A DNA stretch of 64,000 nucleotides from contig CAYOXX010000004.1 of NCBI GenBank assembly GCA_964408025.1, positions 4,148 through 68,147 on the forward strand, in the 5' to 3' direction. Made by a program: the position numbers and the translations under genes. This stretch comes from an uncultured Acidobacteriota bacterium (GTDB lineage: Bacteria; Acidobacteriota; DATKUA01). Below, piece by piece: positions 1 to 64,000 of this stretch. Under the pieces are notes generated by a model that was not told where the DNA came from, ran no database searches, and saw only the letters and a list, made by a program, of their open reading frames with translations. Positions within the stretch are counted from its first letter, which is position 1; each line of letters begins with the position of its first letter.

Positions 1-546
1 GGGGGCAGCGTTTCCTCGGACTATTTCGGCGACACCTGGGAGTGGGACGGCAGCAGCTGGACACAGGTCAGCAGCACCGGGCCGAACGCGCGCCACAGGC
101 ACGCGATGACCTACGACAGCGCGCGGCGTAAAATCGTGCTCTTCGGAGGACGCGGCGACGGGCCTTACCAGGGCGACACGTGGGAATACCGGCCGGCTTA
201 CGACCTGAAAGCCAAATTCAAGAAGGCTTCTGCGAGTGCCGTGAGAATCGGCGGACGGCTGCGGCTGATCGCCAGGATCAAAAACATCGGAGAGGCCAAT
301 TCCCTGCCCACCACAGTTTACTTCTACCTGTCGACCGACAGGAAGCTCGACGAGGACGATATCCTACTGGGCGGAAAAGCCATACAGACCTTGGCGCCGG
401 GCGTGAACCAGAAGATCAAGATGAAGTTCACTGTGCCCGCGATTATCAATCCAGGCTTCTACTACGTGATCGTCGAGGTTGTCGCAGCGGACGCCAAGCC
501 GCGCAACAACGTCAGCGCCAGCAGGTCCACGATCCAGATCTACTGA
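1..546 (+). CDS. Kelch-repeat beta-propeller protein with C-terminal CARDB-like domain; the 5' end lies outside the window
   Basis: The frame is open from position 1 and reads GDTWEWDGSSWTQVS...HAMTYDSARRKIVLFGG, the same Kelch-like repeat unit as the next gene. The C-terminal ~110 aa (VRIGGRLRLIARIKNIGEANS...YFYLSTD...DDILLG...NNV) matches the CARDB pattern. Confidence 0.6.
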   Translation, partial: GGSVSSDYFGDTWEWDGSSWTQVSSTGPNARHRHAMTYDSARRKIVLFGGRGDGPYQGDTWEYRPAYDLKAKFKKASASAVRIGGRLRLIARIKNIGEANSLPTTVYFYLSTDRKLDEDDILLGGKAIQTLAPGVNQKIKMKFTVPAIINPGFYYVIVEVVAADAKPRNNVSASRSTIQIY

Positions 547-724
547 CTCAAGCGGGGCCCAGGCCAGCCGCCGGCAATCCAGGATAAAATCAGCCGGGTT
601 GGAGAAGTATCAGGCTCGATACGCTCTGCTCGGAACCGAAAATGCCTACAGAACACCAATGTGTTATCTTGTTTCCCGTAATCCAACAACGGGGTCAACA
701 TATTCGCAGCTATAGGAAAAGGAG

Positions 725-2056
725 ATGGCCGTGAGGCGACTGAGAACCGAGTATAAATCGAGCATAACAATTACAACGCTTGCCTTCGCTCTCTGCACCC
801 TGGCCGCGTTCGTATCGCAAGCCATGGCCCAGAGCTGGACCAAGGTAAGCGAATCGGGACCTTCGGCTCGGCGAGACGCCGCGATGGCCTACGACAGCGC
901 GCGCGGTGTGGTGGTCCTCTACGGCGGATGGAATGGCAGCTACCTCGGCGACACCTGGGAGTGGGACGGCAGCAGTTGGACCCAGGTCAGCACCTGGGGA
1001 CCTACTCGGCGCAACGGTCACGCGATGGCTTACGATAGCGCTCACGGCGTGGTGGTTATGTTTGGAGGCCAGACTATCGGCGGCCGCGAAGACGACACCT
1101 GGATCTGGGATGGCAACAATTGGACGAACGTCACCCCGGTAGGCATCTCACCAGACGAGCGCCACAGGCATGCGATGGCCTATGACAGCGCTCGCGGGCG
1201 AGTGGTTCTCTTTGGGGGAGCGGATGACCCGATGGATCCCGAGTTCGGCGACACCTGGGAGTGGGACGGCAGCGCCTGGACACAGGTCAGCACCTCGGGG
1301 CCTACGTCCCGCCAGTACCATAAGATGGCCTACGACAGCGTGCGCGGAAGGGTGGTGCTCTTTGGCGGAGAACACAACGCCTACACTTCCGACGACACCT
1401 GGGAGTGGGACGGCACTAGCTGGAGCGAGGTCAGCTCATCCGGGCCTTCCAGGCGCTACGAACATTGCATGGCCTACGACAGCGCGCGCGGCGTAGTGGT
1501 CCTTTTTGGAGGACTCGATTTCGCCTGGAACTACACAAACGACACCTGGGAGTGGGACGGCGGCAGTTGGACCCAGACCGGCTCCTCGGGGCCCCCGGTG
1601 CGAAGCAGTGCCGGGATGGCTTACGACAGCGCCCGCGCCAGGACAGTCATGTTCGGAGGAATGGGCTGGCCCTACCTCGGCGACACCTGGGAGTACGGAT
1701 TCTTCCCCGACCTGAGTATCTCATTCAAGAAAGCCAAGCCCAAGACAGTCAGGGTCGGGGGGAAGCTGAAAATCATCGCCATCGTCAGAAATAACGGCCC
1801 ATCCGCTTCCAGCCCCACGATTGTCAACTACTACCTGTCGACCGACAACACATTCGATACCAACGACATTCTCCTGGGCAGCAAAAACGTGAAGGGTTTG
1901 CAGAAAGGAAAAAGAAAAAGGGCGAAATTGAAAATAACTGTACCCGCGTCAGTGCCCGCAGGCACCTACTGGGTGATAGTCAAGCTGGCATCAGCGGACC
2001 CGAACACGAGCAACAACGTCGCTGTAAGCGGCTACACGATCCAGATTACCAACTGA
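725..2056 (+). CDS. secreted Kelch-repeat beta-propeller protein with C-terminal CARDB-like domain; paralog of the upstream gene
   Basis: There is an AAGGAG RBS just before the ATG and an N-terminal signal peptide (TLAFALCTLAAFVSQAMA). Seven or more repeats of MAYDSARGVVVLFGG...GDTWEWDGSSWTQVS are followed by a CARDB-like tail (VRVGGKLKIIAIVRNNGPSAS...YYLSTDNTFDTNDILLG...NNVA). Confidence 0.65.
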   Translation: MAVRRLRTEYKSSITITTLAFALCTLAAFVSQAMAQSWTKVSESGPSARRDAAMAYDSARGVVVLYGGWNGSYLGDTWEWDGSSWTQVSTWGPTRRNGHAMAYDSAHGVVVMFGGQTIGGREDDTWIWDGNNWTNVTPVGISPDERHRHAMAYDSARGRVVLFGGADDPMDPEFGDTWEWDGSAWTQVSTSGPTSRQYHKMAYDSVRGRVVLFGGEHNAYTSDDTWEWDGTSWSEVSSSGPSRRYEHCMAYDSARGVVVLFGGLDFAWNYTNDTWEWDGGSWTQTGSSGPPVRSSAGMAYDSARARTVMFGGMGWPYLGDTWEYGFFPDLSISFKKAKPKTVRVGGKLKIIAIVRNNGPSASSPTIVNYYLSTDNTFDTNDILLGSKNVKGLQKGKRKRAKLKITVPASVPAGTYWVIVKLASADPNTSNNVAVSGYTIQITN

Positions 2057-2083
2057 TCTGATCGGTTTTCCAGTTGACTGGGA

Positions 2084-3436
2084 TCAGACGGTCAGGTAGA
2101 CCAGTACCACCATGCCAACGCTGACCGCGGCCATGACCCAGTTGAGCCAGGAGATCTCCCTGAGCCGCCCGGCGAGCAGCTTGCAGACCGGGTAGGAAAT
2201 GAATCCGGCCGCCAGGCCGTGGTGTATCGACTGCAGGGCGACCATCACCACGATAGTCAAGGCGGCGGGCACAGCCTCGGTCCACTCGCGCCAGGCTATC
2301 TTCCTGGTCTCGGTCATCATGATCAGGCCTACGGCGATCAGCACCGGCCCGACGATGAAGCCCGCCGAGAGGCCGGCCCACAGCGGCGTAAAGAACAACG
2401 CCGCCAGGAAGAACACGGCGGTGACGACCGAGGCCAGCCCCGTGCGCGCGCCGGAGGCCACACCGGCGCTGGACTCTATGTAGCTGGTCACCGTGCTGAC
2501 GCCGCACAGCGATCCGGCCATCGTGCCGACCGCGTCGGCCATCAGCGCACCCTTGGCGCGCGGCAGCGAGCCGTCCGGCCGCGTCAGCTTCGCCTTCTGC
2601 GCCACGCCGACCAGCGTGCCCATGGTGTCGAAGACGTCGATGAAGAGGAAGATGATGATGTAGGGAATCAGCGTCAGCGAGAGCGCCCCGAGTATATCGA
2701 CCTGGAGCAATGTCGGGGCAAGCGACGGCACCGGCGCCACCATCCCGCTGACGTTCAGCACGCCGAACAGCGTGGCCACCACGGAGCCGGCCAGCATGCC
2801 GAACAGCAGACAGCCGGGCACGCGCAGCAGATACAGGATCCCTATGATCGCCAGGTTGATCACGAAGACGAGGAAGACCGACAGGTCGAAGGCGAAGTTG
2901 AACTCCCATCTCAGCAGGTCGAAGCCGGCCGGGGGGTTGTGGCCCGCCAGGGGGTTGACGAAGGCGTTGAGAGCACCCAGCAGGAGAATGAAAAGCCCGA
3001 TGGCGACGGCGATCGAGGACTTGAGCGAGGCGCTGATGAGGGTGATGATCCGCTCGCGTATACGGAAAAGCGAGATGAGCAGGAAGATGAGTCCGGCGAT
3101 AAATATCACGCCCAGGGCTTTCTCCGGCGTGTTGGCCACCCTGCCGATAATCATCGCAAACAGAACGTTTATCCCCATCCCCGGCGCCAGGGCGATCGGG
3201 TAGTTGGCCCCGAAGGCCATCACCAGCGTGGCGAAGGCGCTCACCAGGCATGTGGCGACCATGATCGAGAAGAAAGTTGAATCGCCAAACTGAACCCACG
3301 AGGGCGCGTGCACGCTCATCAGGGCCGGCTGCACGCTGATGATGTAGGCCATCGTCATGAAGGTGACGACGCCGCCCAGCACTTCCCTGCCGAATGTGGA
3401 ACCCTGTTTACTTATCCCGAATATCCGCTCGATCAT
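2084..3436 (-). CDS. NCS2-family nucleobase permease (AzgA/PbuG-like adenine/guanine/hypoxanthine permease)
   Basis: The protein is multi-TM and its N-terminus MIERIFGISKQGSTFGREVLGGVVTFMTMAYIISVQPALM is typical of AzgA-type permeases. I chose the start at 3436 (GGGAGGGG RBS) over the longer ORF to 3559. Confidence 0.7.
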   Translation of the reverse strand: MIERIFGISKQGSTFGREVLGGVVTFMTMAYIISVQPALMSVHAPSWVQFGDSTFFSIMVATCLVSAFATLVMAFGANYPIALAPGMGINVLFAMIIGRVANTPEKALGVIFIAGLIFLLISLFRIRERIITLISASLKSSIAVAIGLFILLLGALNAFVNPLAGHNPPAGFDLLRWEFNFAFDLSVFLVFVINLAIIGILYLLRVPGCLLFGMLAGSVVATLFGVLNVSGMVAPVPSLAPTLLQVDILGALSLTLIPYIIIFLFIDVFDTMGTLVGVAQKAKLTRPDGSLPRAKGALMADAVGTMAGSLCGVSTVTSYIESSAGVASGARTGLASVVTAVFFLAALFFTPLWAGLSAGFIVGPVLIAVGLIMMTETRKIAWREWTEAVPAALTIVVMVALQSIHHGLAAGFISYPVCKLLAGRLREISWLNWVMAAVSVGMVVLVYLTV

Positions 3437-3610
3437 CGCACCCCTCCCGTCCGATTCCCCAACACTGTGCGGACAGTTTAGCAAACCCAAACGCGGCGGC
3501 GCACCAACCGCTCTAAGGCAAATGCGTTTCCCGGAGAACGAGCACCGCTTGACGGTCAACGAGCGGTTACGATATAACCTGAGTGGATCCCGTCACTTCA
3601 AGGTCTCCTT

Positions 3611-4402
3611 ATGTCAACAGCGCTCACCCCCGAACTCTACGAGTTGGCATTCAGCTACCGCGACTACGAGGCAGAGGTCGACTTCATCGAGCTCTGCTGG
3701 CAGAGGCACGCCAGCACCGATAATACGTGTGTGCTCGACATCGCCTGCGGCATCGGCGAGCACCTGCATCAGCTCTGCCTGCGCGGATACGACTGCTGCG
3801 GATTCGACATCGACGAGCGGATGGTCGAGTTCGCAACGGCGAAGTTCGCGGCCGAGGAGCTTCCCATTGAGGTCTGGACTGCTGACATGCGCGACTTCGA
3901 GGTCGAGAGGCCCTTCGGGCTGGCCACAAACATGCTCACCTCGGCTAACCTGCTGCTCACGAACGAGGCTCTCGAAAACCACCTGCGCCTGGTCGCGCGG
4001 GCACTGGAGCCGGGCGGCATCTACCTGCTGGAGATGTTCCACCCGCGCGCGTACGGCTTCGGGCCGGACATCCTGGCCTACGCCTGGGAGGTCCAGCGGG
4101 ACGACGTGCACCTGGAGTGTGACCTGCACCACCAGCGGAAGCCGCTCGATCCTATCAGGCAGTGCCAGGAGACCACGATGCACATAGCAGTAACCAAGGG
4201 CGGAAAGACTGAAGTGATCGAACACCGCCGCCGGCAGCGCGTCTACCTCTATCACGAATTCCGGGCTATCGTCGGCTGCACGCGGAACTTCGAGATTCTC
4301 GACTGCTTTGGCGCCTTCAATGCGGACAGGAAGCTCGACAATTCCCAGCGCTCCTGGAGGATGATCCCCGTCCTCCGCAGAACCGAGGAGGATGTTAAAT
4401 GA
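3611..4402 (+). CDS. class I SAM-dependent methyltransferase
   Basis: It carries methyltransferase motif I (VLDIACGIGEHL) and a downstream acidic motif. The stop overlaps the next gene's start as ATGA. Confidence 0.6.
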   Translation: MSTALTPELYELAFSYRDYEAEVDFIELCWQRHASTDNTCVLDIACGIGEHLHQLCLRGYDCCGFDIDERMVEFATAKFAAEELPIEVWTADMRDFEVERPFGLATNMLTSANLLLTNEALENHLRLVARALEPGGIYLLEMFHPRAYGFGPDILAYAWEVQRDDVHLECDLHHQRKPLDPIRQCQETTMHIAVTKGGKTEVIEHRRRQRVYLYHEFRAIVGCTRNFEILDCFGAFNADRKLDNSQRSWRMIPVLRRTEEDVK

Positions 4403-6126
4403 AATCAATTCAGTCTCGCCTGGTTCCCCTGGCACTAGTTGCCATCGCGCTATCGCTTTCGCTGGCGCTCACAACCACACATACGTCCGCTCAGGAGGCG
4501 GCCGAAGAACCTGCCGATGTCATCCTCATCAACGGCACCGTATATACCGTCGACTCGGAATTCAGTGTCGCCGAGGCGGTAGCCGTACGCGGCAACCACA
4601 TCATCGCAGTCGGCACAACCGAGGAGATTCAGCCGCTCGCCAGCCCCGCAACGCTCCTTATAGACCTGGACGGCCGCACCGTGATACCCGGTCTCGTTGA
4701 CGCCCACGCCCACCTCTTCGGCTACGCCGCCAGCCTCGAGCGGCTCGACCTGGTCGGCACCATCAGCGCCGAGGAGATCGCCGAGATGGTGGCCGCCAAG
4801 GTCCAGGAGATCGAACCCGGCGCCTGGATTCTCGGCCGCGGCTGGGACCAGAACGACTGGCCCGAGCAGCACTTCCCGACTCACGAAATCCTCGATAACG
4901 CAGCTCCGTACAACCCCGTGCTGCTGGGCCGCATCGACGGCCACGCTAACTGGGCCAACTCCGCGGCGATGGAGATCGGAGGAGTCACGCGCGACACTCC
5001 CGATCCCGACGGCGGCGAGATAATCCGCGACGCCGAGGGCAACCCCACCGGCGTATTCATCGATAACGCGGAAAACCTCATTGCTGAACATGTGCCGGAG
5101 ATGCCGCGCGCGAGGCTCAAGATCCTCCTCGCCAGGGCGGTGCGCAACTGCCTGGCCGTCGGCCTCGTCGGCGTCCACGACATGGGCGGCGGACCCGCCA
5201 ACATCGCCCTCACCAGAGAACTTATCGACGAGGGGAACTTCCCGTTCCGCCTCTACTTCAACCTCAGCTCGCATTTAAGCAATCTCGACGAACTATTGGC
5301 CGAAGGTACACAGAGCTATGGCGACGGCCGCCTGTCGGTCCGCAGCGTCAAGGCGTTCATCGACGGCGCCCTAGGCTCGCGCGGCGCCGCCCTGCTCGAG
5401 CCGTACAGCGACCGCCCAGAGAGCACGGGGCTGCTGATGACCACCCCTGAAGAGCTGCAAGAGCTGACCGAGCGCTGCCTGCGGGCCGGTTTCCAGGTCT
5501 CCACACACGCCATCGGTGACCGCGGCAACCGCATCGTTCTCGACGCCTACGAGGCGGCCCTCGAGGCGGTGCCGACGCCCGACGCGCGCCTGCGCATCGA
5601 GCACGCCCAAATTCTCGCACCCGAGGAGATCCCGCGATTCGCGCAGATCGGCGTCCTGCCCAGTATGCAGCCGACTCACTGCACCTCCGACTTCCCCTGG
5701 GCTCTCGACAGGCTCGGCGCGGAACGGGCTCGGGGGGCATACGCCTGGCGCAGCCTGCTCGACACCGGAGTCATTATCCCCTGCGGCTCCGACTTCCCAG
5801 TCGAGCGGATTGACCCGCGACTCGGCCTCTACGCCGCCGTAACCCGCCGGCACGCAGACGGCTCGCCCGCGGACGGCTACTTCCCCGAGCAGCGGATGAC
5901 GCGCGAAGAAGCACTGAAGGGATTCACAATCTGGGCCGCATACGCCGCCTTTGCAGAGGACGAGCGCGGCAGCCTCGAGCCGGGCAAGCTGGCCGACCTG
6001 GTAGTGCTCGACCGCGACATCATGCGCGTGCCGCCGCAAGAGATCCTCGAAGCCGTCGTAATACTGACCATGGTCGACGGCCGCATCGCCTACCGACGGG
6101 GCGCCAACGGTAGCGATACGGAATAA
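4399..6126 (+). CDS. secreted metal-dependent amidohydrolase (Amidohydro_3 family)
   Basis: It has a signal peptide, the metal ligands HAHLFGY...IDGHANW, and a C-terminal VVLDRD motif typical of Amidohydro_3 enzymes. Confidence 0.65.
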   Translation: MKSIQSRLVPLALVAIALSLSLALTTTHTSAQEAAEEPADVILINGTVYTVDSEFSVAEAVAVRGNHIIAVGTTEEIQPLASPATLLIDLDGRTVIPGLVDAHAHLFGYAASLERLDLVGTISAEEIAEMVAAKVQEIEPGAWILGRGWDQNDWPEQHFPTHEILDNAAPYNPVLLGRIDGHANWANSAAMEIGGVTRDTPDPDGGEIIRDAEGNPTGVFIDNAENLIAEHVPEMPRARLKILLARAVRNCLAVGLVGVHDMGGGPANIALTRELIDEGNFPFRLYFNLSSHLSNLDELLAEGTQSYGDGRLSVRSVKAFIDGALGSRGAALLEPYSDRPESTGLLMTTPEELQELTERCLRAGFQVSTHAIGDRGNRIVLDAYEAALEAVPTPDARLRIEHAQILAPEEIPRFAQIGVLPSMQPTHCTSDFPWALDRLGAERARGAYAWRSLLDTGVIIPCGSDFPVERIDPRLGLYAAVTRRHADGSPADGYFPEQRMTREEALKGFTIWAAYAAFAEDERGSLEPGKLADLVVLDRDIMRVPPQEILEAVVILTMVDGRIAYRRGANGSDTE

Positions 6127-6130
6127 ATCA

Positions 6131-7114
6131 GTGGCCGGGAAAGCCGAAACCGTCTTGATCACCGGCATCTCCGGTTTCGTCGGCTCCCACCTGTGCGAAG
6201 AGTTCCTGCGCCGAGGCCTGAAGGTCAAGGGGCTGATCCCCGAGGGGGAGGACATCTCCAACCTCGCGGCCGCGGAGTCTGAGATCCGCCTTCTCCAGGG
6301 CGACCTTCTGGATCCGGCTGGTCTCGAGCGGATCGTGGAGGAGGCCGGAGCCGATCTCATAGTCCACCTGGCCGCCGAGAGCTCGCCCGCCAGGAGTTAT
6401 TTGGATCCGGTAATCTCGTTTGAGGTCAACACTCTGGGGACGCTCCACCTCCTCGAGGCCATCCGGAAAGCGAAGCGGCCACGACGCTTCCTACTCTTCA
6501 CATCGGCCGAGGTCTACGGGGCCGCGGACCCCGCGGCGATGCCGCTGGCCGAGTCGGCGCCGCTGAGGCCGCTCAACCCCTACGCGGCCAGCAAGGCGGC
6601 GTGCCATTACCTCGGCAAGCAGTATGCTATGCACCATGACCTGCCGCTTGTTGAGGTGCGCCCCTTCAACATGATTGGGCCGCGCCAGGGCCGCGGCTTC
6701 GTACTGCCCGATTTCGCCTCCCAGGTGGCTGCGATCGTCTCCGGCCGCGCGGAGCCTCGCATTCATGTCGGCCGCCTCAGCGACCGGCGCGACTTCCTCG
6801 ACGTCCGCGACGCCGTTCGCGCAATCGCCGAACTGGCCGAGCGTGGAAGCGATGGAGAGGTCTACCACGTCTGCTCCGGCGTGGCTACGCCGGTACGACG
6901 CCTGCTCGACCTGCTGCTGGAGGCGGCCGGCGTAGAGATCGAGGTGGTGCGCGACCCGGCGCGGCTGCGCCCGACGGCGACGCCGATACTGCTAGGTTCC
7001 AACACAAAGCTGACCGAACAAACCGGCTGGGGGCCGACGATTACCCTGGAAGACACTGTCAGGGACGCCCTCGAATACTGGCTTGGGAAACCCTCTGCAG
7101 GTGACAACAATTAG
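6131..7114 (+). CDS. NAD-dependent epimerase/dehydratase (GDP-sugar 4,6-dehydratase/reductase-like SDR)
   Basis: It has a GTG start, a Rossmann motif (VLITGISGFVGSHL) and the catalytic YAASK motif. It starts 5 bp after the amidohydrolase stop. Confidence 0.65.
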   Translation: MAGKAETVLITGISGFVGSHLCEEFLRRGLKVKGLIPEGEDISNLAAAESEIRLLQGDLLDPAGLERIVEEAGADLIVHLAAESSPARSYLDPVISFEVNTLGTLHLLEAIRKAKRPRRFLLFTSAEVYGAADPAAMPLAESAPLRPLNPYAASKAACHYLGKQYAMHHDLPLVEVRPFNMIGPRQGRGFVLPDFASQVAAIVSGRAEPRIHVGRLSDRRDFLDVRDAVRAIAELAERGSDGEVYHVCSGVATPVRRLLDLLLEAAGVEIEVVRDPARLRPTATPILLGSNTKLTEQTGWGPTITLEDTVRDALEYWLGKPSAGDNN

Positions 7115-7243
7115 AGATCGAGTCTTAATATCGAACTAATATGTTGTTTAATGCGTCTTATTTAATCGGCTTGTAAAATGCCGGTGGCAACGGAGAGAAA
7201 GCAAACTGAAGCGTATCACTTAAAACAGCTGAGGACCTGTCCC

Positions 7244-8026
7244 ATGAACAGAATTCCGAATACGGCGTTGGCATTAGCCGCGCTCGCGGCGGCTACCGCG
7301 CTGCCGTTCGCCTCGGCCCAGCAGGAGCCGACGGCGCTGGAGATCATCCAGCGCATCGAGGACCTGATGCGCAGCGACCGCTCATACGCCGAGCTGACGA
7401 TGGAGATCATCACTCCTGACTGGCAGCGGACGGTCACCATGCGCAGCTACGACGACCGCGAGGGCGAGCGCAGCTTCATCCACATCCTCAGCCCCAGGCG
7501 CGACGAGAACACCACCTTCCTGCGCGTCGAGTTCAACCTCTGGATGTACCTGCCGCGCGCCGAGCGGACGATCCGCATCCCACCATCGATGATGCTCAAC
7601 AGCTGGATGGGAAGCGACTTCACCAACGACGACCTGGTCAGGGAAAGCTCGTACATCGATGACTACGACCACGAGCTTACCGGCATCGAGGAGCTCGAGG
7701 AGCTGGACGCCATCCCCTGCTACCACATCGTTATGCGCCCGAAGCCCGACGCGCCGGTCACCTGGGGCTGGGTCGAGGTTTGGATAAGCGTCGAGCCGCT
7801 GCTGCCGGTGCTCTACCGCTACTACAACCAGCGCGGCGAGCTGCGTAAAGAGATGATCATGAGCGAAATCGGCGAGATGGACGGCCACCTTCTGCCCACC
7901 GTATGGACCATGCGGACGATGGACAAGCCGGGCCATAGCACCGTCATCCGGCTCGAGAGCATGGACTTCGACGCCGACATTCCCGACCGGGTGTTCACGC
8001 GCCAGCACCTGCGCAACCCGCGATAG
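7244..8026 (+). CDS. LolA-like outer-membrane lipoprotein-sorting family periplasmic protein
   Basis: A signal peptide (ALALAALAAATALPFASAQ) is followed by a LolA-like fold signature (ITPDWQRTVTMRSYDD...FLRVEFNLWMYLP). It is the first gene of a four-gene co-directional cluster. Confidence 0.55.
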   Translation: MNRIPNTALALAALAAATALPFASAQQEPTALEIIQRIEDLMRSDRSYAELTMEIITPDWQRTVTMRSYDDREGERSFIHILSPRRDENTTFLRVEFNLWMYLPRAERTIRIPPSMMLNSWMGSDFTNDDLVRESSYIDDYDHELTGIEELEELDAIPCYHIVMRPKPDAPVTWGWVEVWISVEPLLPVLYRYYNQRGELRKEMIMSEIGEMDGHLLPTVWTMRTMDKPGHSTVIRLESMDFDADIPDRVFTRQHLRNPR

Positions 8027-8035
8027 GAGGAAACG

Positions 8036-9292
8036 ATGCGTATTTTCCTTGCCATCGCCTGGCGAAACGTGATGCGCAACAAAAAGCGCTCCTTCATCAC
8101 CATCTTCGCCATCGCCTTCGGCCTCATCTTCCTGATCTTCATGTGGTCGATCATCGACGGCGTCTACCCGGTGATGATCGACAACATGACCGGCCTGTTC
8201 ATGGGCCACATGGAAGTGAGCACCCCGGAATTTGTCGATCGGCCGGCGCTGGAGAACGCGATCCGGGACGGCGACCCGGTGATCGCCGCGGTGCGGGACC
8301 ACCCGAACGTGGAAGCCTACTCGCCCCGGATGCGCTTGTTCGGCCTGCTCAGCTATGCCGAGAACAGCCAGGGCGGCGTCGTCATCGGCATCGACCCGGA
8401 GCTGGAGCGCGAACTCGGGCGCCTTGATGATGACGAGTTCATCATCGAGGGCCGCTTCATCACCTCCGACGACGTGCGGGGCGCCGTCATCGGCGCCACG
8501 CTGGCCAAGAACCTCGACGCCAGACTGGGCGAGCGTATCTTCTTCCTCACCCAAGGTCCGCACCAGGAGCTGGCATACACCAACCTCAACGTCATCGGAA
8601 TCCTGAAATCCCACGTCCCCGAGATCGACGGCTCGATGGTCTTCGTACGCCGGGCTGACCTGACCGACGCCGATGTGCTGGACATGCCGGGGGCGGTCAC
8701 CGACGTCGCCATCCGCCTGCGCGACCAAAACCTGCTGGAAGAAACCAAGGCCGAACTGCAGTCGGCGCTGGAGGGGCACGACGAGCAGAAGCTGGTACGC
8801 ACGTGGAAGGAGATCGTCCCCTGGATCGAGCAGGCGCTGGCGATGGACGAGGCTTTCTTCTACTTCATCGTTCTAATCATGTTCACCGTCGTGGTCGCCG
8901 GCATCCTCAACACCGTTCTCATGTCGGTGATGGAGCGCACGAGGGAGTTCGGCATCATGCGCGCCCTGGGCACCAAGGGATGGCAGATCGCAACCGTAGT
9001 CAGTCTTGAATCGGTGATGCTCGGCGTCATCGGGCTGGTGATCGGGGCCACCTGCGGCATCGTCCTCACGCTGATCCTCGGCCAGACGGGACTCGACCTC
9101 TACAGCGGTATCGACGAGTCATTCATGGGAGAGTTCTACTTCTTCGAGACGAGAATCTACCCGCTTCTCAACCTCGACCACTTCATCACCACCTGCGTCG
9201 CCGTGATGGTCATGATTGTCCTGGTCTCCCTCTACCCCGCGCGCAAGGCGGCAAAACTCGAACCGGTAGTAGCTATCAAGGCCCTGGGGTGA
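8036..9292 (+). CDS. ABC transporter permease, FtsX/MacB-LolCE-like with large periplasmic domain
   Basis: It has an AGGAGG RBS and an N-terminal TM helix. A roughly 200-aa periplasmic domain is followed by three C-terminal TM helices (FtsX fold). Confidence 0.7.
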
Positions 9293-9296
9293 CGCG

Positions 9297-9977
9297 ATGA
9301 TCGTAAAGACGGAAGAACTCAAGAAGGTTTTCTCGAGCGACCACGTCGAGCACCCCGCACTGCGCGGCGTCGACGTCCAGATTGACGAAGGCGAGTTCGT
9401 GGTGGTCGCCGGACCCTCCGGCTCCGGCAAGACGACGCTGCTTAACATGATCGGCACACTCGACTCGCCGACCGAGGGGAAGGTGTTCTTCAAGGACCGC
9501 GACGTCGGCGCCATGTCGGTAGGCGAAAGGACGGAGCTGCGACTACACAAAATCGGCTTCGTCTTCCAAGCATACAACCTGATCAACGTGCTGACCGCGG
9601 CCGAGAACGTCGAATACGTGCTCCTGCTCCAGGGCCTGGCCGGCGAGCAGCGCCGGCAACGCGCCCACGAACTGCTCGAGGCCGTGGGCCTCGAGGGCCT
9701 CGAGAACCGCCGCCCGGAGCAGCTCAGCGGCGGCGAGCAGCAGCGTGTGGCCGTCGCCAGATCGCTGGCCTCGGAGCCGGAGTTGGTGCTGGCCGACGAG
9801 CCGACGGCCAACCTCGATCAGGCCACCGGTAAAGAGCTGATCGAGCTGATGCTCGAGCTCAACCGCGAGCGCGGCATCACATTCGTCATCTCCTCGCACG
9901 ACCGCATGGTGATCGAGCACGCCCGCCGGCTGCTGCGCCTCCTCGACGGTAGAATCGTCGCCGATGAAAAGCCGTAA
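9297..9977 (+). CDS. ABC transporter ATP-binding protein (LolD/MacB-type)
   Basis: It carries Walker A (GPSGSGKTT), the signature motif ([15 protein letters not shown]) and Walker B ([12 protein letters not shown]). Confidence 0.85.
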
Positions 9978-11112
9978 GATCAGCGCAGCCGCAACCGCAT
10001 TCAGCATCTTGCTGCTGCTGTGCGGAATCCTCGCCACACCCGCTGCGGCGCAGGAGTGGGACCTGAGCGGCTACCTGAAGACGCTCTTCATTGGAAGCCG
10101 CACCTTCTTCGACGAGGATTTCTCCCTCGCCACGCACCGCCTGCGCACGCAGCTAGTTTTCAGACCCATCAGCGCGGTAGAAATCCTGGCGGCTCTGGAC
10201 AACCAGCTTCGCTGGGGCGGCTACCTCGGCACGGAGCAGCACGCCCTCGCCCGGCCGCTCGAGGAGCGCTACTACGTCGACATGACCCTCACGCCCTACG
10301 ACAACACCGCGGCCCAGTGGCGCGCCGAGTTCTACAGGCTCTATCTGCGCGCCAGCGGCGAGGCGGCCGACCTTTGCATCGGCCGCCAGAGGATCGCCTG
10401 GGGCACGGGGCGGCTCTGGAATCCGACCGACCTCTTCAACCCGGTGAGCCCGCTGGCGATCGAGCCGGCCGAGAAGCGCGGCGCCGACGCGGTGGCGGTG
10501 GCCCTGCGGCCTTCTGCAGACGTGCGCCTCGAGCTGGCGGCAGCGGTGGGAGCGGACAGGGACGACGTCCGCTGGGGCGCCCGCGGCGGCACCACCGTCG
10601 GCAGCTACGACGTCTCGCTGATGGCCGGACGCTTCCGCGACAGCGACGTCATCGGCCTCGACTTCTCCGGCTACCTCGGCGACGCCGGCTTCCGCGGCGA
10701 GTTCACCCACACCTGGGATCCCGAGCGCCGCTACCTGCGCGGCGTCCTCAGCTTCGAGTATACGTTTCCCCCAGGCATAGACCTGCTGTGCGAGTACCTC
10801 TACAACGGCGGCAACATCGGCGAGATCACTCCGGAGGCGCTCGACAGCCTCGCCATCTTCGACGCCATCACCACCCTCAACCGCCACTTCCTGGCGGCGC
10901 GCGTCGGCGGATCCGCCTCCCCGCTTCTCACCGTCGGCCTGATGGGCATCGTCGAGCTTGAGGACGGCGGACTCTTCCTATCCCCCACCCTAACCTACTC
11001 ATGGAAGCAGGACCTCGACGTCACCATCGGCGCCCAGCTCTTCTTCGGCGACAGCGGCGATTTCGCGCTCGGCAACCACGCGGTCGTTCTGGCAGCGGAG
11101 TGGTATTTCTGA
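9964..11112 (+). CDS. outer-membrane beta-barrel protein (porin-like), fourth gene of the Lol-like/ABC cluster
   Basis: It has a signal peptide ending AAAQE, alternating-polarity beta-strands and a C-terminal aromatic residue (EWYF). It overlaps the ATPase gene by 14 bp. Confidence 0.5.
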   Translation: MKSRKISAAATAFSILLLLCGILATPAAAQEWDLSGYLKTLFIGSRTFFDEDFSLATHRLRTQLVFRPISAVEILAALDNQLRWGGYLGTEQHALARPLEERYYVDMTLTPYDNTAAQWRAEFYRLYLRASGEAADLCIGRQRIAWGTGRLWNPTDLFNPVSPLAIEPAEKRGADAVAVALRPSADVRLELAAAVGADRDDVRWGARGGTTVGSYDVSLMAGRFRDSDVIGLDFSGYLGDAGFRGEFTHTWDPERRYLRGVLSFEYTFPPGIDLLCEYLYNGGNIGEITPEALDSLAIFDAITTLNRHFLAARVGGSASPLLTVGLMGIVELEDGGLFLSPTLTYSWKQDLDVTIGAQLFFGDSGDFALGNHAVVLAAEWYF

Positions 11113-11141
11113 ATCCGGGGCGAGACGGGACGAATGGCGCT

Positions 11142-12026
11142 TTATCCACTCAGCCGGGTAGTGATCCGATCCCCTCGCTCGGCGTCCAGAGTATCCGCGG
11201 CGGAGCCGCCGCGCACGGCCAGCTCCAGGTAACCGCCGCTGCTAAAGAGTAGGAACGGCACCTCGCGCGGGCCGGCGGCGTAAAAATCAGCGAAATCCTT
11301 GACCGACTCTCCGGCGATAGTCGCCGCCATAATTTCCGGCTTCAGGCCGGCAGCGGCGAGGTGCTCGGCGCGGATGTTGGTGATCAGGTTGCCGAAGCGG
11401 TCGACGTGGATGATGGCGCCGCGAACCTCCCTCTCGGCGACAATCACCTCAGGGAGGTCCAGCTCGACCGGCTTTTCAATCGGGGGGCCGACCTCATCGA
11501 GTGGCATACCCGAAGCCAGTGCCGCGGCTGTAGGAGCGAAGATATCGCGGCCGTGGAAGGTGGCGCTGACCGGAAGGCGAAGCAGATCTTCGGCCGCGAT
11601 CCGACGTGCGCTCCATTTTTCTGTTTCGCGCAGGATGTGGGTGAAGACGCCGTTGTCGGGGCCGACGAAAAACTGACCCGCGGCGGCCAGAGCCATCGGC
11701 AGGCGCTCCGAACCGACACCCGGATCGACGACGGCCAGGTGGACCGTCCCGGCTGGGAAATCCCGCCAGCAGCCGGCCAGCAGGTAGGCGGCCTTGGCGA
11801 TGTCGCGGGGCAGAACGTCGTGGCTGATGTCTACAAGGACGGCTTCCGGGAATCGGGTAAGGATAACTCCTTTCATCGCCGCGACGTAGTGATCGCGGGT
11901 GCCGAAGTCGCTCAGCAGCGTTACTATTGAGCTCACAGTTCCCACCGAGAAAATCTGACAACGGAAGTATATCTCATCGAAGCCGGCCGCATAAATGTAG
12001 AGCCCGCTCGCCACGGGCTCATTCAA
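11142..12026 (-). CDS. SAM hydroxide adenosyltransferase (DUF62; fluorinase/chlorinase-family SAM-cleaving enzyme)
   Basis: Family signatures are SIVTLLSDFGTRDHYVAAMKGV, VDPGVGS and HVDRFGNLITNI. A GTG at 11936 (..GTVSSIVTLL) is a plausible alternative start. Confidence 0.7.
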   Translation of the reverse strand: MNEPVASGLYIYAAGFDEIYFRCQIFSVGTVSSIVTLLSDFGTRDHYVAAMKGVILTRFPEAVLVDISHDVLPRDIAKAAYLLAGCWRDFPAGTVHLAVVDPGVGSERLPMALAAAGQFFVGPDNGVFTHILRETEKWSARRIAAEDLLRLPVSATFHGRDIFAPTAAALASGMPLDEVGPPIEKPVELDLPEVIVAEREVRGAIIHVDRFGNLITNIRAEHLAAAGLKPEIMAATIAGESVKDFADFYAAGPREVPFLLFSSGGYLELAVRGGSAADTLDAERGDRITTRLSG

Positions 12027-12045
12027 AACAGAGAGTAATTAATCC

Positions 12046-13683
12046 CTAATGCCTGACCAGTGCTCCGACGCCGCCCTCGGAACGCGTCTCGATGACGACA
12101 TTATTGCTATCCAGCATCGTGCCGGTAGCCCTGTCGTAATCTACGAGGGCTCTCTGGTAGCGTGCCAGGGCCAGTATGACGTTGTAGCGGGCGGTTGCCA
12201 GGCGGTTCTGATACTCGAGCACCTGGAAGTTGGTGCTGCTGCCGACCGCGAACTTCCGCTGCTCCGCTTCGAGCTGCCTCTCGGCATACACGAGCGCGCG
12301 GCGCCGCGCTTCGAGCTGGGTGATGCTGATCTCCAGCTCGCGTATAGCGCTGCGCACTTCGACGGCGATGTCGTAACGGGTCTGCTCGATGCGCAACGCG
12401 TTCTGCCGCCGCTGGACCTGGTTGACCATCATCGAGGAGCGGGCAGTGCTGTTACCGAAGATGTAAGTGAAATTGGCGCCGATGGTCCAGTCGTGGTTCG
12501 TGCCGTCTAAGACGTCGCGGAGCGTGGAGACGAAGCTCAGCGGCAGGCCGGGAGGCGGCTCGGGAGCGAATAACGGATTGGGGATGAAGTTGCCGCCGAA
12601 GCTGAACAGGGCGACATCCGCGGTGAGGTTGAGAGAGGGGAGCAGCTGGTTGCGGGCGTAGGAGATCGAGACCTCGTTGTTCTCGATCTGCAGCTCGAGA
12701 CGCCGCATCTCGGGACGGTTCTCCAACGCGGTCTCCAAGCTCTCGCCGAAGTCGACATCGAGCTCTTCCGGCTCCTCCAGGGAGTCGGTGGGAACAATTC
12801 TGACAGCCCAGTCTTCCATGACGATCGCCTGCTTGAGGCGGTCCTCGGCGCGCTGCAGGTTGGCCTGAGCGTCGACCAGGTCGGCCTCCGCGCTGGCCAC
12901 TCTCTCCTCGGCGGAGACGATCTCGATTGGCGGCAGTGTGCCGACGTTCACCTTCACTCTGTTGATCTCGAGCTGCTCCCGCGCCAGAGCCAGCGCGTCC
13001 TCGGCTACCTCGAGGGCGTCGTAGAAGCTTACCAGATCCCAATAGCGGGTCATCAGGTCCACCAGTGTGGCTACCACCTGGTTCTCGAAGTCCGCTTCGC
13101 TGATATCGACGTTGTTGCTGTTGATGATGATCTGCCGCTCAGTCGCCAACTTGCCGAAGTCGCGCAGGATCGGCTGCGAAACGCCGATCGACCAGGAGTC
13201 GTTGAACATGGGATTGATGGAGCTGGTGATCGAATTGGAGCCGGAGCGGCGCATGTAGAGCGATGTGCTGACGTCGGCGCCGGTGAACAGCCGCCGCGAG
13301 AGCCGCATGATGATGTCCTGATAGTGGGTTTCGCTGCCTCTGAACGAGGAGAACGAGCGCTCGGCGTGGCGGTTGAAGCCGAAGTCGGCGAAGAACGTGT
13401 AGTCGTAGACGGCGTTCGCCCCGATCAGGTTGCCGTAGGCGCTCTCGTTGTCCAGGCCGCGAATCTGGATGTTGAAGTTGCGCTGCAGCGCCAGCGAGAC
13501 CGCCTCCCGCAGGCTGAGCTCCATCGTCCGCCGCTCAACCTCCTGGGCGCGCAGCGGCGCCGTCAGCAGCAGGGCGAGGAAAACGGCCAAGGCCAGGGCG
13601 AGCAGCAGCCGGTAATCCTGGATCGGCAGTGTGGCCGCCGCGGTGCGGCGGTCACTTGTGCGTTCCGGGGAGTGCGTCCACAT
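12046..13683 (-). CDS. TolC-family outer-membrane efflux protein
   Basis: A signal peptide is followed by two outer-membrane-efflux-protein repeats with coiled-coil segments (LSLREAVSLALQRNFNIQI...; ...ARYNVILALARYQRALVDYDRATG). Confidence 0.75.
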   Translation of the reverse strand: MWTHSPERTSDRRTAAATLPIQDYRLLLALALAVFLALLLTAPLRAQEVERRTMELSLREAVSLALQRNFNIQIRGLDNESAYGNLIGANAVYDYTFFADFGFNRHAERSFSSFRGSETHYQDIIMRLSRRLFTGADVSTSLYMRRSGSNSITSSINPMFNDSWSIGVSQPILRDFGKLATERQIIINSNNVDISEADFENQVVATLVDLMTRYWDLVSFYDALEVAEDALALAREQLEINRVKVNVGTLPPIEIVSAEERVASAEADLVDAQANLQRAEDRLKQAIVMEDWAVRIVPTDSLEEPEELDVDFGESLETALENRPEMRRLELQIENNEVSISYARNQLLPSLNLTADVALFSFGGNFIPNPLFAPEPPPGLPLSFVSTLRDVLDGTNHDWTIGANFTYIFGNSTARSSMMVNQVQRRQNALRIEQTRYDIAVEVRSAIRELEISITQLEARRRALVYAERQLEAEQRKFAVGSSTNFQVLEYQNRLATARYNVILALARYQRALVDYDRATGTMLDSNNVVIETRSEGGVGALVRH

Positions 13684-13701
13684 CGATCTCCTCCTCTCTT
13701 A

Positions 13702-14721
13702 TTACCCTCTTAGACGATGATGGCGGGTGGAACGTTCGCTCGCACGAGCGGGCGATTTCGGACCGCGTCGGCGGCCGGCGACGCGCTGCAGCTGGCTCAG
13801 TCGAGTCCAACCCTTCTCGCGCGCCAAATCGATGAGCCGCAGGAAGACGACAGCGGTGGCGGCGGCATCGCCGAGGGCGCGATGCCGCCGCTTGACCTCC
13901 ACTCCGAAGTAGCGGGCCACCGAATCGAGACGGTAGTCCTCGAGGCCGGGGACCAGCGCCCGCGAGAGCCGCACCGTGCACAGGGCGCTGTTGAGCAGCC
14001 CGACGTCAAGGGTCCGCCCCAGCTCGGCGTTGATGAAGTTCATGTCGAAGGGGCTGTTATGGGCCACCAGAACCCTGTCGCCCAGCAGCTCCAGTAGCGG
14101 TGCAGCAACCTCGGCGAAGGGCGGCGCATCGGACACCATGGCGTCCGAAATGCCTGTCAGATCTTCGATCCGGGCCGGGATCGGGATGCCCGGATTGACG
14201 AGCGTGACGAAGTCGTCCACGACCTCACCGGCGTCAACCAGGATGACAGCGATCTCGGTAATCCGGTGCTCCGCCGAGGGCATGCCGGTGGTCTCAACGT
14301 CGACCACGGCGAAGGAGACTTCGGCGATCCCCGGATCGCCTTTGTCTCTCTCTACGAGGACGACCTCGCCGGAGCGGCTAACGCGGATGCGCCCGTCGGG
14401 CGCCAGCCCGCGGGTGACGATGCTGCGGGCTGCCGCCTCGTCGCAGTTGGCCAGCCCGAGCAAATCGCGGCAGACCTCTGCGGCGCCGGCGCGGCCGCCG
14501 GATAGACGCAGGTGAGCGATGATTTTCTCGATCAGTTGCGACTGCGAAGCCAACGCCGTCACGGCTTCCTCCCTGGCCGAAGCGCGCGATTCTACCACAC
14601 CGCGCGCGGCGAGATCACCGGGCTTGTGGGGCCCGAGGCCGCTTGCTATGCTGTCCACAGGGGAGGAGCAGATGGCCGATATCATGACGAAAGAGGAGCT
14701 CGAAGCCGAGCTGACGCGCAC
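13702..14721 (-). CDS. DnaQ-like 3'-5' exonuclease domain protein (DNA pol III epsilon family) with N-terminal extension
   Basis: It carries the Exo I motif FAVVDVETTG, the Exo II motif LVAHNSPFDMNFI and the Exo III motif HRALGDAAAT. The true start is uncertain because the ORF overlaps the pyrE start. Confidence 0.65.
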   Translation of the reverse strand: MRVSSASSSSFVMISAICSSPVDSIASGLGPHKPGDLAARGVVESRASAREEAVTALASQSQLIEKIIAHLRLSGGRAGAAEVCRDLLGLANCDEAAARSIVTRGLAPDGRIRVSRSGEVVLVERDKGDPGIAEVSFAVVDVETTGMPSAEHRITEIAVILVDAGEVVDDFVTLVNPGIPIPARIEDLTGISDAMVSDAPPFAEVAAPLLELLGDRVLVAHNSPFDMNFINAELGRTLDVGLLNSALCTVRLSRALVPGLEDYRLDSVARYFGVEVKRRHRALGDAAATAVVFLRLIDLAREKGWTRLSQLQRVAGRRRGPKSPARASERSTRHHRLRG

Positions 14722-15268
14722 CGGCGCGCTGATGGAAGGGCACTTCCTGCTCGCCTCAGGCCTCCACAGCGGCTACTACCTGCAGTGCGCCCGCCTGCTG
14801 CAGCACCCCGACCTTGCCGAGCGGATCGGCGCGTCGATAGCGGCGCTTTTCCCCGGAGTGGAAATCGACGCCGTGGCAGCGCCGGCCGTCGGCGGCGTCA
14901 TCGTCGCCCACGAGGTGGCGCGCGCCCTCGGCGTGCGCGCCATCTTCAGCGAGCGCGAAGCGGGAGTGATGACCTTCCGACGCGGCCTGGGCATCTCCGA
15001 GGGCGAGGGCGTGGCCGTGGTCGAGGACGTGATAACGACCGGCGGCTCGATCCGCGAGACGATCGAGGCGGTCGCCCGGCTGGGCGGCCGCGTGGCGGCC
15101 GCGGGCTGCATACTCGACCGCAGCGGCGGCGAGGCAAACCTCAGCACTGCCACCCCCCTGAGGGCCCTGCTTACCATCACCTTCCCGACTTACGCGCCCG
15201 AGGGCTGTCCCCTCTGCGCCGAGGGGATGCCCCTGGAAAAACCAGGCAGTAAAATTCAAGCGCGATAG
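14672..15268 (+). CDS. pyrE: orotate phosphoribosyltransferase
   Basis: It has a PRPP-binding motif (VAVVEDVITTGGSIRE) and the conserved N-terminus ...GHFLLASGLHSGYYLQ. I chose the start at MADIMTKEE. Confidence 0.8.
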   Translation: MADIMTKEELEAELTRTGALMEGHFLLASGLHSGYYLQCARLLQHPDLAERIGASIAALFPGVEIDAVAAPAVGGVIVAHEVARALGVRAIFSEREAGVMTFRRGLGISEGEGVAVVEDVITTGGSIRETIEAVARLGGRVAAAGCILDRSGGEANLSTATPLRALLTITFPTYAPEGCPLCAEGMPLEKPGSKIQAR

Positions 15269-15810
15269 GAGAACGATTTAGACAGGCCAACGTCGACGAT
15301 GCCGGCGCCCTAGCCCGCATATTGCACAAGATTCGGCCGCCCGGCGGCCCCTTTTCCCGAATCTCCTTGTTGCGGCCGATTTTGGACCCTTGACGTGGCG
15401 CAGCCACGCCTGCGGGTCCAAAACCGCCCCCGCCGCGACCTTCGGGAAAATCGGCTCGCCGGTGACAATATGTAACCTCACAGTCCAGTGGAGAGAGCGC
15501 TGGAAAGATCAAAATATCAATCAATTATCACCAGAGCCGGCCAAACCTAGTGCAATATGCGGGATAGTAGCGCTGCCCGTCGAAGTCGAGGCAGTAATGG
15601 AATTTCCGCAGCGGGCGCTACCTGTCCTCGGGCAGTTGCTCCTTTACGTCGCCTAAGTTGGAGACGAATAGCCAGTTTCCGATCCGCGGTCAGGCTCGCT
15701 TCCGGGCGCCGACACGTGCGGCTGCCCGCGTGCGAGAAAAAGATATGCAGCGGAGGATTTGCTTTTAGCTCAAACAATGTGAGCGAGGCGGCGTGCAGTC
15801 AAGTAGTCCA

Positions 15811-17772
15811 CTACGCCTCGGCCGCTTCCGGGTCCCCACCCCGGTCGGGACTCTTCAGCAAGGTAAAATGGAAGGCCGCTCCCTTACCCGGCTCTGAATC
15901 GACCCATATCCTGCCGCCGTGGTTCTCTACAACCTTCTTCGCGATGGCCAGGCCGACGCCGGTGCCCTCGACGTCCGCCGGAGCAATCCTGAAGAACACA
16001 TCGAAGATCTGATCCCTGATGGCGGGGTCCAGTCCGACGCCGTTGTCTTCGACTGAAAAGTGGTAGCCGTCGTCATCGTCGATACAGGAGATCTTTACCG
16101 CCAGCGGGCGGGATTGGTCGCGATACTTAAAGGCATTGCCGATCAGGTTGCTGAACAGCTGCTCGATCTGTCGCTCGTCCGCCACCAGCTCGGGCATCTC
16201 CTCGATCTCTACTTCAGCCCCCTCGGGGCCGCACCGTGCGCGCTCCTCCAGCACCACCGTGCGCACCAGTAATCCCAGATCCAGCGGCGCAAACTCGGCT
16301 CCGGCGATGCCGACGCGGCTAAGCTCCAGCAGGTCGTTGATCATCTGCTCCATGTGCCCGAGGTTGGCGACGATGCGCCCTATCAGCTTCCGCAGCGTCG
16401 GATTCGGAGCATCGCCCACCTCTCTCTCGAGTATCTGGACCATCCCGGAGACGGAGAAGAGCGGAGACTTTAGATCGTGCGACACGGTGTAGACGAAGCT
16501 TTCCAGCTCCTTGTTCTTGGCCAGCACCCTGTCCCGGGCCAGCTTCTGCTCGGTTACGTCCTCGCTGAACAGAATGATGCCGTGCAGCTTGCCCTCCAGG
16601 TCGAAGGTGGGAAAGAAGTTGTGGACAAACCAGTGCTCGCCGCCCGGGGGCGCGTGCCGAACGGGGTCCGTACGCCGGCTCTCGCCGGCCAGCGCGCCCC
16701 GGAAGGCAATCTCCAGCGCCTCGTCCGAAAGCGAAGAGCTCGAGCTCAGGCGGGTGCTGCCGACAACCGCGTCCTTGTCGCTCGCGCCGACCAGCCGCAG
16801 GAAGGCTTCGTTGCAATCGCTACATACTCCCTCCCTGTCGAATATTGCGATGCTCACCGGCGAGCCGTAAATGATGCGCTGTAGGAACCTCTCGGACTCG
16901 GCCAGCGCCTTGGTCCGCTCTTCTACCTTCTGCTCCAGCGTCATGTTCAGGGTTGTGATCTCTCTGTTGAGCCGCTCCAGCGCGGCGGTCTTCTCCGTGA
17001 TCTCACTTCGGTTCACGCGTAGCCTGGCCACCATCAGGTTGAACGAGCGCGCCAAAGTACCGAGCTCGTTGTGAACCTTCAGCTCGACGACCGTGTCGAA
17101 ATGGCCTTCGGTTACGCGCTCGGTAGCACGGATCAACTCCCTGGTGGGAGTCAACACGGTCCGCTGTACGGTGAACAGAAACAGCACGGATATGACAGCC
17201 ACCCCGAAGATGATACCGCAGCTAACCAAGCCGAAACTGATGAGGGAATCCTGGAGTTCAGACGTGACGTCGGAGCTGCGGCTGATTCCGACTTCATCAA
17301 GGGACCGCAGGCTCTCCGCCATCGACTCGACACGGGAATTCAACTCCACCAGGGTCTCCAACGCCTCTTCCTCCCGGCCCAGATCCCTGGCGGCGAACAA
17401 CCGCATAGAAAGGTTCTCAAATTGGAAGTGCTCCGCCTTGAGTTCGTTGATCTCCTGCAGCTCCTGCACGCCGGCGCTCGACTCCTCGAGCTGGTAAAAC
17501 TTCTCGTAGACCGCAAAGCTGAGCTCTACGAACTCCTCTTTGTCCTCCTGCCGCTGGTGGAAGTGATAGTGCTGGCTCAGGAAGTATTGGCGGAACATCA
17601 AGGCGGAGATCTCGGTTGACAGCCGACTACTTATCTGCATCGTCTCCGCAGCATCCTGCACCCCGCCGGCGAGGGAAATAGTATGCTGGACAATGTAAGT
17701 GCCGGCCGCGACGAAAATTACGAGCACAAGAAAAAAGCCGGTTACCATAAGGAGCCTGATCGACAGCCTCAC
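15811..17772 (-). CDS. sensor histidine kinase (TM-HAMP-PAS-HisKA-HATPase_c)
   Basis: Two TM segments are followed by a HAMP region, a PAS-like region, an H-box (VSHDLKSPL) and N/G boxes (LIGNAFKY..., GTGVGLAIAKKVVENHGGRIWV). Confidence 0.85.
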   Translation of the reverse strand: MRLSIRLLMVTGFFLVLVIFVAAGTYIVQHTISLAGGVQDAAETMQISSRLSTEISALMFRQYFLSQHYHFHQRQEDKEEFVELSFAVYEKFYQLEESSAGVQELQEINELKAEHFQFENLSMRLFAARDLGREEEALETLVELNSRVESMAESLRSLDEVGISRSSDVTSELQDSLISFGLVSCGIIFGVAVISVLFLFTVQRTVLTPTRELIRATERVTEGHFDTVVELKVHNELGTLARSFNLMVARLRVNRSEITEKTAALERLNREITTLNMTLEQKVEERTKALAESERFLQRIIYGSPVSIAIFDREGVCSDCNEAFLRLVGASDKDAVVGSTRLSSSSSLSDEALEIAFRGALAGESRRTDPVRHAPPGGEHWFVHNFFPTFDLEGKLHGIILFSEDVTEQKLARDRVLAKNKELESFVYTVSHDLKSPLFSVSGMVQILEREVGDAPNPTLRKLIGRIVANLGHMEQMINDLLELSRVGIAGAEFAPLDLGLLVRTVVLEERARCGPEGAEVEIEEMPELVADERQIEQLFSNLIGNAFKYRDQSRPLAVKISCIDDDDGYHFSVEDNGVGLDPAIRDQIFDVFFRIAPADVEGTGVGLAIAKKVVENHGGRIWVDSEPGKGAAFHFTLLKSPDRGGDPEAAEA

Positions 17773-18959
17773 CGCTCGCTCCCCTCGCTCCCCTCACCCC
17801 CTTGACGTCCGGGCGGTGCGACAATCGCACTCGACAGCGCCGGCATTCCCTCCTCGTACGCCAGCACCGACACCCGCCGCCGGCACTCGCCGTCCCGGAA
17901 AATCCTTATCGTCCCGGTCACGCCCCGGAATACCGGACGAGAACCGCCGACTTCGCCGATGTAGCGGCGGATCATCTCCCTGTTCGCGCCGGCGCTACTC
18001 ATCGCCTCGGCCAAAAGGAAAACCGCATCGTAAGACAGCGCGCTCACGCTCTCAGGATCTTGGCCGAACCGTTCCACGTACGCTTGTCTGAAACGCACAC
18101 CTTCAGGCTCGTCCAGATTCGGGTTGTAAAAGGAGGTAACAAAAATCCGGCAATCGCCACGCACATCCATTACCGCTGCAGCGCTTTCTATGTTCAAACT
18201 GCCGTCGCCGCACAATACCGTCAAGCTTAATTCGCTATCTCTAAACAATTCCAACATCCGGACAAGCTGCGGAGGGCTGCCGGTGAAGAAGACAAGGTCG
18301 CACCCCGCCGCCCGGAGCTGCTCGACAACCAACTCCAGCTCCACAGTGCCCTGCCCATCGTACCAGCCGATATAACGGCACTCAGCACCCAGCTCGGCGA
18401 GCCTGTCCAGAAACGCACGGGCCAGGAGTTTGCCATAGTCGTCGTTGACGAAGATCACGCCGATACTGCGCCCCCCCAGCTCGCTCAGCGCCACTTCAGC
18501 TAGATACCGTCCCTGGGCGTCGTCGTTTGCGCATATCCGGAAGATGAACGGCCCTACGTGTGCCACAAGCGGATTGGTGCTGTTGGGAACGAGGTTAACT
18601 ACCTCGTAGCGATTATAAATATGCGCCGCGGGAAGGCTCTCGGCGCTCGTCACGTGACCCACGACAGCGAGAATGCGAGGATCGCGAGCCAGCCTGTCCG
18701 CGATGGCAACCGCCGCCTGCGCCGGCGGCAGGCCGTCGTCGCTCCCCACAAACACCGCTCTCAGTGGGCGCCCGCCAATACCACCACAGGCGTTTATCTC
18801 TCCGAGCGCCAGCTCGATCGGCTCGCGAATCAAAGCCACGTCGGGAGCCCCTATATAGTAGGCTCCCCGAGAGGAGTTGCAGGCGCCCAGAAGGGAGACG
18901 ACGACCAAGGCGCTGCAAACCAGAAGCAGCGACGATACAACGCGCTTGCGAGCAGGCAT
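17769..18959 (-). CDS. periplasmic substrate-binding protein, type 1 (Leu/Ile/Val-binding family, Peripla_BP_6)
   Basis: A lipoprotein-like signal (LLGACNSS) and a type-1 periplasmic binding fold are present. Its start overlaps the kinase stop by 4 bp, which suggests a co-sensor. Confidence 0.65.
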   Translation of the reverse strand: MPARKRVVSSLLLVCSALVVVSLLGACNSSRGAYYIGAPDVALIREPIELALGEINACGGIGGRPLRAVFVGSDDGLPPAQAAVAIADRLARDPRILAVVGHVTSAESLPAAHIYNRYEVVNLVPNSTNPLVAHVGPFIFRICANDDAQGRYLAEVALSELGGRSIGVIFVNDDYGKLLARAFLDRLAELGAECRYIGWYDGQGTVELELVVEQLRAAGCDLVFFTGSPPQLVRMLELFRDSELSLTVLCGDGSLNIESAAAVMDVRGDCRIFVTSFYNPNLDEPEGVRFRQAYVERFGQDPESVSALSYDAVFLLAEAMSSAGANREMIRRYIGEVGGSRPVFRGVTGTIRIFRDGECRRRVSVLAYEEGMPALSSAIVAPPGRQGGEGSEGSER

Positions 18960-19266
18960 AGGCGTCCCTTTTTAGGAAGATTATCCCCGATTGAGCCTAA
19001 TCACAAGGGCCATCTGAACAGCCACGAAAGACAGGTAAGAAGTAATCCCAGCGACTCGATTAGGAACGGCGCTGCGACATGCTTCCAGTGTCAGACGAAA
19101 GCCCCAATCAGCCAGCCCCCAGGCTGTCCTGTGAGGGTCCGGGAAATCCAATTCGGTTGCAGCCGGGCTTAATGCATGGTATCATTATCATACTTTTAAG
19201 AGGGATCGTGCAGTAATTGGCAATAATGCCCGCCATGGCTCATACAACCCGCGGAGTACTTAGGGG

Positions 19267-20385
19267 ATGGGGCAACGCGATTCAGAGAGCATCTATCTCT
19301 CCCACTTCGGCTTGAGGCGCAATCCTTTCGCGCTGACGCCAGACCCAAGGTTCTTCCTCAAGAGCAAGACGCACCTGGACGCCCTCGCCTCCCTTATCTA
19401 CGGCATCAAGGAACGCAAAGGATTCATACTGCTCACCGGCGAGGTCGGTACTGGCAAGACCACTGTGCTGCGCACGCTGCTGGAGAGCATCGACCCGAAC
19501 GTGCTCTTCTCCCACATAATCAACACCGACGTCTCCTTCATCCAGCTCCTGCGAATGGTCTGCATCGACTTCGGGCTGCCGGTTGACAACCGCACCCGAG
19601 TTCAGCTGGTCGATGATCTATACGATTTCCTTGTCGAGACCAGATTGGAAGGCAGAACCGCTTTGCTGATAGTAGACGAGGCGCAGAACCTGAGCCCGAA
19701 GGTTATGGAGAGCCTGAGGATGCTCTCCAATCTCGAAACGCCGCGCGAGAAGCTCCTGCAGATTCTGCTCTGCGGTCAACCGGAGCTCAGAAAAAAGCTG
19801 ACGCTCGGCTCCATGCGCCAGCTGGCACAAAGGATCGCAGTAAACGCAGAGCTGTCGCCCCTTTTACCCCGGGAGGTGGAGCGCTACATCTACCACCGCC
19901 TCAAGATCTGCAACTGCAGCGGCGACAAGCTCTTCCCCAACCCGATCGCCGCCCGCATAGCCGGGCTTTCGCGGGGAATTCCCCGGCTTATAAACATCCT
20001 CTGCGACGCCTGCCTGATGCTCTCTTACGCCGAGGGGAAGCGCGTAGTGAGCCGAGATGTGCTCAGAATCGCGGCCGACCAGTGTATGGTTATCGACACG
20101 CAGCCGGGAGCGGAGGACGCCTCGCCGGTGCCCTTATGGGCCACTGGACACGAAAAGATGGAGGAAAATACGGGCGCCAAGAAGGGCTTTGTTCTACGAA
20201 GCCTCGCCGCGATCGTCGCCCGTGTGGCGGCGATATTCCTCATCTTCCTCTTGATCGTCGTCTCAGGCGTACTGGCCCGACCGGCCGACCCGGCAGCCCC
20301 CTCGAAACCGCCAGAGGTGATGTGTAATAATGATTCCGCCAGCCGCTCGTCGCCGGAGATGGAGGTGGGGGTGGGGGGCGACTGA
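19267..20385 (+). CDS. ExeA-like AAA ATPase of the exosortase/PEP-CTERM polysaccharide locus type
   Basis: It has Walker A (LTGEVGTGKTT) and Walker B (LLIVDEAQNL), and is ExeA/GspA-like. It is the first gene of the polysaccharide locus. Confidence 0.65.
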   Translation: MGQRDSESIYLSHFGLRRNPFALTPDPRFFLKSKTHLDALASLIYGIKERKGFILLTGEVGTGKTTVLRTLLESIDPNVLFSHIINTDVSFIQLLRMVCIDFGLPVDNRTRVQLVDDLYDFLVETRLEGRTALLIVDEAQNLSPKVMESLRMLSNLETPREKLLQILLCGQPELRKKLTLGSMRQLAQRIAVNAELSPLLPREVERYIYHRLKICNCSGDKLFPNPIAARIAGLSRGIPRLINILCDACLMLSYAEGKRVVSRDVLRIAADQCMVIDTQPGAEDASPVPLWATGHEKMEENTGAKKGFVLRSLAAIVARVAAIFLIFLLIVVSGVLARPADPAAPSKPPEVMCNNDSASRSSPEMEVGVGGD

Positions 20386-20419
20386 TCTCAAGAAGCAACC
20401 ACAACGGAGTGACAAGCCG

Positions 20420-21202
20420 ATGGGAAAACTATGGGATGCTCTCAAGAAGGCCGATAGGGAGGGCGACGCGAACTACGTAAGCAAGTACGAAGGCTCCCTG
20501 GAGGACCCCCCCGCCGAATACGCCGGCGATCTCGATCTCTGCCTGACGACGAACATGGCCGAGGAGTACCGCAAGCTCATGAAGATCCTGAGCAAGTTGG
20601 GTCAGGAGAAGAACCTGGAGATCACGATGCTGATGGTGACCAGCTCCAGCGCCGGCGAAGGCGTCACCACAATCGCCGCCTCGCTGGCGGCGGGGATCGC
20701 CAAAGACATGCGCAACAGAAGCGTGCTGCTGGTTGACTCCAACCTCCGCACCCCCGACATCCACACGATGTTCAACCTGCTGCCCGCGCCTGGCCTGATC
20801 GAGGTGGTGACCGACTTCGAGCACCGCAAGGAGTTCCTGAGGGCCAGCCCGATCCGCCTGGTGCCCAACCTCCACATCCTCACCGCCGGCAACATCGACA
20901 TCATCGACTCCAACCCGCTCGAGATCCTGGAGAGCAAGCGCCTGATCACCTTCCTCGACGAGCTTCGGGGCGCCTACGACTTGGTTGTTCTCGATTGCCC
21001 CCCCGTCAACCCGTACTCCGACGCCCTCAGCCTCGCTCCCCACCTGGACGGCGCAATCCTGGTGGTCGACGCCGTCTCTACCCGCTGGGAGGTTGTTCGG
21101 AAGGCGCAGGAGAACCTTGATTTCGCCAACGCTAATCTGCTGGGAGTGTTGCTCAACAAGCGTAAGTTGGTCATCCCGAAATCAGTCTACAAACGTCTGT
21201 AA
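20420..21202 (+). CDS. polysaccharide-locus tyrosine-kinase-like P-loop ATPase (EpsG/CpsD-like, MinD/ParA fold)
   Basis: It has a deviant Walker A context (MLMVTSSSAGEGVTTIAASLAAG) and a Walker B context (LVVLDCPPV). The start at MGKLWDALKK is preferred over the longer ORF from 20330. Confidence 0.65.
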   Translation: MGKLWDALKKADREGDANYVSKYEGSLEDPPAEYAGDLDLCLTTNMAEEYRKLMKILSKLGQEKNLEITMLMVTSSSAGEGVTTIAASLAAGIAKDMRNRSVLLVDSNLRTPDIHTMFNLLPAPGLIEVVTDFEHRKEFLRASPIRLVPNLHILTAGNIDIIDSNPLEILESKRLITFLDELRGAYDLVVLDCPPVNPYSDALSLAPHLDGAILVVDAVSTRWEVVRKAQENLDFANANLLGVLLNKRKLVIPKSVYKRL

Positions 21203-21233
21203 ACGAACCTGGAGAAAGGGGCAGCTAGTAGCC

Positions 21234-22262
21234 ATGAGAAATCGATTCGGAAACCTCAGCCTCGCCGTCGCTGCCGCTGTCGTCGCGTCGGCTCTGCTCG
21301 GCAGCGGCTGCGCGACCGGAATCAGGCCGCCGGCGATCGAGATCCCGGAAGACGAGGCGTTCGACCCCTACGCCCCCGTACCGCCGCCGCCTCACTACTC
21401 GATCCGCCGCGGCGATACGCTCAGCGTCCACTTCCTCTACAACCCGGAGCTCAGCGTCGAGGGGGTTCCGGTCAGAGAAGACGGCATGATCACGTTGCCG
21501 GTGATCGGCGATATCGCCGCTGCCGACCAGTCGCCGGACCAGCTAACTGAGGACGTGCGCCAGCGCTACCTTCAATATGTTGAGGAATCGGGATACGGCA
21601 CCTACCTGCGCGCCGGCGACGAGTTGCAGCTGCGGTTCACCTACAACCCGCAGCTCAACCAGCGCTCATTCGTGCGGCCCGACGGCAGGATCTCCCTGTT
21701 GCTGCTCGGAGACCTGGAGGCCGACGGCATTCCGTTCACCGAGTTCGAGCAGACAGTTCGCGAAGGGTACGCCGAATACATCCAGGGCCCGGAGCTGTCG
21801 GTATACCTGCTGTCGACCAGGACCAAGCGGATCTATACCGATCCGGGGGACATCACCGTCCTCGTCTACACCACTCAGCCCAAGCAGGTCTTCGTCGGCG
21901 GCGAGGTAATGGAGGCGACGATCATCGAATTCCACGATTGGCTGACACCCTGGCAGGCGATCATGCAGGCCAAGGGTTTGACGGAGCGCGCCGATCCGCG
22001 CAGGGCGATCTACATCACGCGCGACGCCGACGGTCGCGCGGTGGCCACTAAGCTCGACCTCTCGGCCTACCTACACAGCGGAATGCGCAACACCAGCCTC
22101 TATATGCGCCACGGCGACGTGCTGATCATCCCGCGTACCGGCGTGTCCAAGCTCAACATGTTCGTCGAACAATACATCCGCAACAACCTCCCGATCCGTA
22201 CAAGCTTCGTCTTCTCCTACGTGGTAAACAGGTACGGTGGTGGTGGAGGTATCATCTATTAG
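21234..22262 (+). CDS. polysaccharide export protein (Wza/EpsE-like) with a duplicated Poly_export domain
   Basis: It has a lipoprotein signal (ALLGSGCATG). Two Poly_export-like repeats are present (IRRGDTLSVHFLYNPELS...LPVIGDI and LRAGDELQLRFTYNPQLN...LLLLGDL). The start is at 21234 rather than 20985. Confidence 0.7.
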   Translation: MRNRFGNLSLAVAAAVVASALLGSGCATGIRPPAIEIPEDEAFDPYAPVPPPPHYSIRRGDTLSVHFLYNPELSVEGVPVREDGMITLPVIGDIAAADQSPDQLTEDVRQRYLQYVEESGYGTYLRAGDELQLRFTYNPQLNQRSFVRPDGRISLLLLGDLEADGIPFTEFEQTVREGYAEYIQGPELSVYLLSTRTKRIYTDPGDITVLVYTTQPKQVFVGGEVMEATIIEFHDWLTPWQAIMQAKGLTERADPRRAIYITRDADGRAVATKLDLSAYLHSGMRNTSLYMRHGDVLIIPRTGVSKLNMFVEQYIRNNLPIRTSFVFSYVVNRYGGGGGIIY

Positions 22263-22269
22263 GTCAGAC

Positions 22270-22908
22270 ATGATGAGACACGCTTTCCTCGCAATGATCG
22301 TCCTCCTGACCGCTGCTGCCGCGCCGGCTCAGGAGTCATTAGACGAGAGAGTGCTGCCCGTGGCCACTTACAACGTGGCCGATCCCGACTTCGGGCTGAA
22401 CATGCACAGCGCACCAATGGTCGACCTGGGCGATGCGAGCCTTGTGCCCATCCGCGTGGATACGGAACCCGATACTTTCGGACCGGGCGGCGACATCCTC
22501 CAGTTCGAACCCTCATTCGGAGAAGACTCGGTCAAGATATTCCTCTTCCGCACGCCGCGGCCATTGTATGTGCGTACGGATCAGTCGATCCGCTTCCGCG
22601 TTCGCACCGAAGGCATATCCGAAGTCCTTTTCTGGCCGGAGTCGTACGCGGCCCCCTCGCAGTGGAACTTCAAGGTCGTAGAACTCCTGGGGGACGGAAC
22701 CTATTCCGTCCTCTACTCCAGCACGGTCCTCAACAACCAGTATATGCATGTCAGATTCAGCCGAGAGTCGACTCTAGAGTTCACCATTACACTACTGCGA
22801 TGGGACCGGGAGTTCACCCGTCGGCTTTGGTTAACCGTCAGCCCCTTTAGAATTTACGAAGACCACAACGGGCGTGTTATGCCGCGCGCCACCTATGATT
22901 GGCCCTGA
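22270..22908 (+). CDS. hypothetical secreted protein inside the polysaccharide locus
   Basis: It has a signal peptide (MMRHAFLAMIVLLTAAAAPAQE) and no motif I recognise. Confidence 0.4.
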   Translation: MMRHAFLAMIVLLTAAAAPAQESLDERVLPVATYNVADPDFGLNMHSAPMVDLGDASLVPIRVDTEPDTFGPGGDILQFEPSFGEDSVKIFLFRTPRPLYVRTDQSIRFRVRTEGISEVLFWPESYAAPSQWNFKVVELLGDGTYSVLYSSTVLNNQYMHVRFSRESTLEFTITLLRWDREFTRRLWLTVSPFRIYEDHNGRVMPRATYDWP

Positions 22909-22949
22909 TGGAAGGGAGCATCCGCTACTATTGCCTGGGGAGGTAAAAG

Positions 22950-24389
22950 ATGGCAACTGAGATGACAGATCAGACCAAAGCTGGCCGCCCGGGCCTCACG
23001 GCGCGGGATGTCCTCCACTCGACTTTCAAGCGCCTGCGCCTCTTCATCGGCATTCCGCTGGTAATAATCATCCTGATCGTCGCCGGCTCGCTGCTACTGG
23101 CGCCGGTATACGAGGCGAGCACAGACATCAAGATCGAAGACACCAACTACGAGAATGTCGGGTTGATAACTACGCGCTACGATTCGCGCAGCGACATTTT
23201 CCTGCGCAAGGAGCAACAGATCAATTCGGAGATCAACATCGCGCGCAGCGAGACGGTGCTGGAGGCGGTGGTGCGCCGCCTGGGCCTCTGGGAGCAGTGG
23301 ACACCCTCGAGCGGATCGGAGGCCGAAAGGATCAGTTCGGCCGTGAGCATTCTTCGAGACGAGCTCGAAGTCGAACCCTCGCTCGATTCGTGGGTTATCA
23401 CCATCAGGTACCGCAACCACGATCCGGCACTCGCCACAGAAGTCGTAAACGCGATGGCCGAAGAGTACATCAACCACAACATCAGCATGCACACGCTGCC
23501 ACAAGCAGCCCAGTTCTACGAGGAAACAATCGAGAGCGAAAGGGAAGAGCTTCGGCAGCTGCAGACGAGATTCCGGGAACTTGTGGAGAGCGAACAGGTG
23601 GTCGATTACGACGTCGAAATCGAGCAGAAGCTCGTCACCCGCACCGTCTTCGAGGAGCAGTTGACAGACGTCCAGACGCAGATCCTGAGCAGGGCGGCCA
23701 AGATACGCAGGATTAACGAATTCATGCGCGAGAACGTCGACGTGCTGATCCCGATCCCCGAGATCGCGCAAGTGCGCATCATCGAAGACCTCAATTACCG
23801 AATGGCCAACCTAAGGCTGGAGCTGGAGGCGTTGTTAGAGAAGTATACCGAGCGCGAACGCCGGGTCCAAACTGTGAGGGCGCAGATCGAGTCCGTCGAG
23901 GCTCAGATACGTGAGGAGGTGCGCAATTTCATCAACCAGGAGACGACGGAGCTGCGCAGGTTCGAGGCTGAAGAAGAAGCACTGGTGGAGGCGATCGCCG
24001 AGATCGACCAGGGGCTGATTAGCCTGCAGTCGGTGCAAGCGCCTTTCCAGAACCTGGTGCAGCAGATCGCAGACAAGCAGGAGATCATTAGCCAGCTCTC
24101 GCGGCAGTATACTGACAGCCTCCACGCCGGCCAAACCGATACCCGTTTGGCTAGGGCGAGGCAGATCAGCCCTGCGCTGGTGCCGCAGAAGCCGGTTTTC
24201 CCTGACCTGGGGCTGAACCTGCTGATAGGGATCCCGATTGCGCTCCTGATCGGCCTGTCGGTCATCATCTTCCTCGACTTCTTCGACCGCACCTTCCCGA
24301 CGCCCGAGAAGGTCGAGCGGGTGACCGGATTGCCGGTGCTGGCCACAATCAACTATACCGACCCGAAGAAGCAGCCAGTTTTCAGGTAA
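22950..24389 (+). CDS. polysaccharide chain-length determinant protein (Wzz/EpsF-like)
   Basis: An N-terminal TM (LFIGIPLVIIILIVAG) is followed by a long coiled-coil periplasmic region and a C-terminal TM (LLIGIPIALLIGLSVIIF). Confidence 0.7.
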   Translation: MATEMTDQTKAGRPGLTARDVLHSTFKRLRLFIGIPLVIIILIVAGSLLLAPVYEASTDIKIEDTNYENVGLITTRYDSRSDIFLRKEQQINSEINIARSETVLEAVVRRLGLWEQWTPSSGSEAERISSAVSILRDELEVEPSLDSWVITIRYRNHDPALATEVVNAMAEEYINHNISMHTLPQAAQFYEETIESEREELRQLQTRFRELVESEQVVDYDVEIEQKLVTRTVFEEQLTDVQTQILSRAAKIRRINEFMRENVDVLIPIPEIAQVRIIEDLNYRMANLRLELEALLEKYTERERRVQTVRAQIESVEAQIREEVRNFINQETTELRRFEAEEEALVEAIAEIDQGLISLQSVQAPFQNLVQQIADKQEIISQLSRQYTDSLHAGQTDTRLARARQISPALVPQKPVFPDLGLNLLIGIPIALLIGLSVIIFLDFFDRTFPTPEKVERVTGLPVLATINYTDPKKQPVFR

Positions 24390-24437
24390 GCCCTTTAGGA
24401 ACAGCTTTTTCGCCGGTCGAGGGGAACGATTGAGGCA

Positions 24438-25946
24438 GTGGCCGGTAGAGGAGTAGTAATGGGAACGGCGGTAAGTCGAGCGCGGGGGAATGGGATTCTC
24501 TCGGCCGTTCTGGTCGGCGCCTTTTTCGGTATACTACCTGCTGCCATTCTCCTGGCTACACCGCTTCTGCCCTTCAGGTGGTATCTATTCGCCGTCCTCC
24601 TGCTCGGCGCCGTGGCCCTTGTCCTCGTCTTCCGCAATAACAGGCTCTTCCACATCGGCCTGCTGGCCTTCTCCCTCTGCCTCAACCTCGACATCCATAT
24701 CGTCACATTGCCGATGGTGAGCTACCAATCCCTGTACGGGTACATCATCCCAATTACTCTCTTCCCGCTGATCTTTCTTTACGTTCGCCGTATTTGGGAA
24801 TTCTGGGCCGACAAGGAGCGGCGCGAGCCGATGAAGCGCGCCATGCTGCCGCTGGCCGTATTCGCCGCATTCTGCCTGGTCAGCATTTTGCCAAGCGGGT
24901 CGCCAGAGCACACGCGATACGAACTCTTCGCCCTGGCCCAGAGTTTGCTCATCTACTACTATCTCGCCGGAAATATCCGCACCCGCAAAGAGGTGCGCAT
25001 AATCGTCTACGCGCTCATCGCCGGCGTCGCACTGCAGGCGGTGCTGGCGACGCTGCAGTACCTCACCGGCTCTTACCTCGGTCTCGGGATATTCGGCGAA
25101 TCGGAACGGCAATTCGGCGAGATGGTCAGCCTGTTGTCCATCACCCGAGTTTCGGGCACGATGGGGCACCCCAACTCGCTGGCCATTTATCTGGAATTCC
25201 TGCTCCCGGTATCCCTGGCGGCGGCGCTGACAAGCAGGGCGGGACCCAAACGCTGGCTCCTGATGGGAATCGCCGCGTTCGGTGTACTGGCACTGATATT
25301 CACTCTCTCCCGGGCGGGATTGTTAGTAAGTGTTTTCTCCTTGATTACCGTGCTGCTAGTCTGGGGAAAGAGAAACCGCCGCCTGGGATTCGTCCTCGCG
25401 GCGATTCTGGCCTGCCTGGCTATCGGTATGGCAATATTCTCGCTCGTCGAGAACCCAATCAAAGCGCGGTTTTTCAAGGACCGCTACCAGGCCGCGTACA
25501 GCCGCCTGCCGATGATGTCGGTGGCCTTCCGGATGATCGAGGACAACTTCCTCTTCGGCGTCGGGCTCAACACATACACGTGGGTTGCGCCGCGTTACGA
25601 TTCCACGACCGAGAAAATCTCCCGCATCTTCCCCCTGCCGGTGCACAACATGTACCTACTGATGCTGGCGGAGATCGGCATATTCGGTTTCCTGGCCTTC
25701 ATTGTGTTCATGATTACCCTGCTAACGAAGGGCTTGAAAATCGCCAGGGCAGCGGATAAGGAGATGGCCCTGATCGGCCTGGGAATAACCATGGGAATCC
25801 TCGCCTTCTCCATTCACGGAATGGTCGACGTAAACCACATATCCAAGAACTTCACCTTCTGGCTACTCGCCGGCACACTCGTCGGCATCTGGAACCTCCT
25901 GCGCAGGAAGCCCGTTTCCGCCGGCCTTCCCAACCATACCGAATAG
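24438..25946 (+). CDS. O-antigen ligase/polymerase-like membrane protein (Wzy_C domain)
   Basis: It has about 12 TM helices and a Wzy_C-type loop (FTLSRAGLLVSVF...). Confidence 0.65.
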   Translation: MAGRGVVMGTAVSRARGNGILSAVLVGAFFGILPAAILLATPLLPFRWYLFAVLLLGAVALVLVFRNNRLFHIGLLAFSLCLNLDIHIVTLPMVSYQSLYGYIIPITLFPLIFLYVRRIWEFWADKERREPMKRAMLPLAVFAAFCLVSILPSGSPEHTRYELFALAQSLLIYYYLAGNIRTRKEVRIIVYALIAGVALQAVLATLQYLTGSYLGLGIFGESERQFGEMVSLLSITRVSGTMGHPNSLAIYLEFLLPVSLAAALTSRAGPKRWLLMGIAAFGVLALIFTLSRAGLLVSVFSLITVLLVWGKRNRRLGFVLAAILACLAIGMAIFSLVENPIKARFFKDRYQAAYSRLPMMSVAFRMIEDNFLFGVGLNTYTWVAPRYDSTTEKISRIFPLPVHNMYLLMLAEIGIFGFLAFIVFMITLLTKGLKIARAADKEMALIGLGITMGILAFSIHGMVDVNHISKNFTFWLLAGTLVGIWNLLRRKPVSAGLPNHTE

Positions 25947-26228
25947 CCGAAACCCGCCCCAATGCGCGGCGCACCCGCTCCCTATGTGGCCAGCCGGCAG
26001 GCCTTTGTCTCGCCGGCGCACCGAATCGACATGTCCACCCGCTCCGGGAGTTCCCCGGAAACGGTTTACGGTTTTCACTGTCTTACTGGAGGGATCACCG
26101 TTTCCACATCCTGAAATCCCGGGACATCCGAGAAATCAGCACCGTATTTTGGGGCAATTCCTGAAACTACACCAGTTGACCGCGGATTGGGTATCGCCTA
26201 CACTTTCGGAAAGCCAGAAGGTTTGTAG

Positions 26229-27311
26229 ATGGTTCTCCTGAGAACGCTTGTTGTGGCGACGAAACGCGGCTTAAGCACCCTGGCGACCGGCCTCTCCATG
26301 CGAACGGGCGTGCCGGTCGGCAAGCCCACGATGGTCTACATCCAGGTGACCGATAAGTGCAACTCGCGCTGCCCCATGTGCGACATCTGGAAGCGCTACG
26401 ACACAGTCCGGCACATAGAGTTCGAGATCATCAAGAAGAGGATCGACGACATCCACGACTGGCTCGGGCGAACCCACATTCAGCTGGGGACCGGCGAGCC
26501 GTTTCTCCATCCAGACATCATGAAGATCGTCGAGTACGGCAACTCCAAAGGGATGCTGATGGGCACCGTCACCAACGCCCTTTTGATCAACGATAGAATA
26601 GCCCGCGGCATCATCGCCAATAACTTCTTCAACCTGAACATCTCACTGGACGGCGTCAAGCCGGAAACGCACGCCTTCACGCGCGGCATCCCCAACGCCT
26701 ACGACAGAGTGATGGAAGCTATCGACAGGCTGCTGTTCTACAAGAAAGAGCTCAACGGCGGCACAAGGATCATGCTCAAGCCGATAATATTCAATGGCAA
26801 CATCGACCAGCTGATTCCGCTCGTCGAGTTCGCCAAGGAGAAGGGATTGAGCGGCGTCAACTTTCAGCCGGTTCAGCTCATCAACGAGCAGTGCAGGAAG
26901 ATGCTCGTGTTTGAAGACCCCGAAAAGCTACGCGGCACAATCGCCGAGCTGAAAGAGATGAAGAAGAGGGGCTACCCGATTCTCAACACCGACCGCGAGC
27001 TCGACGCCTTTATTCAGTACTTCGAGAAGCCTGACCGCAGGCCGCCGCTTCTGGACAAGAAGTGCCCGGTCGGCTACTCGAACCTCTGGGTACTCGACGG
27101 CGGCGTCGTCCATTTCTGCACGCTCATAGATGCGCCGGTGGGCCACGTGAATGACTTCGGCAGCTTCAAGAAGCTATGGCGCTCCGGCGCGGCCAAGAAG
27201 GTGAGGAAAAGAATCGCCGCCTGCAAGCGCCCCTGCCTGGCGGTCTGCCTCATCAGAAGAACCCTGCGGGAGCAGATCAAGCGCTTCCTCACCTTCATGA
27301 GGAGTCATTGA
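26229..27311 (+). CDS. radical SAM protein with C-terminal SPASM-like cysteine cluster
   Basis: It carries a CxxxCxxC motif (CNSRCPMC) and a C-terminal Cys-rich region (CPVGYSNLWVLDGGVVHFC...CKRPCLAVC). The start may instead be the internal Met at about 26298. Confidence 0.7.
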   Translation: MVLLRTLVVATKRGLSTLATGLSMRTGVPVGKPTMVYIQVTDKCNSRCPMCDIWKRYDTVRHIEFEIIKKRIDDIHDWLGRTHIQLGTGEPFLHPDIMKIVEYGNSKGMLMGTVTNALLINDRIARGIIANNFFNLNISLDGVKPETHAFTRGIPNAYDRVMEAIDRLLFYKKELNGGTRIMLKPIIFNGNIDQLIPLVEFAKEKGLSGVNFQPVQLINEQCRKMLVFEDPEKLRGTIAELKEMKKRGYPILNTDRELDAFIQYFEKPDRRPPLLDKKCPVGYSNLWVLDGGVVHFCTLIDAPVGHVNDFGSFKKLWRSGAAKKVRKRIAACKRPCLAVCLIRRTLREQIKRFLTFMRSH

Positions 27312-27514
27312 GTCAGCCCCGCACGGATAAGCCGGCTGTTACCTTCTCCCTATTCGTCCACAAACCTGTGCGAGGGCATCGGCCAAGTTGGTTACCGGCC
27401 GCTTCAGTATCGCCATGGCGCCGCGCGACGAGTGGGTATTGCCGGGGTAGTCAGCGGGAGTCGTTCCCGACGTCGATGGAAGAATGGCCCAAGAATCAGC
27501 AGTTGAGTTTATAA

Positions 27515-29044
27515 TTGCGGGGCGGCCAGAGAGGAAAACTAGGGGACTTAATCCAAATGGCGCGACCTCCTGAGGACATGGTCTCGCGTCCGCAAAGTGC
27601 CCGCACACTGATAGCGGACCCAAGTCTAACCGGATCACGATTTGTCCGAAACAGTATCCTTCTAATCGCCATTGAGATGTTTAGCAAGCTCCTCGGCCTG
27701 ATCTTGTTCGCGTTCATAGCCCGCTTTCTAGGAGCGAATGAACTTGGACTATATGCTTTCGCCATCGCACTTGCCAACTTCTTTGCGATCGCTACTAGGT
27801 TCGGCTTCGAGAAGCGCGTAGAAAAGGAGGTTGGCCGCAACACCCGCCTGCTCTATTCCTATTTCAGGGAGATTAATTCAATTAAAGCCATCTTTTCCAT
27901 TTGCTCTCTTGCCTTGCTCTGGCTATTACTTCAGCTCGTCGGCGAAGCCGACTCGCCAATGGTGATGCTGATCGCATGCTTCGTTTTCACCTTCACATTC
28001 CTCGAGTTCACTAACGCGCTCTTCCGCGGCATCGGCAAGGCTGAATTCGAGGTGTTTGCGCGAACCGTTTTCTCTTTGCTCAACACAACTCTGGGCATAG
28101 CCGCTCTTTTCGCCGGCTGGGGGCTTCAAGGAGTGGTGACGGCGCAACTGATCAGCGTCTCCACGGCGATACTCTATTGCTTCTTCATCGTCAGGAAAGT
28201 TGCCATTAAAACCAGCTACAGTGGGAACTGGCGCACACTCTGGAGTCACGTGAAAGCCACCGCCCCATTCGCCGTCATGCTATTCATCCTTTACTTCGGA
28301 AATCAAATCACCATCGTTCTCATACAGGCCCTGACGAGAAGAGAGGAAGTGGGTTACTTCGCAGCCTCGATGAGGCTTTTCGAAAGCCTCACTCCCATCC
28401 CAGCCGCTATTGCGGGAGCCTTCCTGCCTGTAATCAGCAGGCTCTATAGCACTTCAGTGGACGGGTTCGCGCAGATCCTCCGCTTCGCCGTGAAATACCT
28501 TTTCGTAATCTCGTCTCCGATTGTGCTCGGCGCAATATTAATCGCTCCGCAGGCGATCCCCCTCCTTTACGGAGAGGAGTTCATGCCGTCGGTTATAGTC
28601 CTTCAGATCTTACTGGTCGCACTGATCTTCAGCTTCTGGAACAACTCCATGGCGAGTGCGTTGATCGCTAGCAACCGCGAGAAGTTACTTATCTGGTTGT
28701 TCGCCTGCGGAGCTGTTTTTCATGTCGGGGCTAATTTATTGCTAATCCCGATGCTCTCGTTCGTCGGCGCCGCTTGGGCGATGCTGGCCAGTTGCGCAGT
28801 TCTCTTCATCGGCAACCTCGTTTGCCTGCGACGTCACCTGAAGATCGGCGTCTTCTTCAGGGACCTGGCTTCACCTGCCCTCTGCGCGGCAGCCATGGGG
28901 ATAGTGGTTTTCACAATCCGCGACTGGAATATCGGCCTCGTGATCCCGATCGGAGCGATTGTCTATATCGCAGCACTATTTCTAACCGGTACGGCCAGCA
29001 GGCGCGATCTGGACAGCCTCAAAGGCACAATCGGGGCCCCGTAA
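27515..29044 (+). CDS. polysaccharide flippase (Wzx/MOP-family oligosaccharide flippase)
   Basis: It has about 12-14 TM helices and a Wzx-type N-terminal region (SILLIAIEMFSKLLGLILFAFIARFLGANELGLYA). The start may be at 27557 (MARPPE). Confidence 0.65.
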   Translation: MRGGQRGKLGDLIQMARPPEDMVSRPQSARTLIADPSLTGSRFVRNSILLIAIEMFSKLLGLILFAFIARFLGANELGLYAFAIALANFFAIATRFGFEKRVEKEVGRNTRLLYSYFREINSIKAIFSICSLALLWLLLQLVGEADSPMVMLIACFVFTFTFLEFTNALFRGIGKAEFEVFARTVFSLLNTTLGIAALFAGWGLQGVVTAQLISVSTAILYCFFIVRKVAIKTSYSGNWRTLWSHVKATAPFAVMLFILYFGNQITIVLIQALTRREEVGYFAASMRLFESLTPIPAAIAGAFLPVISRLYSTSVDGFAQILRFAVKYLFVISSPIVLGAILIAPQAIPLLYGEEFMPSVIVLQILLVALIFSFWNNSMASALIASNREKLLIWLFACGAVFHVGANLLLIPMLSFVGAAWAMLASCAVLFIGNLVCLRRHLKIGVFFRDLASPALCAAAMGIVVFTIRDWNIGLVIPIGAIVYIAALFLTGTASRRDLDSLKGTIGAP

Positions 29045-29087
29045 GCCTATCCGACCACCGGCCGCCGAGGGAGATCACGAGTTCGCG

Positions 29088-30038
29088 CTAAGCGCGCTTG
29101 CGGCGGAAGAACAGATACGTCCCCTTCCTGAAGAGCCTCCTATACAGAGGTCCCAATAGGGCTTTAAGCGCGGAAACGATCGGCTTCCTGGCCACCCCGT
29201 ATGCGTAGCGGATACGGTAGGGTATGAAGGCGAGCTCGAGGTCGGCTATCTCAGCCATCCTCACAACAGACTTGAAGACGTAACAATTGATATGCTCGAG
29301 CGGGGCCACCGGGTTGAGGGAGTTCCTGGAGCCGGTGGGCGCGCTCCAGTCGCCGCGCTTCAGCTTCCGCCTTATTCCGTTGCCCTCTGGAACGCTGATC
29401 TTAATCAGGCCCTCGGGGCGCAATCCCCGCTTCAGGTAAAGTAGTGTTTCCAGCGGTCGCGGGATGTGCTCGAAGACCTGCTCGGCGTTGATGAAATCGA
29501 ATTCGGAGCCCGGAATCTCCTCCCAGCCAATCGCCTCGACGCCAAGCCCGCGGGCGTGTTCGATACGCGCTGCGGAGAGCTCGCTGCCGCGAGCGTGGCA
29601 GCCGAACGCCTTGGCCATCAGGCACCACTCGCCCCAACCCATGCCGAAATCGAGGAAGCTCAGGCGGCCTGGCTCGCCGCCGAGCCAGGCGATGACCATC
29701 ATTATCTCTCTCGCCGCGGTGGCGCGGCTGGCGAGGCCGGTCTCCTGAAACTTGCGCCCGAACGCCTTCGCCGGGTCGATCCATTCCTCGTACAGCTTCC
29801 CCATCATCTCATCGCTGAGGATGTTCCTCTGGAACACCAGTCCGCAGTGGCTGCACTCTTCCAGAACGTATTCAGCTCCCTCCAGGTACTCGAACTCCAC
29901 ACCGCCCTGGGGTGAATAGAACGTCTCCAGGTAACTTCTTATCGGTTCCTCGAGGAAGCGACAGCGATAGATGGTTTCGAATTCCGCCGCCCCGCAGGCC
30001 GGGCAGGCAATCCGTTCGACAAAACTATCCAATTGCAT
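29088..30038 (-). CDS. SAM-dependent methyltransferase with N-terminal zinc-ribbon (CPACG...CSHCG)
   Basis: It has the methyltransferase motifs LSFLDFGMGWGEW and an acidic loop. A GGAGG RBS sits 8 nt before the ATG at 30038, so the longer ORF to 30116 was rejected. Confidence 0.65.
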   Translation of the reverse strand: MQLDSFVERIACPACGAAEFETIYRCRFLEEPIRSYLETFYSPQGGVEFEYLEGAEYVLEECSHCGLVFQRNILSDEMMGKLYEEWIDPAKAFGRKFQETGLASRATAAREIMMVIAWLGGEPGRLSFLDFGMGWGEWCLMAKAFGCHARGSELSAARIEHARGLGVEAIGWEEIPGSEFDFINAEQVFEHIPRPLETLLYLKRGLRPEGLIKISVPEGNGIRRKLKRGDWSAPTGSRNSLNPVAPLEHINCYVFKSVVRMAEIADLELAFIPYRIRYAYGVARKPIVSALKALLGPLYRRLFRKGTYLFFRRKRA

Positions 30039-30386
30039 CCCGTCGCCTCCCGAGCGGTGGGGAAAAGGACACCCCAGTATATTTGAGCCAGCGGGGCCCT
30101 TCAACAGCGCCGTCAACTCCGCAGCTCGTATACATCTGATCGCATGCGCGTTTGCATTGCGATCTTCAACTCAAGCAGATGTGGGTGTTCAGTCTCTTTT
30201 GCTTCACCGTGGGGAATGAGAATAAAAAAAATATGTTCGATCACGATCTCGATAGCCGGAAGGGAGTACTGCCCGAGCCATCATCAGAGCGGCGATCACC
30301 CCACCACCCTCCAGCCCTAATCCCCAGTTCATGCGAGCAGTATAGACGGCCCCACCCCAGGGGACCGGTTAAACCGTCGGCGTGGA

Positions 30387-31946
30387 TTAGCTTTTCCCGC
30401 GAGAGGCGATGAGGCTCTTGGATGCCCTGTATGCGCCTCTGACATAAGGTTTGACGGCGTCGGGGATCATAGACTTCAGCTTTTCCCGCAGCCGCTCGCC
30501 GCGCGGAACCAGTGTCTTGTGTAGGACCTTCTTCCTGCGCCGCAGCTCGCGCTCGTCGAAGTCGGGGGTCCTGATGAAGAACCCGTCGACCGCCGAGAAC
30601 CTGAACATGGAGTCGATGCTGGAGTAGCTGTGCGCCGGCAGATACCCCTCTTCCAGGCAAAGCTTGTAGAGGTTCGTCCCCGGGTACGGCTGGGCGACGA
30701 GACAGTGGAATCTGATGGCCGGGGCTATTTCCTTTAATCTTGAATAGAATCTCAAGCCGTTCTCGAACCGCTCTCTCGTTTCGCCCGGGTAGCCGAAGAT
30801 GACGAAAACATAGCACTCGATATCGTACTTACGTATCAGTTTCACCATTTCGACCGCCTTGGAGAGGTCCAGCCTCTTGTTCATCAGCTTGAGCATCTCC
30901 TCGTCGCCGTGCTCCAAGGCCAGCGTAAGGCTCAGGCAATTAGAACGGCTCGCGAGAGCCATGAAGCCGTCGTCCAAGGCGTCGATGCGCAAGCCGTTCG
31001 GCGTCGACCAATAGATCTGCGCGGAGCCCGGACAGGCGTTTCTTTCCACGATGCCTTCGAGGATCTCCAGGGTCCTGTCCTTGTCTATGGTGAAGTTGTC
31101 GTCGTCGAATTCGATGTGGTTGACGCCGTAATCTTCCACCAGGTAGTCGATCTCCTCCAGGACCAGTCGGGGCGAACGGCGTCGCCATTTGTAGCCGCAG
31201 ACCGGATGAACGGAGCAGAAATTACACCTATACGGGCAGCCCCTGGAGGTGATGATGCTGGCGGTGATCCTCCCGCGGCTCCCGCCCCGCTGCGATGCGG
31301 AACAGTAGTCGCCGAAGGGCAACAGATGCCTGGCAGGTTTCGGCAGGACGTCGAGGTCGTCTACGTACTCCCCCTTCACGTCCGTCGGCGAGCATTCGCT
31401 TTCCGGGCCGTAAACAGGATCGGCGACCACGACGCCCGGCGGGAGAATCCGTAACCGATCATCGAGGTATTCAAGCAATCTGAGGAGAGTGAATTCCCCC
31501 TCGCCGATGACGAGATAATCGGCCGCGGAGCTGATGGCCAGCTCGGGCTGCGTGCTCGGGTGGACCCCGCCCATGACCAGGGGCACGCTCGGAAGAGCGG
31601 CCTTGATCTTCCCGGCCAGCCGGTGGCACTCCGGAGCCATCTGCGAGAACGGCACGGACAGACCGATCAAGTCGGTGTCGCCCGGTATCCTGGCCAGGGT
31701 TTCTCGATCGCTGAGCCCGACCCGCCACCACTTGTCGCCGAGCCGCGCAGTGTTGCTGCGCCCCTCGAACAGCGCGTCGATTACCGTTACCTCGTGTTTG
31801 CCGAATTCGATCAGGGCGGCGGCGATGGAAAGGATCCCCATGCACTCGCTGAGGATGACCTTGTCTTTGCTGGAGAAATTGAAGGGCGGATTGATTAGAG
31901 TGATTTTCTTGCCGCCTCGATTCCCGGGCTGCACGAATTGGGGCAC
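30387..31946 (-). CDS. B12-binding-domain radical SAM protein (class B radical SAM family)
   Basis: The N-terminal half is cobalamin-binding-like. It also carries a radical SAM CxxxCxxC motif (ITSRGCPYRCNFCSV). Confidence 0.7.
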   Translation of the reverse strand: MPQFVQPGNRGGKKITLINPPFNFSSKDKVILSECMGILSIAAALIEFGKHEVTVIDALFEGRSNTARLGDKWWRVGLSDRETLARIPGDTDLIGLSVPFSQMAPECHRLAGKIKAALPSVPLVMGGVHPSTQPELAISSAADYLVIGEGEFTLLRLLEYLDDRLRILPPGVVVADPVYGPESECSPTDVKGEYVDDLDVLPKPARHLLPFGDYCSASQRGGSRGRITASIITSRGCPYRCNFCSVHPVCGYKWRRRSPRLVLEEIDYLVEDYGVNHIEFDDDNFTIDKDRTLEILEGIVERNACPGSAQIYWSTPNGLRIDALDDGFMALASRSNCLSLTLALEHGDEEMLKLMNKRLDLSKAVEMVKLIRKYDIECYVFVIFGYPGETRERFENGLRFYSRLKEIAPAIRFHCLVAQPYPGTNLYKLCLEEGYLPAHSYSSIDSMFRFSAVDGFFIRTPDFDERELRRRKKVLHKTLVPRGERLREKLKSMIPDAVKPYVRGAYRASKSLIASRGKS

Positions 31947-32735
31947 CTGGCTCCGCCTTCTGCAAATTCAATTCATGTAAAATATAGTTAGCATCTACTC
32001 ACGCGCGTGGGCTCGAATTTCAGTATGCGCACCGTAACACTGAGGGGGTTATCAATCCAGCCGGAAAACGGCAAGCCCCCTGAACTGATCCGACGGATTG
32101 TGGCCGGGGGAGCCGCGAGTGAAGGGGGAACGGCCAGTAAGCGATCTTACCGTTATGCCGGCAGCAGACATCGAATTCCCTTTTTCCTTACCCGCTTCCG
32201 CCAGCACCACCATCATAAATCAAGCCCTAGCGGAGGCTGTAATTGCTCAAAAACCATCCAACGGTCTGGTGGACGTATGACTGAGCAAAAGACGCGAAGA
32301 GAGGAAGCATCGGGTACTCCGGGCACCCAGGGTCGCTACGTCAAGCACTGGGCCGTCCTGGCGGTGATTTTCCTCATCTTGTCGGCGGACGAGGCGGCGG
32401 CCATTCACGGACTGACTATCCACCCGATTCTGACCGCTTTACGACATCTAGGCTGGAGGAAACGCTGGAATGGTCGGCCTGACCGTTTTCATAATGGCCT
32501 TAGTTGATTACATCGCGGTCGAATGCGGGAACGTCAACTTGACGTTCAGCAGCAGGATAAAAGGCTGCGCCGATCTCCGCGACCCGTAAGGATTTGACCG
32601 CGCAGGCATTTCTAGGGCACACTTTAAATAAAGTATGTATGAGGAATTCCCGCGCTTCCGCTGTGCGATGCCCGGGACGATCAGAACAGCCCATGCCGGT
32701 GTCACGACCCGGCGCGTGGAAAGGCGAGGGACGAG

Positions 32736-33986
32736 ATGGGCGGCAAGCGGAAGGTGATCGGCTACCTCGGCCATATCCTCCCCATCCTCTCCGAGACCTT
32801 CGTAGTGCGCGAGATCGTAGCCCTCCGCGACCTGGGCGCGGAGGTGAAGGCGTTCAGCGTCCACAGGCCTGACAAAACCGCGATCCACCCCGAGGCACCC
32901 GGCCTCGCCGAAGAGGTCGGGATCCTCGCGCGGCCCCTCAACCCGCTCTTTTGGCTGGCTCATCTCTTCTTCGCCGTGCGACACCCGATCCGCTACTTCC
33001 GCTGCCTCTGGCGCTACGTTTTAACGTCCGGGGAGCCCCCGCGGCGGCGCCTGCGTTGCCTCACACAGTTCGCCGTTGCACCGTTCGCTGCCCTGTTGAT
33101 GCACAGAGCCGGCGTTGAGCACCTCCACGCCCACTTTGCCAACACTCCTGCCGGCGTGGCGATGATGACCGCCGGGCTGGCCGCCATCCCCTTCTCCTTC
33201 ACGGCCCACGCGCACGACATCTTCGTCGATAACCTCCTACTGCCGGCCAAGCTCGAGAGCGCCGCTTTCGTCGCCACCATCAGCCGCTTCAACCGCCGCT
33301 ACCTGCGCGACCGCTACACGGAAGCGGAGAACGCGAAGATCGAAATCGTCCGCTGCGGCGTCGACACATCGGCTCTCTCTCCCCAGCCGCACGCGGCTCA
33401 CGAACCACCCGTCGTCCTAGCGGTTGGACGCCTGGTCGACTTCAAGGGATTCGAGACGCTGATCGAGGCTTGCGCCAGGCTAAAAGACGGGTCGACGGAG
33501 ATCCTCTGTTACATCGCCGGCGACGGCCCCGAGCGCGGGCGCCTGGAGCGCACGCGCGAGGATCTCGGCCTCAGCGACCGCGTTCGCCTCCTGGGAAGGA
33601 TGCTGCCCACGGATCTGCTCGAGTATTACCGACGCGCTGACCTGATGGTGGCGCCGTCCTGCGAGCGCGACGGCTTCGCCGACGGCATACCGGTGGTGCT
33701 GATGGAGGCGATGGCGATGGAAATCCCGGTAGTCTCCACACGCGTATCCGGCATCCCCGAGCTGGTGCGCGACGGCGAGACCGGCCTCCTGGTCGAGCCG
33801 GACGATCCGCAGGGCCTGGCCGAGGCCATCGCCCACCTGTTGAGCGACAGGGCCCTGGCCCGCAGGCTGGCGGTCGCCGGCAGAGAGCTAGTCGACGCGG
33901 AGTTCAACATTCGCCGCAGCGCCGAACGTATGCACGAATTGTTAGTAGCCACGGAACGCAAGCCCACGGAAGGCGCGACGTCATGA
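32736..33986 (+). CDS. glycosyltransferase family 4
   Basis: It has the GT4/GT1 C-terminal motif (PVVLMEAMAMEIPVVSTRVSGIPELVRDGETGLLVEP). Confidence 0.75.
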   Translation: MGGKRKVIGYLGHILPILSETFVVREIVALRDLGAEVKAFSVHRPDKTAIHPEAPGLAEEVGILARPLNPLFWLAHLFFAVRHPIRYFRCLWRYVLTSGEPPRRRLRCLTQFAVAPFAALLMHRAGVEHLHAHFANTPAGVAMMTAGLAAIPFSFTAHAHDIFVDNLLLPAKLESAAFVATISRFNRRYLRDRYTEAENAKIEIVRCGVDTSALSPQPHAAHEPPVVLAVGRLVDFKGFETLIEACARLKDGSTEILCYIAGDGPERGRLERTREDLGLSDRVRLLGRMLPTDLLEYYRRADLMVAPSCERDGFADGIPVVLMEAMAMEIPVVSTRVSGIPELVRDGETGLLVEPDDPQGLAEAIAHLLSDRALARRLAVAGRELVDAEFNIRRSAERMHELLVATERKPTEGATS

Positions 33987-34858
33987 TCGGACGCTTTGTC
34001 GTAGTCAGTCCCTGCCGCAACGAGGAGCGGTTCATCGAACTGACGCTGAACTCGGTCGTCAGGCAGACTCGCCGCCCGGACCGCTGGATCATCGTCGACG
34101 ACGGCAGCAGCGATGCCTCCCTCAGGATCGTCGAGCGCTACGCCGCCGAGCACCCCTGGATCGAGCTCCTGCGGCTACCCGACAAGGGCAAGCGGCCGCC
34201 AGGCGCCCACGAGGCGGTCGCCTTCAACGATGGGATCAAGCACCTCGGCGACGATCCCTACGAGGTCATCGCCAAGCTGGACACAGACCTCGAATTCGGC
34301 TCCCAGGCTTTCGCCGAAGCCCTGGCCCACTTTGACGACGAGCGGGTCGGCCTCGCCGGCGGCATCACCTATCTGGTGGAGGGTGATAAGCTCGTCTCCG
34401 AGAGGCCGTCGCCCTCCCACGTCCCCGGCCAGGCCAAGTTTTACCGCCGCGCCTGCTTCGAGGATATCGGCGGTGTTCAGCCTGTCCTCGGCTGGGACAT
34501 CCTGGACGAGACAGACGCACGGCGCCGCGGCTGGCGCACCGTCGGCGACCGCGAGATCGTTTTCAAGACCTTCAGGCTACAGGGGGCTCGAACCGGCGCC
34601 GTCCATGGCCGCTACATCTATGGGCTGGGAGCCTACGCCATCGGCACCCACCCGCTCTTCGCCGTCGCCCGCGGCATCTTCCGCATGACCGAGCGGCCCT
34701 GGATCGTCGGCGGCCTCGGCTTCATCTGGGGATTCTTCGCCGGCTACTTCCACCCCGCTGTCAAGAGAATCGGCAACGTGGAGTTGATCCGCCACCTGCG
34801 CCGCGAGCAGCTATACAGGCTCTTCCACGGCAACCGCCTGCCGCCCGAGGAGGGCTAG
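33983..34858 (+). CDS. glycosyltransferase family 2
   Basis: It has a GT2 N-terminal signature (VVVSPCRNEERFIELTLNSVVRQTRRPDRWIIVDDGSSD). Its start overlaps the previous gene's stop. Confidence 0.75.
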   Translation: MIGRFVVVSPCRNEERFIELTLNSVVRQTRRPDRWIIVDDGSSDASLRIVERYAAEHPWIELLRLPDKGKRPPGAHEAVAFNDGIKHLGDDPYEVIAKLDTDLEFGSQAFAEALAHFDDERVGLAGGITYLVEGDKLVSERPSPSHVPGQAKFYRRACFEDIGGVQPVLGWDILDETDARRRGWRTVGDREIVFKTFRLQGARTGAVHGRYIYGLGAYAIGTHPLFAVARGIFRMTERPWIVGGLGFIWGFFAGYFHPAVKRIGNVELIRHLRREQLYRLFHGNRLPPEEG

Positions 34859-34860
34859 CA

Positions 34861-35649
34861 GTGAACGGGGCTGAAAGGGTAAACATCCTCGGAGCACCGG
34901 TGCGGGCGCACACAATCGATTCTCTCCTGGCTCACATGGAGGAGCTGATCTCGGCTCCCGGGACCGCCGTCGCCTACGCGGTCAACGCCCACGCCCTCAA
35001 CCTTACCTACCGCCATCCCGATTACCTCGAGGCGCTGAGACGTGCCGACCTGGTCTACGCCGACGGCGCCTCGCTGCAGCTCGCAGCCCGCGTGCTGGGC
35101 AGCCGCATTCCGGAGAAGCTGACCACCACTGACGTTTGGCCACGACTCTGCGACCTGGCGCGGCGCCGCGGCTATCGCTTTTTCCTTCTCGGGGGCGAGG
35201 AGGGATTGGCCGAACGCGTGAAGTCAAAAGCTCTCGAGCAGCACCCCGAACTGCGGATCGTCGGCACCCACCACGGATACTTCGACTTCGATGACGATCA
35301 TGTGATTTCGATTATCAACGATGCCCACCCCGACGTTCTCTGGGTCGGGATGGGCGATCCGCGGCAGGCCCTATGGTGCGAGAGCGTCAAGGAGCGGCTC
35401 GAGGTCGGCTTGGTGATCACCTGTGGCGGGATGTACAAGATCGTCTCCGGCGAACTCAAACGGGCCGGGGAAAAGTGGAGGAGGCGGGGCTTCGAGTGGG
35501 CCTATCGTCTTTTCCAGGAACCGAAGACCTGGCGCCGCTACCTGATAGGGCTGCCCGCATTTGGCTTCAGGGTGCTAGCGCAACGCTTCTGCGGGCACAG
35601 GCGGTCCTGGGATACCATGATAAACGGCGATGAAAATCCTCTTCCTTAA
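34861..35649 (+). CDS. WecB/TagA/CpsF-family glycosyltransferase (GT26)
   Basis: Its family-typical core reads VNAHALNL...ADLVYADGASLQLAARVLG...FLLGG...DVLWVGMGDPRQ. Confidence 0.7.
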   Translation: MNGAERVNILGAPVRAHTIDSLLAHMEELISAPGTAVAYAVNAHALNLTYRHPDYLEALRRADLVYADGASLQLAARVLGSRIPEKLTTTDVWPRLCDLARRRGYRFFLLGGEEGLAERVKSKALEQHPELRIVGTHHGYFDFDDDHVISIINDAHPDVLWVGMGDPRQALWCESVKERLEVGLVITCGGMYKIVSGELKRAGEKWRRRGFEWAYRLFQEPKTWRRYLIGLPAFGFRVLAQRFCGHRRSWDTMINGDENPLP

Positions 35650-36814
35650 CTATCACTACGACGTCGAGGGAATCGGCCGCGGCGCCGCGGCCCAGGTGCG
35701 CTCCATCGCCGCAGCCCTCGAGAGGCGGGGCCACCAAGTTGACCTCCGGTTTCAGGCGGCGAAGAAGGGGGGAGCCGCCGCGGGCGAGCCGCGCGAGGCA
35801 AAACAGATTGGCTGGCTGCGCCGATACGGGCATGTGCCGCGCCACCTGCTTCGCAATATTCCACTCGCCCGGGGGGAACGGCGCATCATCGACGAGACAC
35901 GTCCCGACGTAGTGATGGCCATCAACTCCTTTTGCAAGCTCTCTGCCTTGAAAGCCGCGCGCAGCCGACACATCCCTTTCGTGCTCTTTGCCGATGCGCC
36001 GATGGAATACGAATACTCGCTGTTTTTCGCCGAGTATTACCGTTACCCGATAATCAGCCGCTGGATTGAGGGTATCAACGTGCGCCGGGCCGACCGAGTG
36101 ATCTGCATTTCGGAAGTGCTCAAGGATTACCTGATGCGCTTCGCCCCCCCCGCGACGCGGCTGCACGTGGTGCCCAACGGCGTTGACCACCACCTCTTTA
36201 AGCCACGGCCGCCCGACGAGGAGTTGCAGAGGACCTTGCAACTCAACAACCGGATCGTCATCGGTTACGTCGGCAACTTCCTCTTCCTACCCGACGCGCA
36301 GCGGCTCGCCGGTGCGATCAAGACGGTCTGTGACCGCCGGCCCGAGGCGACCTTCCTCTTCGTCGGCGAAGGAGAAGCTGGCCAGGAGCTGAGGCGCATA
36401 GGAGAGGAACTCGGTGTCGGTGAACGGCTTATCTTCTCCGGCGCCGTGGACCACCTTCAGGTGCCCCGCTACATCAGCCTCATGGACATCGGCATCTGCC
36501 CCTACCGCGGCGACTACCTCTTCTACGGCTCCGCCCTCAAGCCGCTCGAATACATGGCCTCCGGCCTGCCGGTCGTGGCGCCGGCGCTGGGCCAGATCAA
36601 AGAGCTTATCGTCAACGGGCGCAATGGTCTCCTTTACCGCTGGGACGATTACGAAGCCTGGGCTACCAGACTGCTTTCGCTGACCGAAAATGGCGAACTG
36701 CGCCGGAGTCTCGGCGATATGGCGCGCAAGACAATCGAGGACAGCTGGACCGGGGACTTGCAGGCGGAACGTATCGAGCACGTACTGCAGCTCGCCGTCC
36801 AAGAATACAAATAG
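35630..36814 (+). CDS. glycosyltransferase family 4
   Basis: It has a GT4 C-terminal motif (EYMASGLPVVAPALGQIKELIVNGRNGLL). Confidence 0.7.
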   Translation: MKILFLNYHYDVEGIGRGAAAQVRSIAAALERRGHQVDLRFQAAKKGGAAAGEPREAKQIGWLRRYGHVPRHLLRNIPLARGERRIIDETRPDVVMAINSFCKLSALKAARSRHIPFVLFADAPMEYEYSLFFAEYYRYPIISRWIEGINVRRADRVICISEVLKDYLMRFAPPATRLHVVPNGVDHHLFKPRPPDEELQRTLQLNNRIVIGYVGNFLFLPDAQRLAGAIKTVCDRRPEATFLFVGEGEAGQELRRIGEELGVGERLIFSGAVDHLQVPRYISLMDIGICPYRGDYLFYGSALKPLEYMASGLPVVAPALGQIKELIVNGRNGLLYRWDDYEAWATRLLSLTENGELRRSLGDMARKTIEDSWTGDLQAERIEHVLQLAVQEYK

Positions 36815-36858
36815 ACTTTACCGTAAATCCATCAGAACTACCGGTTGCCGGAATCGAG

Positions 36859-38339
<1,481 letters not shown>

Positions 38340-38343
<4 letters not shown>

Positions 38344-39686
38344 AGCGCCGCCTCCAGCCCCGCTGCCAGGCTGTCGATCGCCTCCCTAGTAGTCAGCTCG
38401 GTGGCGCATACCAGCAGGTCGTGTGACCAGGCTTGATCGAAGCGCCCCAGGTCGAGCCCGCCGAGGATCCCCTTTCCTTCGAGCGCTGCGAGCGCGTCGG
38501 CGGCCGGCACCGGCAGGCGCACGACGAACTCGTTGAAGTACGTCGGCGGGTGCGGCGCCTCTACGCTGTCGATCTCCGTCAGCCGCCGGCGCATGTAGGC
38601 TGCCTTTTGCAGGTTCAGCTCCGCCAGGCGCCGCAGGCCGACCTTGCCGAGCGTTGCCAGGTAGATGGTGGCCATCGTCATGCAGAGTCCCTGGTTGGTA
38701 CAGATGTTCGAGGTCGCCCTCTCGCGGCGGATGTGCTGCTCGCGGGTGGCCAGCGCCATCACGAAGCCCTCGCGGCCCTCGACGTCGAAGGCCCGCCCGA
38801 CCAGGCGGCCCGGCATCTGGCGCACCTGCTTGAGCCGTGCGGCGAGGAATCCTAACCCCGGTCCGCCGAACGAGACGGGTATACCGAAGCTCTGAGCCTC
38901 GCCGCAGACGATGTCGGCGCCCAGCTCCCCCGGCGGCCGCACGATGCCCAGGCTCAGCGGCTCGGCTACGGCCACGGCCAGCATCGCTCCAGCGCCGTGG
39001 GCCGTCTCCGCCAAGGCTGCCACGTCTTCGAGAACGCCGAGGAAGTTCGGCGATTGGATCAGCACGCCCGCGGTGTCGGCGTCGGCAGCACGAGCCGCAG
39101 TCTCGCCGCAGGTGCGGCCGTCGGGCCGCACCGGCAGGATCTCCAGCTCGAGGCCCAGGTGCCGCAGGTACGTATCGCAGACCTCGCGGTAATGGGGGTG
39201 GACGGCACCCGAGATAAGGATCTTCCTGCGCCCGCGGCTGACGCGCTCGGCCATCAGCAGCGCCTCGCTGCAGGCGGTGGCGCCGTCGTAGAGGCTGGCG
39301 TTGGATACCTCCATGCCGGTCAGCAAGCAGATCATCGTCTGGTACTCGAAGATGGTCTGCAGTGTCCCCTGCGACACCTCGGCCTGGTAGGGCGTGTAGG
39401 CCGTATAGTACTCGGAGCGCAACACGATCTGGTCTACGTGGCTCGGCACGAAGTGGCTGTAGGCCCCACCGCCGAGGAACGAGGTCATTCCCGCCCCTTC
39501 GCTGGCCGCCGCAAGGTCGCGGAAGAACGCCTCCAGCTCCTGCTCCGAGAGTGCCGGCTCGAGCGCCATCCTGCCGGCGAAACGTATCCCCTCCGGTATC
39601 GAGGCGAAGAGCTCATCGACGCTCCCGACGCCGATCTCTTCCAGCATCAGCCTCTCGTCTTCGGGAGCTGTCGGTAGGTATCGCAT
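38340..39686 (-). CDS. gcvPA: glycine dehydrogenase (decarboxylating) subunit 1
   Basis: It is typical GcvPA (LSEQELEAFFRDLAAAS...YTPYQAEVSQGTLQ). Confidence 0.85.
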
Positions 39687-39837
39687 CGGCTAATCCTATG
39701 CAGATGAACGGGACGATCACGCCGCCGCGTCTTCGGCAGGCGCACTGCCGGCCAAGCCCGGCACGGAAACCTCGTCCCGCCCGGGCAGGCTCTGTGCGCG
39801 GCGGACCATCACCTTGCGGACGGGACTAAGCGGCTTC

Positions 39838-40224
39838 CTATTCCTCGACCTCCTTGAGGAACTCCTGGTACTGGGCGGCGTCCATCAGGTCCTCGAGTTC
39901 GCCGTCGTCGCGAACATCGATCCTGCAGATCCACCCCTCGCCGTAGGGATCGGCGTTTATCGTCTCGGGCGCGTCCTCGAGGGCTGAGTTGGCCGCGGTC
40001 ACCGTTCCGCCGACGGGAATGAGGATGTCCGACACCGCCTTGACGCTCTCGATGCTGCCGATCACGTCGCCCGCGTCGAAGCTGTCATCCTGCTCGGGAA
40101 GCTCGATGAAGACGATGTCGCCGAGGGCCTCCTGGGCGTAGTGGGTGATGCCGACGGTGCCCTCGTCGCCGTCCATACGGATCCACTCGTGGTCCTTGGT
40201 GTACCGCAAATCCTTGGGATACAT
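39838..40224 (-). CDS. gcvH: glycine cleavage system H protein
   Basis: It has the lipoyl-lysine context (GSIESVKAVSDILIP) and the N-terminus YTKDHEW. The start is at MYPKDL. Confidence 0.8.
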   Translation of the reverse strand: MYPKDLRYTKDHEWIRMDGDEGTVGITHYAQEALGDIVFIELPEQDDSFDAGDVIGSIESVKAVSDILIPVGGTVTAANSALEDAPETINADPYGEGWICRIDVRDDGELEDLMDAAQYQEFLKEVEE

Positions 40225-40262
40225 CTCCTGCTCCTTTCCCTCCCGGTTGCGCGACACCCTGG

Positions 40263-41372
40263 TCAGCGCTCCCGCTTGTAGAACGGGGTCTCCACCACGC
40301 GGGCGCGCTGCCGCTTCCCGCGCACCTCGATCTCGAACTCTGTGCCAACCTCTGTAGCTTCTATTGGCAGGTAGGTCAGGCCGATGTTTTTTTTCAGGAA
40401 GGGCGCGTAGGAACCACTGCCCACGGTCCCGAACTGCCGCCCCCCTACGAAGACGGTGTAGCCGTGGCGGGCGATCGCCCTGTCAACCATCTCGAAGCCG
40501 ACCAGCTTGCGCTCGACGCCCTCTTTCTTCTGCCGCAGCAGCAGCTCCTTGCCGTGGAAGTCTAACGGTTTTTTGAACTTCAGATACTTTCCGAGGTCGG
40601 CCTCCAGCACTGTCGTCGTCTCGTCCATGTCGTTGCCGTAAAGGAGCAACTTGGCCTCAAGGCGCAGCGTGTCACGAGCAGCAAGGCCGCAAGGGACGAG
40701 TCCATGCGGCTCGCCCGCCTCGATCAACTTGAACCAGAGCGGCTCGGCGTTCTCGGGCGCCGTGTAGATCTCGAAGCCGTCCTCGCCCGTGTAGCCGGTG
40801 CGGCTGACGATCGCCGGGGCGCCGTCGACCTCTCCCTCGACGAACCTGTAGTACTTCATCTCGTCTATGTCGACGCTAGTCAGAGGACGGAGTATCTCCA
40901 CCGCCAGCGGGCCCTGTAGTGCGATCTGTGCGTAGCGCTCGGTAGCGCAGTCTACGCCGACGCAGGCGTCGGCATGCTCGCGCATGAATTCGCAGTCCTT
41001 GTCGTAGTTGGCGGCGTTGACGACTGTGAAGTAGCGGTCCTCGTCGAAGCAATAGATCAGCAAATCGTCGACGAGAGTCCCCTCTGGATAAAGGAGCCCT
41101 GCGTACTGGATCTTGCCCGGTACGAGCTTGGCGACGTTGTTGGAGCTGATCCTCTGCAGGAACGTCTGCGCCTCGGAGCCGGTGACGATGATCTCGCCCA
41201 TGTGGCTGACATCGAAGAGTCCGGCTGCGGTTCGCACTGCCATGTGTTCGGCAACGACGCCGGAGAATTGCAGCGGCATTTCCCAGCCGACGAAGGGGAC
41301 CATCTTGCCCCCCAGCTTGCGGTGAGCCGCGTTCAGCGGGGTTTTCTTCAGGGGAAGGTCATCGGCAGTCAT
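40263..41372 (-). CDS. gcvT: glycine cleavage system aminomethyltransferase T
   Basis: It has GcvT motifs (KTPLNAAHRKLGGKMVPFVGWEMPLQF; LFDVSHMGE). The start is at MTADDLPLKKT. Confidence 0.85.
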   Translation of the reverse strand: MTADDLPLKKTPLNAAHRKLGGKMVPFVGWEMPLQFSGVVAEHMAVRTAAGLFDVSHMGEIIVTGSEAQTFLQRISSNNVAKLVPGKIQYAGLLYPEGTLVDDLLIYCFDEDRYFTVVNAANYDKDCEFMREHADACVGVDCATERYAQIALQGPLAVEILRPLTSVDIDEMKYYRFVEGEVDGAPAIVSRTGYTGEDGFEIYTAPENAEPLWFKLIEAGEPHGLVPCGLAARDTLRLEAKLLLYGNDMDETTTVLEADLGKYLKFKKPLDFHGKELLLRQKKEGVERKLVGFEMVDRAIARHGYTVFVGGRQFGTVGSGSYAPFLKKNIGLTYLPIEATEVGTEFEIEVRGKRQRARVVETPFYKRER

Positions 41373-41423
41373 GATCGGAACTCCAAATCCTCGAGCCACA
41401 ACCAGCGTGCGACGGCGGGCAGC

Positions 41424-41451
41424 ATATTAGCACCGGGCACACCTGCTGACA
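41424..41451 (-). promoter_or_regulatory. putative sigma70-type promoter for the gcv operon (TTGTCA-17 nt-TAATAT read on the minus strand)
   Basis: Read on the minus strand it is ttgtcagcaggtgtgcccggtgctaatat, about 50 nt upstream of the gcvT ATG. Confidence 0.35.
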
Positions 41452-41602
41452 ACAAAATCGCTGGGCAAGGATGATCCTTTTGTTCCGACAAGCACGAAAG
41501 CTGAAAAAGCCTATTCGGCCGTTCGGGATTCGTCTTTCAGGTAAACTACTTCAGGCAGAGAACAAAACACGATAGAACATCGTTTCAATAAAGGGCGGGA
41601 TT

Positions 41603-42985
41603 ATGCACAGTATGTTCCTGATCGCTGGAAAAGAGCTGCGGACCTCCGTACGCTCCGTCCGCTTCGCCGTCGTGGTCCTGATCGTCGTGCCGCTCTTTCT
41701 CAGCGCCACCATCCTGGGCGCGAACAAGATCGCCTTCCTCGAGCAGTCCTACCACGACACGCTGCGACAGCAGGCCGAGAGCTTCGGAGCCATCGAAACC
41801 TTCTATCCCCTGCTGTTCATCCGCGTCGCCGCCTACCGCCCGCCGAACCCGCTGGCCGTCATTGGCGCCGGCGTGACGACGCTTACGGGCGACACGTTCT
41901 TCCAGTACAACTGCCAGAACCCGCCGTCGCTGCAGACCGAGCTGATCCACAACCCCCTGCAGCGCCTGCACGGCGAGTGGGACCTGCTGACGATCGTCGG
42001 CGTGGTGATCGGCTTCCTGGCGCTGCTGGTTTCTTACGACTCCTTCTCCGGCGAGAAGCGCGACGGCACCATCCGCCAGCTCTGTTGCGCGCCAGTAAGG
42101 CGCACGGCCATCGTCCTGGGAAAGGTCCTGGGGCTGACGCTTACACTGGCCGTCCCCCTACTGCTGGCCGCGGTGCTTTCCGGCCTGGCGATATTCTTCA
42201 TCATCCCCGCGCACAGCGACCGGGTGCTCCCCGAGCTGGCGGCGCTGTGCGGCATGGCGGTTCTCTACGCCGCCGTGTTCACCAGCCTCGGCGTCGCCAT
42301 CTCGGCTCTCATCCACCGCCCCTTCCGCACGCTGATCTCACTGCTGGCGATCTGGATTCTGCTGGTCTTCGCAATCCCACAGCTCGTGACCTATATCGCC
42401 GCGTCGTCTCACCCCGCTCTCAGCGATGAGGAAACCTCCGAGCGCTACGCCGCCGTTTCCAACGAATTCTACCGATTCGTCATGGGTCTGCGCGAAAGCC
42501 ACCCCGATCCTATCGACAGAATGAGCGCCTGGTTCGAGGGCACGAAGAACTACCAGCGGCAGCTGCGACTGATCTCCTCCGACGCCAACAACAGGCTCCT
42601 GCGGCAGGAGGGCACAGCCTGGGCATGGTGCTGGGTCTCGCCGACCTTCGCCACGACGCTCTCGATGACCACACTGTTCGGCACCAACCCCGCCGCCGAG
42701 GTGCGGAACGAGGAGGAGATCTGGGACTCCCTGGCGCGCTACACCGGCTACCTCCAGACGCGCTTTGTAGCCGACATGGAGGAAGCCGCGCACGCCGGCA
42801 GGCGCGAGCTGCGCACCTACCCGGGCGGCGTCCCCTGGGGCGAGATGCCGAAGCCGACGTTCCACAAGCCAAGCGCCGCCGCACGCTGGACGAGCGCCGT
42901 GGTTGGAGCCTTAATCCTGCTCGCCTGGTTGGCGGTCCTGCTCACCTGCGCGTTGTTGCTGGTCCGGAGGTACGATCCGAGATGA
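41603..42985 (+). CDS. ABC-2-type transporter permease-like membrane protein
   Basis: An N-terminal TM and an extracytoplasmic loop are followed by a five-TM ABC-2/NosY-like block. The stop overlaps the next start as ATGA. Confidence 0.55.
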   Translation: MHSMFLIAGKELRTSVRSVRFAVVVLIVVPLFLSATILGANKIAFLEQSYHDTLRQQAESFGAIETFYPLLFIRVAAYRPPNPLAVIGAGVTTLTGDTFFQYNCQNPPSLQTELIHNPLQRLHGEWDLLTIVGVVIGFLALLVSYDSFSGEKRDGTIRQLCCAPVRRTAIVLGKVLGLTLTLAVPLLLAAVLSGLAIFFIIPAHSDRVLPELAALCGMAVLYAAVFTSLGVAISALIHRPFRTLISLLAIWILLVFAIPQLVTYIAASSHPALSDEETSERYAAVSNEFYRFVMGLRESHPDPIDRMSAWFEGTKNYQRQLRLISSDANNRLLRQEGTAWAWCWVSPTFATTLSMTTLFGTNPAAEVRNEEEIWDSLARYTGYLQTRFVADMEEAAHAGRRELRTYPGGVPWGEMPKPTFHKPSAAARWTSAVVGALILLAWLAVLLTCALLLVRRYDPR

Positions 42986-44295
42986 GCGCCAAGTCGCAGA
43001 TTGCCACGCTGCTCGGCAAGGAGCTCACTAGGCTGCTCTTCAACCCGATTGTGGTCATCACGCTGGTGACCTTCCTGCTGGCGCTCTGCCTGGCCACCGT
43101 CCGCTCGGTCGACGCCTACAACTGGAACCTCGATCAATACAACTCGATCACCGGCCCCCAGCCCGAGGGCGAGGTTTCGAACTTCGGCACCAACGTGATG
43201 GTCGCGCCGCGACCGAACCACATCCTCGCCAGGGGCGTCAGCGACATCATGTCCCGTCCCGTGGGCGTCATGCGGCAGATCAGGGCCAGCTTCAACATGA
43301 AATACAGCGTCGGCCAGGAACGCCGGCAGACGGAGCTGATCTACTCCCTGGTACCCGACGTCGACCCGATGATGGCCATGCGTTACCTGCTGGCCGTCCT
43401 CGCCCTGCTGTTCGCCTTCGACCAGGTCTGCGCCGAGCGCCAGCGGGGAACCCTGCAGCAGTCGCTCGCCAACCCGGTGCGCAGGCGGACGCTGCTGACG
43501 GCGAAGATCCTGGCCGGCCTCTTGGCCCTGGCAGTAGTCGTGGCGATGGCGGCCCTCCTGGTTTTCGCCACCCTCTGGGCGATGGAGACCTCCATCCCGA
43601 CCGCGGAGCTCTGGCGAACCGGCGCCATCTTCGTCGCCGCCTTCCTTTACGGCGCTTCCTTCCTCGCCATCGGCATACTGGTCTCGGCTTCGGTGCGCAC
43701 GGCTGGCGTATCGATACTCGTCTGCCTGGCGCTCTGGTGCCTGCTGGTGATCGTGGCGCCGGGGGCCATAAGCCAGCTGGCCGGGGCCCTCTCACCCACC
43801 CCGCCGGCGCACAGCATCTACATGACGAAACTCTCGATCGAGAGAAACATGAGGGGCAGCGAAGTCCAGGAAGGGACGCTCGAGTACCTGCGCGAGTTCA
43901 ACCGGGAGAAGCTGGACGCGATCAGCAGGGAGGACGAGAACTTCCACAACCTGGTCATGCGGCAGGAGGCGCTGGCCCAGGGCATGGGACTGATCTCCCC
44001 CGCCATCGCCTTCGAGTCCGTCGCCACCGCCTTCGCCGGAACCGGCGTGGCCGAGGAACACGAGATGCTGCGCCAGCTCTACAGGCACTTCCGGGCGCTC
44101 GCCGAGGAGGACGCCTTCGAGGCCGAACTGGCGCAGCGGACGGAGCCTGACGAGCTGCCCGAGTTCGACTACCGGCCACTGCCGCCGGAGGCGCTCGTGC
44201 GCGGCTCTCTGGCCCAGTGGGGCGCCCTCGTAATCATCACCGTCATCCTCTTCGGCCTCGCCTACTGGCGGTTCAACCGCTACGACGTGCGCTAA
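42982..44295 (+). CDS. ABC-2-type transporter permease-like membrane protein (paralog of the upstream gene)
   Basis: It has the same architecture as the upstream gene. It ends in an acidic cytoplasmic tail. Confidence 0.55.
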   Translation: MSAKSQIATLLGKELTRLLFNPIVVITLVTFLLALCLATVRSVDAYNWNLDQYNSITGPQPEGEVSNFGTNVMVAPRPNHILARGVSDIMSRPVGVMRQIRASFNMKYSVGQERRQTELIYSLVPDVDPMMAMRYLLAVLALLFAFDQVCAERQRGTLQQSLANPVRRRTLLTAKILAGLLALAVVVAMAALLVFATLWAMETSIPTAELWRTGAIFVAAFLYGASFLAIGILVSASVRTAGVSILVCLALWCLLVIVAPGAISQLAGALSPTPPAHSIYMTKLSIERNMRGSEVQEGTLEYLREFNREKLDAISREDENFHNLVMRQEALAQGMGLISPAIAFESVATAFAGTGVAEEHEMLRQLYRHFRALAEEDAFEAELAQRTEPDELPEFDYRPLPPEALVRGSLAQWGALVIITVILFGLAYWRFNRYDVR

Positions 44296-44554
44296 TCCCC
44301 ACAACTCTACACAGCACTCGACAAAACGCTCTCAAAGATGCGCCCTGGCGGGGCGGGTTGAGGGCTTCTGTTTGAAAGAGTTTGCGTGGGGCCTAAATGG
44401 CCCCACCTACGACAAAGGATTCGTATGCTTGCGCCATTGAACGTAGGCGCGGGCATTCAGCCCGCGTGGCGTAGAGGAAGTATCGTGATTCTACTGTCCT
44501 GAACTGCTATTCTTATAAGGTCTCTCTAGGGTCCCCGAACGAAAGGCGGCGAAA

Positions 44555-45652
44555 ATGACCCGGCGGCAGCTAGTCATCCTGCTCTCCGCCCTGGCCGCGG
44601 CCGCGCTGCAGCTCCACTGCGCCCCCGCGGATACCCATCCCTTCGTGGTCGGCGTCCACCACCAGCAGGGCTGCTACTCCTTCACCCCCGGCGACTACCT
44701 CAGCGAGGGCTCCGACCGCGTCGCCGAGCTCGGCGCCCGCGCCATCGGCGTCTTCATGGGGCCGGAGTACGAGACCTACTACCCGGGCGTCGGCGGCGAC
44801 GTCGGCAGCCTCGCCGAGCTGGCGCAGACCGACGCCTACCGCCGCCTCTTCGACCGCTTCGAGGTAGTCTCGATCACCTGCTACGCCTTCGCCGGCGGCC
44901 TCGACACCCGGTGGCGCAACGGCATCGAGAGCTACGACCCGTTCGCCGAGTACCGCGGCCTCCGCGCCCTGGCCGAGCACCTGCTGCGCCAGTACTCCGG
45001 CAGCGGCAAGGTATTCATCCTCAAGAACTGGGAGGGCGACTGGATGCTGCGCGGCGGCTACGACGTCGAGGCCGAGCCGACACCGGCTGCGCTGCGCGCC
45101 ATGACCGCCTGGCTCGAGGCCCGCGTCGCCGCCGTGGTCGACGCCCGCGCCGCCGTCCCATCGGCCGAGAACGTCGGCGTCTACAGCGCCGTCGAGTTCA
45201 ACCTCGTCGCCCAGGCCCAAGCCGACCGCGCCACCGTCCTCACACGCATCGTGCCAAGGCTGCGCGCCGACCTCTACTCCTACAGCGCCTGGGACTCGCT
45301 CACACAGATCGAGACGATCGGCGAGCGCCTCGACCTCATCGCCTCCCTGGCCCCCGACTCCGTGGACTTCGGCGACCGCAACGTCTTCGTCGGCGAGTTC
45401 GGCTGCCCCGACGACGTGCCGCTCAAGCTCGAGCGCGTGCGCATGATGCTCGGCGCTTTCCGCCGCTGGGGGGTTCCCTACTGCTTCTACTGGCAGATAT
45501 TCGACAACGAGTGCGACGCCCGCGCCCTCCACCCCGCCGCCGATGCCGAGCGCGCCGCGCTGCGCTGCCGCGGCTACGGCCTGATCGACCAGAACGGCCG
45601 CACAACGCCCGAGTGGGAATTCTTCAGGCAAGACGTTTTCACGGAACGGTAG
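44555..45652 (+). CDS. secreted hydrolase, possibly a TIM-barrel glycoside hydrolase
   Basis: It has a signal peptide (LLSALAAAALQLHCAPA). Motifs LKNWEGDW and VGEFGCPDD resemble the acid/nucleophile pair of GH5-like enzymes. The family assignment is tentative. Confidence 0.35.
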   Translation: MTRRQLVILLSALAAAALQLHCAPADTHPFVVGVHHQQGCYSFTPGDYLSEGSDRVAELGARAIGVFMGPEYETYYPGVGGDVGSLAELAQTDAYRRLFDRFEVVSITCYAFAGGLDTRWRNGIESYDPFAEYRGLRALAEHLLRQYSGSGKVFILKNWEGDWMLRGGYDVEAEPTPAALRAMTAWLEARVAAVVDARAAVPSAENVGVYSAVEFNLVAQAQADRATVLTRIVPRLRADLYSYSAWDSLTQIETIGERLDLIASLAPDSVDFGDRNVFVGEFGCPDDVPLKLERVRMMLGAFRRWGVPYCFYWQIFDNECDARALHPAADAERAALRCRGYGLIDQNGRTTPEWEFFRQDVFTER

Positions 45653-45682
45653 CGGCTATCCGCCGCGTACCGCGGCCCTCTT

Positions 45683-45995
45683 TTTCACCACAGAGACCAC
45701 AGAGGAAGCGATTGTAGGGGAATCCTTAAGGGCTCCCGAACGAGGTGACGGCAGGTGTGTATTACCCGCGGGGGGCCTAAAGGCTCCCCCCTACGCCGAA
45801 GCGAGGCGCTAGGCACACGCCTGTAGGGGAGTCCTGAACTTGTCCGCAGCGGCGATGCCCCCCTTAAACACCCGGGGCGGCATAAAGGCCGCCCCTACAA
45901 TCGGACGAGATAACCTATGAAATCATTGTAGGGGGGTAGGAACTTGTCCGCCGCGGCGGATGCCCCCCTCCTAGTTAGCGGTCAATATCCGGCGT
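45683..45995. repeat. cluster of REP-like hairpin repeats (TGTAGGGG...CCCCTACA type and GGGGnGnC-TAAAG-GnCnCCCC-TACA type)
   Basis: The unit caccacagagaccacagaggaagcgattgtaggggaatccttaagggctccc occurs here and at 49985-50190. Several hairpins carry a TAAAG loop and a CTAC(A/G) tail. Confidence 0.6.
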
Positions 45996-46009
45996 ACGAG
46001 CGGCGTGGA

Positions 46010-47587
46010 CTAGTAGCCGGGCAGCTTGGAGAAGTAGAAGCTGTGGTACTGTCCACTGCTCCCCTCGAGCCTGAAGAGGTTCAGGCTGCGCAGGGCGGGA
46101 CCGAAAGCGCGCAGCAGCGGCCCGCCGCTCCATATTTTCCCCTTGTAGTTTGACCCCGCCAGGCGGTCGACCTGGCCGCTGCCGGGGTCGAAGGAGTAGC
46201 AGTCGAGCTGCAGCTCCTGCCAGGTGCGGGAGCCGTGAAGCTCTCTATAATACCCGGAACGCGAGTGGGTGATGAGGACGCGGCCGCCGTAGGTAAGCAC
46301 AACATAGTTGGAGAAAAAACTGAAGGTTTCATAGGATAACCGGTCAGGAGTGCCCCAATACGGCCTGAACCAGGGGGCTGCCTTGAACTTGGCACGCTTC
46401 CCCATCCTCCCGCCTTCGGCGGAGATCTGCTGATAGAAGTAAGTGTAACTCTTTGAGTTGCTTCCTATATATGGGCCTTCAGCGGGCGCGGCATGGGTGT
46501 AAAGCAGGTAGAGAGGCTCGCCCCCCTGCGTCGGGCTCGGGGGCACGCTAACGCGCGGCAGGAACACCGGGCTGACGAATGTTGGGTAGTGGATATTCGT
46601 CCTGTCGTTGGCGATCTTGCGCATCCTCATATCGAAGGAGTTTCCACCTTGGTCCGGTGTCACCCGCAGGACGTGGACCTGGTAGCCGATCTGGTCCACA
46701 TAGTCTCGCGGGTCGTAGGGCATCCGCTTCAGCAGCGTTACGACACCGGGAACCATCCAGCTCTCGCCGTTCCAGGCCGGCCTGTAGGGGCGGAAGAGGC
46801 GGTAATTGCCGCCCTTCGGCAGCCTCACGTCGGCAGCGCCCGGCTCCTGCAGCACGCCGGTCGAGGAGACCTCCATGAAGTAGGCCTCCCCCGCACGTCT
46901 CCCATAGAGGTCGTCGGAACTCTCATTTATGTTGGCGCCGGCGAACACGCCGACCACGTCGCCGCGCACTCCCGCGGTGAGCCAGAGCATTTGGTAGTAC
47001 ATGTCCTCCGGAGCGTTTATCTCCAGCAGTGTCTCGAAGTCGGTGGTCAGCTTGCCGGATGCGTTGAACCTTGCCGCTGCGAAGCGGCCCACGTCGCTTA
47101 CGCCCTCGGGGTAGTAGGCGATGAGCAGGAGCCCGTGATCGGGCGAGGGCGCCTGTTCGGCGAACCAGCAGGCGGCGGCCTGGCTTATCCTGCCTCCGGT
47201 CATCGTCAGCACGTCGGTCGCGGTGCCGACTTTGCCCTTGCTGTTGAGTGTGAAGGAGCGGAGCGTGTAGATGTCGAGCGACGGTGGCACATCCGTCTCC
47301 TCCATGTTCAAGGCGAAGACGACGCTGGAGTCGGCGCCCACCACTGCCCAGGCCAGCAACCGCACGTGGTGCTCGAAGCCCGTCACCTTGACCTTCTTGA
47401 GCTTATACTTCGCCGTCCCCGGCGCGGCCACGTCGTCCGCCGCCGCCGCACCCGCCAGCAGCGCCAGCGCTGCCATTACGCCCACAAAACTGCGGATAAG
47501 CTTGCTTTTCATGGCGAATTCCCCACTAGCCTGATAAAACTCGTTGAATATAGTCAGCAATGTAGCCGTTGTTAGACGCGATGGCAA
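46010..47587 (-). CDS. hypothetical secreted protein, tandem paralog A
   Basis: It has a signal peptide (LALLAGAAAADD). It is about 75% identical to the next gene along its full length, and no domain is recognised. Confidence 0.55.
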   Translation of the reverse strand: MPSRLTTATLLTIFNEFYQASGEFAMKSKLIRSFVGVMAALALLAGAAAADDVAAPGTAKYKLKKVKVTGFEHHVRLLAWAVVGADSSVVFALNMEETDVPPSLDIYTLRSFTLNSKGKVGTATDVLTMTGGRISQAAACWFAEQAPSPDHGLLLIAYYPEGVSDVGRFAAARFNASGKLTTDFETLLEINAPEDMYYQMLWLTAGVRGDVVGVFAGANINESSDDLYGRRAGEAYFMEVSSTGVLQEPGAADVRLPKGGNYRLFRPYRPAWNGESWMVPGVVTLLKRMPYDPRDYVDQIGYQVHVLRVTPDQGGNSFDMRMRKIANDRTNIHYPTFVSPVFLPRVSVPPSPTQGGEPLYLLYTHAAPAEGPYIGSNSKSYTYFYQQISAEGGRMGKRAKFKAAPWFRPYWGTPDRLSYETFSFFSNYVVLTYGGRVLITHSRSGYYRELHGSRTWQELQLDCYSFDPGSGQVDRLAGSNYKGKIWSGGPLLRAFGPALRSLNLFRLEGSSGQYHSFYFSKLPGY

Positions 47588-47639
47588 GCGTGAGCAGGCA
47601 CTTAATTACACAAGTTTATTGCTAAGTCGCCCCGCCTAG

Positions 47640-47880
47640 AGTGTTGTGAGTCAAGCAAGCTCTACCTGTAGGGGAGTCCTTAAGGGCTCCCGTCTCCAAG
47701 TCATTGTAAGGGAGTCCTGCACTTGTCCCACAAAGCTTCAGCGTAGTCGGAGGCGGATGGTCCCCTTGAACACTCCGGGCTGCATAAAGGCCGCCCCTAC
47801 AATCTGACGAGATAACCTGTAAAGTCATTGTGAGGGGGGTCGTATATGCCCCCCTCTGAGTCAGCTGGTCAACATCCGGC
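47640..47880. repeat. REP-like hairpin repeat cluster between the paralog genes
   Basis: Elements here are tgtaggggagtccttaagggctcccg and ggctgcataaaggccgcccctaca, near-identical to those at 45822-45900. Confidence 0.6.
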
Positions 47881-47896
47881 GCGCGGGCGGTGTGGT

Positions 47897-49435
47897 CTAG
47901 TAGACGGGCAACTTGGAGAAATAGAAGCTGTGGTATTGTCCATTGCTCCCCTCGAGCCTGAAGAGGCTAAGGCTGCGCAGGAGGTAAGGGTAGGGGTAGC
48001 CGAAGGGGCGGATCAGCGGCCCGCCGCTCCACACCTTTCCCTTGTAGTTTGCCCCCGCCAGGCTATTGACCTGGCCGGTGCTGAGATTGAAGGAGTAGCA
48101 GTCCAGCTGTAGCTCCTGCCAGGTGCGGGATCCGCCGCTGAGCTCGGTATAGTAAGCGGAGCGCGAGTGGGTGAGGAGGGCGCAGCCGCAGTAGGTAAGC
48201 ACAAGATAACTGGAGAAAAAACTGAAGGTTTCTCTGGATTTGCGGTTGGGAGTGCCTAAATACGGCCTGAACCAGGGGGTTGCGTTGAACTTACTACGCT
48301 CTCCGATCCTTTCGCCTTCGGCGGAGATATGCTGATAGAAGTAGGTGTATCTCTTTGAGTGGGGACCTACAAGCGGGCCGTTTGCGGGTGCGGCATGGGT
48401 ATAAAGCAGGTTGAGCGGCTCGCCTTCCTGCACCGGGCTCTCGGTCATGGGAGTGTGCGGCAGGTACGGCAGGAACACCAGGCTGACGTATGTCGGCCAG
48501 GGGACATTCGTCCTGTCGCTGGCGATCTTGTGCATCTCCATATCGAAGGAGTCCCCGGCCTGGTTCGGTGTCACCCTTAGGACGTGGATCTGGTAGCCGA
48601 TCTCGTCCACCCAGTCTGGGCGTTCCCAGGGCACCCGCTTCAGCAGCGTTACGACACCGGGAACCATCCAGCTCTCGCCGTTCCAGGCCGGTCCGTAGGG
48701 GCGGAAGAGGCGGAAATCGCCGTCCCTCGGCAGCCTCACGTCGGCAACGCCCGGCGTCCGCAGCACGCCGGTCGAGGATAACTCCATGAAGTAGGCCTCA
48801 CTTGCGCGACTGCCCCACAAGTCGTCGTAGTCCATCTCTAATATATCGGCGCCGGCGAACACGCCGACCACGTCACCGCGCACTCCCGCGCTGAGCCAGA
48901 GGTCTTGAAAGACCATGTCCTCCGGAGCGCTTATCTCCAGCAGTGTCTCGAAGTCGGTGGTCAGCTCGCCGGATGCGTCGAAGCTTGCCGCCGCGAAGCG
49001 GCCCACGCTTCTTTCATCGTCTAAGCCTTCGGGGTGGTAGGCTATGAGCAGGAGCCCGTGCGCGGTCGAGGGCGTCGACTGGTCGTCGAACCAGAAGGCG
49101 GCTGCCTGGCATACCCTGCCTCCGTCCATCATCAGCAGGTCGTTCGAGGTGCCGACCTTGCCCCTGCTGTTGAGGGTGAAGGAGCGGAACGTGACGATGT
49201 CGGGCGCCGTCGACCTCAACGGCTTCTCAGTGTCCAAGGCGAAGACAACGCTGGAGTCGCCCACACCTGCCCAGGCCAGCAATTGCACCTGGTGCTCGAA
49301 GCCCGTAACCTTGACCTTCTTGATCCTATAGTTCGCAGTCCCTGATGCGGTCACGTCGTCCGCCGCCGCCGCACCAGCCAGCAGCGTCAACGCTGTTAAT
49401 AAGCCAATAAAACTGCGGATAAATTTACTTTTCAT
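47897..49435 (-). CDS. hypothetical secreted protein, tandem paralog B
   Basis: Same family as 46010-47587. The 5' and 3' ends are about 90% identical at the nucleotide level. Confidence 0.55.
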   Translation of the reverse strand: MKSKFIRSFIGLLTALTLLAGAAAADDVTASGTANYRIKKVKVTGFEHQVQLLAWAGVGDSSVVFALDTEKPLRSTAPDIVTFRSFTLNSRGKVGTSNDLLMMDGGRVCQAAAFWFDDQSTPSTAHGLLLIAYHPEGLDDERSVGRFAAASFDASGELTTDFETLLEISAPEDMVFQDLWLSAGVRGDVVGVFAGADILEMDYDDLWGSRASEAYFMELSSTGVLRTPGVADVRLPRDGDFRLFRPYGPAWNGESWMVPGVVTLLKRVPWERPDWVDEIGYQIHVLRVTPNQAGDSFDMEMHKIASDRTNVPWPTYVSLVFLPYLPHTPMTESPVQEGEPLNLLYTHAAPANGPLVGPHSKRYTYFYQHISAEGERIGERSKFNATPWFRPYLGTPNRKSRETFSFFSSYLVLTYCGCALLTHSRSAYYTELSGGSRTWQELQLDCYSFNLSTGQVNSLAGANYKGKVWSGGPLIRPFGYPYPYLLRSLSLFRLEGSNGQYHSFYFSKLPVY

Positions 49436-49974
49436 TGCGGAATCCCTCTCTAGCCAAATAAAAAATCGTTAAACCAGCAACCTGGCGCCTGTTAGACTTG
49501 AATTCAAGCGTGAGCACGCGCCTCTACGTATTTGCAGATAAATCCATAGTCGCCCCCCCCAGAGGAAATCCAATTCATCCCCTCCAAGGAATTGGTAGAA
49601 AAGCAATTAAAAGCCTAATGATCAAGGCAAAGAGTCCGAGCCCAGGTTATTAGGCTCTATGCAACCATATTGCTTTTCAACCAGACTAAAACAGTAAGTA
49701 GCTTATTAGATATTAGGGAGGCTGGAAGTAACGGTGGTTACACCATGATTGATACTAATCTCTTGGCTATCCTGCGACACCGCATATTTATGTGGCCATG
49801 CGCGGGATTCATTTCAGGTCGTCCGCGAGGACGGCAGCCTGTAATGGGTGGGATCCTGAGGGGGGCCTTTACTTGTCCACCGTCGCTGAAGCTTTGGCGG
49901 ACTTGTCCGCCGTAGCTTTAGCGGAGGCGGATGCCCCCCTCTCTTCGCTGGCAGTCAATATCGGCAGAGGGAAG

Positions 49975-50260
49975 TAACCCACAGCTCCCGTTTTCACCAC
50001 AGAGACCTCAGAGACCACAGAGGAAGCGATTGTAGGGGAGTCCTGAATTTATCCGCCTCTGGCGGAGGGCTCCCGTGCCATTGTAGGGGAGTCCTTAAGG
50101 GCTCCCGTTTTCACCACAGAGACTCGAAGACGCGCCGTGGTGGGCACAGAGACCACAGAGGAAGCGATTGTAGGGGAGTCCTTTAGGGCTCCCGTTTGAA
50201 AATGAATCACTGTTTCGGGGGCGCTAAAGCACCCCCCTACACCAAGATTAGCGCATTATA
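49975..50260. repeat. REP-like hairpin repeat cluster (three copies of the caccacagag...tgtaggggagtcc unit)
   Basis: It is directly repeated within the cluster and shared with 45683-45735. Confidence 0.6.
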
Positions 50261-50564
50261 AAAGCTTGTGTTGGCTTCTTAATCCGCCGTCCTCACCGCA
50301 CACCTCGGCGCGCCCTGGCGGGGCGTATCGACGCTACCCCTGGTCGGCGTCCGCCGACCTCGGGTAGTCCTTCCTCGACCTGAACTCGATGATCCCCACC
50401 GGGCACACCGCCGCTCAACGCCCATCCCGCACGCACTTCTCCGTATCTACATAAAAACCAATCGCTGCTCCCTCCAGAGAAAATACAATTCAGCCCTTCC
50501 AAGGGATCGCCAGAATTGCACTCAAAAGGTGCAAATGCACGGTGGAGCGTAGACATGTAGCGGC

Positions 50565-50748
50565 AACTGTAACGACGACCTGTAGCGGCGGCTGTAGCGG
50601 CGACTTTTAAGTCGCCTACTCCCGCCGCCGGCGGGAGCAATTCATCGCGCAGTGGCGCGATTAGTCGAGCTGAAGCTCGACGCTACCTGCCGCTCCTTTC
50701 CTGTAGCGGACACCTTTAGGTGGCCTGGTCGGCCTAAAGGCCGACAAA
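50565..50748. repeat. composite REP array (ctgtagcggcggctgtagcgg / gcgattagtcgagct..agctcgacgctac / cacctttaggtg / gtcggcctaaaggccgac)
   Basis: It is an array of short perfect hairpins. The same blocks recur in a different order at 55745-55925, and the last block recurs again at 61338-61361. Confidence 0.65.
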
Positions 50749-50751
50749 TAA

Positions 50752-51042
50752 TTATGCAAACACTCCGTCCAGATTCTTAGCGGACTTCAGCCTTTCATAA
50801 GTCGTGTAGCGCAAGTTCTGCGGAGCCCTGACTTTCCCGCCTTTGATCATTTTAATCGGCTTTATCTCCTTGGCCGGCTCGGCGAAGTAGATAATCACCT
50901 TGCCCGAGTCTTTGTATGGCTCGATGCTCTTTACGGGAGCGACATGAGTGATCGCCGAAATCGGGGCTACCTGGTACGAGGCTATATACTTGATCTGTTC
51001 GATCATACTGGCGTGAATGCGTACCTTGTACCAGCAACACAA
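50752..51042 (-). CDS. hypothetical small protein encoded in AT-rich DNA
   Basis: It is AT-rich, about 85-96 aa (MIEQIKYIASYQ...YTTYERLKSAKNLDGVFA), and I recognise no motif. Confidence 0.35.
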   Translation of the reverse strand: MCCWYKVRIHASMIEQIKYIASYQVAPISAITHVAPVKSIEPYKDSGKVIIYFAEPAKEIKPIKMIKGGKVRAPQNLRYTTYERLKSAKNLDGVFA

Positions 51043-51086
51043 GTCATGGGTCTACATTGATCATTCTCTATCGACATTTTCTATAA

Positions 51087-51284
51087 TTACTTTTTGCTTT
51101 TCATTTTCTTGCACTCCTCACACAACGGTAAATTCCCCGTGCCAGTTTTTCTATATTTTCTTTCTATGTTATTTCCTTTTGTGCAGTCACCATAAATATG
51201 ATGCACAGTACCGTGTTTAGAGTAATAAGAATTTACTTTTCTTGGCATTTCACACTCCTTGATATCAATCAACAACAGATTCAA
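51087..51284 (-). CDS. hypothetical small Cys-containing (zinc-ribbon-like) protein
   Basis: It reads MPRKVNSYYSKHGTVHHIYGDCTKGNN...LPLCEECKK, with paired Cys/His. It is AT-rich. Confidence 0.3.
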   Translation of the reverse strand: MNLLLIDIKECEMPRKVNSYYSKHGTVHHIYGDCTKGNNIERKYRKTGTGNLPLCEECKKMKSKK

Positions 51285-51308
51285 CAGTTATACTACCCAC
51301 TATTTAGC

Positions 51309-51572
51309 GGTGCCCGGGGATGAGGTCCCTATTCATAGTAATACCTCATTTTGGCTTGTGCCGCCTATGCGGACGGACTCTCGTACCGTCTTGTCGAGTA
51401 TGACCTCTGACAGGTACTGTCATTGGTCCTCGACGTGGCGGCTTCTCAGAACATCTGTTCTTCGATTTTGCCATAAAATAGCACCTCCTTTCTAGGTGAT
51501 AGCTTCACCGTGCCGTTTCAGTGTTACTATCCCGAGTCAATGGAGGTTCCCCGGGCACCTAAACTCATTCTA
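51309..51572. repeat. element bounded by a perfect 12-bp inverted repeat (GGTGCCCGGGGA ... TCCCCGGGCACC), 240 bp apart
   Basis: The arms lie at 51309-51320 and 51561-51572. No ORF spans the interior, which is mixed-GC. Confidence 0.5.
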
Positions 51573-51657
51573 ATGATTTTTCTTACACTTGTCAAGCCGA
51601 AGTATTCCAAGGTGACTCTTTAATGATAGGATATTGAAAAGTTATTTTAAATCACTA

Positions 51658-51756
51658 CTATGATACGCTCTCCTCGACTATCGCTATTTCTTCATCTGTC
51701 AGACCGTAAAGCTCGTAGACGAGCTGGTCGATCTGGCGGTATCTTGTTTTTCCCAT
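51658..51756 (-). pseudogene. vestigial copy of a Type IIG RM enzyme C-terminal tail (MGKTRYRQIDQLVYELYGLTDEEIAIVEESVS*)
   Basis: It has host-like GC. It shares the 17-nt identical run ctcgtctacgagcttta and the motif LVYELYG(L/M)TDEEI with the 3' end of the RM gene at 52648. Confidence 0.55.
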
Positions 51757-51803
51757 TTAATTATATCATCTTCTTTACAAATTATCTAGCCATATAAGAT
51801 TAT

Positions 51804-52613
51804 TCATATGAGTTTTAATTCATGCAATTTTTCTGTTATTTCATCTCTATAATTTCTCGGAACTATCAAGCCATAACCAACAACCTCTCCATTCTCTCCT
51901 TTTCTAAAATTATCGAAATACTTTCGAAAATACTTATTAACATTTTCATCCCTTTCACCTGTAAAACACCACTTAAAAAACTCTCCCGTTGAGCCTACTA
52001 AACAATCGTTAATCTGAAGTGCAAAAGAAACCCTTGTAGAAGTACAAACCAAACAAGGACATGCACAAAACCTTCTAAGTGGTTTTACAATATTTTGTTC
52101 AAATCTATACCCTTCATAATATGCTTTTTGATATACATTCAAATATTCCATTATTTTAATTTTTGAATCAGGCAACCAATCAAATACAGTGTCCAGATAT
52201 GGATAATCATCTTTTTCTTTCAATAAATTATAATTCTGCTCCAAATCAAATGATAGTCTCTGCAATATATTTGTAAATGACCATTTCCAACTTTCCGCAC
52301 GATATTCTTTAGACCCTTTCCATACAAATGACATTATAAGTGTCATATTTAAATCTTTTGGCAATTTAAAGATGTCAGATCTTAACTCTGGTATTTTTTC
52401 CCTTAAATCTCTAAGTTTTTCACATTCCTTATCCATATAATTATATTTAATAACATCAGATAAGTCAAGCTGATATTTTTTCTTTATTCTTGCTACAGAT
52501 AAATCTAATTTACGTAACATTGACCTTGGTATATAATATCCCCCAACAAGCATTCCATAATCTAAGTCATATTCATCGAGAAAACAAATAATGCTCTCAG
52601 AAAGCGTACTCAT
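51804..52613 (-). CDS. hypothetical protein (269 aa) encoded in AT-rich DNA immediately downstream of the RM gene
   Basis: It has about 30% GC, no recognisable motif, and starts 35 bp after the RM stop on the same strand. Confidence 0.5.
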   Translation of the reverse strand: MSTLSESIICFLDEYDLDYGMLVGGYYIPRSMLRKLDLSVARIKKKYQLDLSDVIKYNYMDKECEKLRDLREKIPELRSDIFKLPKDLNMTLIMSFVWKGSKEYRAESWKWSFTNILQRLSFDLEQNYNLLKEKDDYPYLDTVFDWLPDSKIKIMEYLNVYQKAYYEGYRFEQNIVKPLRRFCACPCLVCTSTRVSFALQINDCLVGSTGEFFKWCFTGERDENVNKYFRKYFDNFRKGENGEVVGYGLIVPRNYRDEITEKLHELKLI

Positions 52614-52647
52614 AAATCACCTATCACATTGAATATAAAAACGTACT

Positions 52648-55638
52648 TTATTCTGTATTATTCTCAACAATTTTAATTTCCTCATCCGTCATACCATAAA
52701 GCTCGTAGACGAGTTTGTCAAGATGGCGATCAGTGGCCTCGATCTGGCGCTGGAGTCGTGTTATTTCGTTTGGATCTTTTGACATCTCAATTCTCATATT
52801 TTTGTCTATAAGAATCTCTACTAATTCAACTATTCTATCATATATTATCTTATTATCTACCTTGTCCACGGTGGGGATAGGCAGCGATTTTAATTGACTT
52901 ATTTTTATTTGTGGAAAGGCATCATGGAACTCATCATAATATGCTCGAATAAAAAAGGAAATAAGACGGCTACCGAGTATCCCAGCAATAAATTGTGCTT
53001 TGAATTTTCCATTTTTAGGAATAGTTATATAGACTTGTTGATCCGCTACTGAATTAGTTTTTTCAATAGTAACAACTAGACGATCACCAAGAATCTTGCG
53101 TGAATAAACCCTTTCCCCTTGGAAAAATTCAGGTTTTCTTGGCTCTGCAAGCCATAGACCATATCTAATATATTCAGTAGGTTTGGGAGGTGTAAATCTG
53201 CGAAGGTCACGGCCGTAAATAAATGCTCTATAACCTTCTCCTCCCAATTTGCTATGATATGGCTTTTCATCTAAGTCTCTTTTGATTTGAGGCCCTTTAC
53301 CAAACGCCGTTTGTCCATATCCTCCTAAGCGGTATGAGTGTACTCCACGAGTAACATAAGCAAATCTCTGTAATTCCGGATAACTATCCTTTAATCTTTC
53401 TACCAAAATAGCGCTAGTACTATCTAAAACTGTTGAAATTGGTCTGGAACCATCAAGATATAGTTTGACCTCATGTGTGGCAATCTCAATAATATTTCCA
53501 TTACACATATTCTTAATTGAAAATATATCCGATGGCTTAGGGCGTTTTTGTAAAGTGTAAATAATTGTATCAACCGTCAGACCTGAAAAAACATTAGCCC
53601 CTGGAGTCGTTATGCACAAATCATTACTATAACTAAGAATGAAAGATCTCGTGCTATATGAATATGTATTAGAGAGCCATACGTTAGGTACTATTAAGCC
53701 TACCCGTCCGAAATTGCGACTAAGCATGTGGGCTTTCTCCATAAATATAGAAAACATGTCAAGTTGATAAGGTGAACTCTTATAAATTCTACCAAGATAA
53801 ATCTTAGACTCTTCGGTGATATTTAGATCCTTCCAATCTCTCCCAAAAACATACGGCGGATTCCCTATAACTACGTCAAACCCTCCCTTCTTCATGATTT
53901 CGGGGAATTCTGTGTCCCAGTCAAATGGGTTGATGCGGCGGAGCTGCTCGTCGTCGAACAGGACTCCCTGGTGGTGGTCGAAGAAGTCGGTGCCGATGAG
54001 CGAGTTTCCGCACTTGATGTTGCCGCCCAGGTCGGGCAGGGCGCGCTCACGGAAGAGTTTTAGCTGCTGCTCGAGCGATTCCTTGCTCTCGCCCTCGAGG
54101 GCCTTGAGCAGCAGGTTGAGCTTGGTGACCTCGACGGCCTGGGGGTCGATGTCGACGCCGTGGATGCAGTCGAGCAGTAGTCGCTTTTTTTCGGCCGTGG
54201 AGAGGAACCACTCGCCTCCCCTGCCGCGGAAAACCTTGTTCTTGTGCTTTTCGGGATTGTTGGCGGCGTACCAGTCGCGGCAGTAGTCGAGCAGGTACTG
54301 GTAGGCGCCGATGAGGAAGGAGCCGGAACCGCATGCGGGGTCGAGTATCTTGAGCTTATGAACATGGCTCGCGGTCAGGGGTTTATTAGATTTCTTACCC
54401 TTGACGGCCGAGGTTGAACCTTCCACAAGCGGGCGGCCCGCCGCGGCGGGCTCGCCCCTACAGCCCTCGCACAGTTTGCCGACGGTGTTTTTGACGATGT
54501 AGTCGACGATGTAGGTGGGGGTGTAGTAGACGCCGCCGGCCTTGCGGACCTCCGGCTTCTCCTCGACCTTGGCGTGGTGTGCGGGCGTGAGGCGGATCAC
54601 CTTGCCGAGGAACTGCTCGTAGACGTGGCCGAGTATGTCGGCGCCGATCATCGAGAACTCGTAGGGCGACTCGGGGTAGTAGAGGCCCTTGAAGACGGTT
54701 TTGAGTGCGGCGTCGTCGATCTCGAGCTCGTGCGTTAGGCGGTCGGGCTCGGTGGCGGCGCCGCGGTCCTTCTCGAAGTGGAAGAGGCCGGAGTTGTAGC
54801 GCTCCTCGGCGCGGTCGAAGAGCTCGAGCAGGCGCCCGTAGGCGTTGGTGCCGCTGCCCAGGGCCTCGAGGCGGCCGTAGCCCTCGATGCCGCGGTCCTC
54901 GCAGATGCGCAGGAAGATGATGCGGTCGATGGTGCGCTGGACTGCGAAGTTTAGCTCGTGGACGGAGAGGCGCGGGTTGCGCAGTGCGATGTTGCGGGCC
55001 AGCAGGTCGCGCCAGCACTCGATCTCCTTGAGGAACTCCTTATCGACCGGCGCGGTGCCGCGAATGCGCTTGGATTCGGCGTAGCGGTCGAAGCTGCCCT
55101 GCAGGACCGCCTCCTTGCCGAAGAGGCCGTGGATGTCGTCGAACTGCTCGGGGTACTGCTCGAAGCCGATGTACTGGACGCGGGCTGTCGAGACCTTGTC
55201 ACTCTCGTGCGGGCGCACGCGGCAGTCGTAGACGGCGAGCTCCTCGAAGTCGGTGAGGATAGAGAGTTTCAAGTTGGCGCTCCAGCCGTAGCGGCGGAGC
55301 TGGTAGGGCAGGTGCGGGTTGTCGCGGATGTTCAGCGCCGGCTTTTTTGCCTCGACGAAGAAGATCTTTTCGGAGCCGATGCGGAAGCAGTAGTCGGGAG
55401 CCTTGGTGCCGCCGGCGACCTTGATCGAGTCCTCGTGAATGACGTCTTTGTACTGCTCCGACGTGTGCGACTTGTTGTAGATGTCCCAGCCGAGGGCCTC
55501 GAAGAAGGGGTCGATGAACTCGACGCGCAGTTGCGCCTCATTGTAGGCCGGGCTCTTAAAACCCTTCAGCCCGCGCCGGAAGGCCTCTATTAATTCCTCG
55601 GTCCGGCGCAGGCCCTCGTCTTTCGGCACTTGGAACAT
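52648..55638 (-). CDS. Type IIG restriction-modification enzyme (fused PD-ExK endonuclease plus gamma-class N6-adenine DNA methyltransferase plus C-terminal TRD)
   Basis: A PD-(D/E)xK-like motif (PDYCFRIG...IFFVEAKKP) lies at aa 81-99. SAM motif I (ILDPACGSGSFL) is at aa 431-442 and catalytic motif IV (GNPPYV) at aa 592-597. A C-terminal region of about 400 aa follows, ending with the tail LVYELYGMTDEEI. The 996-aa size fits the MmeI-like class. Confidence 0.8.
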   Translation of the reverse strand: MFQVPKDEGLRRTEELIEAFRRGLKGFKSPAYNEAQLRVEFIDPFFEALGWDIYNKSHTSEQYKDVIHEDSIKVAGGTKAPDYCFRIGSEKIFFVEAKKPALNIRDNPHLPYQLRRYGWSANLKLSILTDFEELAVYDCRVRPHESDKVSTARVQYIGFEQYPEQFDDIHGLFGKEAVLQGSFDRYAESKRIRGTAPVDKEFLKEIECWRDLLARNIALRNPRLSVHELNFAVQRTIDRIIFLRICEDRGIEGYGRLEALGSGTNAYGRLLELFDRAEERYNSGLFHFEKDRGAATEPDRLTHELEIDDAALKTVFKGLYYPESPYEFSMIGADILGHVYEQFLGKVIRLTPAHHAKVEEKPEVRKAGGVYYTPTYIVDYIVKNTVGKLCEGCRGEPAAAGRPLVEGSTSAVKGKKSNKPLTASHVHKLKILDPACGSGSFLIGAYQYLLDYCRDWYAANNPEKHKNKVFRGRGGEWFLSTAEKKRLLLDCIHGVDIDPQAVEVTKLNLLLKALEGESKESLEQQLKLFRERALPDLGGNIKCGNSLIGTDFFDHHQGVLFDDEQLRRINPFDWDTEFPEIMKKGGFDVVIGNPPYVFGRDWKDLNITEESKIYLGRIYKSSPYQLDMFSIFMEKAHMLSRNFGRVGLIVPNVWLSNTYSYSTRSFILSYSNDLCITTPGANVFSGLTVDTIIYTLQKRPKPSDIFSIKNMCNGNIIEIATHEVKLYLDGSRPISTVLDSTSAILVERLKDSYPELQRFAYVTRGVHSYRLGGYGQTAFGKGPQIKRDLDEKPYHSKLGGEGYRAFIYGRDLRRFTPPKPTEYIRYGLWLAEPRKPEFFQGERVYSRKILGDRLVVTIEKTNSVADQQVYITIPKNGKFKAQFIAGILGSRLISFFIRAYYDEFHDAFPQIKISQLKSLPIPTVDKVDNKIIYDRIVELVEILIDKNMRIEMSKDPNEITRLQRQIEATDRHLDKLVYELYGMTDEEIKIVENNTE

Positions 55639-55744
55639 GCTAACTCGCCGCCCGCGATGCGTTGTCTGACCTAAGAATAGCGTATTAAGTTATTTATGTG
55701 AAGAGAGCGGTTCTACCGTTTATTTCGACAGTGAACTGTTTCTG

Positions 55745-55925
55745 CGGCATGTAGAGGCCGTAGCGGCGGCTGTAGCGGAGATTGTAGCGGCCACCTTTAG
55801 GTGGCCTAGTCGGCCTAAAGGCCGACGCTACCGGCTGCATATTCCCGCCTGCGGCGGTAGCAACTCATCGAGCAGTTGCGCGATTAGTCGAGCTCCGCCT
55901 GAGGCGGATAAATTCAGCTCGACGC
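55745..55925. repeat. composite REP array homologous to 50565-50748
   Basis: It contains gtagcggcggctgtagcgg, cacctttaggtggcctagtcggcctaaaggccgacgctacc and gcgattagtcgagct...agctcgacgctac. Confidence 0.65.
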
Positions 55926-55932
55926 TACATTT

Positions 55933-56640
55933 TTAAATAACGTATCTCATGATCGGGCGTGTTGGGGAGCGGCGTGCGACCTCTTTGAAGCCGGCCTGCC
56001 TGTAGGCCGAGACGTGGCCGTGGAAGACGTAGAGGTCCGGGACCTTCGCCTTCTTCGGCTCGGCGGCGTAGCCCTCGACTATCTTCGCGCCTTTGAGGGC
56101 CGCGTACTCGACCGCCGCTTTCATCAGCTCCACGCTGACGCCGCGCAGCCTGTATTCCTTATCGATGAAGAAGCAGACGATCGACCAGACCGGCTGGTCA
56201 TCGACCGGGCTGAGGACGCGCGATGTCTCCAGCCTCGGGAAGCGCTCGCGCGGCTCCACCGAGCACCAGCCAATAGCCCGGGTCAGGGACCCGAACCGTT
56301 CATCGCGTTCAGGTGCCGTGCCGGCCGAAGAATTGCCGGGACTTATCGCCTCCGGCTCAGCGTCCCGGCCCTCGCGTGCCGATCCCTGAGGGATCCGACC
56401 GGTTTCTTTAATATACGCAAGAATACCCGGGACGCGTCCGGACTCGACGATGGCCTTCATGGCGCGCCTGTTCCCCTCGCCCTTGTTCTTCTCGAACTCG
56501 GAGCGGGTCTGGCGGAACCACATGCACCAGCAGCCGCCGCAGGCGCCATTCTCGCCGAACAGCTCCTCGAAGTCGTCCCAGCGCTCGGTGGTGAGCGGAT
56601 GGAACTCCAATTCCAGCGAGGAATCCGATAAAGGTGTCAT
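55933..56640 (-). CDS. GNAT-family N-acetyltransferase (CWCMW-motif subgroup)
   Basis: It has the GGCWCMWFR motif and a C-terminal acetyl-CoA-binding-like region (KEYRLRGVSVELMKAAVEYAALKGAKIVEGY). Confidence 0.55.
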   Translation of the reverse strand: MTPLSDSSLELEFHPLTTERWDDFEELFGENGACGGCWCMWFRQTRSEFEKNKGEGNRRAMKAIVESGRVPGILAYIKETGRIPQGSAREGRDAEPEAISPGNSSAGTAPERDERFGSLTRAIGWCSVEPRERFPRLETSRVLSPVDDQPVWSIVCFFIDKEYRLRGVSVELMKAAVEYAALKGAKIVEGYAAEPKKAKVPDLYVFHGHVSAYRQAGFKEVARRSPTRPIMRYVI

Positions 56641-56722
56641 CAGTGACCCCCCCGACGGGATTAACAGGATCATACACCACAGTAGAGGTCCGGAGCCTAA
56701 TCCTTCTTAGGCTCGACGGCAA

Positions 56723-57271
56723 CTACGTGCCTAAACGTCGCCTCCAGTTCGCCCGGAAGATGAGCGAGCCGATGATCACCGAGGCGAGGCCTCCCCAGAT
56801 CGCTCCGTTGCCCGAGCCGCCAACCCAGACGAAAGCCAGCATCGGGCCGAATCCCTCGGGAACCCTGTAGGTGTTGCGAATGAACTCGGGGCTGAGCGTC
56901 GCAAGGCCTATGGCGATCAGACCGCCGAGCACCCAAAACGCGATCACTACCAGATAGATCACTAGAATGTGCAGGAAGGCGAAGCCGAACGGACAGGCCG
57001 CCTTTGATACGAAGCCGACAACCGTCGTGAAGATCAGCGAGAAGATAATTCCGAAGATCAATCCGGCGAGGATTCCGGACGCCAGTGCGGAACGCCATAC
57101 TTCCGTGACGTTCTCCCATCCATACACGTTGATAAAGAAGTCCTTGCTTATCAAGCTGTTGACTACGCTGGTGGCACCTCCGAGGACCGCTCCGGCCAGA
57201 ATCCCTACAAGCCCGATCGCCGCCAGGGCCAGTGGCCGGTTCCTGGTCTCTCCTTCCACTCCGATTCCCAT
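56723..57271 (-). CDS. hypothetical integral membrane protein (about 5 TM)
   Basis: It has hydrophobic helices throughout. The start was chosen at MGIGVEG. Confidence 0.4.
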   Translation of the reverse strand: MGIGVEGETRNRPLALAAIGLVGILAGAVLGGATSVVNSLISKDFFINVYGWENVTEVWRSALASGILAGLIFGIIFSLIFTTVVGFVSKAACPFGFAFLHILVIYLVVIAFWVLGGLIAIGLATLSPEFIRNTYRVPEGFGPMLAFVWVGGSGNGAIWGGLASVIIGSLIFRANWRRRLGT

Positions 57272-57565
57272 CGCACACCCCCTATCGATAGAAGTCCTCA
57301 AAAGTATACCGTTAAACCGACAACAAATCTTTGTACCTTGGCATTGTCTGTTCCCCCGAGGGAAAAGGGAAGAGTGAATCCGCGCTTTCCGGCGCGAACG
57401 GAACAAATGCATCGCTTTTGTACCGCAAGGATACGAACCGGCTTGACGGCACCCTTGTTGCTCCGATAATCTCAGTTCACCGATACCGCTCATCGCAGGT
57501 AATGCCGTGGCCGATTATGCGAGACAACGCGTATAAACGTCGTGGCACCAAGATAGGAGGGCGTC

Positions 57566-58624
57566 ATGTATAGACTGAAGATGTTCCGCAGCGCCGTCGT
57601 GGCGGTGACGATCCTGAGTTTCACGGCGGCGCTCGCCTACCCGGCCGGCCTGCCGCAGGAGACGCGGACGGCGACGCCGGGCACCGACATCAAGGTGCGG
57701 CTGACCGAGGAGGTCGGCAGCCACCGCAACCAGGTCGGCGACACGGTCCACGCCCGCCTGGCGGAGCCGATGGTCAGCAACGGCGCGGTGGTCTTCCCGG
57801 CCGGCGTGCAGGTGCTGGGCAGCGTGATCGACGTGACGCCGGTGGGGCGGATGTCGCGCAACGGCGAGATCGAGTTCGTTTTCAACCGCATATTTACCGA
57901 CGACGGGCGCCAGTACTCGATCGTGGCCAACCTGCGGGGCGCCAGCCGCTACACGCGCGACGGCGTGGCCCGGAACCTCTACAGGATCGGCATCGCACTG
58001 GGCGCCGGGGCGCTTATCGGGCTGATCCTGGGCGGCAGGTCGGGGATGCTGCGCGGCATCCTGCTGGGCGGGGCCGCCGGCACCGGCTACATCCTCTACA
58101 AGGAGGGCGAGGACGTGATCCTGCCGGCCGGCACCACAATCGACCTGGTGCTGGAGGAGACGGTGAGCGTCGAATACGGCTTCCCGGGCGAGGTTGAAGA
58201 GGAGGTCGAGGAGGAAGAGGAGCCGTGGCCCGACGAGGTGGTTGAAGCCGAGGGCGAAGGCGAGGAGCCGTCCTTCTACTTCGGCGCCGTCCTGGTGGGG
58301 CCGAACGTTGAGGTTTTCCTGGCGGCCGGCGGGAAGCTGAACGGCGTCTTCAACGGGATCACCGAGGAGCGCGAGATCGTGCTGGGCGTTATCTACGGCA
58401 GCCTCGAGGTGCCGATGGCCGACATCCAGAAGATCGTCTTCGAAGCCGGCCCGAGCAGCGAGCCGCCGGTAGTCGATGAGGACAGCATCTGCATCGGCGG
58501 CGAGCAGTGGCTGTCGGGCGAGTTCCTCGGCATCGACGACGAAGAGTTCGTGCTCGAGACTGACTACGGCACACTGCGAGTGCCGCTTAACGACACGCTC
58601 TGCATCGCTTTCCGCAACCGCTGA
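57566..58624 (+). CDS. hypothetical secreted protein with Glu-rich acidic tract
   Basis: A signal peptide is followed by a Gly-rich TM-like segment and an EEEVEEEEEP acidic run. Confidence 0.45.
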   Translation: MYRLKMFRSAVVAVTILSFTAALAYPAGLPQETRTATPGTDIKVRLTEEVGSHRNQVGDTVHARLAEPMVSNGAVVFPAGVQVLGSVIDVTPVGRMSRNGEIEFVFNRIFTDDGRQYSIVANLRGASRYTRDGVARNLYRIGIALGAGALIGLILGGRSGMLRGILLGGAAGTGYILYKEGEDVILPAGTTIDLVLEETVSVEYGFPGEVEEEVEEEEEPWPDEVVEAEGEGEEPSFYFGAVLVGPNVEVFLAAGGKLNGVFNGITEEREIVLGVIYGSLEVPMADIQKIVFEAGPSSEPPVVDEDSICIGGEQWLSGEFLGIDDEEFVLETDYGTLRVPLNDTLCIAFRNR

Positions 58625-58990
58625 GATGAAATAAGGTTTATACCGAAAGCCTGTCTATAAGCACGGTGCCATACAGGGCTGTCTTTGCGAGGCCGTCAGC
58701 AACGGCGCCGAAGCAATCTTTTAGCTTTTAAGATTGCTTCGGTTGCTACGCTCGCTCGCAATGACAAGCAGGTATACAGAACGCTCGAGAGCAACTCGAG
58801 GCAGACCAGAGGCCCGCAGCGGGGGCAGGGCCAAACGTGGGGCCTGAATGACCCCACCTACGGTGCCAATTCGTTGTAAGCCAAACGTGGGGCCTAAATT
58901 GCCTCACCTACAGTACGAAGCCTTTGTAGGGGAGCGTTTATGCTCCACGTGAGCATCGCGGGCAGCATAATCCGCCGCGGCGGATCGCCC

Positions 58991-60283
58991 CTACTGCGGC
59001 CGCTCGAAGGTCAGGGTTACGGTCAGCTCGGATTCCCCGCGCCGCACTTCCAGTTCCGCGCCGTCGCCCCATCCCTTGGCCGCCAGGCGAATGCGCAGGT
59101 CGGTGACGTCGGCTACCGGCCGGCCGTCGATGCCGGTGACGACGTCGCCGCTCTCGAGTCCGGCGCGCTCTGCCACCGAGCCGGGCGCAACCCTCGATAC
59201 CACCACCCGGCCGTCGCTGTCGCGCAGGCTTGCGCCGAGCGATGGGTAGTACGAGGGATCGGTGTCGCCGGCGATGCCGTAGAGGTAGTCGGCGAGGCTG
59301 CGCACCGCCCTGGCGCTCGCGCCCGGCTCGACGTCGACCGCGAGCACGGTGGCGTAGGGCAGCGGCAGCCGCTCGGCGACGCGGCGGTTGATGCCGAGGT
59401 TGTACGCGCAGTGGCCGCTGCCGGCGATGACGACCACGATGCCGTCGAAGCCCTCCATCGCCCGGCGAACGCTGGCCGCCATCGCCGCGTCCCAGGTGCT
59501 CTGAGCGGCGTACATGCGCTCGAAGCGCGCCGCGGCCTCGTCGGGATCGCCCGGCTGCGGGCCGTGGGCGGCCGGGCCGCTGAAGTAGAACTCGATCAGG
59601 CGACGGTGCTCGGTATGCGTCACGTCGACCTCGCCGACGATCTCCCGCTCCTCGGGCGAGAGTGAGTCGAGGCCGGCCATGGCGACCTTGTGGACGATGC
59701 TGCGCGGGATGTTTAGTCCGACGACCGGAAGGCCGTGGTCGCGGGCGAACTCCATGATCGGCCGGTAGTAGCCGAAGTTGTAGCTGCCGCCGGCGTACCA
59801 GCCGGTGGCGCGCAGCAGCTCCTCCTCACCCAGGCAGCCGGCGCTCCAGTCCGCCAGCGCCGCCGCGTCGGAGCGCTGGAAGAACTCCATGCCGATCACC
59901 AGGTTCGGATTTATAGCGTGGATACCCTCGATGATTCGCAACTGCATGCGGTGCGTGGCCATGCTGGTGTGCGACTCGCCGAGGTAGACGATGCGCACCG
60001 CAGCCAGCCGCGCGACGAGGTCGTCGAAAGCGATCTGCTCGCCGGCGCAGGCGGAGTGGATCTCGCCGACGCGGATCGCCAGCTCGCGCGTCCGCAGCTC
60101 GGCCGGGCCGAGGGGCAGCGTGTCGGCGGTCGGCGGCCGCACGGACGCGCAGGCGGACAGTAAGGTCAGCATCGTCGCGATGGCGAGAGCCGCAGTGGCT
60201 GAACGGACGGTTCCGGAAGAGTAACTCGTGTTCTCCATCCCGATACACCGGTTGAGAGCGAAGCGGGCGACGTCTAACAGCAA
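58991..60283 (-). CDS. ChaN-family (Tiki/haem-binding uptake superfamily) lipoprotein fused to a C-terminal PDZ domain
   Basis: It has a ChaN core (IVYLGESHTS...GMEFFQR...) and a PDZ-like C-terminus (GRVVVSRVAPGSVAERAGLESGDVVTGIDGRPV). Confidence 0.55.
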   Translation of the reverse strand: MLLDVARFALNRCIGMENTSYSSGTVRSATAALAIATMLTLLSACASVRPPTADTLPLGPAELRTRELAIRVGEIHSACAGEQIAFDDLVARLAAVRIVYLGESHTSMATHRMQLRIIEGIHAINPNLVIGMEFFQRSDAAALADWSAGCLGEEELLRATGWYAGGSYNFGYYRPIMEFARDHGLPVVGLNIPRSIVHKVAMAGLDSLSPEEREIVGEVDVTHTEHRRLIEFYFSGPAAHGPQPGDPDEAAARFERMYAAQSTWDAAMAASVRRAMEGFDGIVVVIAGSGHCAYNLGINRRVAERLPLPYATVLAVDVEPGASARAVRSLADYLYGIAGDTDPSYYPSLGASLRDSDGRVVVSRVAPGSVAERAGLESGDVVTGIDGRPVADVTDLRIRLAAKGWGDGAELEVRRGESELTVTLTFERPQ

Positions 60284-60385
60284 GCAGTCGTCCGATCGAT
60301 CGCGCTATGCGACGCTATTGTCGGGGCTCCGTGCAATCTTGTCCAGCGGGCGTCGAGCTCAATCCCGAATCGGAGAGGGCTACGC

Positions 60386-61297
60386 TTGCCTCCGGCTGTG
60401 CGGAATGGTAGCTTTCGGTTCCACTTCACCGGCCGGGAGCATTCAGTGGACCTTGAGAAAGCTCTAGAACGGGCGCGCGGCGGCGCCGAGATCGCCTGCG
60501 GGCTGATGATGCGGCACTACCGCGGCGACTACGCAGTCTACACCAAGGGTGACGCCGCCGACCGCGCCGGGGCGGTGCTGACGGAGCCGGACCTGCTCTG
60601 CGACGCGGCCCTGCTTGAGCACTTCGGCACGCTCTACCCCGACCACGCCGTGGTCTCGGAGGAGTCGTACGGCTCCCTCCCCGAGGGCTGGCACGAGCGC
60701 GAGTGGGTTTGGCACATCGACCCGATCGACGGCTCGCTCAGCTACCTCGAGGGCACCGACAACTTCGGCGTCTCGATCGGCCTGGCGCGCGGCGGCGAGC
60801 CGGTCCTGGGAGTGCTGCGCAACCCGGCTCAGGGTATCGAGGCCTGGGCGGCCGCCGGCCTGGGGGCATTTGTCAACGGCGAGCCGGTCGGCTTCAAGGA
60901 GCCCTGTGGCGAGCCGCCGCGGCTGCTGCTGAGCAGCAACCAGGCCGGACGCCGTTCTTACCGGCGGGCGGTCGAGATCCTGCGCCCGGGCGAGATCATC
61001 AAGCTCGAATCGGTGGTCACCAAGGCGATCTACCTGCTGCAGGGGCGCGGTGACTACTATTTCTCGCTTCCGGCCGAGGTCTTCGGCGGCGGCCGCCCCA
61101 GCGTCTGGGATCTGGCCGGGGCAGCGGCCATTGTCGCCGAGGCCGGCGGTGCGGCGACCGATATCTACGGAGAACCGCTGCATTTCTCCGGACCCGAACT
61201 CGCCTGGTCAAGCGGCCACCTCTTCGCCCACCCAGAGGCCGCGGACGCGGCACTCAGGCAACTCGAAAAATTGATCGCCGAACGCCGTAGACTGTAA
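60386..61297 (+). CDS. inositol monophosphatase-family phosphatase (IMPase/CysQ-like)
   Basis: It has motif A (VVSEES) and motif B (WHIDPIDGS). The exact start is uncertain and may lie downstream of 60386. Confidence 0.6.
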   Translation: MPPAVRNGSFRFHFTGREHSVDLEKALERARGGAEIACGLMMRHYRGDYAVYTKGDAADRAGAVLTEPDLLCDAALLEHFGTLYPDHAVVSEESYGSLPEGWHEREWVWHIDPIDGSLSYLEGTDNFGVSIGLARGGEPVLGVLRNPAQGIEAWAAAGLGAFVNGEPVGFKEPCGEPPRLLLSSNQAGRRSYRRAVEILRPGEIIKLESVVTKAIYLLQGRGDYYFSLPAEVFGGGRPSVWDLAGAAAIVAEAGGAATDIYGEPLHFSGPELAWSSGHLFAHPEAADAALRQLEKLIAERRRL

Positions 61298-61476
61298 CGC
61301 TGACCCGAACTTGTCAGCCTTTGGCTGAGGTCGCCTAGTCGGCCTAAAGGCCGACGCTACCATCAGTTTAGTGCGGAGCACTCATCTGTTTTTGCTTTTA
61401 CTGAACGCGTCAATTGGCGATAATATTGTAGATTCAGACACGATAATTGGGCCCATTTCGAGGAGAGCGGTTTGCC

Positions 61477-62499
61477 ATGGAGAAGACTTTAAAATCTGGC
61501 AGGCGTCGCTGCGACCGGCGGCAATTCCTCAAGACTACGGCCGCGGCGGGTGTCTGCACTGCCGGCCTCGCGGCGATGGGCCTTGTGGGCACGAAACGGG
61601 AGGCCGACCGCGGCCGGCAGGGCGAGCGCTCCCCCGGCGAAGTCGCCGCGATCGTGCTCGGCAGCGCCCAGGACGGCGGCGTTCCGCACGCTGGCTGCCG
61701 CTGCGCGCACTGCGAGGCGGCCCGCCGTGACGCGAACCTGCGTCGCAGGAGCCCCTGCCTGGCTCTCCTGCACCATGACGAGCGCAAGGTCTTCCTGATC
61801 GACGCCGGCCCCGACTTTCCCGAACAGCTCGAGGAACTACCGGCCGACTGGAGAGCGGGCCGCAATCCCGTCGACGGCATATTCCTCAGCCACGCCCACA
61901 TCGGCCACTACGCCGGCCTGGTCCACCTGGGGCGCGAGGTGATGAGCACCTCCGGCCTGCCGGTCTACTGCAGCGAGAGGATGGCGTCCTTCCTGCGCCA
62001 AAACGGCCCCTGGAGCCTGCTGGTCGAGCTGGGAAATATCGAGATACGCGTGATTGCGCCGGGTCAGACGGTGCAGCCGGCGCCCGGCCTATCCGTCAAG
62101 CCGCTGGCCGTTCCCCACCGAGCCGAGTTCACCGACACGCTGGCCTTCGCCGTCGGCGGACCGAACTCGCGACTGCTTTACCTGACCGACATCGACAGCT
62201 GGGAGCAGCTTCAGCCGCCGATCGAGGAGTTAGTATCGGGAGTCGATATCGCGCTGCTCGACGGCACCTTCTACTCGACCGAGGAGCTGCCCGGACGCGA
62301 TCCGGCCGAGGTCCCGCACCCGCCGGTCGCCGAGACCGTAGAGCTCCTGGGAGGGATAGCGGAAAGCGGCGCTACGAGGATTCTCTTTACTCACATCAAC
62401 CACACCAACCCGCTGCTCGACGCCGACGGCGAGCTGCTGCGCCGCTTGAGAAGCCGCGGCTTCGACATCGCCTACGACGGCCTGACTCTGAACCTCTGA
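61477..62499 (+). CDS. Tat-signal MBL-fold metallo-hydrolase (PqqB-like)
   Basis: It has an AGGAGA RBS and a twin-arginine motif (RRQFLKTTAAAG). A PqqB-like core follows (ILGSAQDGGVPHAGCRCAHC...SHAHIGHYAGL). Confidence 0.6.
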   Translation: MEKTLKSGRRRCDRRQFLKTTAAAGVCTAGLAAMGLVGTKREADRGRQGERSPGEVAAIVLGSAQDGGVPHAGCRCAHCEAARRDANLRRRSPCLALLHHDERKVFLIDAGPDFPEQLEELPADWRAGRNPVDGIFLSHAHIGHYAGLVHLGREVMSTSGLPVYCSERMASFLRQNGPWSLLVELGNIEIRVIAPGQTVQPAPGLSVKPLAVPHRAEFTDTLAFAVGGPNSRLLYLTDIDSWEQLQPPIEELVSGVDIALLDGTFYSTEELPGRDPAEVPHPPVAETVELLGGIAESGATRILFTHINHTNPLLDADGELLRRLRSRGFDIAYDGLTLNL

Positions 62500-62592
62500 A
62501 GCCCCGAGCTTCTGGAAACCTTTATTAATCTGGTTAGAAATCGACCAGCCGTGCTAAAGTAAGGAATAGCCGGAATACCTAAGGGGGAGCGT

Positions 62593-63456
62593 ATGAAGTA
62601 TGCCGAGGTTGTAATCGTTGCGGGTTTGGCGGCGGCGCTGATGATGATGCCCGCCTGCGGCGGACCGGCCCTCCCGAGCGAGGAGGAAGCTGCGGATTTA
62701 ATCGCGGACGAACTCGCCGAGGCTTTCGAGGAGCTGAATATCGACATCGACCTCGACGAGGACGACATCGAGGGCATCGAGATCGGCCCGCTGGAAGGGG
62801 AAACCTGCGAGGTCGAGTTCAGGATTGAGGCAGAAGGTCTCAGCGACCGCAAGGTGACAATCGATCTCACTTACGACGCCGACGACGCGGAGTGGGGGAT
62901 CCGGGCGCGCGAGGCGCGCAAGATAGCTCGCAGGCTGCTCGGCACCGAGGAGGGCAGAGAGCCCCCCGAGCCCGATGCGGGCGCCGAGGAAACGGAGCCG
63001 GTTGAACGAGAAGACGAGGTGGCGGAAGGCGACCGGACGCCCTTAACGCGCGAAGAGCCGCAAGCGGAGCCGACGGAAAGCGAAGTCGATGCTGGCGGGC
63101 CCTGTGCCAACGCGATTCCGGTGAGTGGCGGGCGGGCTGCCGGGACGGCGAGCGGTATCGACCGCCTCTATTACAGCTTTGTTATCGAAAGGGCCGATAT
63201 CTACTCTATTTTCACGGAGAATGGTGTCGACACCGTTGGAGAACTTCTGGACGAGAACTGCTCGCTGATCGATCTCGACGACGACAGTGGCCCGAACGCC
63301 AATTTCCTTATCAACCAGTATCTGACGCCCGGCACCTATTACGTTGCGGTACGCGGCTACTCCGCACTCTCGCGCGGGGAATTCACCCTGCGCATCTTCC
63401 GAGGAGCCGTAGCCACCGACTCTTCAGATGAAGAGCCGGAGCCCGGACCCAGATAA
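62593..63456 (+). CDS. acidic lipoprotein with C-terminal pre-peptidase-C-terminal-like beta domain
   Basis: It has a lipobox (MMMPACGG) and an extremely acidic middle region. The C-terminus reads ...GTYYVAVRGYSA...GEFTLRIF. Confidence 0.4.
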   Translation: MKYAEVVIVAGLAAALMMMPACGGPALPSEEEAADLIADELAEAFEELNIDIDLDEDDIEGIEIGPLEGETCEVEFRIEAEGLSDRKVTIDLTYDADDAEWGIRAREARKIARRLLGTEEGREPPEPDAGAEETEPVEREDEVAEGDRTPLTREEPQAEPTESEVDAGGPCANAIPVSGGRAAGTASGIDRLYYSFVIERADIYSIFTENGVDTVGELLDENCSLIDLDDDSGPNANFLINQYLTPGTYYVAVRGYSALSRGEFTLRIFRGAVATDSSDEEPEPGPR

Positions 63457-63461
63457 GTCGG

Positions 63462-64000
63462 CTACTGACTGTAGAAACGGAGGAACTCGACCGGATGGGA
63501 CCAGGGGGCGAGGTCCGGGCGCTTGGGATTCCAGTAGCGCGGACCGCGATCGCCGCCCGGCAGCGGCCCGCCCCAGCGGCCGCGCCAGGCCAGCCACGGC
63601 TCCTCGCCGGTTAGAATAGTCAACTCGTAATCATCCTGGGCTCGGAACCCACCGCCGCCCTCGATCCGCCGCAAGGCTATGGAAAAGACGCGTTCCTCGT
63701 CCAGGCAGATTCGGTAATCGCCAGCACGCGGGTAGAGCGAGTGGCATCCCGGCGAGACATAAACAATCGGGCGGTCCCCGGATAACTCCACATCGATCCA
63801 CTCCGTAACAGATCCGTACCAGCCCTGAGTCAGCGCCAGGTGAAGTGGCGCGCCCTGCTCATCGAGATAGACGGCCGCCATCTGCCAGTCGCCGGTCCGG
63901 CGTATCGGCACCTCCTCGACGGCGAAGAAGAGCCAGTACTGGATGACGGTCCAACTCCGGCCGCCCTCCGCAACGCTGCAGGCGTGCACGTAAACCCGCG
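63462..64000 (-). CDS. hypothetical protein; the 5' end lies outside the window
   Basis: The reading frame is open to the window edge and no motif is recognised. Confidence 0.35.
   Translation of the reverse strand, partial: RVYVHACSVAEGGRSWTVIQYWLFFAVEEVPIRRTGDWQMAAVYLDEQGAPLHLALTQGWYGSVTEWIDVELSGDRPIVYVSPGCHSLYPRAGDYRICLDEERVFSIALRRIEGGGGFRAQDDYELTILTGEEPWLAWRGRWGGPLPGGDRGPRYWNPKRPDLAPWSHPVEFLRFYSQ

Follow-up and report, generated by a model that had tools for sequence, protein, structure and literature searches.

In this study, we explored a Wzx/Wzy-dependent exopolysaccharide (EPS) locus of an uncultured Acidobacteriota bacterium. Our findings favor, at slightly better than even odds (a probability of about 0.55), a model where three soluble cytoplasmic enzymes encoded in the variable center of the locus, a twitch-type radical SAM enzyme, a Zn-ribbon class I methyltransferase, and a B12-domain radical SAM enzyme, provide independent sugar-tailoring functions that act before flipping, and do not form one module. 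Most likely, the three decorate EPS sugars rather than a peptide; from the genes, domains, folds, and neighbors of relatives described below we infer substrates and reactions. Taken as a whole, the original prediction of a module that modifies a polysaccharide is partly confirmed: the three open reading frames that it proposed are all present, and modification of a glycan is supported by relatives of all three enzymes in glycan loci (distant relatives in the case of the twitch enzyme), but the three families never occur together in any other locus examined, which speaks against a module.

Genomic Setting

By the window we mean the whole 64,000-nt stretch of DNA analyzed. Pfam and NCBIfam assignments identify its 17.5-kb stretch 19267-36814 as a Wzx/Wzy-dependent EPS locus, with the following features.

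19267-20385, + strand: AAA ATPase, XrtA/PEP-CTERM-associated ATPase-related, first gene of the locus (TIGR03015 290.2 bits, cutoff of 324.5 not reached; AAA_22)
20330-21202, + strand: P-loop protein of the BY-kinase-like kind (polysaccharide tyrosine autokinase family; 110.5 bits for TIGR01007, which exceeds its cutoff of 108, and a sub-cutoff 116.5 bits for pepcterm_TyrKin)
20985-22262, + strand: Wza-like outer-membrane protein of polysaccharide export, with an uncertain start codon (Poly_export E=6e-31, SLBB_2; pepcterm_export 136.9 bits, below cutoff)
22950-24389, + strand: polysaccharide co-polymerase/chain-length determinant, Wzz/EpsF-like (Pfam Wzz; TIGR03017 EpsF 126 bits, below cutoff)
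24438-25946, + strand: Wzy-type polymerase/O-antigen-ligase-like membrane protein (Wzy_C E=7.8e-21)
26176-26204, + strand: sigma-70-like promoter consensus match, TTGACC-17-TACACT, 25 nt 5' of the twitch radical SAM start
26229-27311, + strand: 360-aa radical SAM enzyme of the twitch type (truncated SPASM), encoded by a stand-alone gene (Pfam Radical_SAM E=9e-20; AF2 pLDDT 92.7)
27515-29044, + strand: Wzx/MOP-family flippase (Polysacc_synt E=2.6e-19, Polysacc_synt_3)
29088-30038, - strand: 316-aa SAM methyltransferase of class I carrying an N-terminal Cys4 zinc ribbon (Methyltransf_23; ribosome-binding site and ATG; conserved Cys4 and motif I)
30387-31946, - strand: radical SAM enzyme of class B with a B12-binding domain, of 519 aa (515 aa if the start is GTG at 31934; B12-binding and Radical_SAM domains; AF2 pLDDT 92.4)
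31947-32735, no strand: divergent intergenic region of 789 nt that separates the B12 radical SAM gene from the glycosyltransferase operon (a 166-aa ORF inside is not a gene)
32736-33986, + strand: GT4 glycosyltransferase (Glycos_transf_1 E=1.9e-41)
33983-34858, + strand: GT2 glycosyltransferase (Glycos_transf_2 E=8.8e-19)
34861-35649, + strand: WecG/TagA/CpsF-family glycosyltransferase (PF03808 E=1e-52; 112 bits for TIGR00696, cutoff 69)
35630-36814, + strand: GT4 glycosyltransferase that closes the locus; a glycine cleavage operon comes next on the minus strand

These domain assignments bear out the placement of the three enzymes between Wzz/Wzy (22950-25946) and the GT4/GT2/WecG/GT4 block (32736-36814), and the twitch gene does lie upstream of wzx as predicted, with gaps of 282 nt before it and 203 nt between its end and the flippase. 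Since the exact flippase sequence is absent from the protein collection, the true wzx start is probably downstream of the TTG. By sequence, the export machinery resembles the XrtA/PEP-CTERM-associated type, the models of which are the top matches but all below cutoff (ATPase 290 against 324.5, kinase 116 against 231, export 137 against 180, chain-length 92 against 279); an exosortase was not found within the window. The minus-strand pair formed by the methyltransferase and B12 radical SAM genes converges on the 3' end of wzx across a 43-nt gap. Each of the three enzyme genes has its own upstream gap, and the pair and the stand-alone twitch gene appear to be separate transcription units. With 3 sigma-70-like sites seen in the region and 3.4 expected, their number is no higher than chance, and the site at 26176-26204 is a match to the consensus only. 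Codon-position GC of all three enzyme genes is host-like and typical of coding sequence (GC3 0.78-0.84), and their products have no transmembrane segments.

The Twitch Radical SAM Enzyme

The 360-aa enzyme, the start codon of which is backed by the orthologue alignment, matches Pfam Radical_SAM (PF04055) with 71.9 bits (cutoff 29.5), and the cysteines of its CxxxCxxC motif (C44, C48, and C51) are invariant both among orthologues and in a 40-member family alignment. The label "SPASM-type" given to it earlier holds in part. SPASM domains are defined by seven cysteines, CX9-15GX4C-gap-CX2CX5CX3C-gap-C, and two auxiliary clusters. Here the first half-motif, C-x12-G-x4-C, is present, but the second is replaced by C-x3-C-x3-C, the 40-member alignment conserves five C-terminal cysteines (C279, C297, C332, C336, and C340) instead of seven, and Pfam SPASM (PF13186) remains under threshold (residues 279-333, 15.1 bits vs. 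21.5, E=0.028). The twitch subclass (BtrN/SkfB/BlsE-like), in turn, has a truncated SPASM domain and a single auxiliary Fe-S cluster. The enzyme fits this subclass by its cysteine count, by the profile alignment to the BtrN twitch domain (family-profile positions 259-337), and by its best folds, BlsE and SkfB, with the cluster predicted from sequence; SkfB (2.9e-37) and BlsE are also profile matches of the family. The best PDB fold for the model is BlsE (7vob, E=1.9e-14, TM 0.67/0.73), and DesII is also among the top fold matches.

BlsE is the cytosylglucuronate decarboxylase of the blasticidin S pathway (PDB 7vob; PMC3715490). Among solved structures it comes closest to the 360-aa enzyme both in sequence (3e-11) and in fold, is similar in size, combines a radical-SAM core with a short Cys-rich C-terminal domain, and acts on a sugar acid. 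Yet identity is only 19%, the score for the BlsE family (TIGR04466) is 51.2 bits against a cutoff of 400, which places the enzyme outside it, and the substrate of BlsE is an intermediate of a nucleoside antibiotic, with no Wzx/Wzy polysaccharide locus involved. Similarly, BtrN, SkfB, anSME, and DesII share the CxxxCxxC core followed by the C-x12-G-x4-C half-motif, but here the C-terminal cysteines are five versus seven, and neither an RRE domain nor a peptide partner accompanies them. Anaerobic sulfatase maturases, named in the original prediction as a family that would argue against a glycan role, can be set aside: anSME ranks only midway among the fold and profile matches, and that class requires a full SPASM motif and an associated sulfatase, whereas the motif here is incomplete and no sulfatase domain occurs in the window ORFs scanned.

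At 61-73% identity, the nearest orthologues of the twitch enzyme are not found in glycan loci: in four cases the gene lies between a minor-pilin/PilY1 (type IV pilus) operon and the gene for an exported TPR lipoprotein, and in one between MatE and CBM9/DUF5916 genes. The TPR neighbor was considered as a hidden glycan enzyme and rejected, as it is an exported TPR lipoprotein whose only hydrophobic segment is signal-like. These two non-EPS contexts favor an alternative where only the methyltransferase and the B12 enzyme tailor the EPS, and the twitch gene, conserved in its lineage and standing alone, has an unrelated substrate (another envelope component or a small molecule) and merely landed between wzy and wzx. 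Consistent with this possible, though rather unlikely, scenario, the gene always sits between gaps of 120-320 nt with unconserved flanks, has its own promoter-like site upstream (a consensus match, at chance-level count), and belongs to a narrow orthologue group, with one cluster only above 50% identity among 1.84 billion representatives. However, its GC3 equals that of its neighbors, its best solved relatives BlsE and DesII have sugar substrates, and the next-closest readable relatives (~30% identity) are found in polysaccharide loci in three of three cases, two of them fused to glycosyltransferases: P0009 (30%) lies between GT4 genes together with Wzy, P0012 is an Alg13-like::radical-SAM fusion adjoining Alg14, and P0302 belongs to a WecA/Wzm/Wzt O-antigen-type locus that also carries a radical-SAM::GT4 fusion. 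An exhaustive search recovered 231 clusters of relatives at E<=1e-30, many of them multidomain; a GT2 domain is present in 3/10 relatives in the multidomain scan, and P0345 and P0365 are GT2 fusions. We favor EPS tailoring for the twitch enzyme too, with a tie to this EPS weaker than for the methyltransferase and the B12 enzyme. It would abstract a sugar C-H hydrogen, with a predicted single auxiliary Fe-S cluster as electron acceptor, and would then oxidize, decarboxylate, or epimerize the residue, in the manner of BlsE, DesII, and BtrN.

The B12-Domain Radical SAM Enzyme

The second radical SAM enzyme carries a B12-binding domain (PF02310, 47.6 bits, cutoff 32.1) and a radical-SAM core (PF04055, 72.2 bits, cutoff 29.5) with C237, C241, and C244 invariant in the alignment, an N-terminal B12-binding domain plus core architecture that assigns it by sequence to class B. 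Its model matches the folds of TsrM, TokK, CysS, MgmA, and OxsB (E 1e-15 to 1e-21) and of AprD4. With these enzymes, as with GenK, GenD1, and Fom3, it shares an N-terminal B12-binding Rossmann domain followed by the core; yet identity to GenK, GenD1, Fom3, and the solved class B enzymes is 16-19%, and no curated class B cutoff is reached. Scores for curated families are all far below cutoff, and therefore no function can be transferred by homology. Moreover, the class B sugar methylases serve aminoglycoside and phosphonate pathways, whereas here cobalamin use is predicted in surface polysaccharide assembly; the window contains no cobalamin genes and no cobalamin riboswitch.

The enzyme would perform radical chemistry at an unactivated sugar carbon, and our leading guess, by analogy with GenK and Fom3, is methylcobalamin-dependent C-methylation. 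A less likely outcome would be a cobalamin-independent dehydration or deoxygenation as in AprD4. AprD4 (PDB 6fd2), which has the class B fold in common with our enzyme, acts on an aminoglycoside sugar in apramycin biosynthesis, and carries the PDB description 1,2-diol dehydratase rather than methylase, is the top PDB sequence match (2.8e-19) and gives the highest TM-score (0.68/0.76), while HpnJ and BchE models score about level with methylase models. An AprD4-like cobalamin-independent 1,2-diol dehydratase, or a rearranging class B enzyme of the HpnJ/BchE kind, would yield a deoxy or rearranged sugar. We judge this unlikely: the AprD4 sequence match covers the core only (residues 195-438), the AprD4 family model (NF033070) gives 90.6 bits where 500 are required, the neighboring genes include no AprD3-like reductase partner, and the best full-length NCBIfam model is a methyltransferase family, Sden_1168 (residues 16-445, 168.6 bits, E=2e-49). 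Most characterized class B enzymes, besides, are methylases. That same Sden_1168 match, together with the label "phosphonoacetaldehyde methylase" given by JGI to one relative, could instead point to a Sden_1168/PhpK-like P-methyltransferase that equips the glycan with a methylphosphonate or phosphinate group. Such a role is highly improbable, given that the scores fall far short of both P-methyltransferase cutoffs (NF038361, 168.6 vs. 575; TIGR04479, 91.8 vs. 600) and that neither PEP mutase (pepM) nor phosphonopyruvate decarboxylase occurs in the window ORFs scanned or in the loci of relatives.

C-methylation of a sugar remains our leading guess. The family is large (722 homologues) and uncharacterized. 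The relatives sampled at 45-56% identity fall into six independent lineages, four of which (the window counted as the fourth) have glycan contexts, with GT2/GT4, CE4 polysaccharide deacetylase, or sugar-nucleotide genes as neighbors. In one locus (L088), three paralogues alternate with GT4 genes; in another (L090), GT2 and GT4 genes border the relative, and Wzy and Bac_transf are close by; and in a marine group (L093-L099/L104) the neighbor is GT2, CE4 deacetylase, or an NTP_transferase::radical-SAM fusion. The nearest relative (L007, 55%) neighbors an ECF sigma factor and GlmS, and the L103/L105/L107 lineage is found mostly in non-glycan contexts. A profile scan of genome contigs with the B12 alignment gave, among the matches listed, only paralogues of 25-33% identity, uninformative for context. 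A comparable setting, amid glycosyltransferases and methyltransferases, is that of TIGR04295 ("B12_rSAM_oligo"), which we take to be a B12 radical SAM family of a putative rhizobial oligosaccharide cassette; our enzyme, however, scores 60.3 bits against a cutoff of 400 and is not a member, and that family is itself uncharacterized.

The Zn-Ribbon Methyltransferase

The 316-aa protein matches Methyltransf_23 with 49.8 bits (cutoff 27), which supports its assignment to class I, and a GGAGG ribosome-binding site precedes its ATG at 30038. Across 30 homologues, the Cys4 ribbon (C12, C15, C62, and C65) and motif I (DFGMGWG) are conserved, D130, G134, and G136 being invariant and F131, G132, and M133 kept in at least 90% of sequences. 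A sequence search of the PDB gave no match at E<=0.01, nor did Pfam Methyltransf_13/14 match. The Zn-ribbon NDP-sugar C-methyltransferases of the TylC3/TcaB9 type have an N-terminal Cys4 zinc module and a class I fold. A Cys4 module before the class I fold is common to both, a likeness of architecture only. There are 1555 homologues at ~50% identity, and the two relatives examined (55-56%) lie between glycosyltransferase genes, with Wzx, Wzy, and a sulfotransferase. The enzyme would add an O- or N-methyl group.

Independent Functions and the Search for a Peptide Substrate

A tblastn search with the methyltransferase against 24 loci with B12 relatives recovered it only in L092. A conserved methyltransferase/B12 pair was thus rejected, since this sole second locus is from the same organism. 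A conserved pair of B12 and SPASM enzymes was also discarded, as the SPASM radical SAM beside the marine B12 relatives shares only 27% identity, confined to the core, and the radical SAM near the nearest B12 relative (L007) proved unrelated. We conclude that the three genes are independent add-ons, not one inherited module.

Might the radical SAM enzymes instead mature a small ribosomal peptide (RiPP) encoded nearby, the alternative left by the original prediction? SPASM and twitch enzymes are often peptide maturases, and the profile and fold matches do include SkfB, SuiB, CteB, and PqqE. Nevertheless, we consider this very improbable. RiPP radical SAM maturases require an N-terminal RRE/PqqD-like domain and an adjacent precursor gene, and both are missing: a single helix (residues 4-26) precedes the core of the twitch enzyme, in a stretch of ~43 residues, which could not accommodate an RRE; codon-position GC gives no coding signature for short ORFs in 25947-26228, 30039-30386, and 31947-32735; alignments of the DNA flanking orthologous twitch loci show no conservation; and the locus contains no peptidase or RiPP transporter. 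In the two gaps proposed to hide a precursor, 25947-26228 and 31947-32735, neither a coding ORF nor a family match was found; the candidates orf85 (25984-26241; GC1/2/3 0.56/0.56/0.52, no family match) and orf166 (32007-32507; 0.57/0.55/0.58, no Pfam, NCBIfam, or Rfam match) are both flat. Neither a precursor peptide nor an RRE domain turned up, and the same is true of a conserved leader and of a riboswitch. Rfam at gathering cutoffs yielded only DUF3800-VII at 49.8 kb in the whole window, and nothing at E<=1 on 25800-32800.

Sugar tailoring is the probable role of the three enzymes. Each would modify a repeat-unit sugar on the cytoplasmic side, before Wzx flipping, the substrate being either a nucleotide sugar or an undecaprenyl-PP-linked oligosaccharide.

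Implications

To our knowledge, the radical SAM carbohydrate tailoring characterized so far belongs to antibiotic and nucleoside pathways (GenK, AprD4, BtrN, DesII, and BlsE), and the literature searched holds no characterized radical SAM enzyme in an EPS, CPS, or O-antigen locus, whether Wzx/Wzy or ABC-transporter dependent. Tentatively, and with the odds somewhat against it, we suggest that the locus exemplifies a widespread, uncharacterized class of radical SAM enzymes that act on surface polysaccharides of bacteria and archaea while these are still nucleotide sugars or lipid-linked, giving C-methyl, deoxy, keto, decarboxylated, or epimerized sugars; the class B family and the twitch/SPASM clade may have been recruited repeatedly, the latter even as fusions to GT2, GT4, and Alg13-like domains. 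The glycosyltransferase::radical-SAM fusions are tractable entry points, and point to a substrate that is either the acceptor or the product of the transferase in the fusion. If the enzymes do act on EPS sugars, this would account for the occurrence in environmental polysaccharides of unusual sugars (branched, deoxy, or C-methyl), and anaerobic radical chemistry would join the toolbox of glycan diversification.

The Polysaccharide Locus

The ORF list, together with Pfam and NCBIfam scans, places a polysaccharide locus on the plus strand at 19267-36814, with sensor kinase and periplasmic-binding-protein genes on its upstream side and the glycine cleavage operon on its downstream side. Its genes are, in order:

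Gene 1, +, AAA ATPase, a relative of the XrtA/PEP-CTERM-associated ATPase
Gene 2, +, P-loop protein, BY-kinase-like
Gene 3, +, exporter, Wza-like
Gene 4, 22237-22908, +, 223-aa ORF with coding-like GC3 and no Pfam or NCBIfam match
Gene 5, +, co-polymerase, Wzz/EpsF-like
Gene 6, +, polymerase, Wzy_C
Gene 7, 26229-27311, +, radical SAM enzyme, 360 aa
Gene 8, 27515-29044, +, flippase, Wzx
Gene 9, 29088-30038, -, methyltransferase, 316 aa
Gene 10, 30387-31946, -, B12-binding radical SAM enzyme, 519 aa
Genes 11-14, 32736-36814, +, GT4, GT2, WecG/TagA-family glycosyltransferase (GT) and second GT4

The exopolysaccharide (EPS) machinery proteins find their best matches among PEP-CTERM-associated models, every score lying below the curated cutoff; the same scans found no exosortase in the window, nor is a priming phosphoglycosyl transferase recognisable there (neither Bac_transf nor Glycos_transf_4). 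The three enzyme genes are real, each showing a GC3 of 0.78-0.84, the same strong bias as the neighbouring genes, and the methyltransferase starts where the original prediction had put it, at an ATG at 30038 preceded by a GGAGG site. The upstream gaps measure 282 nt for the twitch radical SAM gene, 348 nt for the methyltransferase gene and 789 nt for the B12 radical SAM gene, and within the window the three look like separate transcription units. The last of these gaps (31947-32735) is unusually long and separates the B12 radical SAM gene from the divergently oriented glycosyltransferase operon. Neither a coding signal nor an Rfam match was seen in it, and it may hold regulatory sequence for both sides; the Rfam search returned no riboswitch at E<=1.

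Several features lie elsewhere in the window. A low-GC island (51000-55638; GC 0.32-0.39 against about 0.60), probably acquired horizontally, encodes an Eco57I/MmeI-like type IIG restriction-modification protein of 996 aa (52648-55638, -) and a 269-aa protein without family match (51804-52613, -). Just upstream, in an 857-nt gap, sits a DUF3800-VII RNA (RF02967; 49791-49875, +; 48.1 bits, gathering score 36.2). A SAM hydroxide adenosyltransferase gene (DUF62; SAM_HAT_N and SAM_HAT_C; 11142-12026, -) adjoins that of an outer-membrane efflux protein.

A small modified peptide had been kept as the alternative substrate. Yet the two short ORFs that might have encoded one, orf85 (25984-26241) and orf166 (32007-32507), display flat GC1/2/3 and match no family. 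We reject a RiPP system, having found no coding short ORF, conserved leader, RRE, peptidase or transporter. No curated NCBIfam model supports an identity as anSME or cofactor maturase.

The Twitch-Like Radical SAM Enzyme

The 360-aa enzyme had been labelled SPASM-type, which holds for the superfamily and not for a full SPASM domain. Judged from sequence, its C-terminal domain is a twitch-like member of the SPASM/twitch superfamily, because the Pfam SPASM score is sub-threshold (15.1 bits vs 21.5), conservation in an alignment of 40 family sequences extends to just five C-terminal cysteines (C279, C297, C332, C336 and C340), the first SPASM half-motif, C-x12-G-x4-C, is kept with the second shrunk to C-x3-C-x3-C, and the family profile aligns the region with the BtrN twitch domain, its best matches being SkfB and BlsE. 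The domain probably holds one auxiliary cluster. The AF2 model (pLDDT 92.7) is nearest in fold to BlsE, a radical SAM decarboxylase acting on cytosylglucuronic acid (PMC3715490), followed by SkfB, SuiB, DesII and anSME.

A word-indexed search recovered only eight close homologues. The close orthologues lie outside glycan loci: four relatives (L002, L003, L004 and L006; 61-66% identity) have a minor-pilin/PilY1 operon on one side of the gene and an exported TPR lipoprotein on the other, and in L001 (73%) its neighbours are MatE and CBM9/DUF5916 genes. In every case it stands alone, with 120-320-nt gaps on both sides and flanks that are not conserved. Among more distant relatives, P0009 (30% identity) has GT4 genes on both sides and Wzy close by, and P0012 (29%), a fusion with an Alg13-like Glyco_tran_28_C domain, is encoded directly downstream of an Alg14 gene in a Wzy/GT2 locus. 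At E<=1e-30 an exhaustive HMMER search gathered 231 representative clusters, with many proteins of 600-1500 aa among them; in each of the ten cluster proteins scanned, two or three radical SAM modules stand in tandem, and a GT2 domain is present in three of the ten. Context was readable for one scanned multi-module protein only, P0302, itself a GT::radical-SAM fusion, whose locus is of the ABC-transporter O-antigen type (WecA-like glycosyltransferase, carbamoyltransferase, Wzm, Wzt with Wzt_C and several glycosyltransferases) and encodes a second fusion, radical-SAM::GT4.

In L180, an O-antigen-type ABC-transporter locus, two fusions are encoded at 10001-13540 and 21904-23540, GT2::radical-SAM/SPASM::radical-SAM (1179 aa) and radical-SAM/SPASM::GT4; the locus also has radical SAM and SPASM genes that stand alone, together with genes for a carbamoyltransferase and an SxtJ-like protein. 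Two representative-library proteins related to the window enzyme (P0294 and P0326; E ~1e-48 to 1e-66) carry three tandem radical SAM/SPASM modules per polypeptide of 1034-1431 aa.

The B12-Domain Radical SAM Enzyme

The word-indexed search returned 722 homologues of the B12 enzyme, the closest non-self match at 55% identity. The enzyme reaches the cutoff of no curated NCBIfam model; the Sden_1168 P-methyltransferase family scores highest (168.6 bits vs a cutoff of 575), and next come ApyD, HpnJ, a lipid B12 radical SAM family, BchE, PhpK and AprD4. Phosphonate pathway genes were absent from the ORFs scanned. The AF2 model (pLDDT 92.4) matches the class B structures TsrM, MgmA, OxsB, TokK and CysS, plus AprD4, the last with the highest TM-score. 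Five look-ups and a metagenome scan gave the contexts of relatives at 45-56% identity. These relatives form six lineages, four with a glycan context, a count from a small, non-random sample that is not a statistic.

Lineages of the B12 radical SAM enzyme and their surroundings (L numbers are loci of relatives)
Window: glycan context
L007: adjoins an ECF sigma factor and GlmS; non-glycan
L088/L089: three paralogues alternating with GT4 genes; GT9, epimerase and sugar-aminotransferase genes
L090/L091: between GT2 and GT4; Wzy_C and Bac_transf near
Marine L093-L099/L104: mutual identity 86-93%
L103/L105/L106/L107: mostly non-glycan; GT4 near one member

The flanks of the marine group vary (GT2, CE4 polysaccharide deacetylase, AsnB, SPASM radical SAM, NTP_transferase::radical-SAM fusion), and the pattern is like that of a conserved gene set in hypervariable glycan islands. 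The NTP_transferase fusion is 651 aa long. The three paralogues of L088 (367-11491) share a single sugar locus in a genome of 35% GC and are 25-52% identical to the window enzyme.

The Zn-Ribbon Methyltransferase

An alignment of 30 homologues of the methyltransferase shows conservation of its Cys4 ribbon and SAM motif I. Its very large family (1555 matches) is unusually well conserved, at ~50% identity over bacterial phyla and one archaeon. Both relatives examined have glycosyltransferases on either side, and Wzx, Wzy and a sulfotransferase are encoded close by. By sequence the methyltransferase has no solved relative and, unlike TylC3-type sugar C-methyltransferases, it does not match their Pfam models.

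A Possible Role in Glycan Modification

All three enzymes are soluble, without transmembrane segments; their genes lie in the variable middle part of a Wzx/Wzy locus, members of their families are met again in glycan loci, and one of these families, the twitch family, has members physically fused to glycosyltransferases. The module of the original prediction is not a co-inherited one: the three families co-occur in no other locus examined. We suggest that the enzymes would work on the cytoplasmic side ahead of flipping, with either nucleotide sugars or the undecaprenyl-PP-linked repeat unit as substrate. The methyltransferase would most likely O-methylate a sugar. C-methylation is the commonest class B chemistry, and at an unactivated sugar carbon it is our leading guess for the B12 enzyme; a dehydratase role, suggested by the resemblance to AprD4, is a lesser possibility. 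The twitch enzyme would most likely abstract a sugar hydrogen, the auxiliary cluster then completing an oxidation, decarboxylation or epimerisation, yet its assignment to this EPS is the weakest of the three, because its orthologues sit elsewhere.

Sugar tailoring by radical SAM enzymes is well known in antibiotic pathways; our literature search found no characterised radical SAM enzyme in an EPS, CPS or O-antigen locus. In any genome, these three genes would receive generic annotation. We put at roughly one in three the chance that the locus stands for a wide class of radical glycan-modifying enzymes that has gone unrecognised. Its interest lies in the recurrent, uncharacterised association of radical SAM enzymes with glycan loci, above all in the glycosyltransferase fusions.

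Follow-up and report, generated by a model that had tools for sequence, protein, structure and literature searches.

Where does the variable DNA of this locus begin and end, and do the REP arrays beside it take part in its exchange? The window (the whole stretch of 64,000 nucleotides analysed, from an uncultured GC-rich bacterium represented by metagenome contigs only) contains an AT-rich segment that lies between two REP arrays and runs into a type IIG RM gene. It belongs to known kinds of hypervariable defence locus, though with some novel features, and the segment is probably the strain-variable part of a chromosomal defence locus around a long-resident RM gene. GC content is 0.29-0.46 from 50800 to ~53900 against 0.56-0.67 on either side, in agreement with the AT-rich segment of about 50750-53930 given in the preliminary description. 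The GC-rich patches that it placed at 51300-51760 are rich only relative to their surroundings (0.41-0.46 GC), and correspond to a folded element (51309-51559) and a gene relic (51673-51740). The REP sequences nearest to the segment are:

50543-50748, same strand as the right array: left REP array, in the order 12-nt GTAGCGG tandem units, GGCGAC hairpin, block B, block A
55749-55928, same strand as the left array: right REP array, in the order GTAGCGG units, block A, block B
54431-54462, minus strand: GTAG-tagged REP hairpin lying in frame within the RM coding sequence, where it falls in the linker that precedes methylase motif I

As first described, the arrays hold the same hairpin blocks in changed order, and they form direct repeats 5.2 kb apart. 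Block A, which in the left array combines a CACCT hairpin and a GTCGGCC hairpin, is shared over 44 nt (50702-50745 and 55783-55826, 95% identity), and block B over 58 nt (50614-50671 and 55837-55894, 86% identity). The closing half of block B, AGCTCGACGCTAC, lies at 50674-50686 and 55916-55928, and in the right array a 21-nt hairpin, ccgcctgaggcggataaattc, is nested within the loop. The 12-nt units are found at 50557, 50582 and 50594 on the left and at 55760, 55772 and 55784 on the right. The region is indeed REP-rich, with 29 copies of GTAGCGG in the window versus 9.45 +/- 2.7 after shuffling (0 of 100 shuffles reach 29). However, the blocks are not confined to variable DNA: a copy of GTCGGCCTAAAGGCCGACGCTAC lies at 61338, between two conserved housekeeping genes, block A is found again at an unrelated locus (L032), and a single hairpin is present on at least 119 metagenome contigs.

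The locus itself is not invariant. Three haplotypes, namely that of the window, a sister (L004/L208) and a third (L213), have flanks that are 96-100% identical and divergent content from ~49.5 to 53.85 kb, so that the content between the arrays varies as the proposed hotspot implied. They were recovered in several separate assemblies, three of which carry neighbouring ENA accession numbers (ERZ25073477, ERZ25073485, ERZ25073496). The arrays delimit the variable DNA only in part. On its inner side (50748/50749) the left array ends exactly at a breakpoint relative to both L004 and L213, but this array is not an outer limit, as variation extends beyond it to 49516/49856. The right array is no boundary at all. 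It lies upstream of the minus-strand RM gene, as stated earlier, between the GNAT stop codon (55933) and the RM start codon (55638). In L004/L208 it occupies the same place but is internally rearranged; the changes include a REP-associated tandem duplication of 180 nt, within which lies the 3' end of GNAT. The 1.8 kb that follow it are 93-98% identical at the nucleotide level in the sister haplotype, and the true edge of the AT-rich block is located inside the RM gene, exactly after the NPPY codons (53850/53851). The gene and its downstream neighbours are arranged as follows:

53851-55638, minus strand: resident 5' part of the RM gene, codons 1-596
52648-53850, minus strand: exchanged 3' part of the RM gene, codons 597-996
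51804-52613, minus strand: passenger ORF269, remote DUF3800-like, AT-rich (GC3 0.23)
51673-51740, minus strand: tail relic of the 3' end of an earlier RM allele, encoding ...RQIDQLVYELYGLTDEEIAIVEESVS*

The RM gene (52648-55638, 996 aa) matches the Pfam families HSDR_N, N6_Mtase, MmeI_Mtase and Eco57I and the PADLOC model REase_MTase_IIG (E 5e-191). Codons 1-596 cover a PD-(D/E)xK nuclease, a helical region and methylase motifs I to IV (NPPY), have a host-like GC3 of 0.88 and are syntenic in the distant relative L124. Compared with the sister protein (P0003, from L004), identity is 97% over residues 1-300 and 82% over 301-569, or 89% overall up to NPPY; with P0052/P0058 it is 70-74%. The in-frame REP of the linker is present as two units in L004, giving 19 extra residues, and is lacking in L124 and L125.

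Codons 597-996 encode the methylase C-lobe, a TaqI_C recognition domain and an AT-rich C-terminal tail of their own. At NPPY, GC3 falls from 0.88 to 0.28 within a few codons while GC2 is unchanged (0.37 vs 0.35); the fall is also present in L004, L124 and L125. Protein identity to P0003 beyond this point is only about 31-35%, and nucleotide homology of all four alleles stops directly after CCGCCGTATG. L124 and L125, a more distant pair, are 98% identical in protein sequence before NPPY and 26% after it; their identity returns at GACGAGGAGATAGCGATAG, ~40 nt before the stop codon, and the following gene is identical. Fourteen further allele pairs of the family show the same collapse at VIGNPPY, with recovery in the last 45-70 residues, and among pairs with at least 80% N-part identity (n=130) the C-part is at most 40% identical in ~45%. 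Replacement of this block would most likely change the DNA sequence recognised by the enzyme. Crossover points are placed here solely by where similarity ends. At synonymous sites, the NPPY and tail 'arms' show no more conservation than other conserved blocks do, and therefore nothing indicates a dedicated DNA recombination site.

In composition, ORF269 matches the contiguous C-half. Its family is rare (7 clusters), two of the seven members match PF12686 (best E 1.2e-4), and the AF2 model (pLDDT 81.6) has RNase H2 as its sole weak fold match. Homologues elsewhere are solitary, unlinked to RM genes and in unrelated genomes. Aligned with the live tail (52663-52728), the relic downstream of ORF269 shows 77% identity over 66 nt, and the comparisons of the two give 77-83%, versus 91% for the tail of the L004 allele. 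Haloarchaeal plasmids carry methylase genes whose 3' ends match the relic as well. The live tail forms a compositional continuum with the new C-half and ORF269. Across the family, copies of the tail occur downstream of the gene in 12 of 64 loci (1-4 copies each, all on the same strand, in unrelated phyla and one archaeon) and upstream in none of the 64. The genes enclosed between tail and relic encode TIR, PIN-like, DUF433/DUF5615, 2TM and DUF5677 proteins.

The DNA farther left is composed of small elements and remnants:

51309-51559, minus strand: strongly folded element of 250 nt, with a perfect 12-nt inverted repeat that closes it
51087-51248, minus strand: 53-aa Cys-rich small ORF with its own ribosome-binding site
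50752-51037, minus strand: 3' end left from a truncated 333-aa gene, of which the sister haplotype has an intact copy
50351-50451: conserved segment 'X', 82% identical to L004 6914-7014 and 92% to L213
49880-50250: clustered copies of a second REP family (TGTAGGGGAGTCC...), among them a long form with a nested hairpin
49791-49875, plus strand: DUF3800-VII RNA match (Rfam RF02967), 48.1 bits vs a gathering score of 36.2

The folded element has an RNA fold z of -10.4 on the minus and -7.1 on the plus strand and contains a 42-aa basic ORF with a ribosome-binding site (51346-51474); a promoter scan places a promoter-like site nearby (51595-51567), and no Rfam family matched with E < 1. It is absent from L004, while the portion reached by the L213 contig (window 51487 leftward) is present. 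The 53-aa ORF has 154 representative homologues (E <= 1e-3) in 1.84 billion proteins and matched no Pfam or PHROG family. Homology of the 333-aa gene remnant to L004 (5490-5778, 87% nucleotide identity) ends 4-6 nt past the stop codon, at the start of the REP array. The slot at the inner edge of the array holds an EVE-nuclease gene in L004 and an HhH-GPD-like (glycosylase-like) gene in L213, the latter standing exactly at the position of the window's left array. The position of segment 'X' relative to the REP array changes between haplotypes, and the second REP cluster is missing in L213. The DUF3800-VII RNA falls within the variable zone: L004/L208 have no match at the Rfam gathering score, and the L213 breakpoint at 49856 cuts within the RNA, the L213 copy being below that score. 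REP arrays are structurally unstable, and several breakpoints on the left side of the locus (50749, ~50527-50552 and 50328) fall at them.

These observations are likely to reflect an exchangeable DNA-recognition half of the resident RM gene, accompanied by hitch-hiking defence genes. The gene would be a chimera, its first 596 codons inherited with the neighbourhood and the part after NPPY drawn from an AT-rich accessory pool and replaced as a block, most likely by recombination with DNA of another allele. Conserved coding sequence ending at NPPY may serve as the left anchor, and the right join would lie at or beside the conserved tail. In the window haplotype, the incoming block appears to have brought its own tail and ORF269 and to have joined just upstream of the old tail, which would survive as the relic. 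The folded element, the two small ORFs and the truncated 333-aa gene probably represent a second cargo slot with debris. The REP arrays are GTAG-tagged extragenic palindromes that appear to have spread through the intergenic DNA of the lineage and even into the RM linker.

In all probability the arrays neither bound nor carry the exchanged module. That they are the ends of a composite unit, mobilised by REP/RAYT or excisable through its repeats and carrying the whole RM locus, is highly improbable, even though they are direct repeats with common blocks of 44 and 58 nt, are polymorphic, meet the breakpoints listed above and are associated with the 180-nt duplication in L004/L208. The sister haplotype conserves the right array together with the adjoining 1.8 kb of RM sequence, the variable block begins within the RM gene, and the same blocks lie at unrelated sites. 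Moreover, L124 retains the right-flank gene order (CDP-OH_P_transf ... GNAT-RM) with no REPs between GNAT and RM; only three GTAG/CTAC-tagged hairpins occur in the 22.9 kb examined there, and its two REP-like hairpins sit upstream of GNAT. No RM-less haplotype was found among those compared. As to the RAYT genes that the preliminary description suggested seeking, neither the window nor the fetched loci of the lineage contain a RAYT-like ORF, and the one weak match was in an unrelated genome (L134). An assembly chimera or misjoin at repeats can practically be dismissed as the source of the composition switch: the contigs are metagenomic and that of L004 ends inside a REP array, but the junction recurs in five independent assemblies of the window haplotype (99.95-100% identity), the ORF remains open across it with every catalytic motif present, and the same kind of switch is seen in 82 other loci.

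The age and the unit of the exchange are less easily fixed. No donor of the C-half was found among 5.8 billion proteins (best match 65%), so that an import need not be recent. It is conceivable, if less probable than not, that the post-NPPY classes are ancient alleles under balancing (phage-driven) selection that drifted AT-ward in place: deprived of homologous partners, they would escape GC-biased gene conversion and codon selection, and the sharp edge would mark the end of homogenising recombination. The C-half classes are discrete (~30-35% identity between them), and in practically all hosts they are lower in GC3 than the N-half, by a median of 0.18 and with no difference below -0.02. This deficit is one-sided in 68 named genomes and extends to AT-rich hosts, with a mean difference of 0.14 at flank GC below 0.45 (Wilcoxon p 1e-12); it could be in-place decay of long-maintained alleles. 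Against this, the GC3 drop at NPPY is very large and abrupt, the adjoining ORF269 shares the composition and has its relatives in unrelated genomes, and the tail relic shows that physical replacement happened. The two readings are compatible, since an AT-rich, slowly recombining accessory pool can also supply replacements. It is rather doubtful that passenger genes are small mobile cassettes that target and duplicate the conserved tail, by insertion with long target duplication or Campbell-type integration of a one-tail circle, the RM half-swap being separate. Tail-cassette-tail arrays do occur in the 12 loci, on one strand and never upstream, with repeats of 53-250 nt (78-96% identity) around single small genes or toxin-antitoxin-like pairs. 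However, the cassettes examined contain no recombinase or transposase gene, and the composition of the window's live tail, together with its low identity to the relic, is more in keeping with one 2.1-kb block than with a separate insertion at a later time.

Block replacement at one locus resembles the substitution and movement of target-recognition domains in RM genes (Furuta et al., 2011, PMC3077401; Furuta et al., 2014, PMC3983042): alleles share conserved flanks around unrelated recognition modules, exchange is ascribed to recombination at conserved sequences flanking the module, and new methylation and cleavage specificity would be the expected result. Here, however, the module belongs to a single-polypeptide Eco57I/MmeI-like enzyme, includes the methylase C-lobe, begins right at the NPPY codon, is conspicuous through a GC3 drop of 0.6 because the host is GC-rich, and arrived with a passenger gene while leaving a relic of the old gene end. 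The predicted architecture, with an N-terminal PD-ExK nuclease, a helical connector, a gamma-class N6-adenine methylase and a C-terminal recognition domain, is that of type IIG enzymes of the Eco57I/MmeI/BpuSI type (BpuSI structure, PMC3185434). Insertion with long target duplication at RM loci (Furuta, Abe and Kobayashi, 2010, PMC2853133) likewise places a gene-sized insert between target-derived direct repeats of tens to hundreds of bp, but in this family the duplicated target is always the RM gene's own 3' end, the inserted genes are small and resemble defence or toxin-antitoxin genes instead of being RM units, and up to four copies occur in series.

The arrays resemble GTAG-tagged REP elements and BIME-like composite arrays (Di Nocera et al., 2013, PMC3733652; Nunvar et al., 2010, PMC2817692) in their GC-rich hairpins of 20-40 nt that bear GTAG at one flank or CTAC at the opposite one, location largely outside genes, several sequence families per genome, and clustering of opposite-orientation units into arrays that vary between close strains. 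They differ in the 'long form', a second hairpin (GAAYTTRTCCGCC-loop-GGCGGAG) nested in the loops of several REP families, and in the copies lying in frame within a protein-coding gene. Rickettsia palindromic elements, which Ogata et al. are said to have described in 2000 as inserted in frame in genes, reportedly are also short palindromes tolerated in ORFs, where they add a surface or linker peptide; the repeat family and lineage are different here, and among the sequences analysed a single gene carries such copies. As REP arrays appear to be dispersed between genes throughout this genome and coincide with no more than some of the points of rearrangement, the locus is best regarded as a well-dissected example of a known process.

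Both REP arrays that the preliminary description placed around the AT-rich segment exist and carry the same blocks in a different order. The left (50543-50748) and right (55749-55928) arrays are made of short GC-rich hairpins on the same strand, and have tandem 12-nt GTAGCGG units in common. Block A, of 44 nt (TGTAGCGG-CACCTTTAGGTGG-CCT-GTCGGCCTAAAGGCCGAC), is 95% identical between the two arrays; block B, of ~75 nt (TCCCGCC hairpin ... CGCGATTAGTCGAGCT..AGCTCGACGCTAC), shows 86% identity over 58 aligned nt. The order is B-A in the left array and A-B in the right, where a 21-nt hairpin is nested within the loop of block B. The GTAGCGG count in the window is 29, against 9.45 +/- 2.7 in shuffles. 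The palindromes have stems of 7-9 bp and loops of 2-6 nt (e.g., at 50599, 50664, 50728, 55789, 55809, 61338, 44386 and 45874) and are short (about 20-40 nt), GC-rich and imperfect, as is characteristic of REP/BIME elements; GTAG or CTAC stands beside the stem in all families, within TGTAGCGG-, TGTAGGGG- and -GCTAC / -CCTAC tags. A GTAG on one flank of the hairpin, or a CTAC on the opposite one, is the tag that defines the main REP super-family (PMC3733652; PMC2817692). The families in the window are TGTAGCGG-..., TGTAGGGGAGTCC..., CGTGGGGCCTAAATGGCCCCACCTAC and GTCGGCCTAAAGGCCGACGCTAC. Most intergenic regions from 44.3 to 61.4 kb contain members of these families, and the REP at 61338 lies in the spacer of two housekeeping genes that are adjacent in L124, a more distant allele. 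The REP-laden spacers upstream of two tandem paralogues without family assignment (45980-47590 and 47867-49450; 525 and 512 aa, 81-89% nt identity) have been duplicated along with the genes (45854-45936 vs 47756-47838). Elsewhere, a large ORF at the beginning of the window contains, across 25-1700, five to seven units of ~144-150 nt (GDTWEWDG...W...MAYDS...VLFGG) and looks like a beta-propeller-type repeat protein.

A metagenome scan found a single REP hairpin on at least 119 contigs, mostly of other bacteria; the matches listed belong mostly to another REP doublet family, one found in bacteria of soils and sediments, with the GTAGCGTCGGCC hairpin in common. Among the metagenome matches listed, the composite block A occurs only at L032 and L062, and the copy at L032, an unrelated locus in the sample that also yielded L208, is 100% identical. 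No REP-associated tyrosine transposase (RAYT) was detected by a HUH...YxxNP motif scan of the window and the fetched loci of the lineage, the sole weak match being in an unrelated genome (L134). Many units, from several different REP families, also occur in a 'long form': their loop encloses a second hairpin, GAAYTTRTCCGCC-loop-GGCGGAG in each case, which looks like a small element inserting into REP loops. The long forms, and the REPs that lie in frame within the restriction-modification (RM) gene, are as follows:

Window 45836, 45940, 50045, 61307 and 55915, minus strand: long-form REPs with nested inner hairpin
L004 (sister haplotype) 25, 205, 301, 1684 and 7120: long-form REPs with nested inner hairpin
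Window 54431-54462, minus strand: one REP unit in frame within the RM gene linker
L004 1666-1714 and 1748-1775: two REP units in frame within the sister RM gene

The two in-frame units lengthen the L004 protein by 19 residues, and neither L124 nor L125 has any. That REPs exist and are unstable is already known, and it is their translation inside an enzyme that is particular to this locus.

The AT-rich segment was correctly described, with a GC content of 0.29-0.46 across 50.8-53.9 kb and 0.56-0.67 on either side, as was the position of the right array, upstream of the RM gene; the latter, a 996-codon ORF on the minus strand (52648-55638), is the largest feature between the arrays. The notion of a recombination hotspot is also borne out, as the window, L004/L208 and L213 haplotypes differ at this locus. 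The proposal that the arrays delimit the variable segment proves mostly wrong, holding for the inner edge of the left array and failing for the right one. The left inner edge, 50748/50749, is a haplotype breakpoint: after the 333-aa gene, L004 has an EVE-PD-(D/E)xK gene, L213 a 246-aa HhH-GPD-like gene and the window the REP array. The right array stands at the same position in L004/L208. There it contains nested insertions, and a stretch of 180 nt, in which the final 75 nt of the GNAT gene are included, is duplicated in tandem. It is not a boundary of variable DNA, and the AT-rich zone starts inside the RM gene, not at the array. The order of a conserved segment (50351-50451) and the array varies among haplotypes, and L213 is without 49857-50327. 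Of eight breakpoints placed, four fall in or beside REPs, all of them left of 50.75 kb, and four in the AT-rich part, outside REPs. The window haplotype is 99.95-100% identical across five assemblies, and the three haplotypes come from assemblies bearing neighbouring ENA accession numbers, as would be expected of a polymorphism within one sampled community. Assemblies of this population include ENA ERZ25073477, ERZ25073485 and ERZ25073496 and JGI 3300028837, 3300008517 and 3300011118. Tempting as it is to take repeat arrays on either side of an odd-looking segment for its boundaries, this locus shows that they need not be.

The main 'GC-rich patch' reported within the AT-rich segment is a folded element inside an insert (51038-51672) that is absent from L004, where the first 716 nt of the 333-aa gene stand in its place; the last 289 nt of that gene are kept in the window as a '96-aa ORF' (50752-51037), at 87% identity.

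51309-51559, minus strand: folded element, 250 nt, with a perfect 12-nt inverted repeat (51309-51320 / 51548-51559)

The minus strand folds at -117 kcal/mol, compared with -71.6 +/- 4.4 for shuffles (z = -10.4). A promoter-like TTGACA-17-TAGAAT (51595-51567) lies directly upstream, and a strong ribosome-binding site (AAGGAGGTG-ATG) with a 42-aa, very basic ORF lies inside. Homologues were found neither in Rfam nor in plasmids, phages, viral contigs or any fetched locus; the element is perhaps a self-sequestering mRNA or a structured RNA of a new kind. Next comes a Cys-rich ORF of 53 aa (51087-51248, minus strand; HxYxxCxxGNxI...CxxC) from an unnamed small-protein or domain family with 154 representatives, some of which repeat the domain two to seven times per protein.

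The RM protein matches the Pfam families HSDR_N, N6_Mtase, MmeI_Mtase, Eco57I and TaqI_C and the PADLOC model REase_MTase_IIG (E 5e-191), and D82, E96, K98, LDPACGSGSF and NPPY are invariant among 67 homologues. Its N-terminal PD-(D/E)xK nuclease, its N6-adenine methylase with motifs I and IV and its C-terminal recognition domain identify it, by profile and motif, as a predicted single-chain type IIG enzyme of the Eco57I/MmeI-like kind. The BREX methylase PglX was considered and rejected, as the 99 bits obtained with the NCBIfam model BREX_1_MTaseX fall far short of its cut-off of 500; none of the genes called or scanned beside the RM gene matched a BREX family. Codons 1-596, which end at the catalytic NPPY, have a GC3 of 0.88, and codons 597-996 one of 0.28. 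GC2 is unchanged (0.37 before vs 0.35 after NPPY), and the switch at NPPY therefore concerns synonymous usage, not amino-acid content. The gene is a chimera with its junction at one codon. In a search of 5.8 billion proteins, the nearest relative is P0003, the RM protein of L004, which is 97% identical over residues 1-300, 82% over 301-569 and ~35% beyond; the best matches listed from a family-alignment scan of the genome collection are 57-64% identical.

L004, the contig of P0003, comes from a sister strain. Its left-flank 512-aa gene is 97% identical to that of the window at the nucleotide level, with most 200-nt windows at 98-100%, and in the 5' part of the RM gene most 100-nt windows show 93-98% identity, dipping to 82-87% at its 5' end, in the REP-bearing linker and beside the junction. 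Homology ends at window position 53850. In another sample, L124 and L125 are 98% identical before NPPY and 26% after. The four alleles can be aligned at the nucleotide level up to and including ...AAYCCGCCGTATG and not one base further, and in all four the GC content falls at the junction from ~0.6-0.65 to 0.31-0.44. L124, on a 741-kb contig, has the same right-flank gene order as the window (CDP-alcohol phosphatidyltransferase, metallo-beta-lactamase-fold, inositol monophosphatase, haem-binding/PDZ, an unnamed gene, GNAT acetyltransferase, RM gene), and the 5' half of the RM gene is a long-term resident. Identity between L124 and L125 resumes at GACGAGGAGATAGCGATAG, ~40 nt short of the stop codon, and both contigs continue with the same, identical PEMT/ICMT gene. 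As their variable part starts after NPPY and ends within the gene, the exchanged unit is the NPPY-to-tail block, which is predicted to encode the C-lobe of the methylase and the TaqI_C recognition domain. An unrelated recognition module thus stands at the same locus between conserved coding flanks, the hallmark of allelic substitution of a target recognition domain (TRD). Host and module differ so strongly in codon usage that the junction is legible at the level of the codon, and the locus offers an unusually clean natural example of a predicted change in enzyme specificity in which the catalytic chassis is kept. In L125 (positions 1-9000), the GNAT-RM(5' half)-PEMT block, identical to that of L124 from the same sample, comes after ArdC-N-like and many small genes in place of the chromosomal flank, which suggests that a mobile element inserted beside the L125 locus.

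Two site-specific routes to such alleles were considered and set aside. A phase-variable shufflon would call for silent alternative recognition-domain copies, inverted repeats and a site-specific recombinase close by; the ORFs scanned across 47.9-58.6 kb include neither a second recognition-domain copy nor a recombinase, and all that is present is the 66-nt direct relic of the tail. A dedicated recombination site was dropped because the two 'arms', at NPPY and in the tail, are not conserved beyond the protein requirement, their synonymous conservation (0.46 and 0.41) showing no excess over four control blocks (0.40-0.49).

The replacement has left a footprint. A second copy of the final 66 nt of the live gene (52663-52728) stands at 51673-51738. 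This tail relic is GC-normal, encodes ...RQIDQLVYELYGLTDEEIAIVEESVS-stop and shares 91% identity with the tail in L004. Between live tail and relic lies ORF269 (51804-52613), with a GC3 of 0.23 as AT-rich as the new gene half. L004 has the equivalent layout with other contents: its own C-half, a 324-aa TIR-like gene (PADLOC effector TIR, E 8e-11) and a tail relic at 4700-4762. On the simplest reading, a single block of ~2.1 kb, made up of the new C-half, its own tail and ORF269, would have replaced the old C-half, anchored on the left by homology and joined on the right at or near the tail, just upstream of the old one. The 5.8 billion proteins contain no identifiable donor of the AT-rich C-half, the best match being 65% identical. 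Plasmids of Haloarcula and Halobaculum also carry N-6 methylase genes whose 3' ends match the relic (51670-51733) at 78-82% nt identity, which shows the degree to which the coding tail is conserved across domains of life.

ORF269 is not homologous to ORF324, the L004 passenger. Its family is very small (seven clusters), and it seems remotely DUF3800-like: ORF269 itself does not match PF12686 (DUF3800), and two of the seven family members do (best E 1.2e-4). The AF2 model is confident, and the fold search returned only a weak RNase H2 match. A role as partner of the RM enzyme was rejected, since the homologues are solitary genes in unrelated neighbourhoods. A DUF3800-VII RNA (Rfam RF02967) is matched in the variable zone at 49791-49875 (+), with 48.1 bits against a gathering score of 36.2; the L004 haplotype has no match at the gathering score, and the L213 breakpoint falls inside the RNA. 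A link to ORF269 was rejected, as the RNA is not found beside ORF269 homologues; in the window the two are on opposite strands, 1.9 kb apart, convergent and non-adjacent.

The window is an extreme case of a pattern general to the family. The 115 full-length homologues include 130 pairs with an identity of 80% or more ahead of NPPY, and in ~45% of these pairs the identity beyond the motif does not exceed 40%. In 14 pairs of this kind, identity collapses directly after VIGNPPY and returns in the final 45-70 residues, with the consensus ...RQI.ATD.QID.LVYELYGLT.EEI.IVE. Across 68 loci from named genomes (within L126-L205), GC3 is lower after NPPY than before, by a median of 0.18; the difference is never below -0.02 (Wilcoxon p 1e-12), and GC2 is equal. 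The deficit is present in essentially every host, AT-rich hosts included. As a deficit of the recognition half that always has the same direction, it is relevant to the cause of AT-richness in accessory DNA.

Tail copies, too, recur in the family. The survey covered 64 loci from named genomes, each with 1 kb or more of sequence downstream. In 12 of these (L127, L131, L142, L143, L150, L157, L158, L163, L168, L181, L183 and L195), one to four same-strand copies of the RM gene's 3' end lie downstream of the gene, and none of the 64 has a copy upstream; the copies match over 23-149 nt at 70-98% identity, and the loci come from diverse phyla and one archaeon. Most of the enclosed genes examined (L142, L157, L163, L168, L181 and L195) are small and defence-like or toxin-antitoxin-like, among them:

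L142: TIR protein
L157: 2TM effector-like protein
L181 (Methanothrix archaeon): PIN-like protein with a small partner
L163: DUF433 and DUF5615
L195: DUF5677

The layout resembles an accreting cassette array. It is conceivable, if rather unlikely, that the tail acts as a portable landing pad for module swaps and for small defence or toxin-antitoxin cassettes, that each event leaves a copy behind so that [cassette-tail] arrays accrete downstream in bacteria and archaea, and that the GC3 deficit is a signature of fast turnover. If so, defence islands would grow in an integron-like manner through homology to a conserved coding sequence, without a dedicated recombinase, and the one-sided deficit after NPPY would be the compositional signature of a fast-turnover pool. 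Tail relics may also serve as a simple footprint for past module swaps and for hitch-hiking defence genes beside this enzyme family.

No description of the tail-copy pattern was found in the literature, an absence that is no proof of novelty. The pattern is like the 'insertion with long target duplication' described at RM loci (PMC2853133), with the difference that the target here is always the gene's own conserved tail. Exchange of recognition modules via conserved flanks is established for Type I S subunits, Type III genes and a Type IIG S subunit (PMC3077401; PMC3983042). Compared with these known TRD exchanges, however, the junction described here is codon-exact at NPPY and lies within a single-chain enzyme, codon usage differs to an extreme degree across it, and a gene-end relic and a passenger gene have been left behind.

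Follow-up and report, generated by a model that had tools for sequence, protein, structure and literature searches.

How did a stretch of 32 codons that repeats the end of a restriction-modification (RM) gene come to lie beyond the gene that follows it? The ORF in question (51658 to 51756, minus strand) encodes MGKTRYRQIDQLVYELYGLTDEEIAIVEESVS, and its first base is located 892 nt past the RM stop, on the far side of an AT-rich gene of 269 aa; the distance of ~0.9 kb given in the initial annotation of this DNA is thus accurate. That annotation, made on a 64-kb window (the whole stretch analysed here, 64,000 nt long), viewed the ORF as the original 3' end of the RM gene, left behind when an AT-rich cassette composed of a new recognition domain (TRD) and the 269-aa gene was inserted upstream of it, and as a mark of the downstream boundary of the replacement. 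The fragment is indeed very probably the displaced RM 3' end of the resident lineage. Its ~70-80 bases are best read as a non-functional recombination scar, the product of a known kind of rearrangement, and not as a working gene.

The RM gene and the elements that separate it from the fragment are the following:

52648 to 55638, minus strand: RM gene, 996 aa, ending ...RHLDKLVYELYGMTDEEIKIVENNTE
53851 to 55638, minus strand: resident, host-like 5' part of the RM gene (nuclease and methyltransferase, up to motif IV, NPPY), GC 0.623
52648 to 53850, minus strand: AT-rich 3' part of the RM gene (TaqI_C recognition domain and the tail in use), GC 0.364, GC3 ~0.24
52663 to 52728, minus strand: copy of the tail on the RM gene itself, the upstream member of direct repeat D4, 77% identical to 51673-51738
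51804 to 52613, minus strand: accessory gene of 269 aa, divergent and DUF3800-like, GC 0.30
51757 to 51803, minus strand: AT-rich spacer ending the low-GC block, GC 0.19, no homology to the sister allele L001 (see below)
51674 to 51740, minus strand: probable vestigial tail of the resident RM gene, encoding RQIDQLVYELYGLTDEEIAIVEE, 91% identical to the RM tail of L001

The 996-aa protein is a predicted Type IIG restriction-modification enzyme, Eco57I/MmeI-like and possessing a TaqI_C specificity domain. Pfam families HSDR_N, N6_Mtase, MmeI_Mtase, Eco57I (8e-35) and TaqI_C (2e-17) are recognized in it, PADLOC assigns it to REase_MTase_IIG (E 5e-191), and motifs I (DPACGSGSF) and IV (NPPY) of the gamma-type N6-adenine methyltransferases are visible in the translation. 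The nearest solved structures, CamA and the BREX proteins PglX/BrxX, are only distant. The gene is a compositional chimera. Its GC3 is ~0.9 over codons 1-580 and ~0.25 from codon ~600 on, a contrast (0.89 vs 0.24) that is the largest among the 85 full-length family genes used for composition; 143 related loci were gathered in all. Low GC runs unbroken over 2.1 kb, from 53850 to 51757, through the TRD (0.364), the core of the attached tail (0.36), the 269-aa gene (0.30) and the spacer (0.19). The AT-rich block thus reaches downstream as far as the fragment, which marks its edge. Across the 85 genes, the GC3 of the TRD lies below that of the N-terminus by 0.21 and below that of the tail by 0.18 on average; import of TRDs thus appears to be the norm in this family, in which the window and L001 are the extremes. 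A protein search with the window TRD plus tail gave a best database match at 65-67% identity. No donor of the AT-rich DNA was found by protein, plasmid or phage searches: the whole AT-rich block retrieved a single 63-nt match to the tail among plasmids, on a Haloarcula plasmid, and none among phages. The exact RM protein is present on JGI contigs identical to the window, and the window allele is found in at least nine independent contigs that are 100% identical, with neither deletion nor switch variants.

The likeness of the ORF to the RM tail, reported in the initial annotation, is real, since it appears as a direct repeat of 66 nt (51673-51738 vs 52663-52728, 77% identity), as an exact 17-mer, CTCGTCTACGAGCTTTA, found on the minus strand at 51707-51723 and 52697-52713, and as a match of 51661-51738 to 109 of 120 family proteins, which involves their last ~26 residues (best E 6e-8). 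The two copies of the 17-mer are the only ones in the 64-kb window, for a shuffle expectation of 0.00 even with two mismatches allowed. By itself, however, the shared run is not diagnostic. In-register exact runs of at least 17 nt occur in 3.6% of unrelated family-tail pairs, and 9 of 92 comparisons made with the fragment itself show such a run; the 17-mer is therefore a mark of family tails rather than of direct descent; as a proof of direct descent or of gene conversion it is ruled out.

The homology of the fragment to RM tails stops after GAGGAG at 51674, and its other limit is located at ~51741-51757; it possibly extends ~15 nt further upstream, with a small indel. It is confined to the C-terminal tail of the family, without coding continuity upstream. 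The ATG and the last five codons of the ORF consist of junction sequence, and the ATG would thus be a by-product of the junction. The 32-aa peptide alone matches no Pfam family, and the fragment has no match in Rfam. A longer, unrelated ORF embracing the fragment, which would have given it a quite different meaning, was looked for on either strand, and the only ORF that overlaps it encodes 45 aa on the plus strand.

When the window is searched with the 120 family proteins, 51661-51738 is the sole RM-like sequence outside the RM gene. This bears on the possibility that a second Type IIG gene once stood in tandem with the present one and was deleted except for this fragment. Such a history finds some support in an unrelated locus, L005, in which a piece of an RM N-terminus occurs alongside an orphan tail, suggesting a decayed second copy. 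Here, a tandem paralogue is very unlikely because the window holds no further RM-derived sequence; moreover, the gap between the 269-aa gene and the relic measures just 47 nt, and the relic of the sister allele is fused to the start of the downstream gene, as a true gene end would be.

A function of the fragment itself, either as a translated 32-aa mimic of the C-terminal helix of the enzyme or as a site where the RM 3' end is switched, is even less probable. The ORF was called by the JGI gene callers, a promoter-like TAGATA-17-TATAAT with a TG extension is located at 51788-51760, and the direct repeats could in principle delete the 269-aa gene. However, the 12 promoter-like matches in the AT-rich stretch do not represent a clear enrichment over the 7.1 +/- 2.5 expected, no Shine-Dalgarno sequence is seen upstream of the ATG when the sequence is read by eye, and the relic of the sister allele lacks an ATG and has other boundaries. 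The repeats are direct, not inverted, and the Pfam-scanned ORFs of the locus include no recombinase domain. Given the junction origin of the ATG, these direct repeats, the lack of a recombinase and of variants among the contigs, and the unenriched promoters, a working peptide or switching site is hardly to be believed.

Relatives of the locus were sought by scanning GTDB species genomes and JGI metagenomes with the N-terminal 596 aa of the enzyme. These scans yielded only one other allele, L001 (ENA ERZ25073496), also found as L068 (JGI), the two being 99.9% identical to each other. The source samples of the locus are JGI 3300008516/17 and 3300028837 and ENA ERZ25073496. The N-terminal part of the L001 RM gene shares 91-93% nucleotide identity with that of the window as far as ...AATCCGCCGTATG. 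The homology thus reaches the NPPY motif (...GGGAATCCGCCGTATG) and stops at 53850 of the window. The recognition domain that follows in L001 is different and likewise AT-rich; it has 28% amino acid identity to the window TRD, and no nucleotide homology exists between 53850 and 52782. The tail of the L001 RM gene (3447-3513) matches the fragment (51740-51674) at 61 of 67 nt (91%), and the peptide that it encodes, QIDQLVYELYGLTDEEIAIVE, is the same at 21 of 21 residues. Next in L001 is a gene of 324 aa whose product has a TIR-like effector domain, and beyond it a vestigial tail of L001's own (4700-4762), which shares 93% identity with the L001 RM tail and 87% with the window fragment. This vestigial tail ends in a stop codon overlapping (ATGA within AAATGA) the start codon of a gene of 333 aa, and the window retains the 3' end of that gene downstream of the fragment:

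51038 to 51673, minus strand: unrelated segment of 636 nt, standing where the 333-aa gene would have its 5' two-thirds, with two small ORFs
50749 to 51037, minus strand: 3' remnant of the 333-aa gene, corresponding to L001 5490-5778 (87% nucleotide and 92.6% amino acid identity)
50557 to 50745, unstranded: REP-like repeat cluster flanking the locus, with direct-repeat families D1, D3, D5 and D13

The fragment is thus at the position of the resident gene end, since the L001 relic abuts the very gene whose 3' end follows the fragment in the window. A close relative has an intact RM gene with the sequence of the fragment as its end, and the fragment lies where synteny places that end. Tails from unrelated GC-rich hosts are ~83% identical to the fragment, as compared to 87-91% for the L001 tails; the fragment being only slightly closer to the latter, the case for orthology lies mainly in synteny. 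A comparison with relatives had been proposed in the initial annotation, in the expectation of an uninterrupted GC-rich RM gene ending in this tail. The second half of this expectation holds, the RM gene of L001/L068 having the same end. The first does not: the GTDB and JGI scans revealed no uninterrupted GC-rich relative, and the sole close relative carries a different, AT-rich TRD and its own vestigial tail. Nor did these scans reveal an empty-site allele, that is, a single RM tail abutting an intact 333-aa gene.

The remnant of the 333-aa gene comprises its last 289 nt, in the same order and orientation as in L001, and 28 of its 37 differences from L001 fall at third codon positions. Neither L001 nor any of the other loci fetched has sequence homologous to the 636-nt segment. 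This segment contains a promoter-like TTGACA-17-TAGAAT at 51595-51567, as well as a stretch (51290-51590) predicted to be structured on the minus strand (fold z-score -8.35), for which Rfam gives no match. A possible counterpart of this stretch, located downstream of a homologue of the 269-aa gene (L152), was rejected, the alignment of the two showing no homology. The REP-like cluster has a partner at 55760-55894, and L001, too, has such clusters at either end of the locus. As a mark of the downstream boundary, the fragment thus has two different sides: on one, the edge of the AT-rich block at 51757 is as the initial annotation had it; on the other, a second rearrangement (51038-51673) begins. 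The downstream 512-aa gene is 97% identical between window and L001, and identity along the locus varies by segment, from 97% through 91-93% to 87%, in the manner of a patchwork. The divergence between the N-termini of the two strains is 0.10 at four-fold sites.

Composition can be used to ask which of the two window tails is the resident one. Over the 85 genes, the GC of the 66-nt tail core correlates with the GC3 of the N-terminus (r = 0.72), and for an N-terminal GC3 of 0.89 the family regression predicts a core GC of 0.55 +/- 0.065 and a core GC3 of 0.79 +/- 0.15. The core of the fragment (GC 0.50, GC3 0.64) lies within the expectation for a resident tail, the segment being short and the comparison of limited power, and both L001 tail cores (GC 0.515 and 0.485, GC3 0.64 each) fit the host expectation as well. 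The core attached to the RM gene (GC 0.36, GC3 0.41) is 2.9 and 2.5 SD too low, respectively; a tail 2.9 SD too AT-rich has probably been imported. Most simply, the AT-rich DNA would have brought the present tail with it, and the fragment would be the resident tail that was displaced. The host-like GC that had been ascribed to the fragment stands when measured against this family expectation; in absolute terms it does not, the GC of the ORF being 0.475 and that of the 66-nt core ~0.50-0.515, vs 0.61 for the window. Taken together with the match of 61 of 67 nt to the L001 tail and with synteny, this resident composition upholds the view of the fragment as the original RM 3' end. Homology, synteny, composition and junction positions are all matters of direct observation here.

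Between the tails of the window, 23% of the 66 nt are different, with several amino acid changes. A simple duplication within the lineage is unlikely because this difference has to be set against a four-fold-site divergence of 0.10. The attached tail may not be purely foreign, however. Some of its segments are 87-91% identical to the L001 tail, and the codon string GTCTACGAGCTTTA is common to the two window tails and the two L001 tails only, among 48 tails from the first 64 loci; these features hint at a mosaic, or at patchy gene conversion. In a segment-wise comparison of the attached tail with the L001 tail, which bears on their orthology, unrelated GC-rich tails score similarly.

The accessory gene is the sole ORF of the inserted unit, which contains neither transposase nor integrase. 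The 269-aa protein itself has no Pfam match, and two of its seven homologues match PF12686 (DUF3800). Conserved motifs, FLDExD at the N-terminus and LQxxD at the C-terminus, are shared by the protein and its homologues. Its AF2 model (pLDDT 81.6) yields only weak matches in the PDB, the top one being RNase H2. Elsewhere, the homologues are found as solitary, low-GC, single-gene islands within unrelated GC-rich genomes, and none of the contexts recovered adjoins an RM gene. The 269-aa gene may therefore have arrived separately.

How, then, was the old gene end displaced? The order of the events, their number and the mechanism of recombination may be proposed as follows. In the ancestor, a GC-rich N-terminus and a recognition domain would have been followed by a tail ending ...RQIDQLVYELYGLTDEEIAIVEE..., with a stop codon that shared an ATGA with the start of the 333-aa gene. 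The DNA that then recombined in would have been foreign and low in GC, and would have brought a different TRD, a tail and stop of its own, and the DUF3800-like 269-aa gene. Its left crossover would have exploited homology within the conserved NPPY motif or immediately ahead of it (~53850-53900), and its right end would be an illegitimate join just upstream of the resident tail (~51741-51757). Through this import the old recognition domain would have been lost, and the final ~70-80 nt of the old gene would have been cut off from the rest. A second rearrangement would subsequently have put 51038-51673 where the 333-aa gene had had its 5' two-thirds. This displacement in one step has about an even chance of being the correct version. 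Several observations speak against it: there is no empty site and no donor, the 269-aa homologues are never RM-linked, the sister relic occurs with a different cassette, and the attached tail is partly L001-like.

Two separate events would account for some of these observations. A double crossover from the NPPY region to the start of the tail would have exchanged the TRD, and the DUF3800-like gene would have been inserted independently, into the tail, with a target duplication of ~66 nt, the copy attached to the RM gene having since diverged or been partly overwritten. The L001 allele offers a model for it: the tail copies around its 324-aa gene (59-63 nt) are 93% identical and host-like, and both keep the AAATGA stop/start junction, so that TRD swap and accessory-gene insertion look like separate events there, the latter with a long target duplication. 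[quoted passage not shown] However, the window copies are only 77% identical, where neutral divergence between the strains is ~0.10, the attached core is a compositional outlier throughout, and the GTDB and JGI scans offer no empty site for comparison. Two events are thus an unlikely course, although one to be reckoned with. The single cassette of TRD and 269-aa gene postulated in the initial annotation is not demonstrated, in view of the RM-unlinked homologues and of the seemingly separate events in L001.

The presence of a relic in both alleles implies that it may predate the present cassette, and even the split of the strains. An earlier insertion would have produced the order tail, gene X, relic and 333-aa gene, and a block comprising TRD, tail and accessory gene would later have been swapped as a whole, using the RM N-terminus on one flank and the relic with the 333-aa gene on the other. 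In both alleles the relic does occupy the same relative position, between flanks of the same kinds and next to differing cassettes; the patchwork of 97%, 91-93% and 87% identities is of the sort that exchange would leave, and the two alleles were found together in one sample, which gives exchange its chance. The left ends of the relics differ, however, the window retaining RQIDQ and L001 beginning at QLVY, which argues for independent relic events. Furthermore, the window relic resembles the functional tail of L001 (91%) no less than it does the L001 relic (87%). A relic older than the strains is accordingly a rather improbable history, slightly more so than two events within the window lineage. 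The one-step, two-step and older-relic readings all agree in making the fragment a displaced RM 3' end.

With the fragment taken as the displaced 3' end, the downstream edge of a replacement that changes specificity is fixed to within ~15 bases, and window and L001 together provide a clean natural example of TRD acquisition by a Type IIG gene, with a crossover at NPPY and the old end left in place. Since both alleles occur in one sample, the population probably carries two methylation and restriction specificities at a single locus.

Orphan tails are not a peculiarity of this locus. On the same strand as the RM gene and 0.2-4.3 kb downstream of it, they are found in ~9 of 84 complete RM genes (~10%), from several phyla (L001, L005, L043, L045, L093, L119, L143, L146 and the window). 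In several of these loci, the stop of the remnant overlaps the start of the next gene, and the accessory gene located directly after the RM gene often overlaps the RM stop. The genes lying between or after the remnants encode, where they match a family, domains of conflict systems or membrane proteins: HNH, PIN, HEPN and an MCU-like membrane protein are above the Pfam cut-offs, Schlafen/AlbA_2, DUF6602 and RelE/barnase-like matches are weaker and below them, and a TIR-like effector is included. In L025, a DUF3800 gene and a DUF3800-X RNA follow the orphan tail. Tentatively, the conserved Type IIG tail might act as a reusable landing pad, at which effector modules are stacked or exchanged through recombination between tails, each module being preceded by a tail remnant with a ribosome-binding site or an overlapping start; this possibility has less in its favor than against it. 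If it were true, the window fragment would be a spacer of an array rather than a one-off scar, and defence islands would be built in a manner analogous to the orphan arrays of rhs/cdiA. Low-GC TRDs and orphan tails between stacked effectors, if confirmed systematically, would amount to a homology-based growth of defence islands beside RM genes.

The genes of rhs/cdiA polymorphic toxins possess orphan C-terminal modules downstream. By analogy, the boundary sequence of a variable 3' module appears here to be repeated downstream, each time before a displaced variable gene, and the stacked "tail remnant + effector gene" units of related RM loci would resemble those arrays. Unlike in rhs/cdiA, the variable genes of the RM loci are separate ORFs, often translationally coupled, and not fused toxin domains with immunity genes; the relic, moreover, keeps the conserved end of the old gene and not its variable part, so that the likeness is one of analogy and not of membership.

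Phase-variable RM specificity loci are known in the form of inverting hsdS shufflons and of the tvr locus (PMC6265443). In these, as in the window, spare parts of a specificity gene adjoin the expressed one. Unlike them, the locus has no inverted repeats, no recombinase domain among its Pfam-scanned ORFs and no spare TRD, and the contigs sampled are identical. A phase-variable shufflon was ruled out on these grounds, the repeats being direct and variants lacking.

Two other classes are closer. [quoted passage not shown] (2010, PMC2853133). The window resembles this class in that a gene lies between direct repeats of more than 30 bp that may derive from the target, without transposase or integrase. 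In the published cases, the RM system is the inserted unit and the empty site is known; in the window, the RM tail is the target, the 66-nt repeats are only 77% identical and of differing composition, and genome and metagenome scans gave no empty site. The sister allele fits the class well, with repeats of 59-63 nt that are 93% identical.

Allelic substitution of TRDs in Type IIG genes between close relatives has also been described (PMC2853133), as has the movement of recognition domains (PMC3077401). Window and L001 conform to the former: the 5' part of the gene, encoding nuclease and methyltransferase, and the flanks are conserved, the TRDs are unrelated, and the break is at NPPY. In contrast to the published substitutions, the swap in the window left a relic of the 3' end, came with an accessory gene, and is observed in an uncultured organism known from metagenomes only. 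The locus is thus a further example in which TRD substitution and duplication-type insertion are combined, with a sharp compositional contrast and a preserved relic.

The displaced copy of the C-terminal tail of the Type IIG restriction-methylase (RM) found in the window has counterparts in several phyla. These orphan tails lie on the same strand as, and downstream of, intact RM genes, and are 78-94% identical to their cognate RM tails. They are found at the following related loci:

L005, 17077-17322: orphan tail
L025, 14160-14366: orphan tail
L043, 4458-4548 and 5375-5470: two orphan tails
L045, 13664-13728: orphan tail
L093, 15741-15823: orphan tail
L119, 13638-13782: orphan tail
L143, 5466-5560: orphan tail
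L146, 4192-4283: orphan tail

In several of these loci, the stop codon of the orphan tail overlaps the start of the next gene. The tails are located between stacked genes encoding HNH, PIN, or HEPN domains, and also a DUF3800 gene, while weaker matches among the stacked genes point to Schlafen-like and RelE-like domains.

Composition was compared across the family, for which the related-locus set comprises 143 loci (L005-L147), alongside the RM gene of the window (52648-55638). In 85 Type IIG genes, the GC3 of the recognition domain is lower than that of the N-terminus (mean -0.21) and of the C-terminal tail (mean -0.18). This family-wide deficit suggests that the recognition domains form a circulating low-GC pool, swapped between conserved flanks.

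Two RM alleles occur together in one metagenome (ENA sample ERZ25073496; L001, the sister allele, and L158), with coverages of 10.7x and 8.3x. Several short-read contigs of the window allele (Logan L159-L162, starting at window positions 53959-54021) break upstream of the NPPY junction, at a distance of 110-170 nt; such breaks would be expected where the shared N-terminus forms a repeat between strains in the assembly graph. REP-like repeat families are present at both edges of the RM locus, in the window allele and L001 alike, and occupy these window positions:

49984-50197: REP-like repeats
50557-50745: REP-like repeats
55760-55894: REP-like repeats

A copy of one of these locus-flanking repeats is included in a ~108-nt in-frame stretch inside the L001 RM ORF (1661-1768), between methyltransferase motifs. 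The window counterpart is only 24 nt long (54439-54462), and in the distant homologues P0002, P0014, P0017, and P0021 this site holds in-frame insertions of unrelated sequence.

Downstream of the RM gene, the window carries the following genes:

50752-51042, minus strand: 96-aa ORF, the 3' remnant of a 333-aa gene (truncated here, intact in L001)
47897-49435, minus strand: 512-aa gene
46010-47587, minus strand: 525-aa gene, tandem paralogue of the former

The 96-aa ORF differs from L001 at 37 positions, 28 of them third codon positions. With this bias, the truncation is probably recent, or else most of the change accrued before the gene was cut short. An EVE-PD-(D/E)xK gene comes after the 333-aa gene in L001 and is missing from the window. 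The two paralogues, just downstream of the RM island, are about 82% identical in nucleotides, display signal-peptide-like N-termini, and have no Pfam family; the window and L001 alleles share 97% identity in the 512-aa copy.

In the window, a 636-nt segment takes the place of the 333-aa gene's 5' portion and is occupied by a structured stretch and, immediately after it, a small ORF:

51595-51567, minus strand: sigma-70-type site, near-consensus TTGACA-17-TAGAAT
51290-51595, minus strand: structured stretch with this promoter-like site
51346-51474, minus strand: 42-codon ORF inside the structured stretch, with a strong Shine-Dalgarno and a very basic product
51087-51248, minus strand: 53-aa ORF, with an AAGGAG Shine-Dalgarno and the His/Cys pattern H..H...C......C..C

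The ends of the ~250-nt stretch 3' of the sigma-70-type site are paired by an 11-nt inverted repeat, GGTGCCCGGGG...CCCCGGGCACC, and it folds much more stably than shuffles (MFE -120.2 vs -77.5 kcal/mol; z = -8.35). The structured stretch has no Rfam match and no homologue among all loci fetched, and a family search with the 53-aa ORF returned no match.

The neighbouring 269-aa gene (51804-52613) encodes a divergent DUF3800-like protein, whose family amounts to 7 clusters in 5.8 billion proteins. Its homologues (L148-L155) are solitary single-gene islands in unrelated GC-rich genomes, with differing neighbourhoods and a GC content 0.15-0.25 lower than both flanks, which suggests that the gene is mobile on its own. 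Diverse structured RNAs, on either strand, are known associates of DUF3800 genes (PMC5737381), and a match to DUF3800-VII RNA lies 1.9 kb from the 269-aa gene:

49791-49875, plus strand: Rfam match to DUF3800-VII RNA (48.1 bits vs a gathering score of 36.2; E 2e-7)

The structured stretch (51290-51595) is a candidate for a novel structured RNA, which might be tied to the adjacent DUF3800-like gene.

Follow-up and report, generated by a model that had tools for sequence, protein, structure and literature searches.

The window analysed here, the whole 64-kb stretch of DNA, harbored on the minus strand a 269-aa open reading frame (ORF) lying downstream of, and co-directional with, a Type IIG restriction-modification (RM) gene (52648-55638, minus strand, 996 aa). 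The locus comprised the following features:

49791-49875, plus strand: DUF3800-VII RNA (Rfam RF02967, 48.1 bits versus a gathering score of 36.2, E 1.4e-7)
50557-50745, plus strand: modular direct repeats, left copy, with 82-95% identity to the right copy
51658-51756, minus strand: relic ORF of 32 codons (MGKTRYRQIDQLVYELYGLTDEEIAIVEESVS, then stop), remnant of the C-terminal helix encoded by an older Type IIG allele
51804-52613, minus strand: DUF3800-like ORF with an ATG start, encoding a 269-aa divergent DUF3800-family protein with a predicted RNase H fold
52614-52647, minus strand: spacer of 34 nt from the Type IIG stop to the ORF start
52648-53899, minus strand: 3' portion of the Type IIG gene, from NPPY on and covering the TaqI_C-type target-recognition domain (TRD), with donor-like low GC
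53900-55638, minus strand: 5' part of the Type IIG gene, residues 1 to about 580, nuclease N-terminus and methyltransferase up to NPPY
55760-55894, plus strand: modular direct repeats, right copy, with the modules in a different order

The 269-aa ORF was markedly AT-rich (GC 0.30, GC3 0.23) compared with the rest of the window, which was mostly at GC 0.60-0.73. The probability of an open frame of 810 nt arising by chance at 30% GC was about 2e-10 (arithmetic from base frequencies), and an identical intact ORF occurred in contigs of several different samples. Full-length homologues (34-56% identity) and a confident AlphaFold model (pLDDT 90.6, pTM 0.90) indicated that it is a real protein gene, as the first-pass annotation had assumed. 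That annotation had also placed it co-directionally with the RM gene at a distance of 35 bp; the orientation stood, while the spacer measured 34 nt. Within this spacer, AGGTGA, a Shine-Dalgarno-like site, was located 4 nt before the ATG of the ORF and no terminator-like hairpin was found, so that the ORF and the Type IIG gene are probably co-transcribed. The cysteine-rich stretch CACPCLVC noticed earlier was present at residues 183-190, but its four cysteines were not conserved as a set, being replaced in several homologues. A zinc or other metal site at this position was therefore ruled out, and CACPCLVC is not considered a metal-binding motif.

The neighbouring gene was called as Type IIG by PADLOC (REase_MTase_IIG, E 5e-191) and encoded the Pfam domains Eco57I, MmeI_Mtase and N6_Mtase, a TaqI_C specificity domain and an HSDR_N-type N-terminus. 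This gene is a compositional chimera. In 30-codon windows, GC3 of the 5' part was host-like over residues 1-570 (mostly 0.8-1.0, with one window at 0.67), fell to 0.50 in the window containing GNPPY, and ranged from 0.14 to 0.53 (mostly 0.2-0.4) after about residue 590; overall GC of the 3' part was 0.24-0.48 at the same resolution. The compositional junction was found at about 53855-53930, and low GC3 ran on from the TRD through the DUF3800-like gene, in agreement with the low GC previously reported as common to the two. The drop of GC3 at NPPY indicates that the specificity half of this gene was replaced recently.

The relic ORF, starting 45 nt beyond the stop of the DUF3800-like gene, displayed 68% identity over 25 aa with the present Type IIG C-terminus. 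Its DNA formed an imperfect direct repeat of 66 nt (51673-51738 versus 52663-52728, 77%). Together, the chimeric Type IIG gene and the relic downstream indicate that the DUF3800-like gene arrived with the specificity cassette, which supports the earlier proposal that it was riding with this cassette. The simplest reading of the chimera and the relic would be one recent transfer from a low-GC donor. A low-GC fragment, consisting of the NPPY-to-end portion of a Type IIG gene followed by the DUF3800-like gene, would have taken the place of the resident specificity half. The left end of the fragment would lie in the conserved methyltransferase motif, and the last codons of the old gene would have stayed behind as the 32-codon relic. 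The allele before the swap would have possessed the same high-GC N-terminal half and ended in ...RQIDQLVYELYGLTDEEIAIVEESVS. The best matches to the new Type IIG half were 60-66% identical and came from Bacteroidota-type and other metagenome-assembled genomes (MAGs). The DUF3800-like ORF was absent from all three of the TRD-homologue loci inspected in this identity range, where other genes were found downstream. The donor itself is unsampled.

The modular direct repeats bracketed about 5.1 kb encompassing the small ORFs, the relic, the DUF3800-like gene and the Type IIG gene. They were built of GTAGCGG-type palindromic units, and each of the two modules tested (24- and 17-nt probes) occurred only twice in the window; these repeats may be REP-like, or they may mark the two ends of an inserted segment. 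The small ORFs, both on the minus strand and both devoid of family matches, encoded 65 aa (51087-51284; low-GC, lysine-rich, with a C...CxxC pattern) and 96 aa (50752-51042; 84 aa as called by JGI). REP-like intergenic repeats with a ATTGTAGGGGAGTCCT core were also observed in nine copies (45711-45901, 47665-47803 and 50009-50197). They followed each of two tandem paralogous genes on the minus strand (46010-47587, 525 aa, and 47897-49435, 512 aa), whose products displayed signal-peptide-like N-termini and had no Pfam family on record, and they adjoined the DUF3800-VII RNA.

DUF3800 is a widespread RNase H-fold family and, to our knowledge, a biochemical or genetic function is known for none of its proteins. 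Direct scans of the 269-aa protein against Pfam, NCBIfam, PADLOC and PHROGs returned nothing significant, and sub-threshold matches to Trans_coact (E 0.031), RecN (E 0.047) and phrog_254 (E 0.13) were set aside as chance. Taken alone, the protein did not match the Pfam DUF3800 model even at E<=10; phmmer against the PDB retrieved only designed helical proteins (E>0.4), and a profile search against PDB chains gave no matches. A single-sequence search of 5.8 billion proteins recovered seven relatives. The profile built from these first seven homologues recovered 19 proteins in 5.8 billion, one of them carrying a precomputed PF12686 assignment. The PF12686 model was reached at E<=10 by 13 of 17 close relatives (best 1.5e-7) and at E<=0.01 by 44 of 62 wider relatives (best 2.7e-14). 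As far as sequence is concerned, the putative membership of the protein in DUF3800 rests on this transitive profile evidence. At E<=0.001, 264 family representatives were obtained among 1.84 billion proteins. A single family match, in a Planctomycetaceae MAG, was detected in 185,579 GTDB species genomes, and no member was found in IMG/VR. The subfamily of the window protein, with the signature WKWxFxNILQR (residues 109-119), is rare, accounting for about 20 clusters in 5.8 billion proteins.

Two motifs define the DUF3800 family, DE in the N-terminal part and QxxD in the C-terminal part (PMC7736814). The window protein possesses both, as D13-E14 within a predicted strand (residues 8-16) and as Q200-D203 within a predicted helix (residues 197-218), so that the first-pass statement that no motif could be placed holds only for a reading made without tools. 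Q200 and D203 were invariant in 17 sequences, and D13, K44, K56, R119, D145, Q200 and D203 were at least 90% conserved over 62 sequences, while E14 fell below 90% in this wider set. The candidate acidic residues were D13, E14, D145 and D203. In the AlphaFold model, D13-E14 closed the first strand, D145 closed an inner strand, and Q200 and D203 were located on the long helix. This predicted placement of D13-E14, D145 and D203 on strands and helix is the layout of RNase H-type centres.

Fold searches of the model returned RNase H-like matches only. The best Foldseek match in BFVD was a siphovirus DUF3800 domain protein (A0A8S5M5R1, E 1.5e-8, probability 1.00, TM 0.60/0.66), the second match following at E 1.6e-2, and the best matches in the PDB were archaeal RNase HII and human RNase H2A (1eke_B, E 4.9e-4; 2dff and 3puf weaker), with weak TM values of 0.35-0.41. 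Published modelling likewise gives DUF3800 an RNase H fold (PMC7736814, PMC10910872). The fold matches, the conserved motifs and the transitive profiles together make the 269-aa protein a divergent member of DUF3800 (PF12686) with an RNase H-like fold, and not a member of the RNase H2 family; the gene can no longer be regarded as belonging to no family. Like DUF3800 proteins, it is about 270 aa long, carries the DE and QxxD motifs and has the predicted RNase H-like fold; it differs from typical members in being too divergent for the Pfam model and in belonging to the rare WKWxFxNILQR subfamily. With type 2 RNase H (RNase HII/H2A) it has in common the order Asp-Glu, Asp, Asp on equivalent predicted secondary-structure elements, whereas its identity to these enzymes was 9-12%, the TM values were those given above, and it displayed extra helical insertions. 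No RNase HII sequence match was found for it in Pfam or the PDB. At most, the protein works like an RNase H, without being a member of that family.

RM controller (C) proteins are helix-turn-helix (HTH) proteins of about 80-100 aa, usually encoded upstream of the restriction endonuclease gene, and type IV or modification-dependent nucleases carry PD-(D/E)xK, HNH, Mrr/McrBC or SRA-type domains. Both classes had been put forward for this gene and neither fits. The product is 269 aa long, is encoded downstream of the RM gene, matched no HTH family and has a predicted RNase H-like alpha/beta fold; no domain of the type IV kind was found in it with Pfam, NCBIfam and PADLOC at E<=1, and its fold matches were RNase H-like only. 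As for the abortive-infection factors also named then, an abortive-infection or defence-effector role is plausible for this protein, which is a candidate for it.

DUF3800 domains have been described in two immune contexts. In type VII retrons, DUF3800 is the effector domain, modelled on RNase H2 (Mestre et al. 2020, PMC7736814), and the retron type VII proteins have no conserved Q of the QxxD motif and have DEED (PMC7736814). The window protein belongs to the same superfamily but, unlike the retron proteins, it has retained Q200 and carries D in the third position. No reverse transcriptase was found among the called genes within 10 kb and no msr/msd was found; the Rfam matches of the window included no retron ncRNA. 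In class 2 CRISPR systems, TPR-DUF3800 proteins are accessories of Cas12a2/Cas12a3, with DUF3800 accessories in some V-A2 and type VI-F loci (PMC10910872, PMC12669027). There too an RNase H-fold DUF3800 domain is part of an immune locus, whereas the window protein lacks a TPR domain and no cas genes or CRISPR array were found nearby.

The neighbourhoods of the family members in the window and among its relatives, where L numbers denote metagenome loci, were distributed as follows:

Window: Type IIG gene directly beside the DUF3800-like gene
L090: family gene after hsdR-hsdM-hsdS (Type I)
L095: family gene after hsdM-hsdS (Type I), in a frameshifted copy
L087: family gene after a tyrosine integrase and an Alw26I-type IIS endonuclease
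L094: family gene after an unknown 271-aa ORF and a ResIII/Type III-like helicase
L083/L082: family gene between a trypsin-like protease and HmaC/HmaB
L093/L092: family gene before Shedu SduA (E 1.9e-158)
L086: family gene after an OLD-like TOPRIM protein
P0002: family gene after an unknown 214-aa ORF, with a MazE/PIN pair 2.2 kb off
P0008: family gene near a DUF87 ATPase and a large protein with an SspC-like N-terminus
P0003: solitary, between an alpha-2-macroglobulin gene and a tricorn-like gene
P0005: solitary, adjoining PhoU and NFACT genes
P0012: solitary, in a Planctomycetaceae MAG

In a hand tally made with no background control, 8 of the 13 loci whose flanks could be used, window included, had a defence gene directly adjoining the family member; by the same tally, again counting the window, an RM or methylase-based system occurred within about 1.5 kb in 6 of 13. 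The closest homologues (41-56% identity) stand alone, and three close ones (P0003, P0005 and P0012) had housekeeping neighbours and no defence gene in 10 kb. In P0002 and P0008 the defence context was weak or nearby. Relatives thus often adjoined restriction or other defence genes directly, which supports the first-pass annotation in this respect. The DUF3800-like gene is not, however, a conserved companion of this Type IIG/TRD lineage. In L083, a co-directional block (5205-12802) encoded the trypsin-like protease, the DUF3800-like protein, HmaC (DUF499), DUF7680 and HmaB (DUF1156 methylase). Its genes overlapped or were at most 34 nt apart, and the block is possibly an Hma-type system to which further components belong. 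The family copy in L095 (2174-2940) was split into two overlapping ORFs, as a frameshifted pseudogene or through an assembly error.

A functional partnership with RM systems, with the upstream Type IIG enzyme here and with Type I, IIS or Hma systems elsewhere, would fit part of this distribution. In that case, the substrates of the protein might be RNA-DNA hybrids or intermediates of cleavage; alternatively, restriction might trigger it as a second effector. The 34-nt gap, the Shine-Dalgarno-like site and the lack of a terminator suggest an operon in the window, two more copies directly follow a Type I hsdS gene, and 6 of 13 loci had an RM or methylase-based system close by. Such a partnership is nonetheless unlikely: the neighbouring systems are mechanistically unrelated (Type I, IIG, IIS, Hma, Shedu, OLD), the closest homologues stand alone, and the gene was absent from the three inspected TRD-homologue loci. 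The variety of neighbouring systems favors a resident of defence islands over a dedicated partner of the Type IIG enzyme, and the function of the DUF3800-like protein is probably independent of that enzyme.

In every high-GC host, the family gene was 9-23 GC points below its flanks (13-20 in most), forming low-GC islets, while distant relatives (26-31% identity) were found on low-GC contigs of matching composition. These two distributions argue for a low-GC origin and repeated import. No conserved sequence or ncRNA was obtained by blastn among the flanks of the homologues, and flanking direct repeats in 11 other loci were limited to short AT-rich chance matches. The gene could also be a selfish hitch-hiker that brings the host no benefit. 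It would spread by exploiting, or itself stimulating, recombination where defence genes end, and would be neutral or decaying in this genome. This appears improbable, although single-gene low-GC islets occurred in several high-GC genomes, a 66-nt duplicate of the Type IIG 3' end flanks the DUF3800-like gene, and one relative (L095) is split by a frameshift. The ORF of the window was intact and identical across contigs of several different samples, its motifs were conserved across 62 relatives, and the 11 other loci showed no comparable flanking repeats. The gene might also be a homing-type mobile nuclease gene whose target would be the conserved 3' end of restriction specificity genes (Type IIG TRD, Type I hsdS), and which would thereby drive the exchange of specificity cassettes. 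This could explain its position right after specificity genes in three independent loci, as well as its bracketing by a duplicated Type IIG C-terminal segment beside a freshly swapped TRD. As no flanking duplications were found in the 11 other loci, homing is considered very improbable.

The DUF3800-VII RNA was the only match in the Rfam scan of the 64-kb window. It was located 1.93 kb from the 3' end of the DUF3800-like ORF and convergent with it. This ORF is the only DUF3800-type gene of the window, which makes the co-occurrence striking, and its product was identified independently of the RNA match. The RNA was followed by GC-rich hairpins and repeat elements, with no gene downstream on its strand. 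Near DUF3800 genes, Weinberg et al. (2017) found 11 RNA motifs unrelated to one another, for which they could propose no function (PMC5737381). The protein and the RNA could thus form one module, either a ribonucleoprotein or an RNA-regulated toxin, as the sole Rfam match in 64 kb lies near the window's only DUF3800-type gene and 11 RNA motifs are on record with such genes. This is quite improbable given the distribution of both partners elsewhere. The Rfam scan of about 20 loci of this protein branch matched no RNA, and many genes of the branch were less than 60 nt from their neighbours, often leaving no room for one. Conversely, nine phage loci with strong DUF3800-VII RNAs (63-72 bits; L020, L022, L023, L027, L055, L066, L071, L074 and L077) were obtained from IMG/VR, and in the six distinct ones none of 76 ORFs matched PF12686. 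The window copy of the RNA was the weakest (48 versus 63-72 bits), lacked 4 nt of a helix, and lay outside the repeat-bracketed segment of about 5.1 kb that holds the gene. The RNA-less related loci, the DUF3800-less phage loci, the weak copy and its position outside the segment leave the link between RNA and ORF unconfirmed.

Among the phage loci, the RNA was found about 0.7-1.7 kb upstream of the large-terminase gene and co-oriented with it in L023 and L055, and near DNA-methylase genes in L020 and L066. A twister-sister ribozyme was observed about 1.4 kb from the RNA in L022 and L023. The region 49400-51800 of the window showed no similarity to phage loci with DUF3800-VII. A phage origin was set aside, as this region was unlike those loci and the family had no member in IMG/VR.

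Overall, we give slightly better than even chances to the product being a stand-alone defence-island nuclease of the RNase H-fold DUF3800 type, imported with the Type IIG specificity half from a low-GC donor. Such a protein would most likely be a metal-dependent nuclease acting on RNA-containing or hybrid nucleic acid and a self-contained, horizontally mobile immune effector. This putative role is drawn by analogy from type 2 RNase H, from retron type VII effectors and from the accessories of some class 2 CRISPR loci.

The locus provides an unusually clean snapshot of the replacement of a Type IIG specificity domain, with a breakpoint at NPPY, a donor composition that has not yet ameliorated and the old 3' end surviving as a relic. 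DUF3800 itself is an already known, uncharacterised family; the divergent subfamily member is new. The family recurs in immune contexts (type VII retrons, some class 2 CRISPR loci) and beside enigmatic structured RNAs, and the locus adds to it a rare, compact and stand-alone subfamily that is missed by the Pfam model and found repeatedly beside restriction, Hma, Shedu and OLD-type genes. This single-gene version of 270 aa is a convenient test case for the putative nuclease function of DUF3800.
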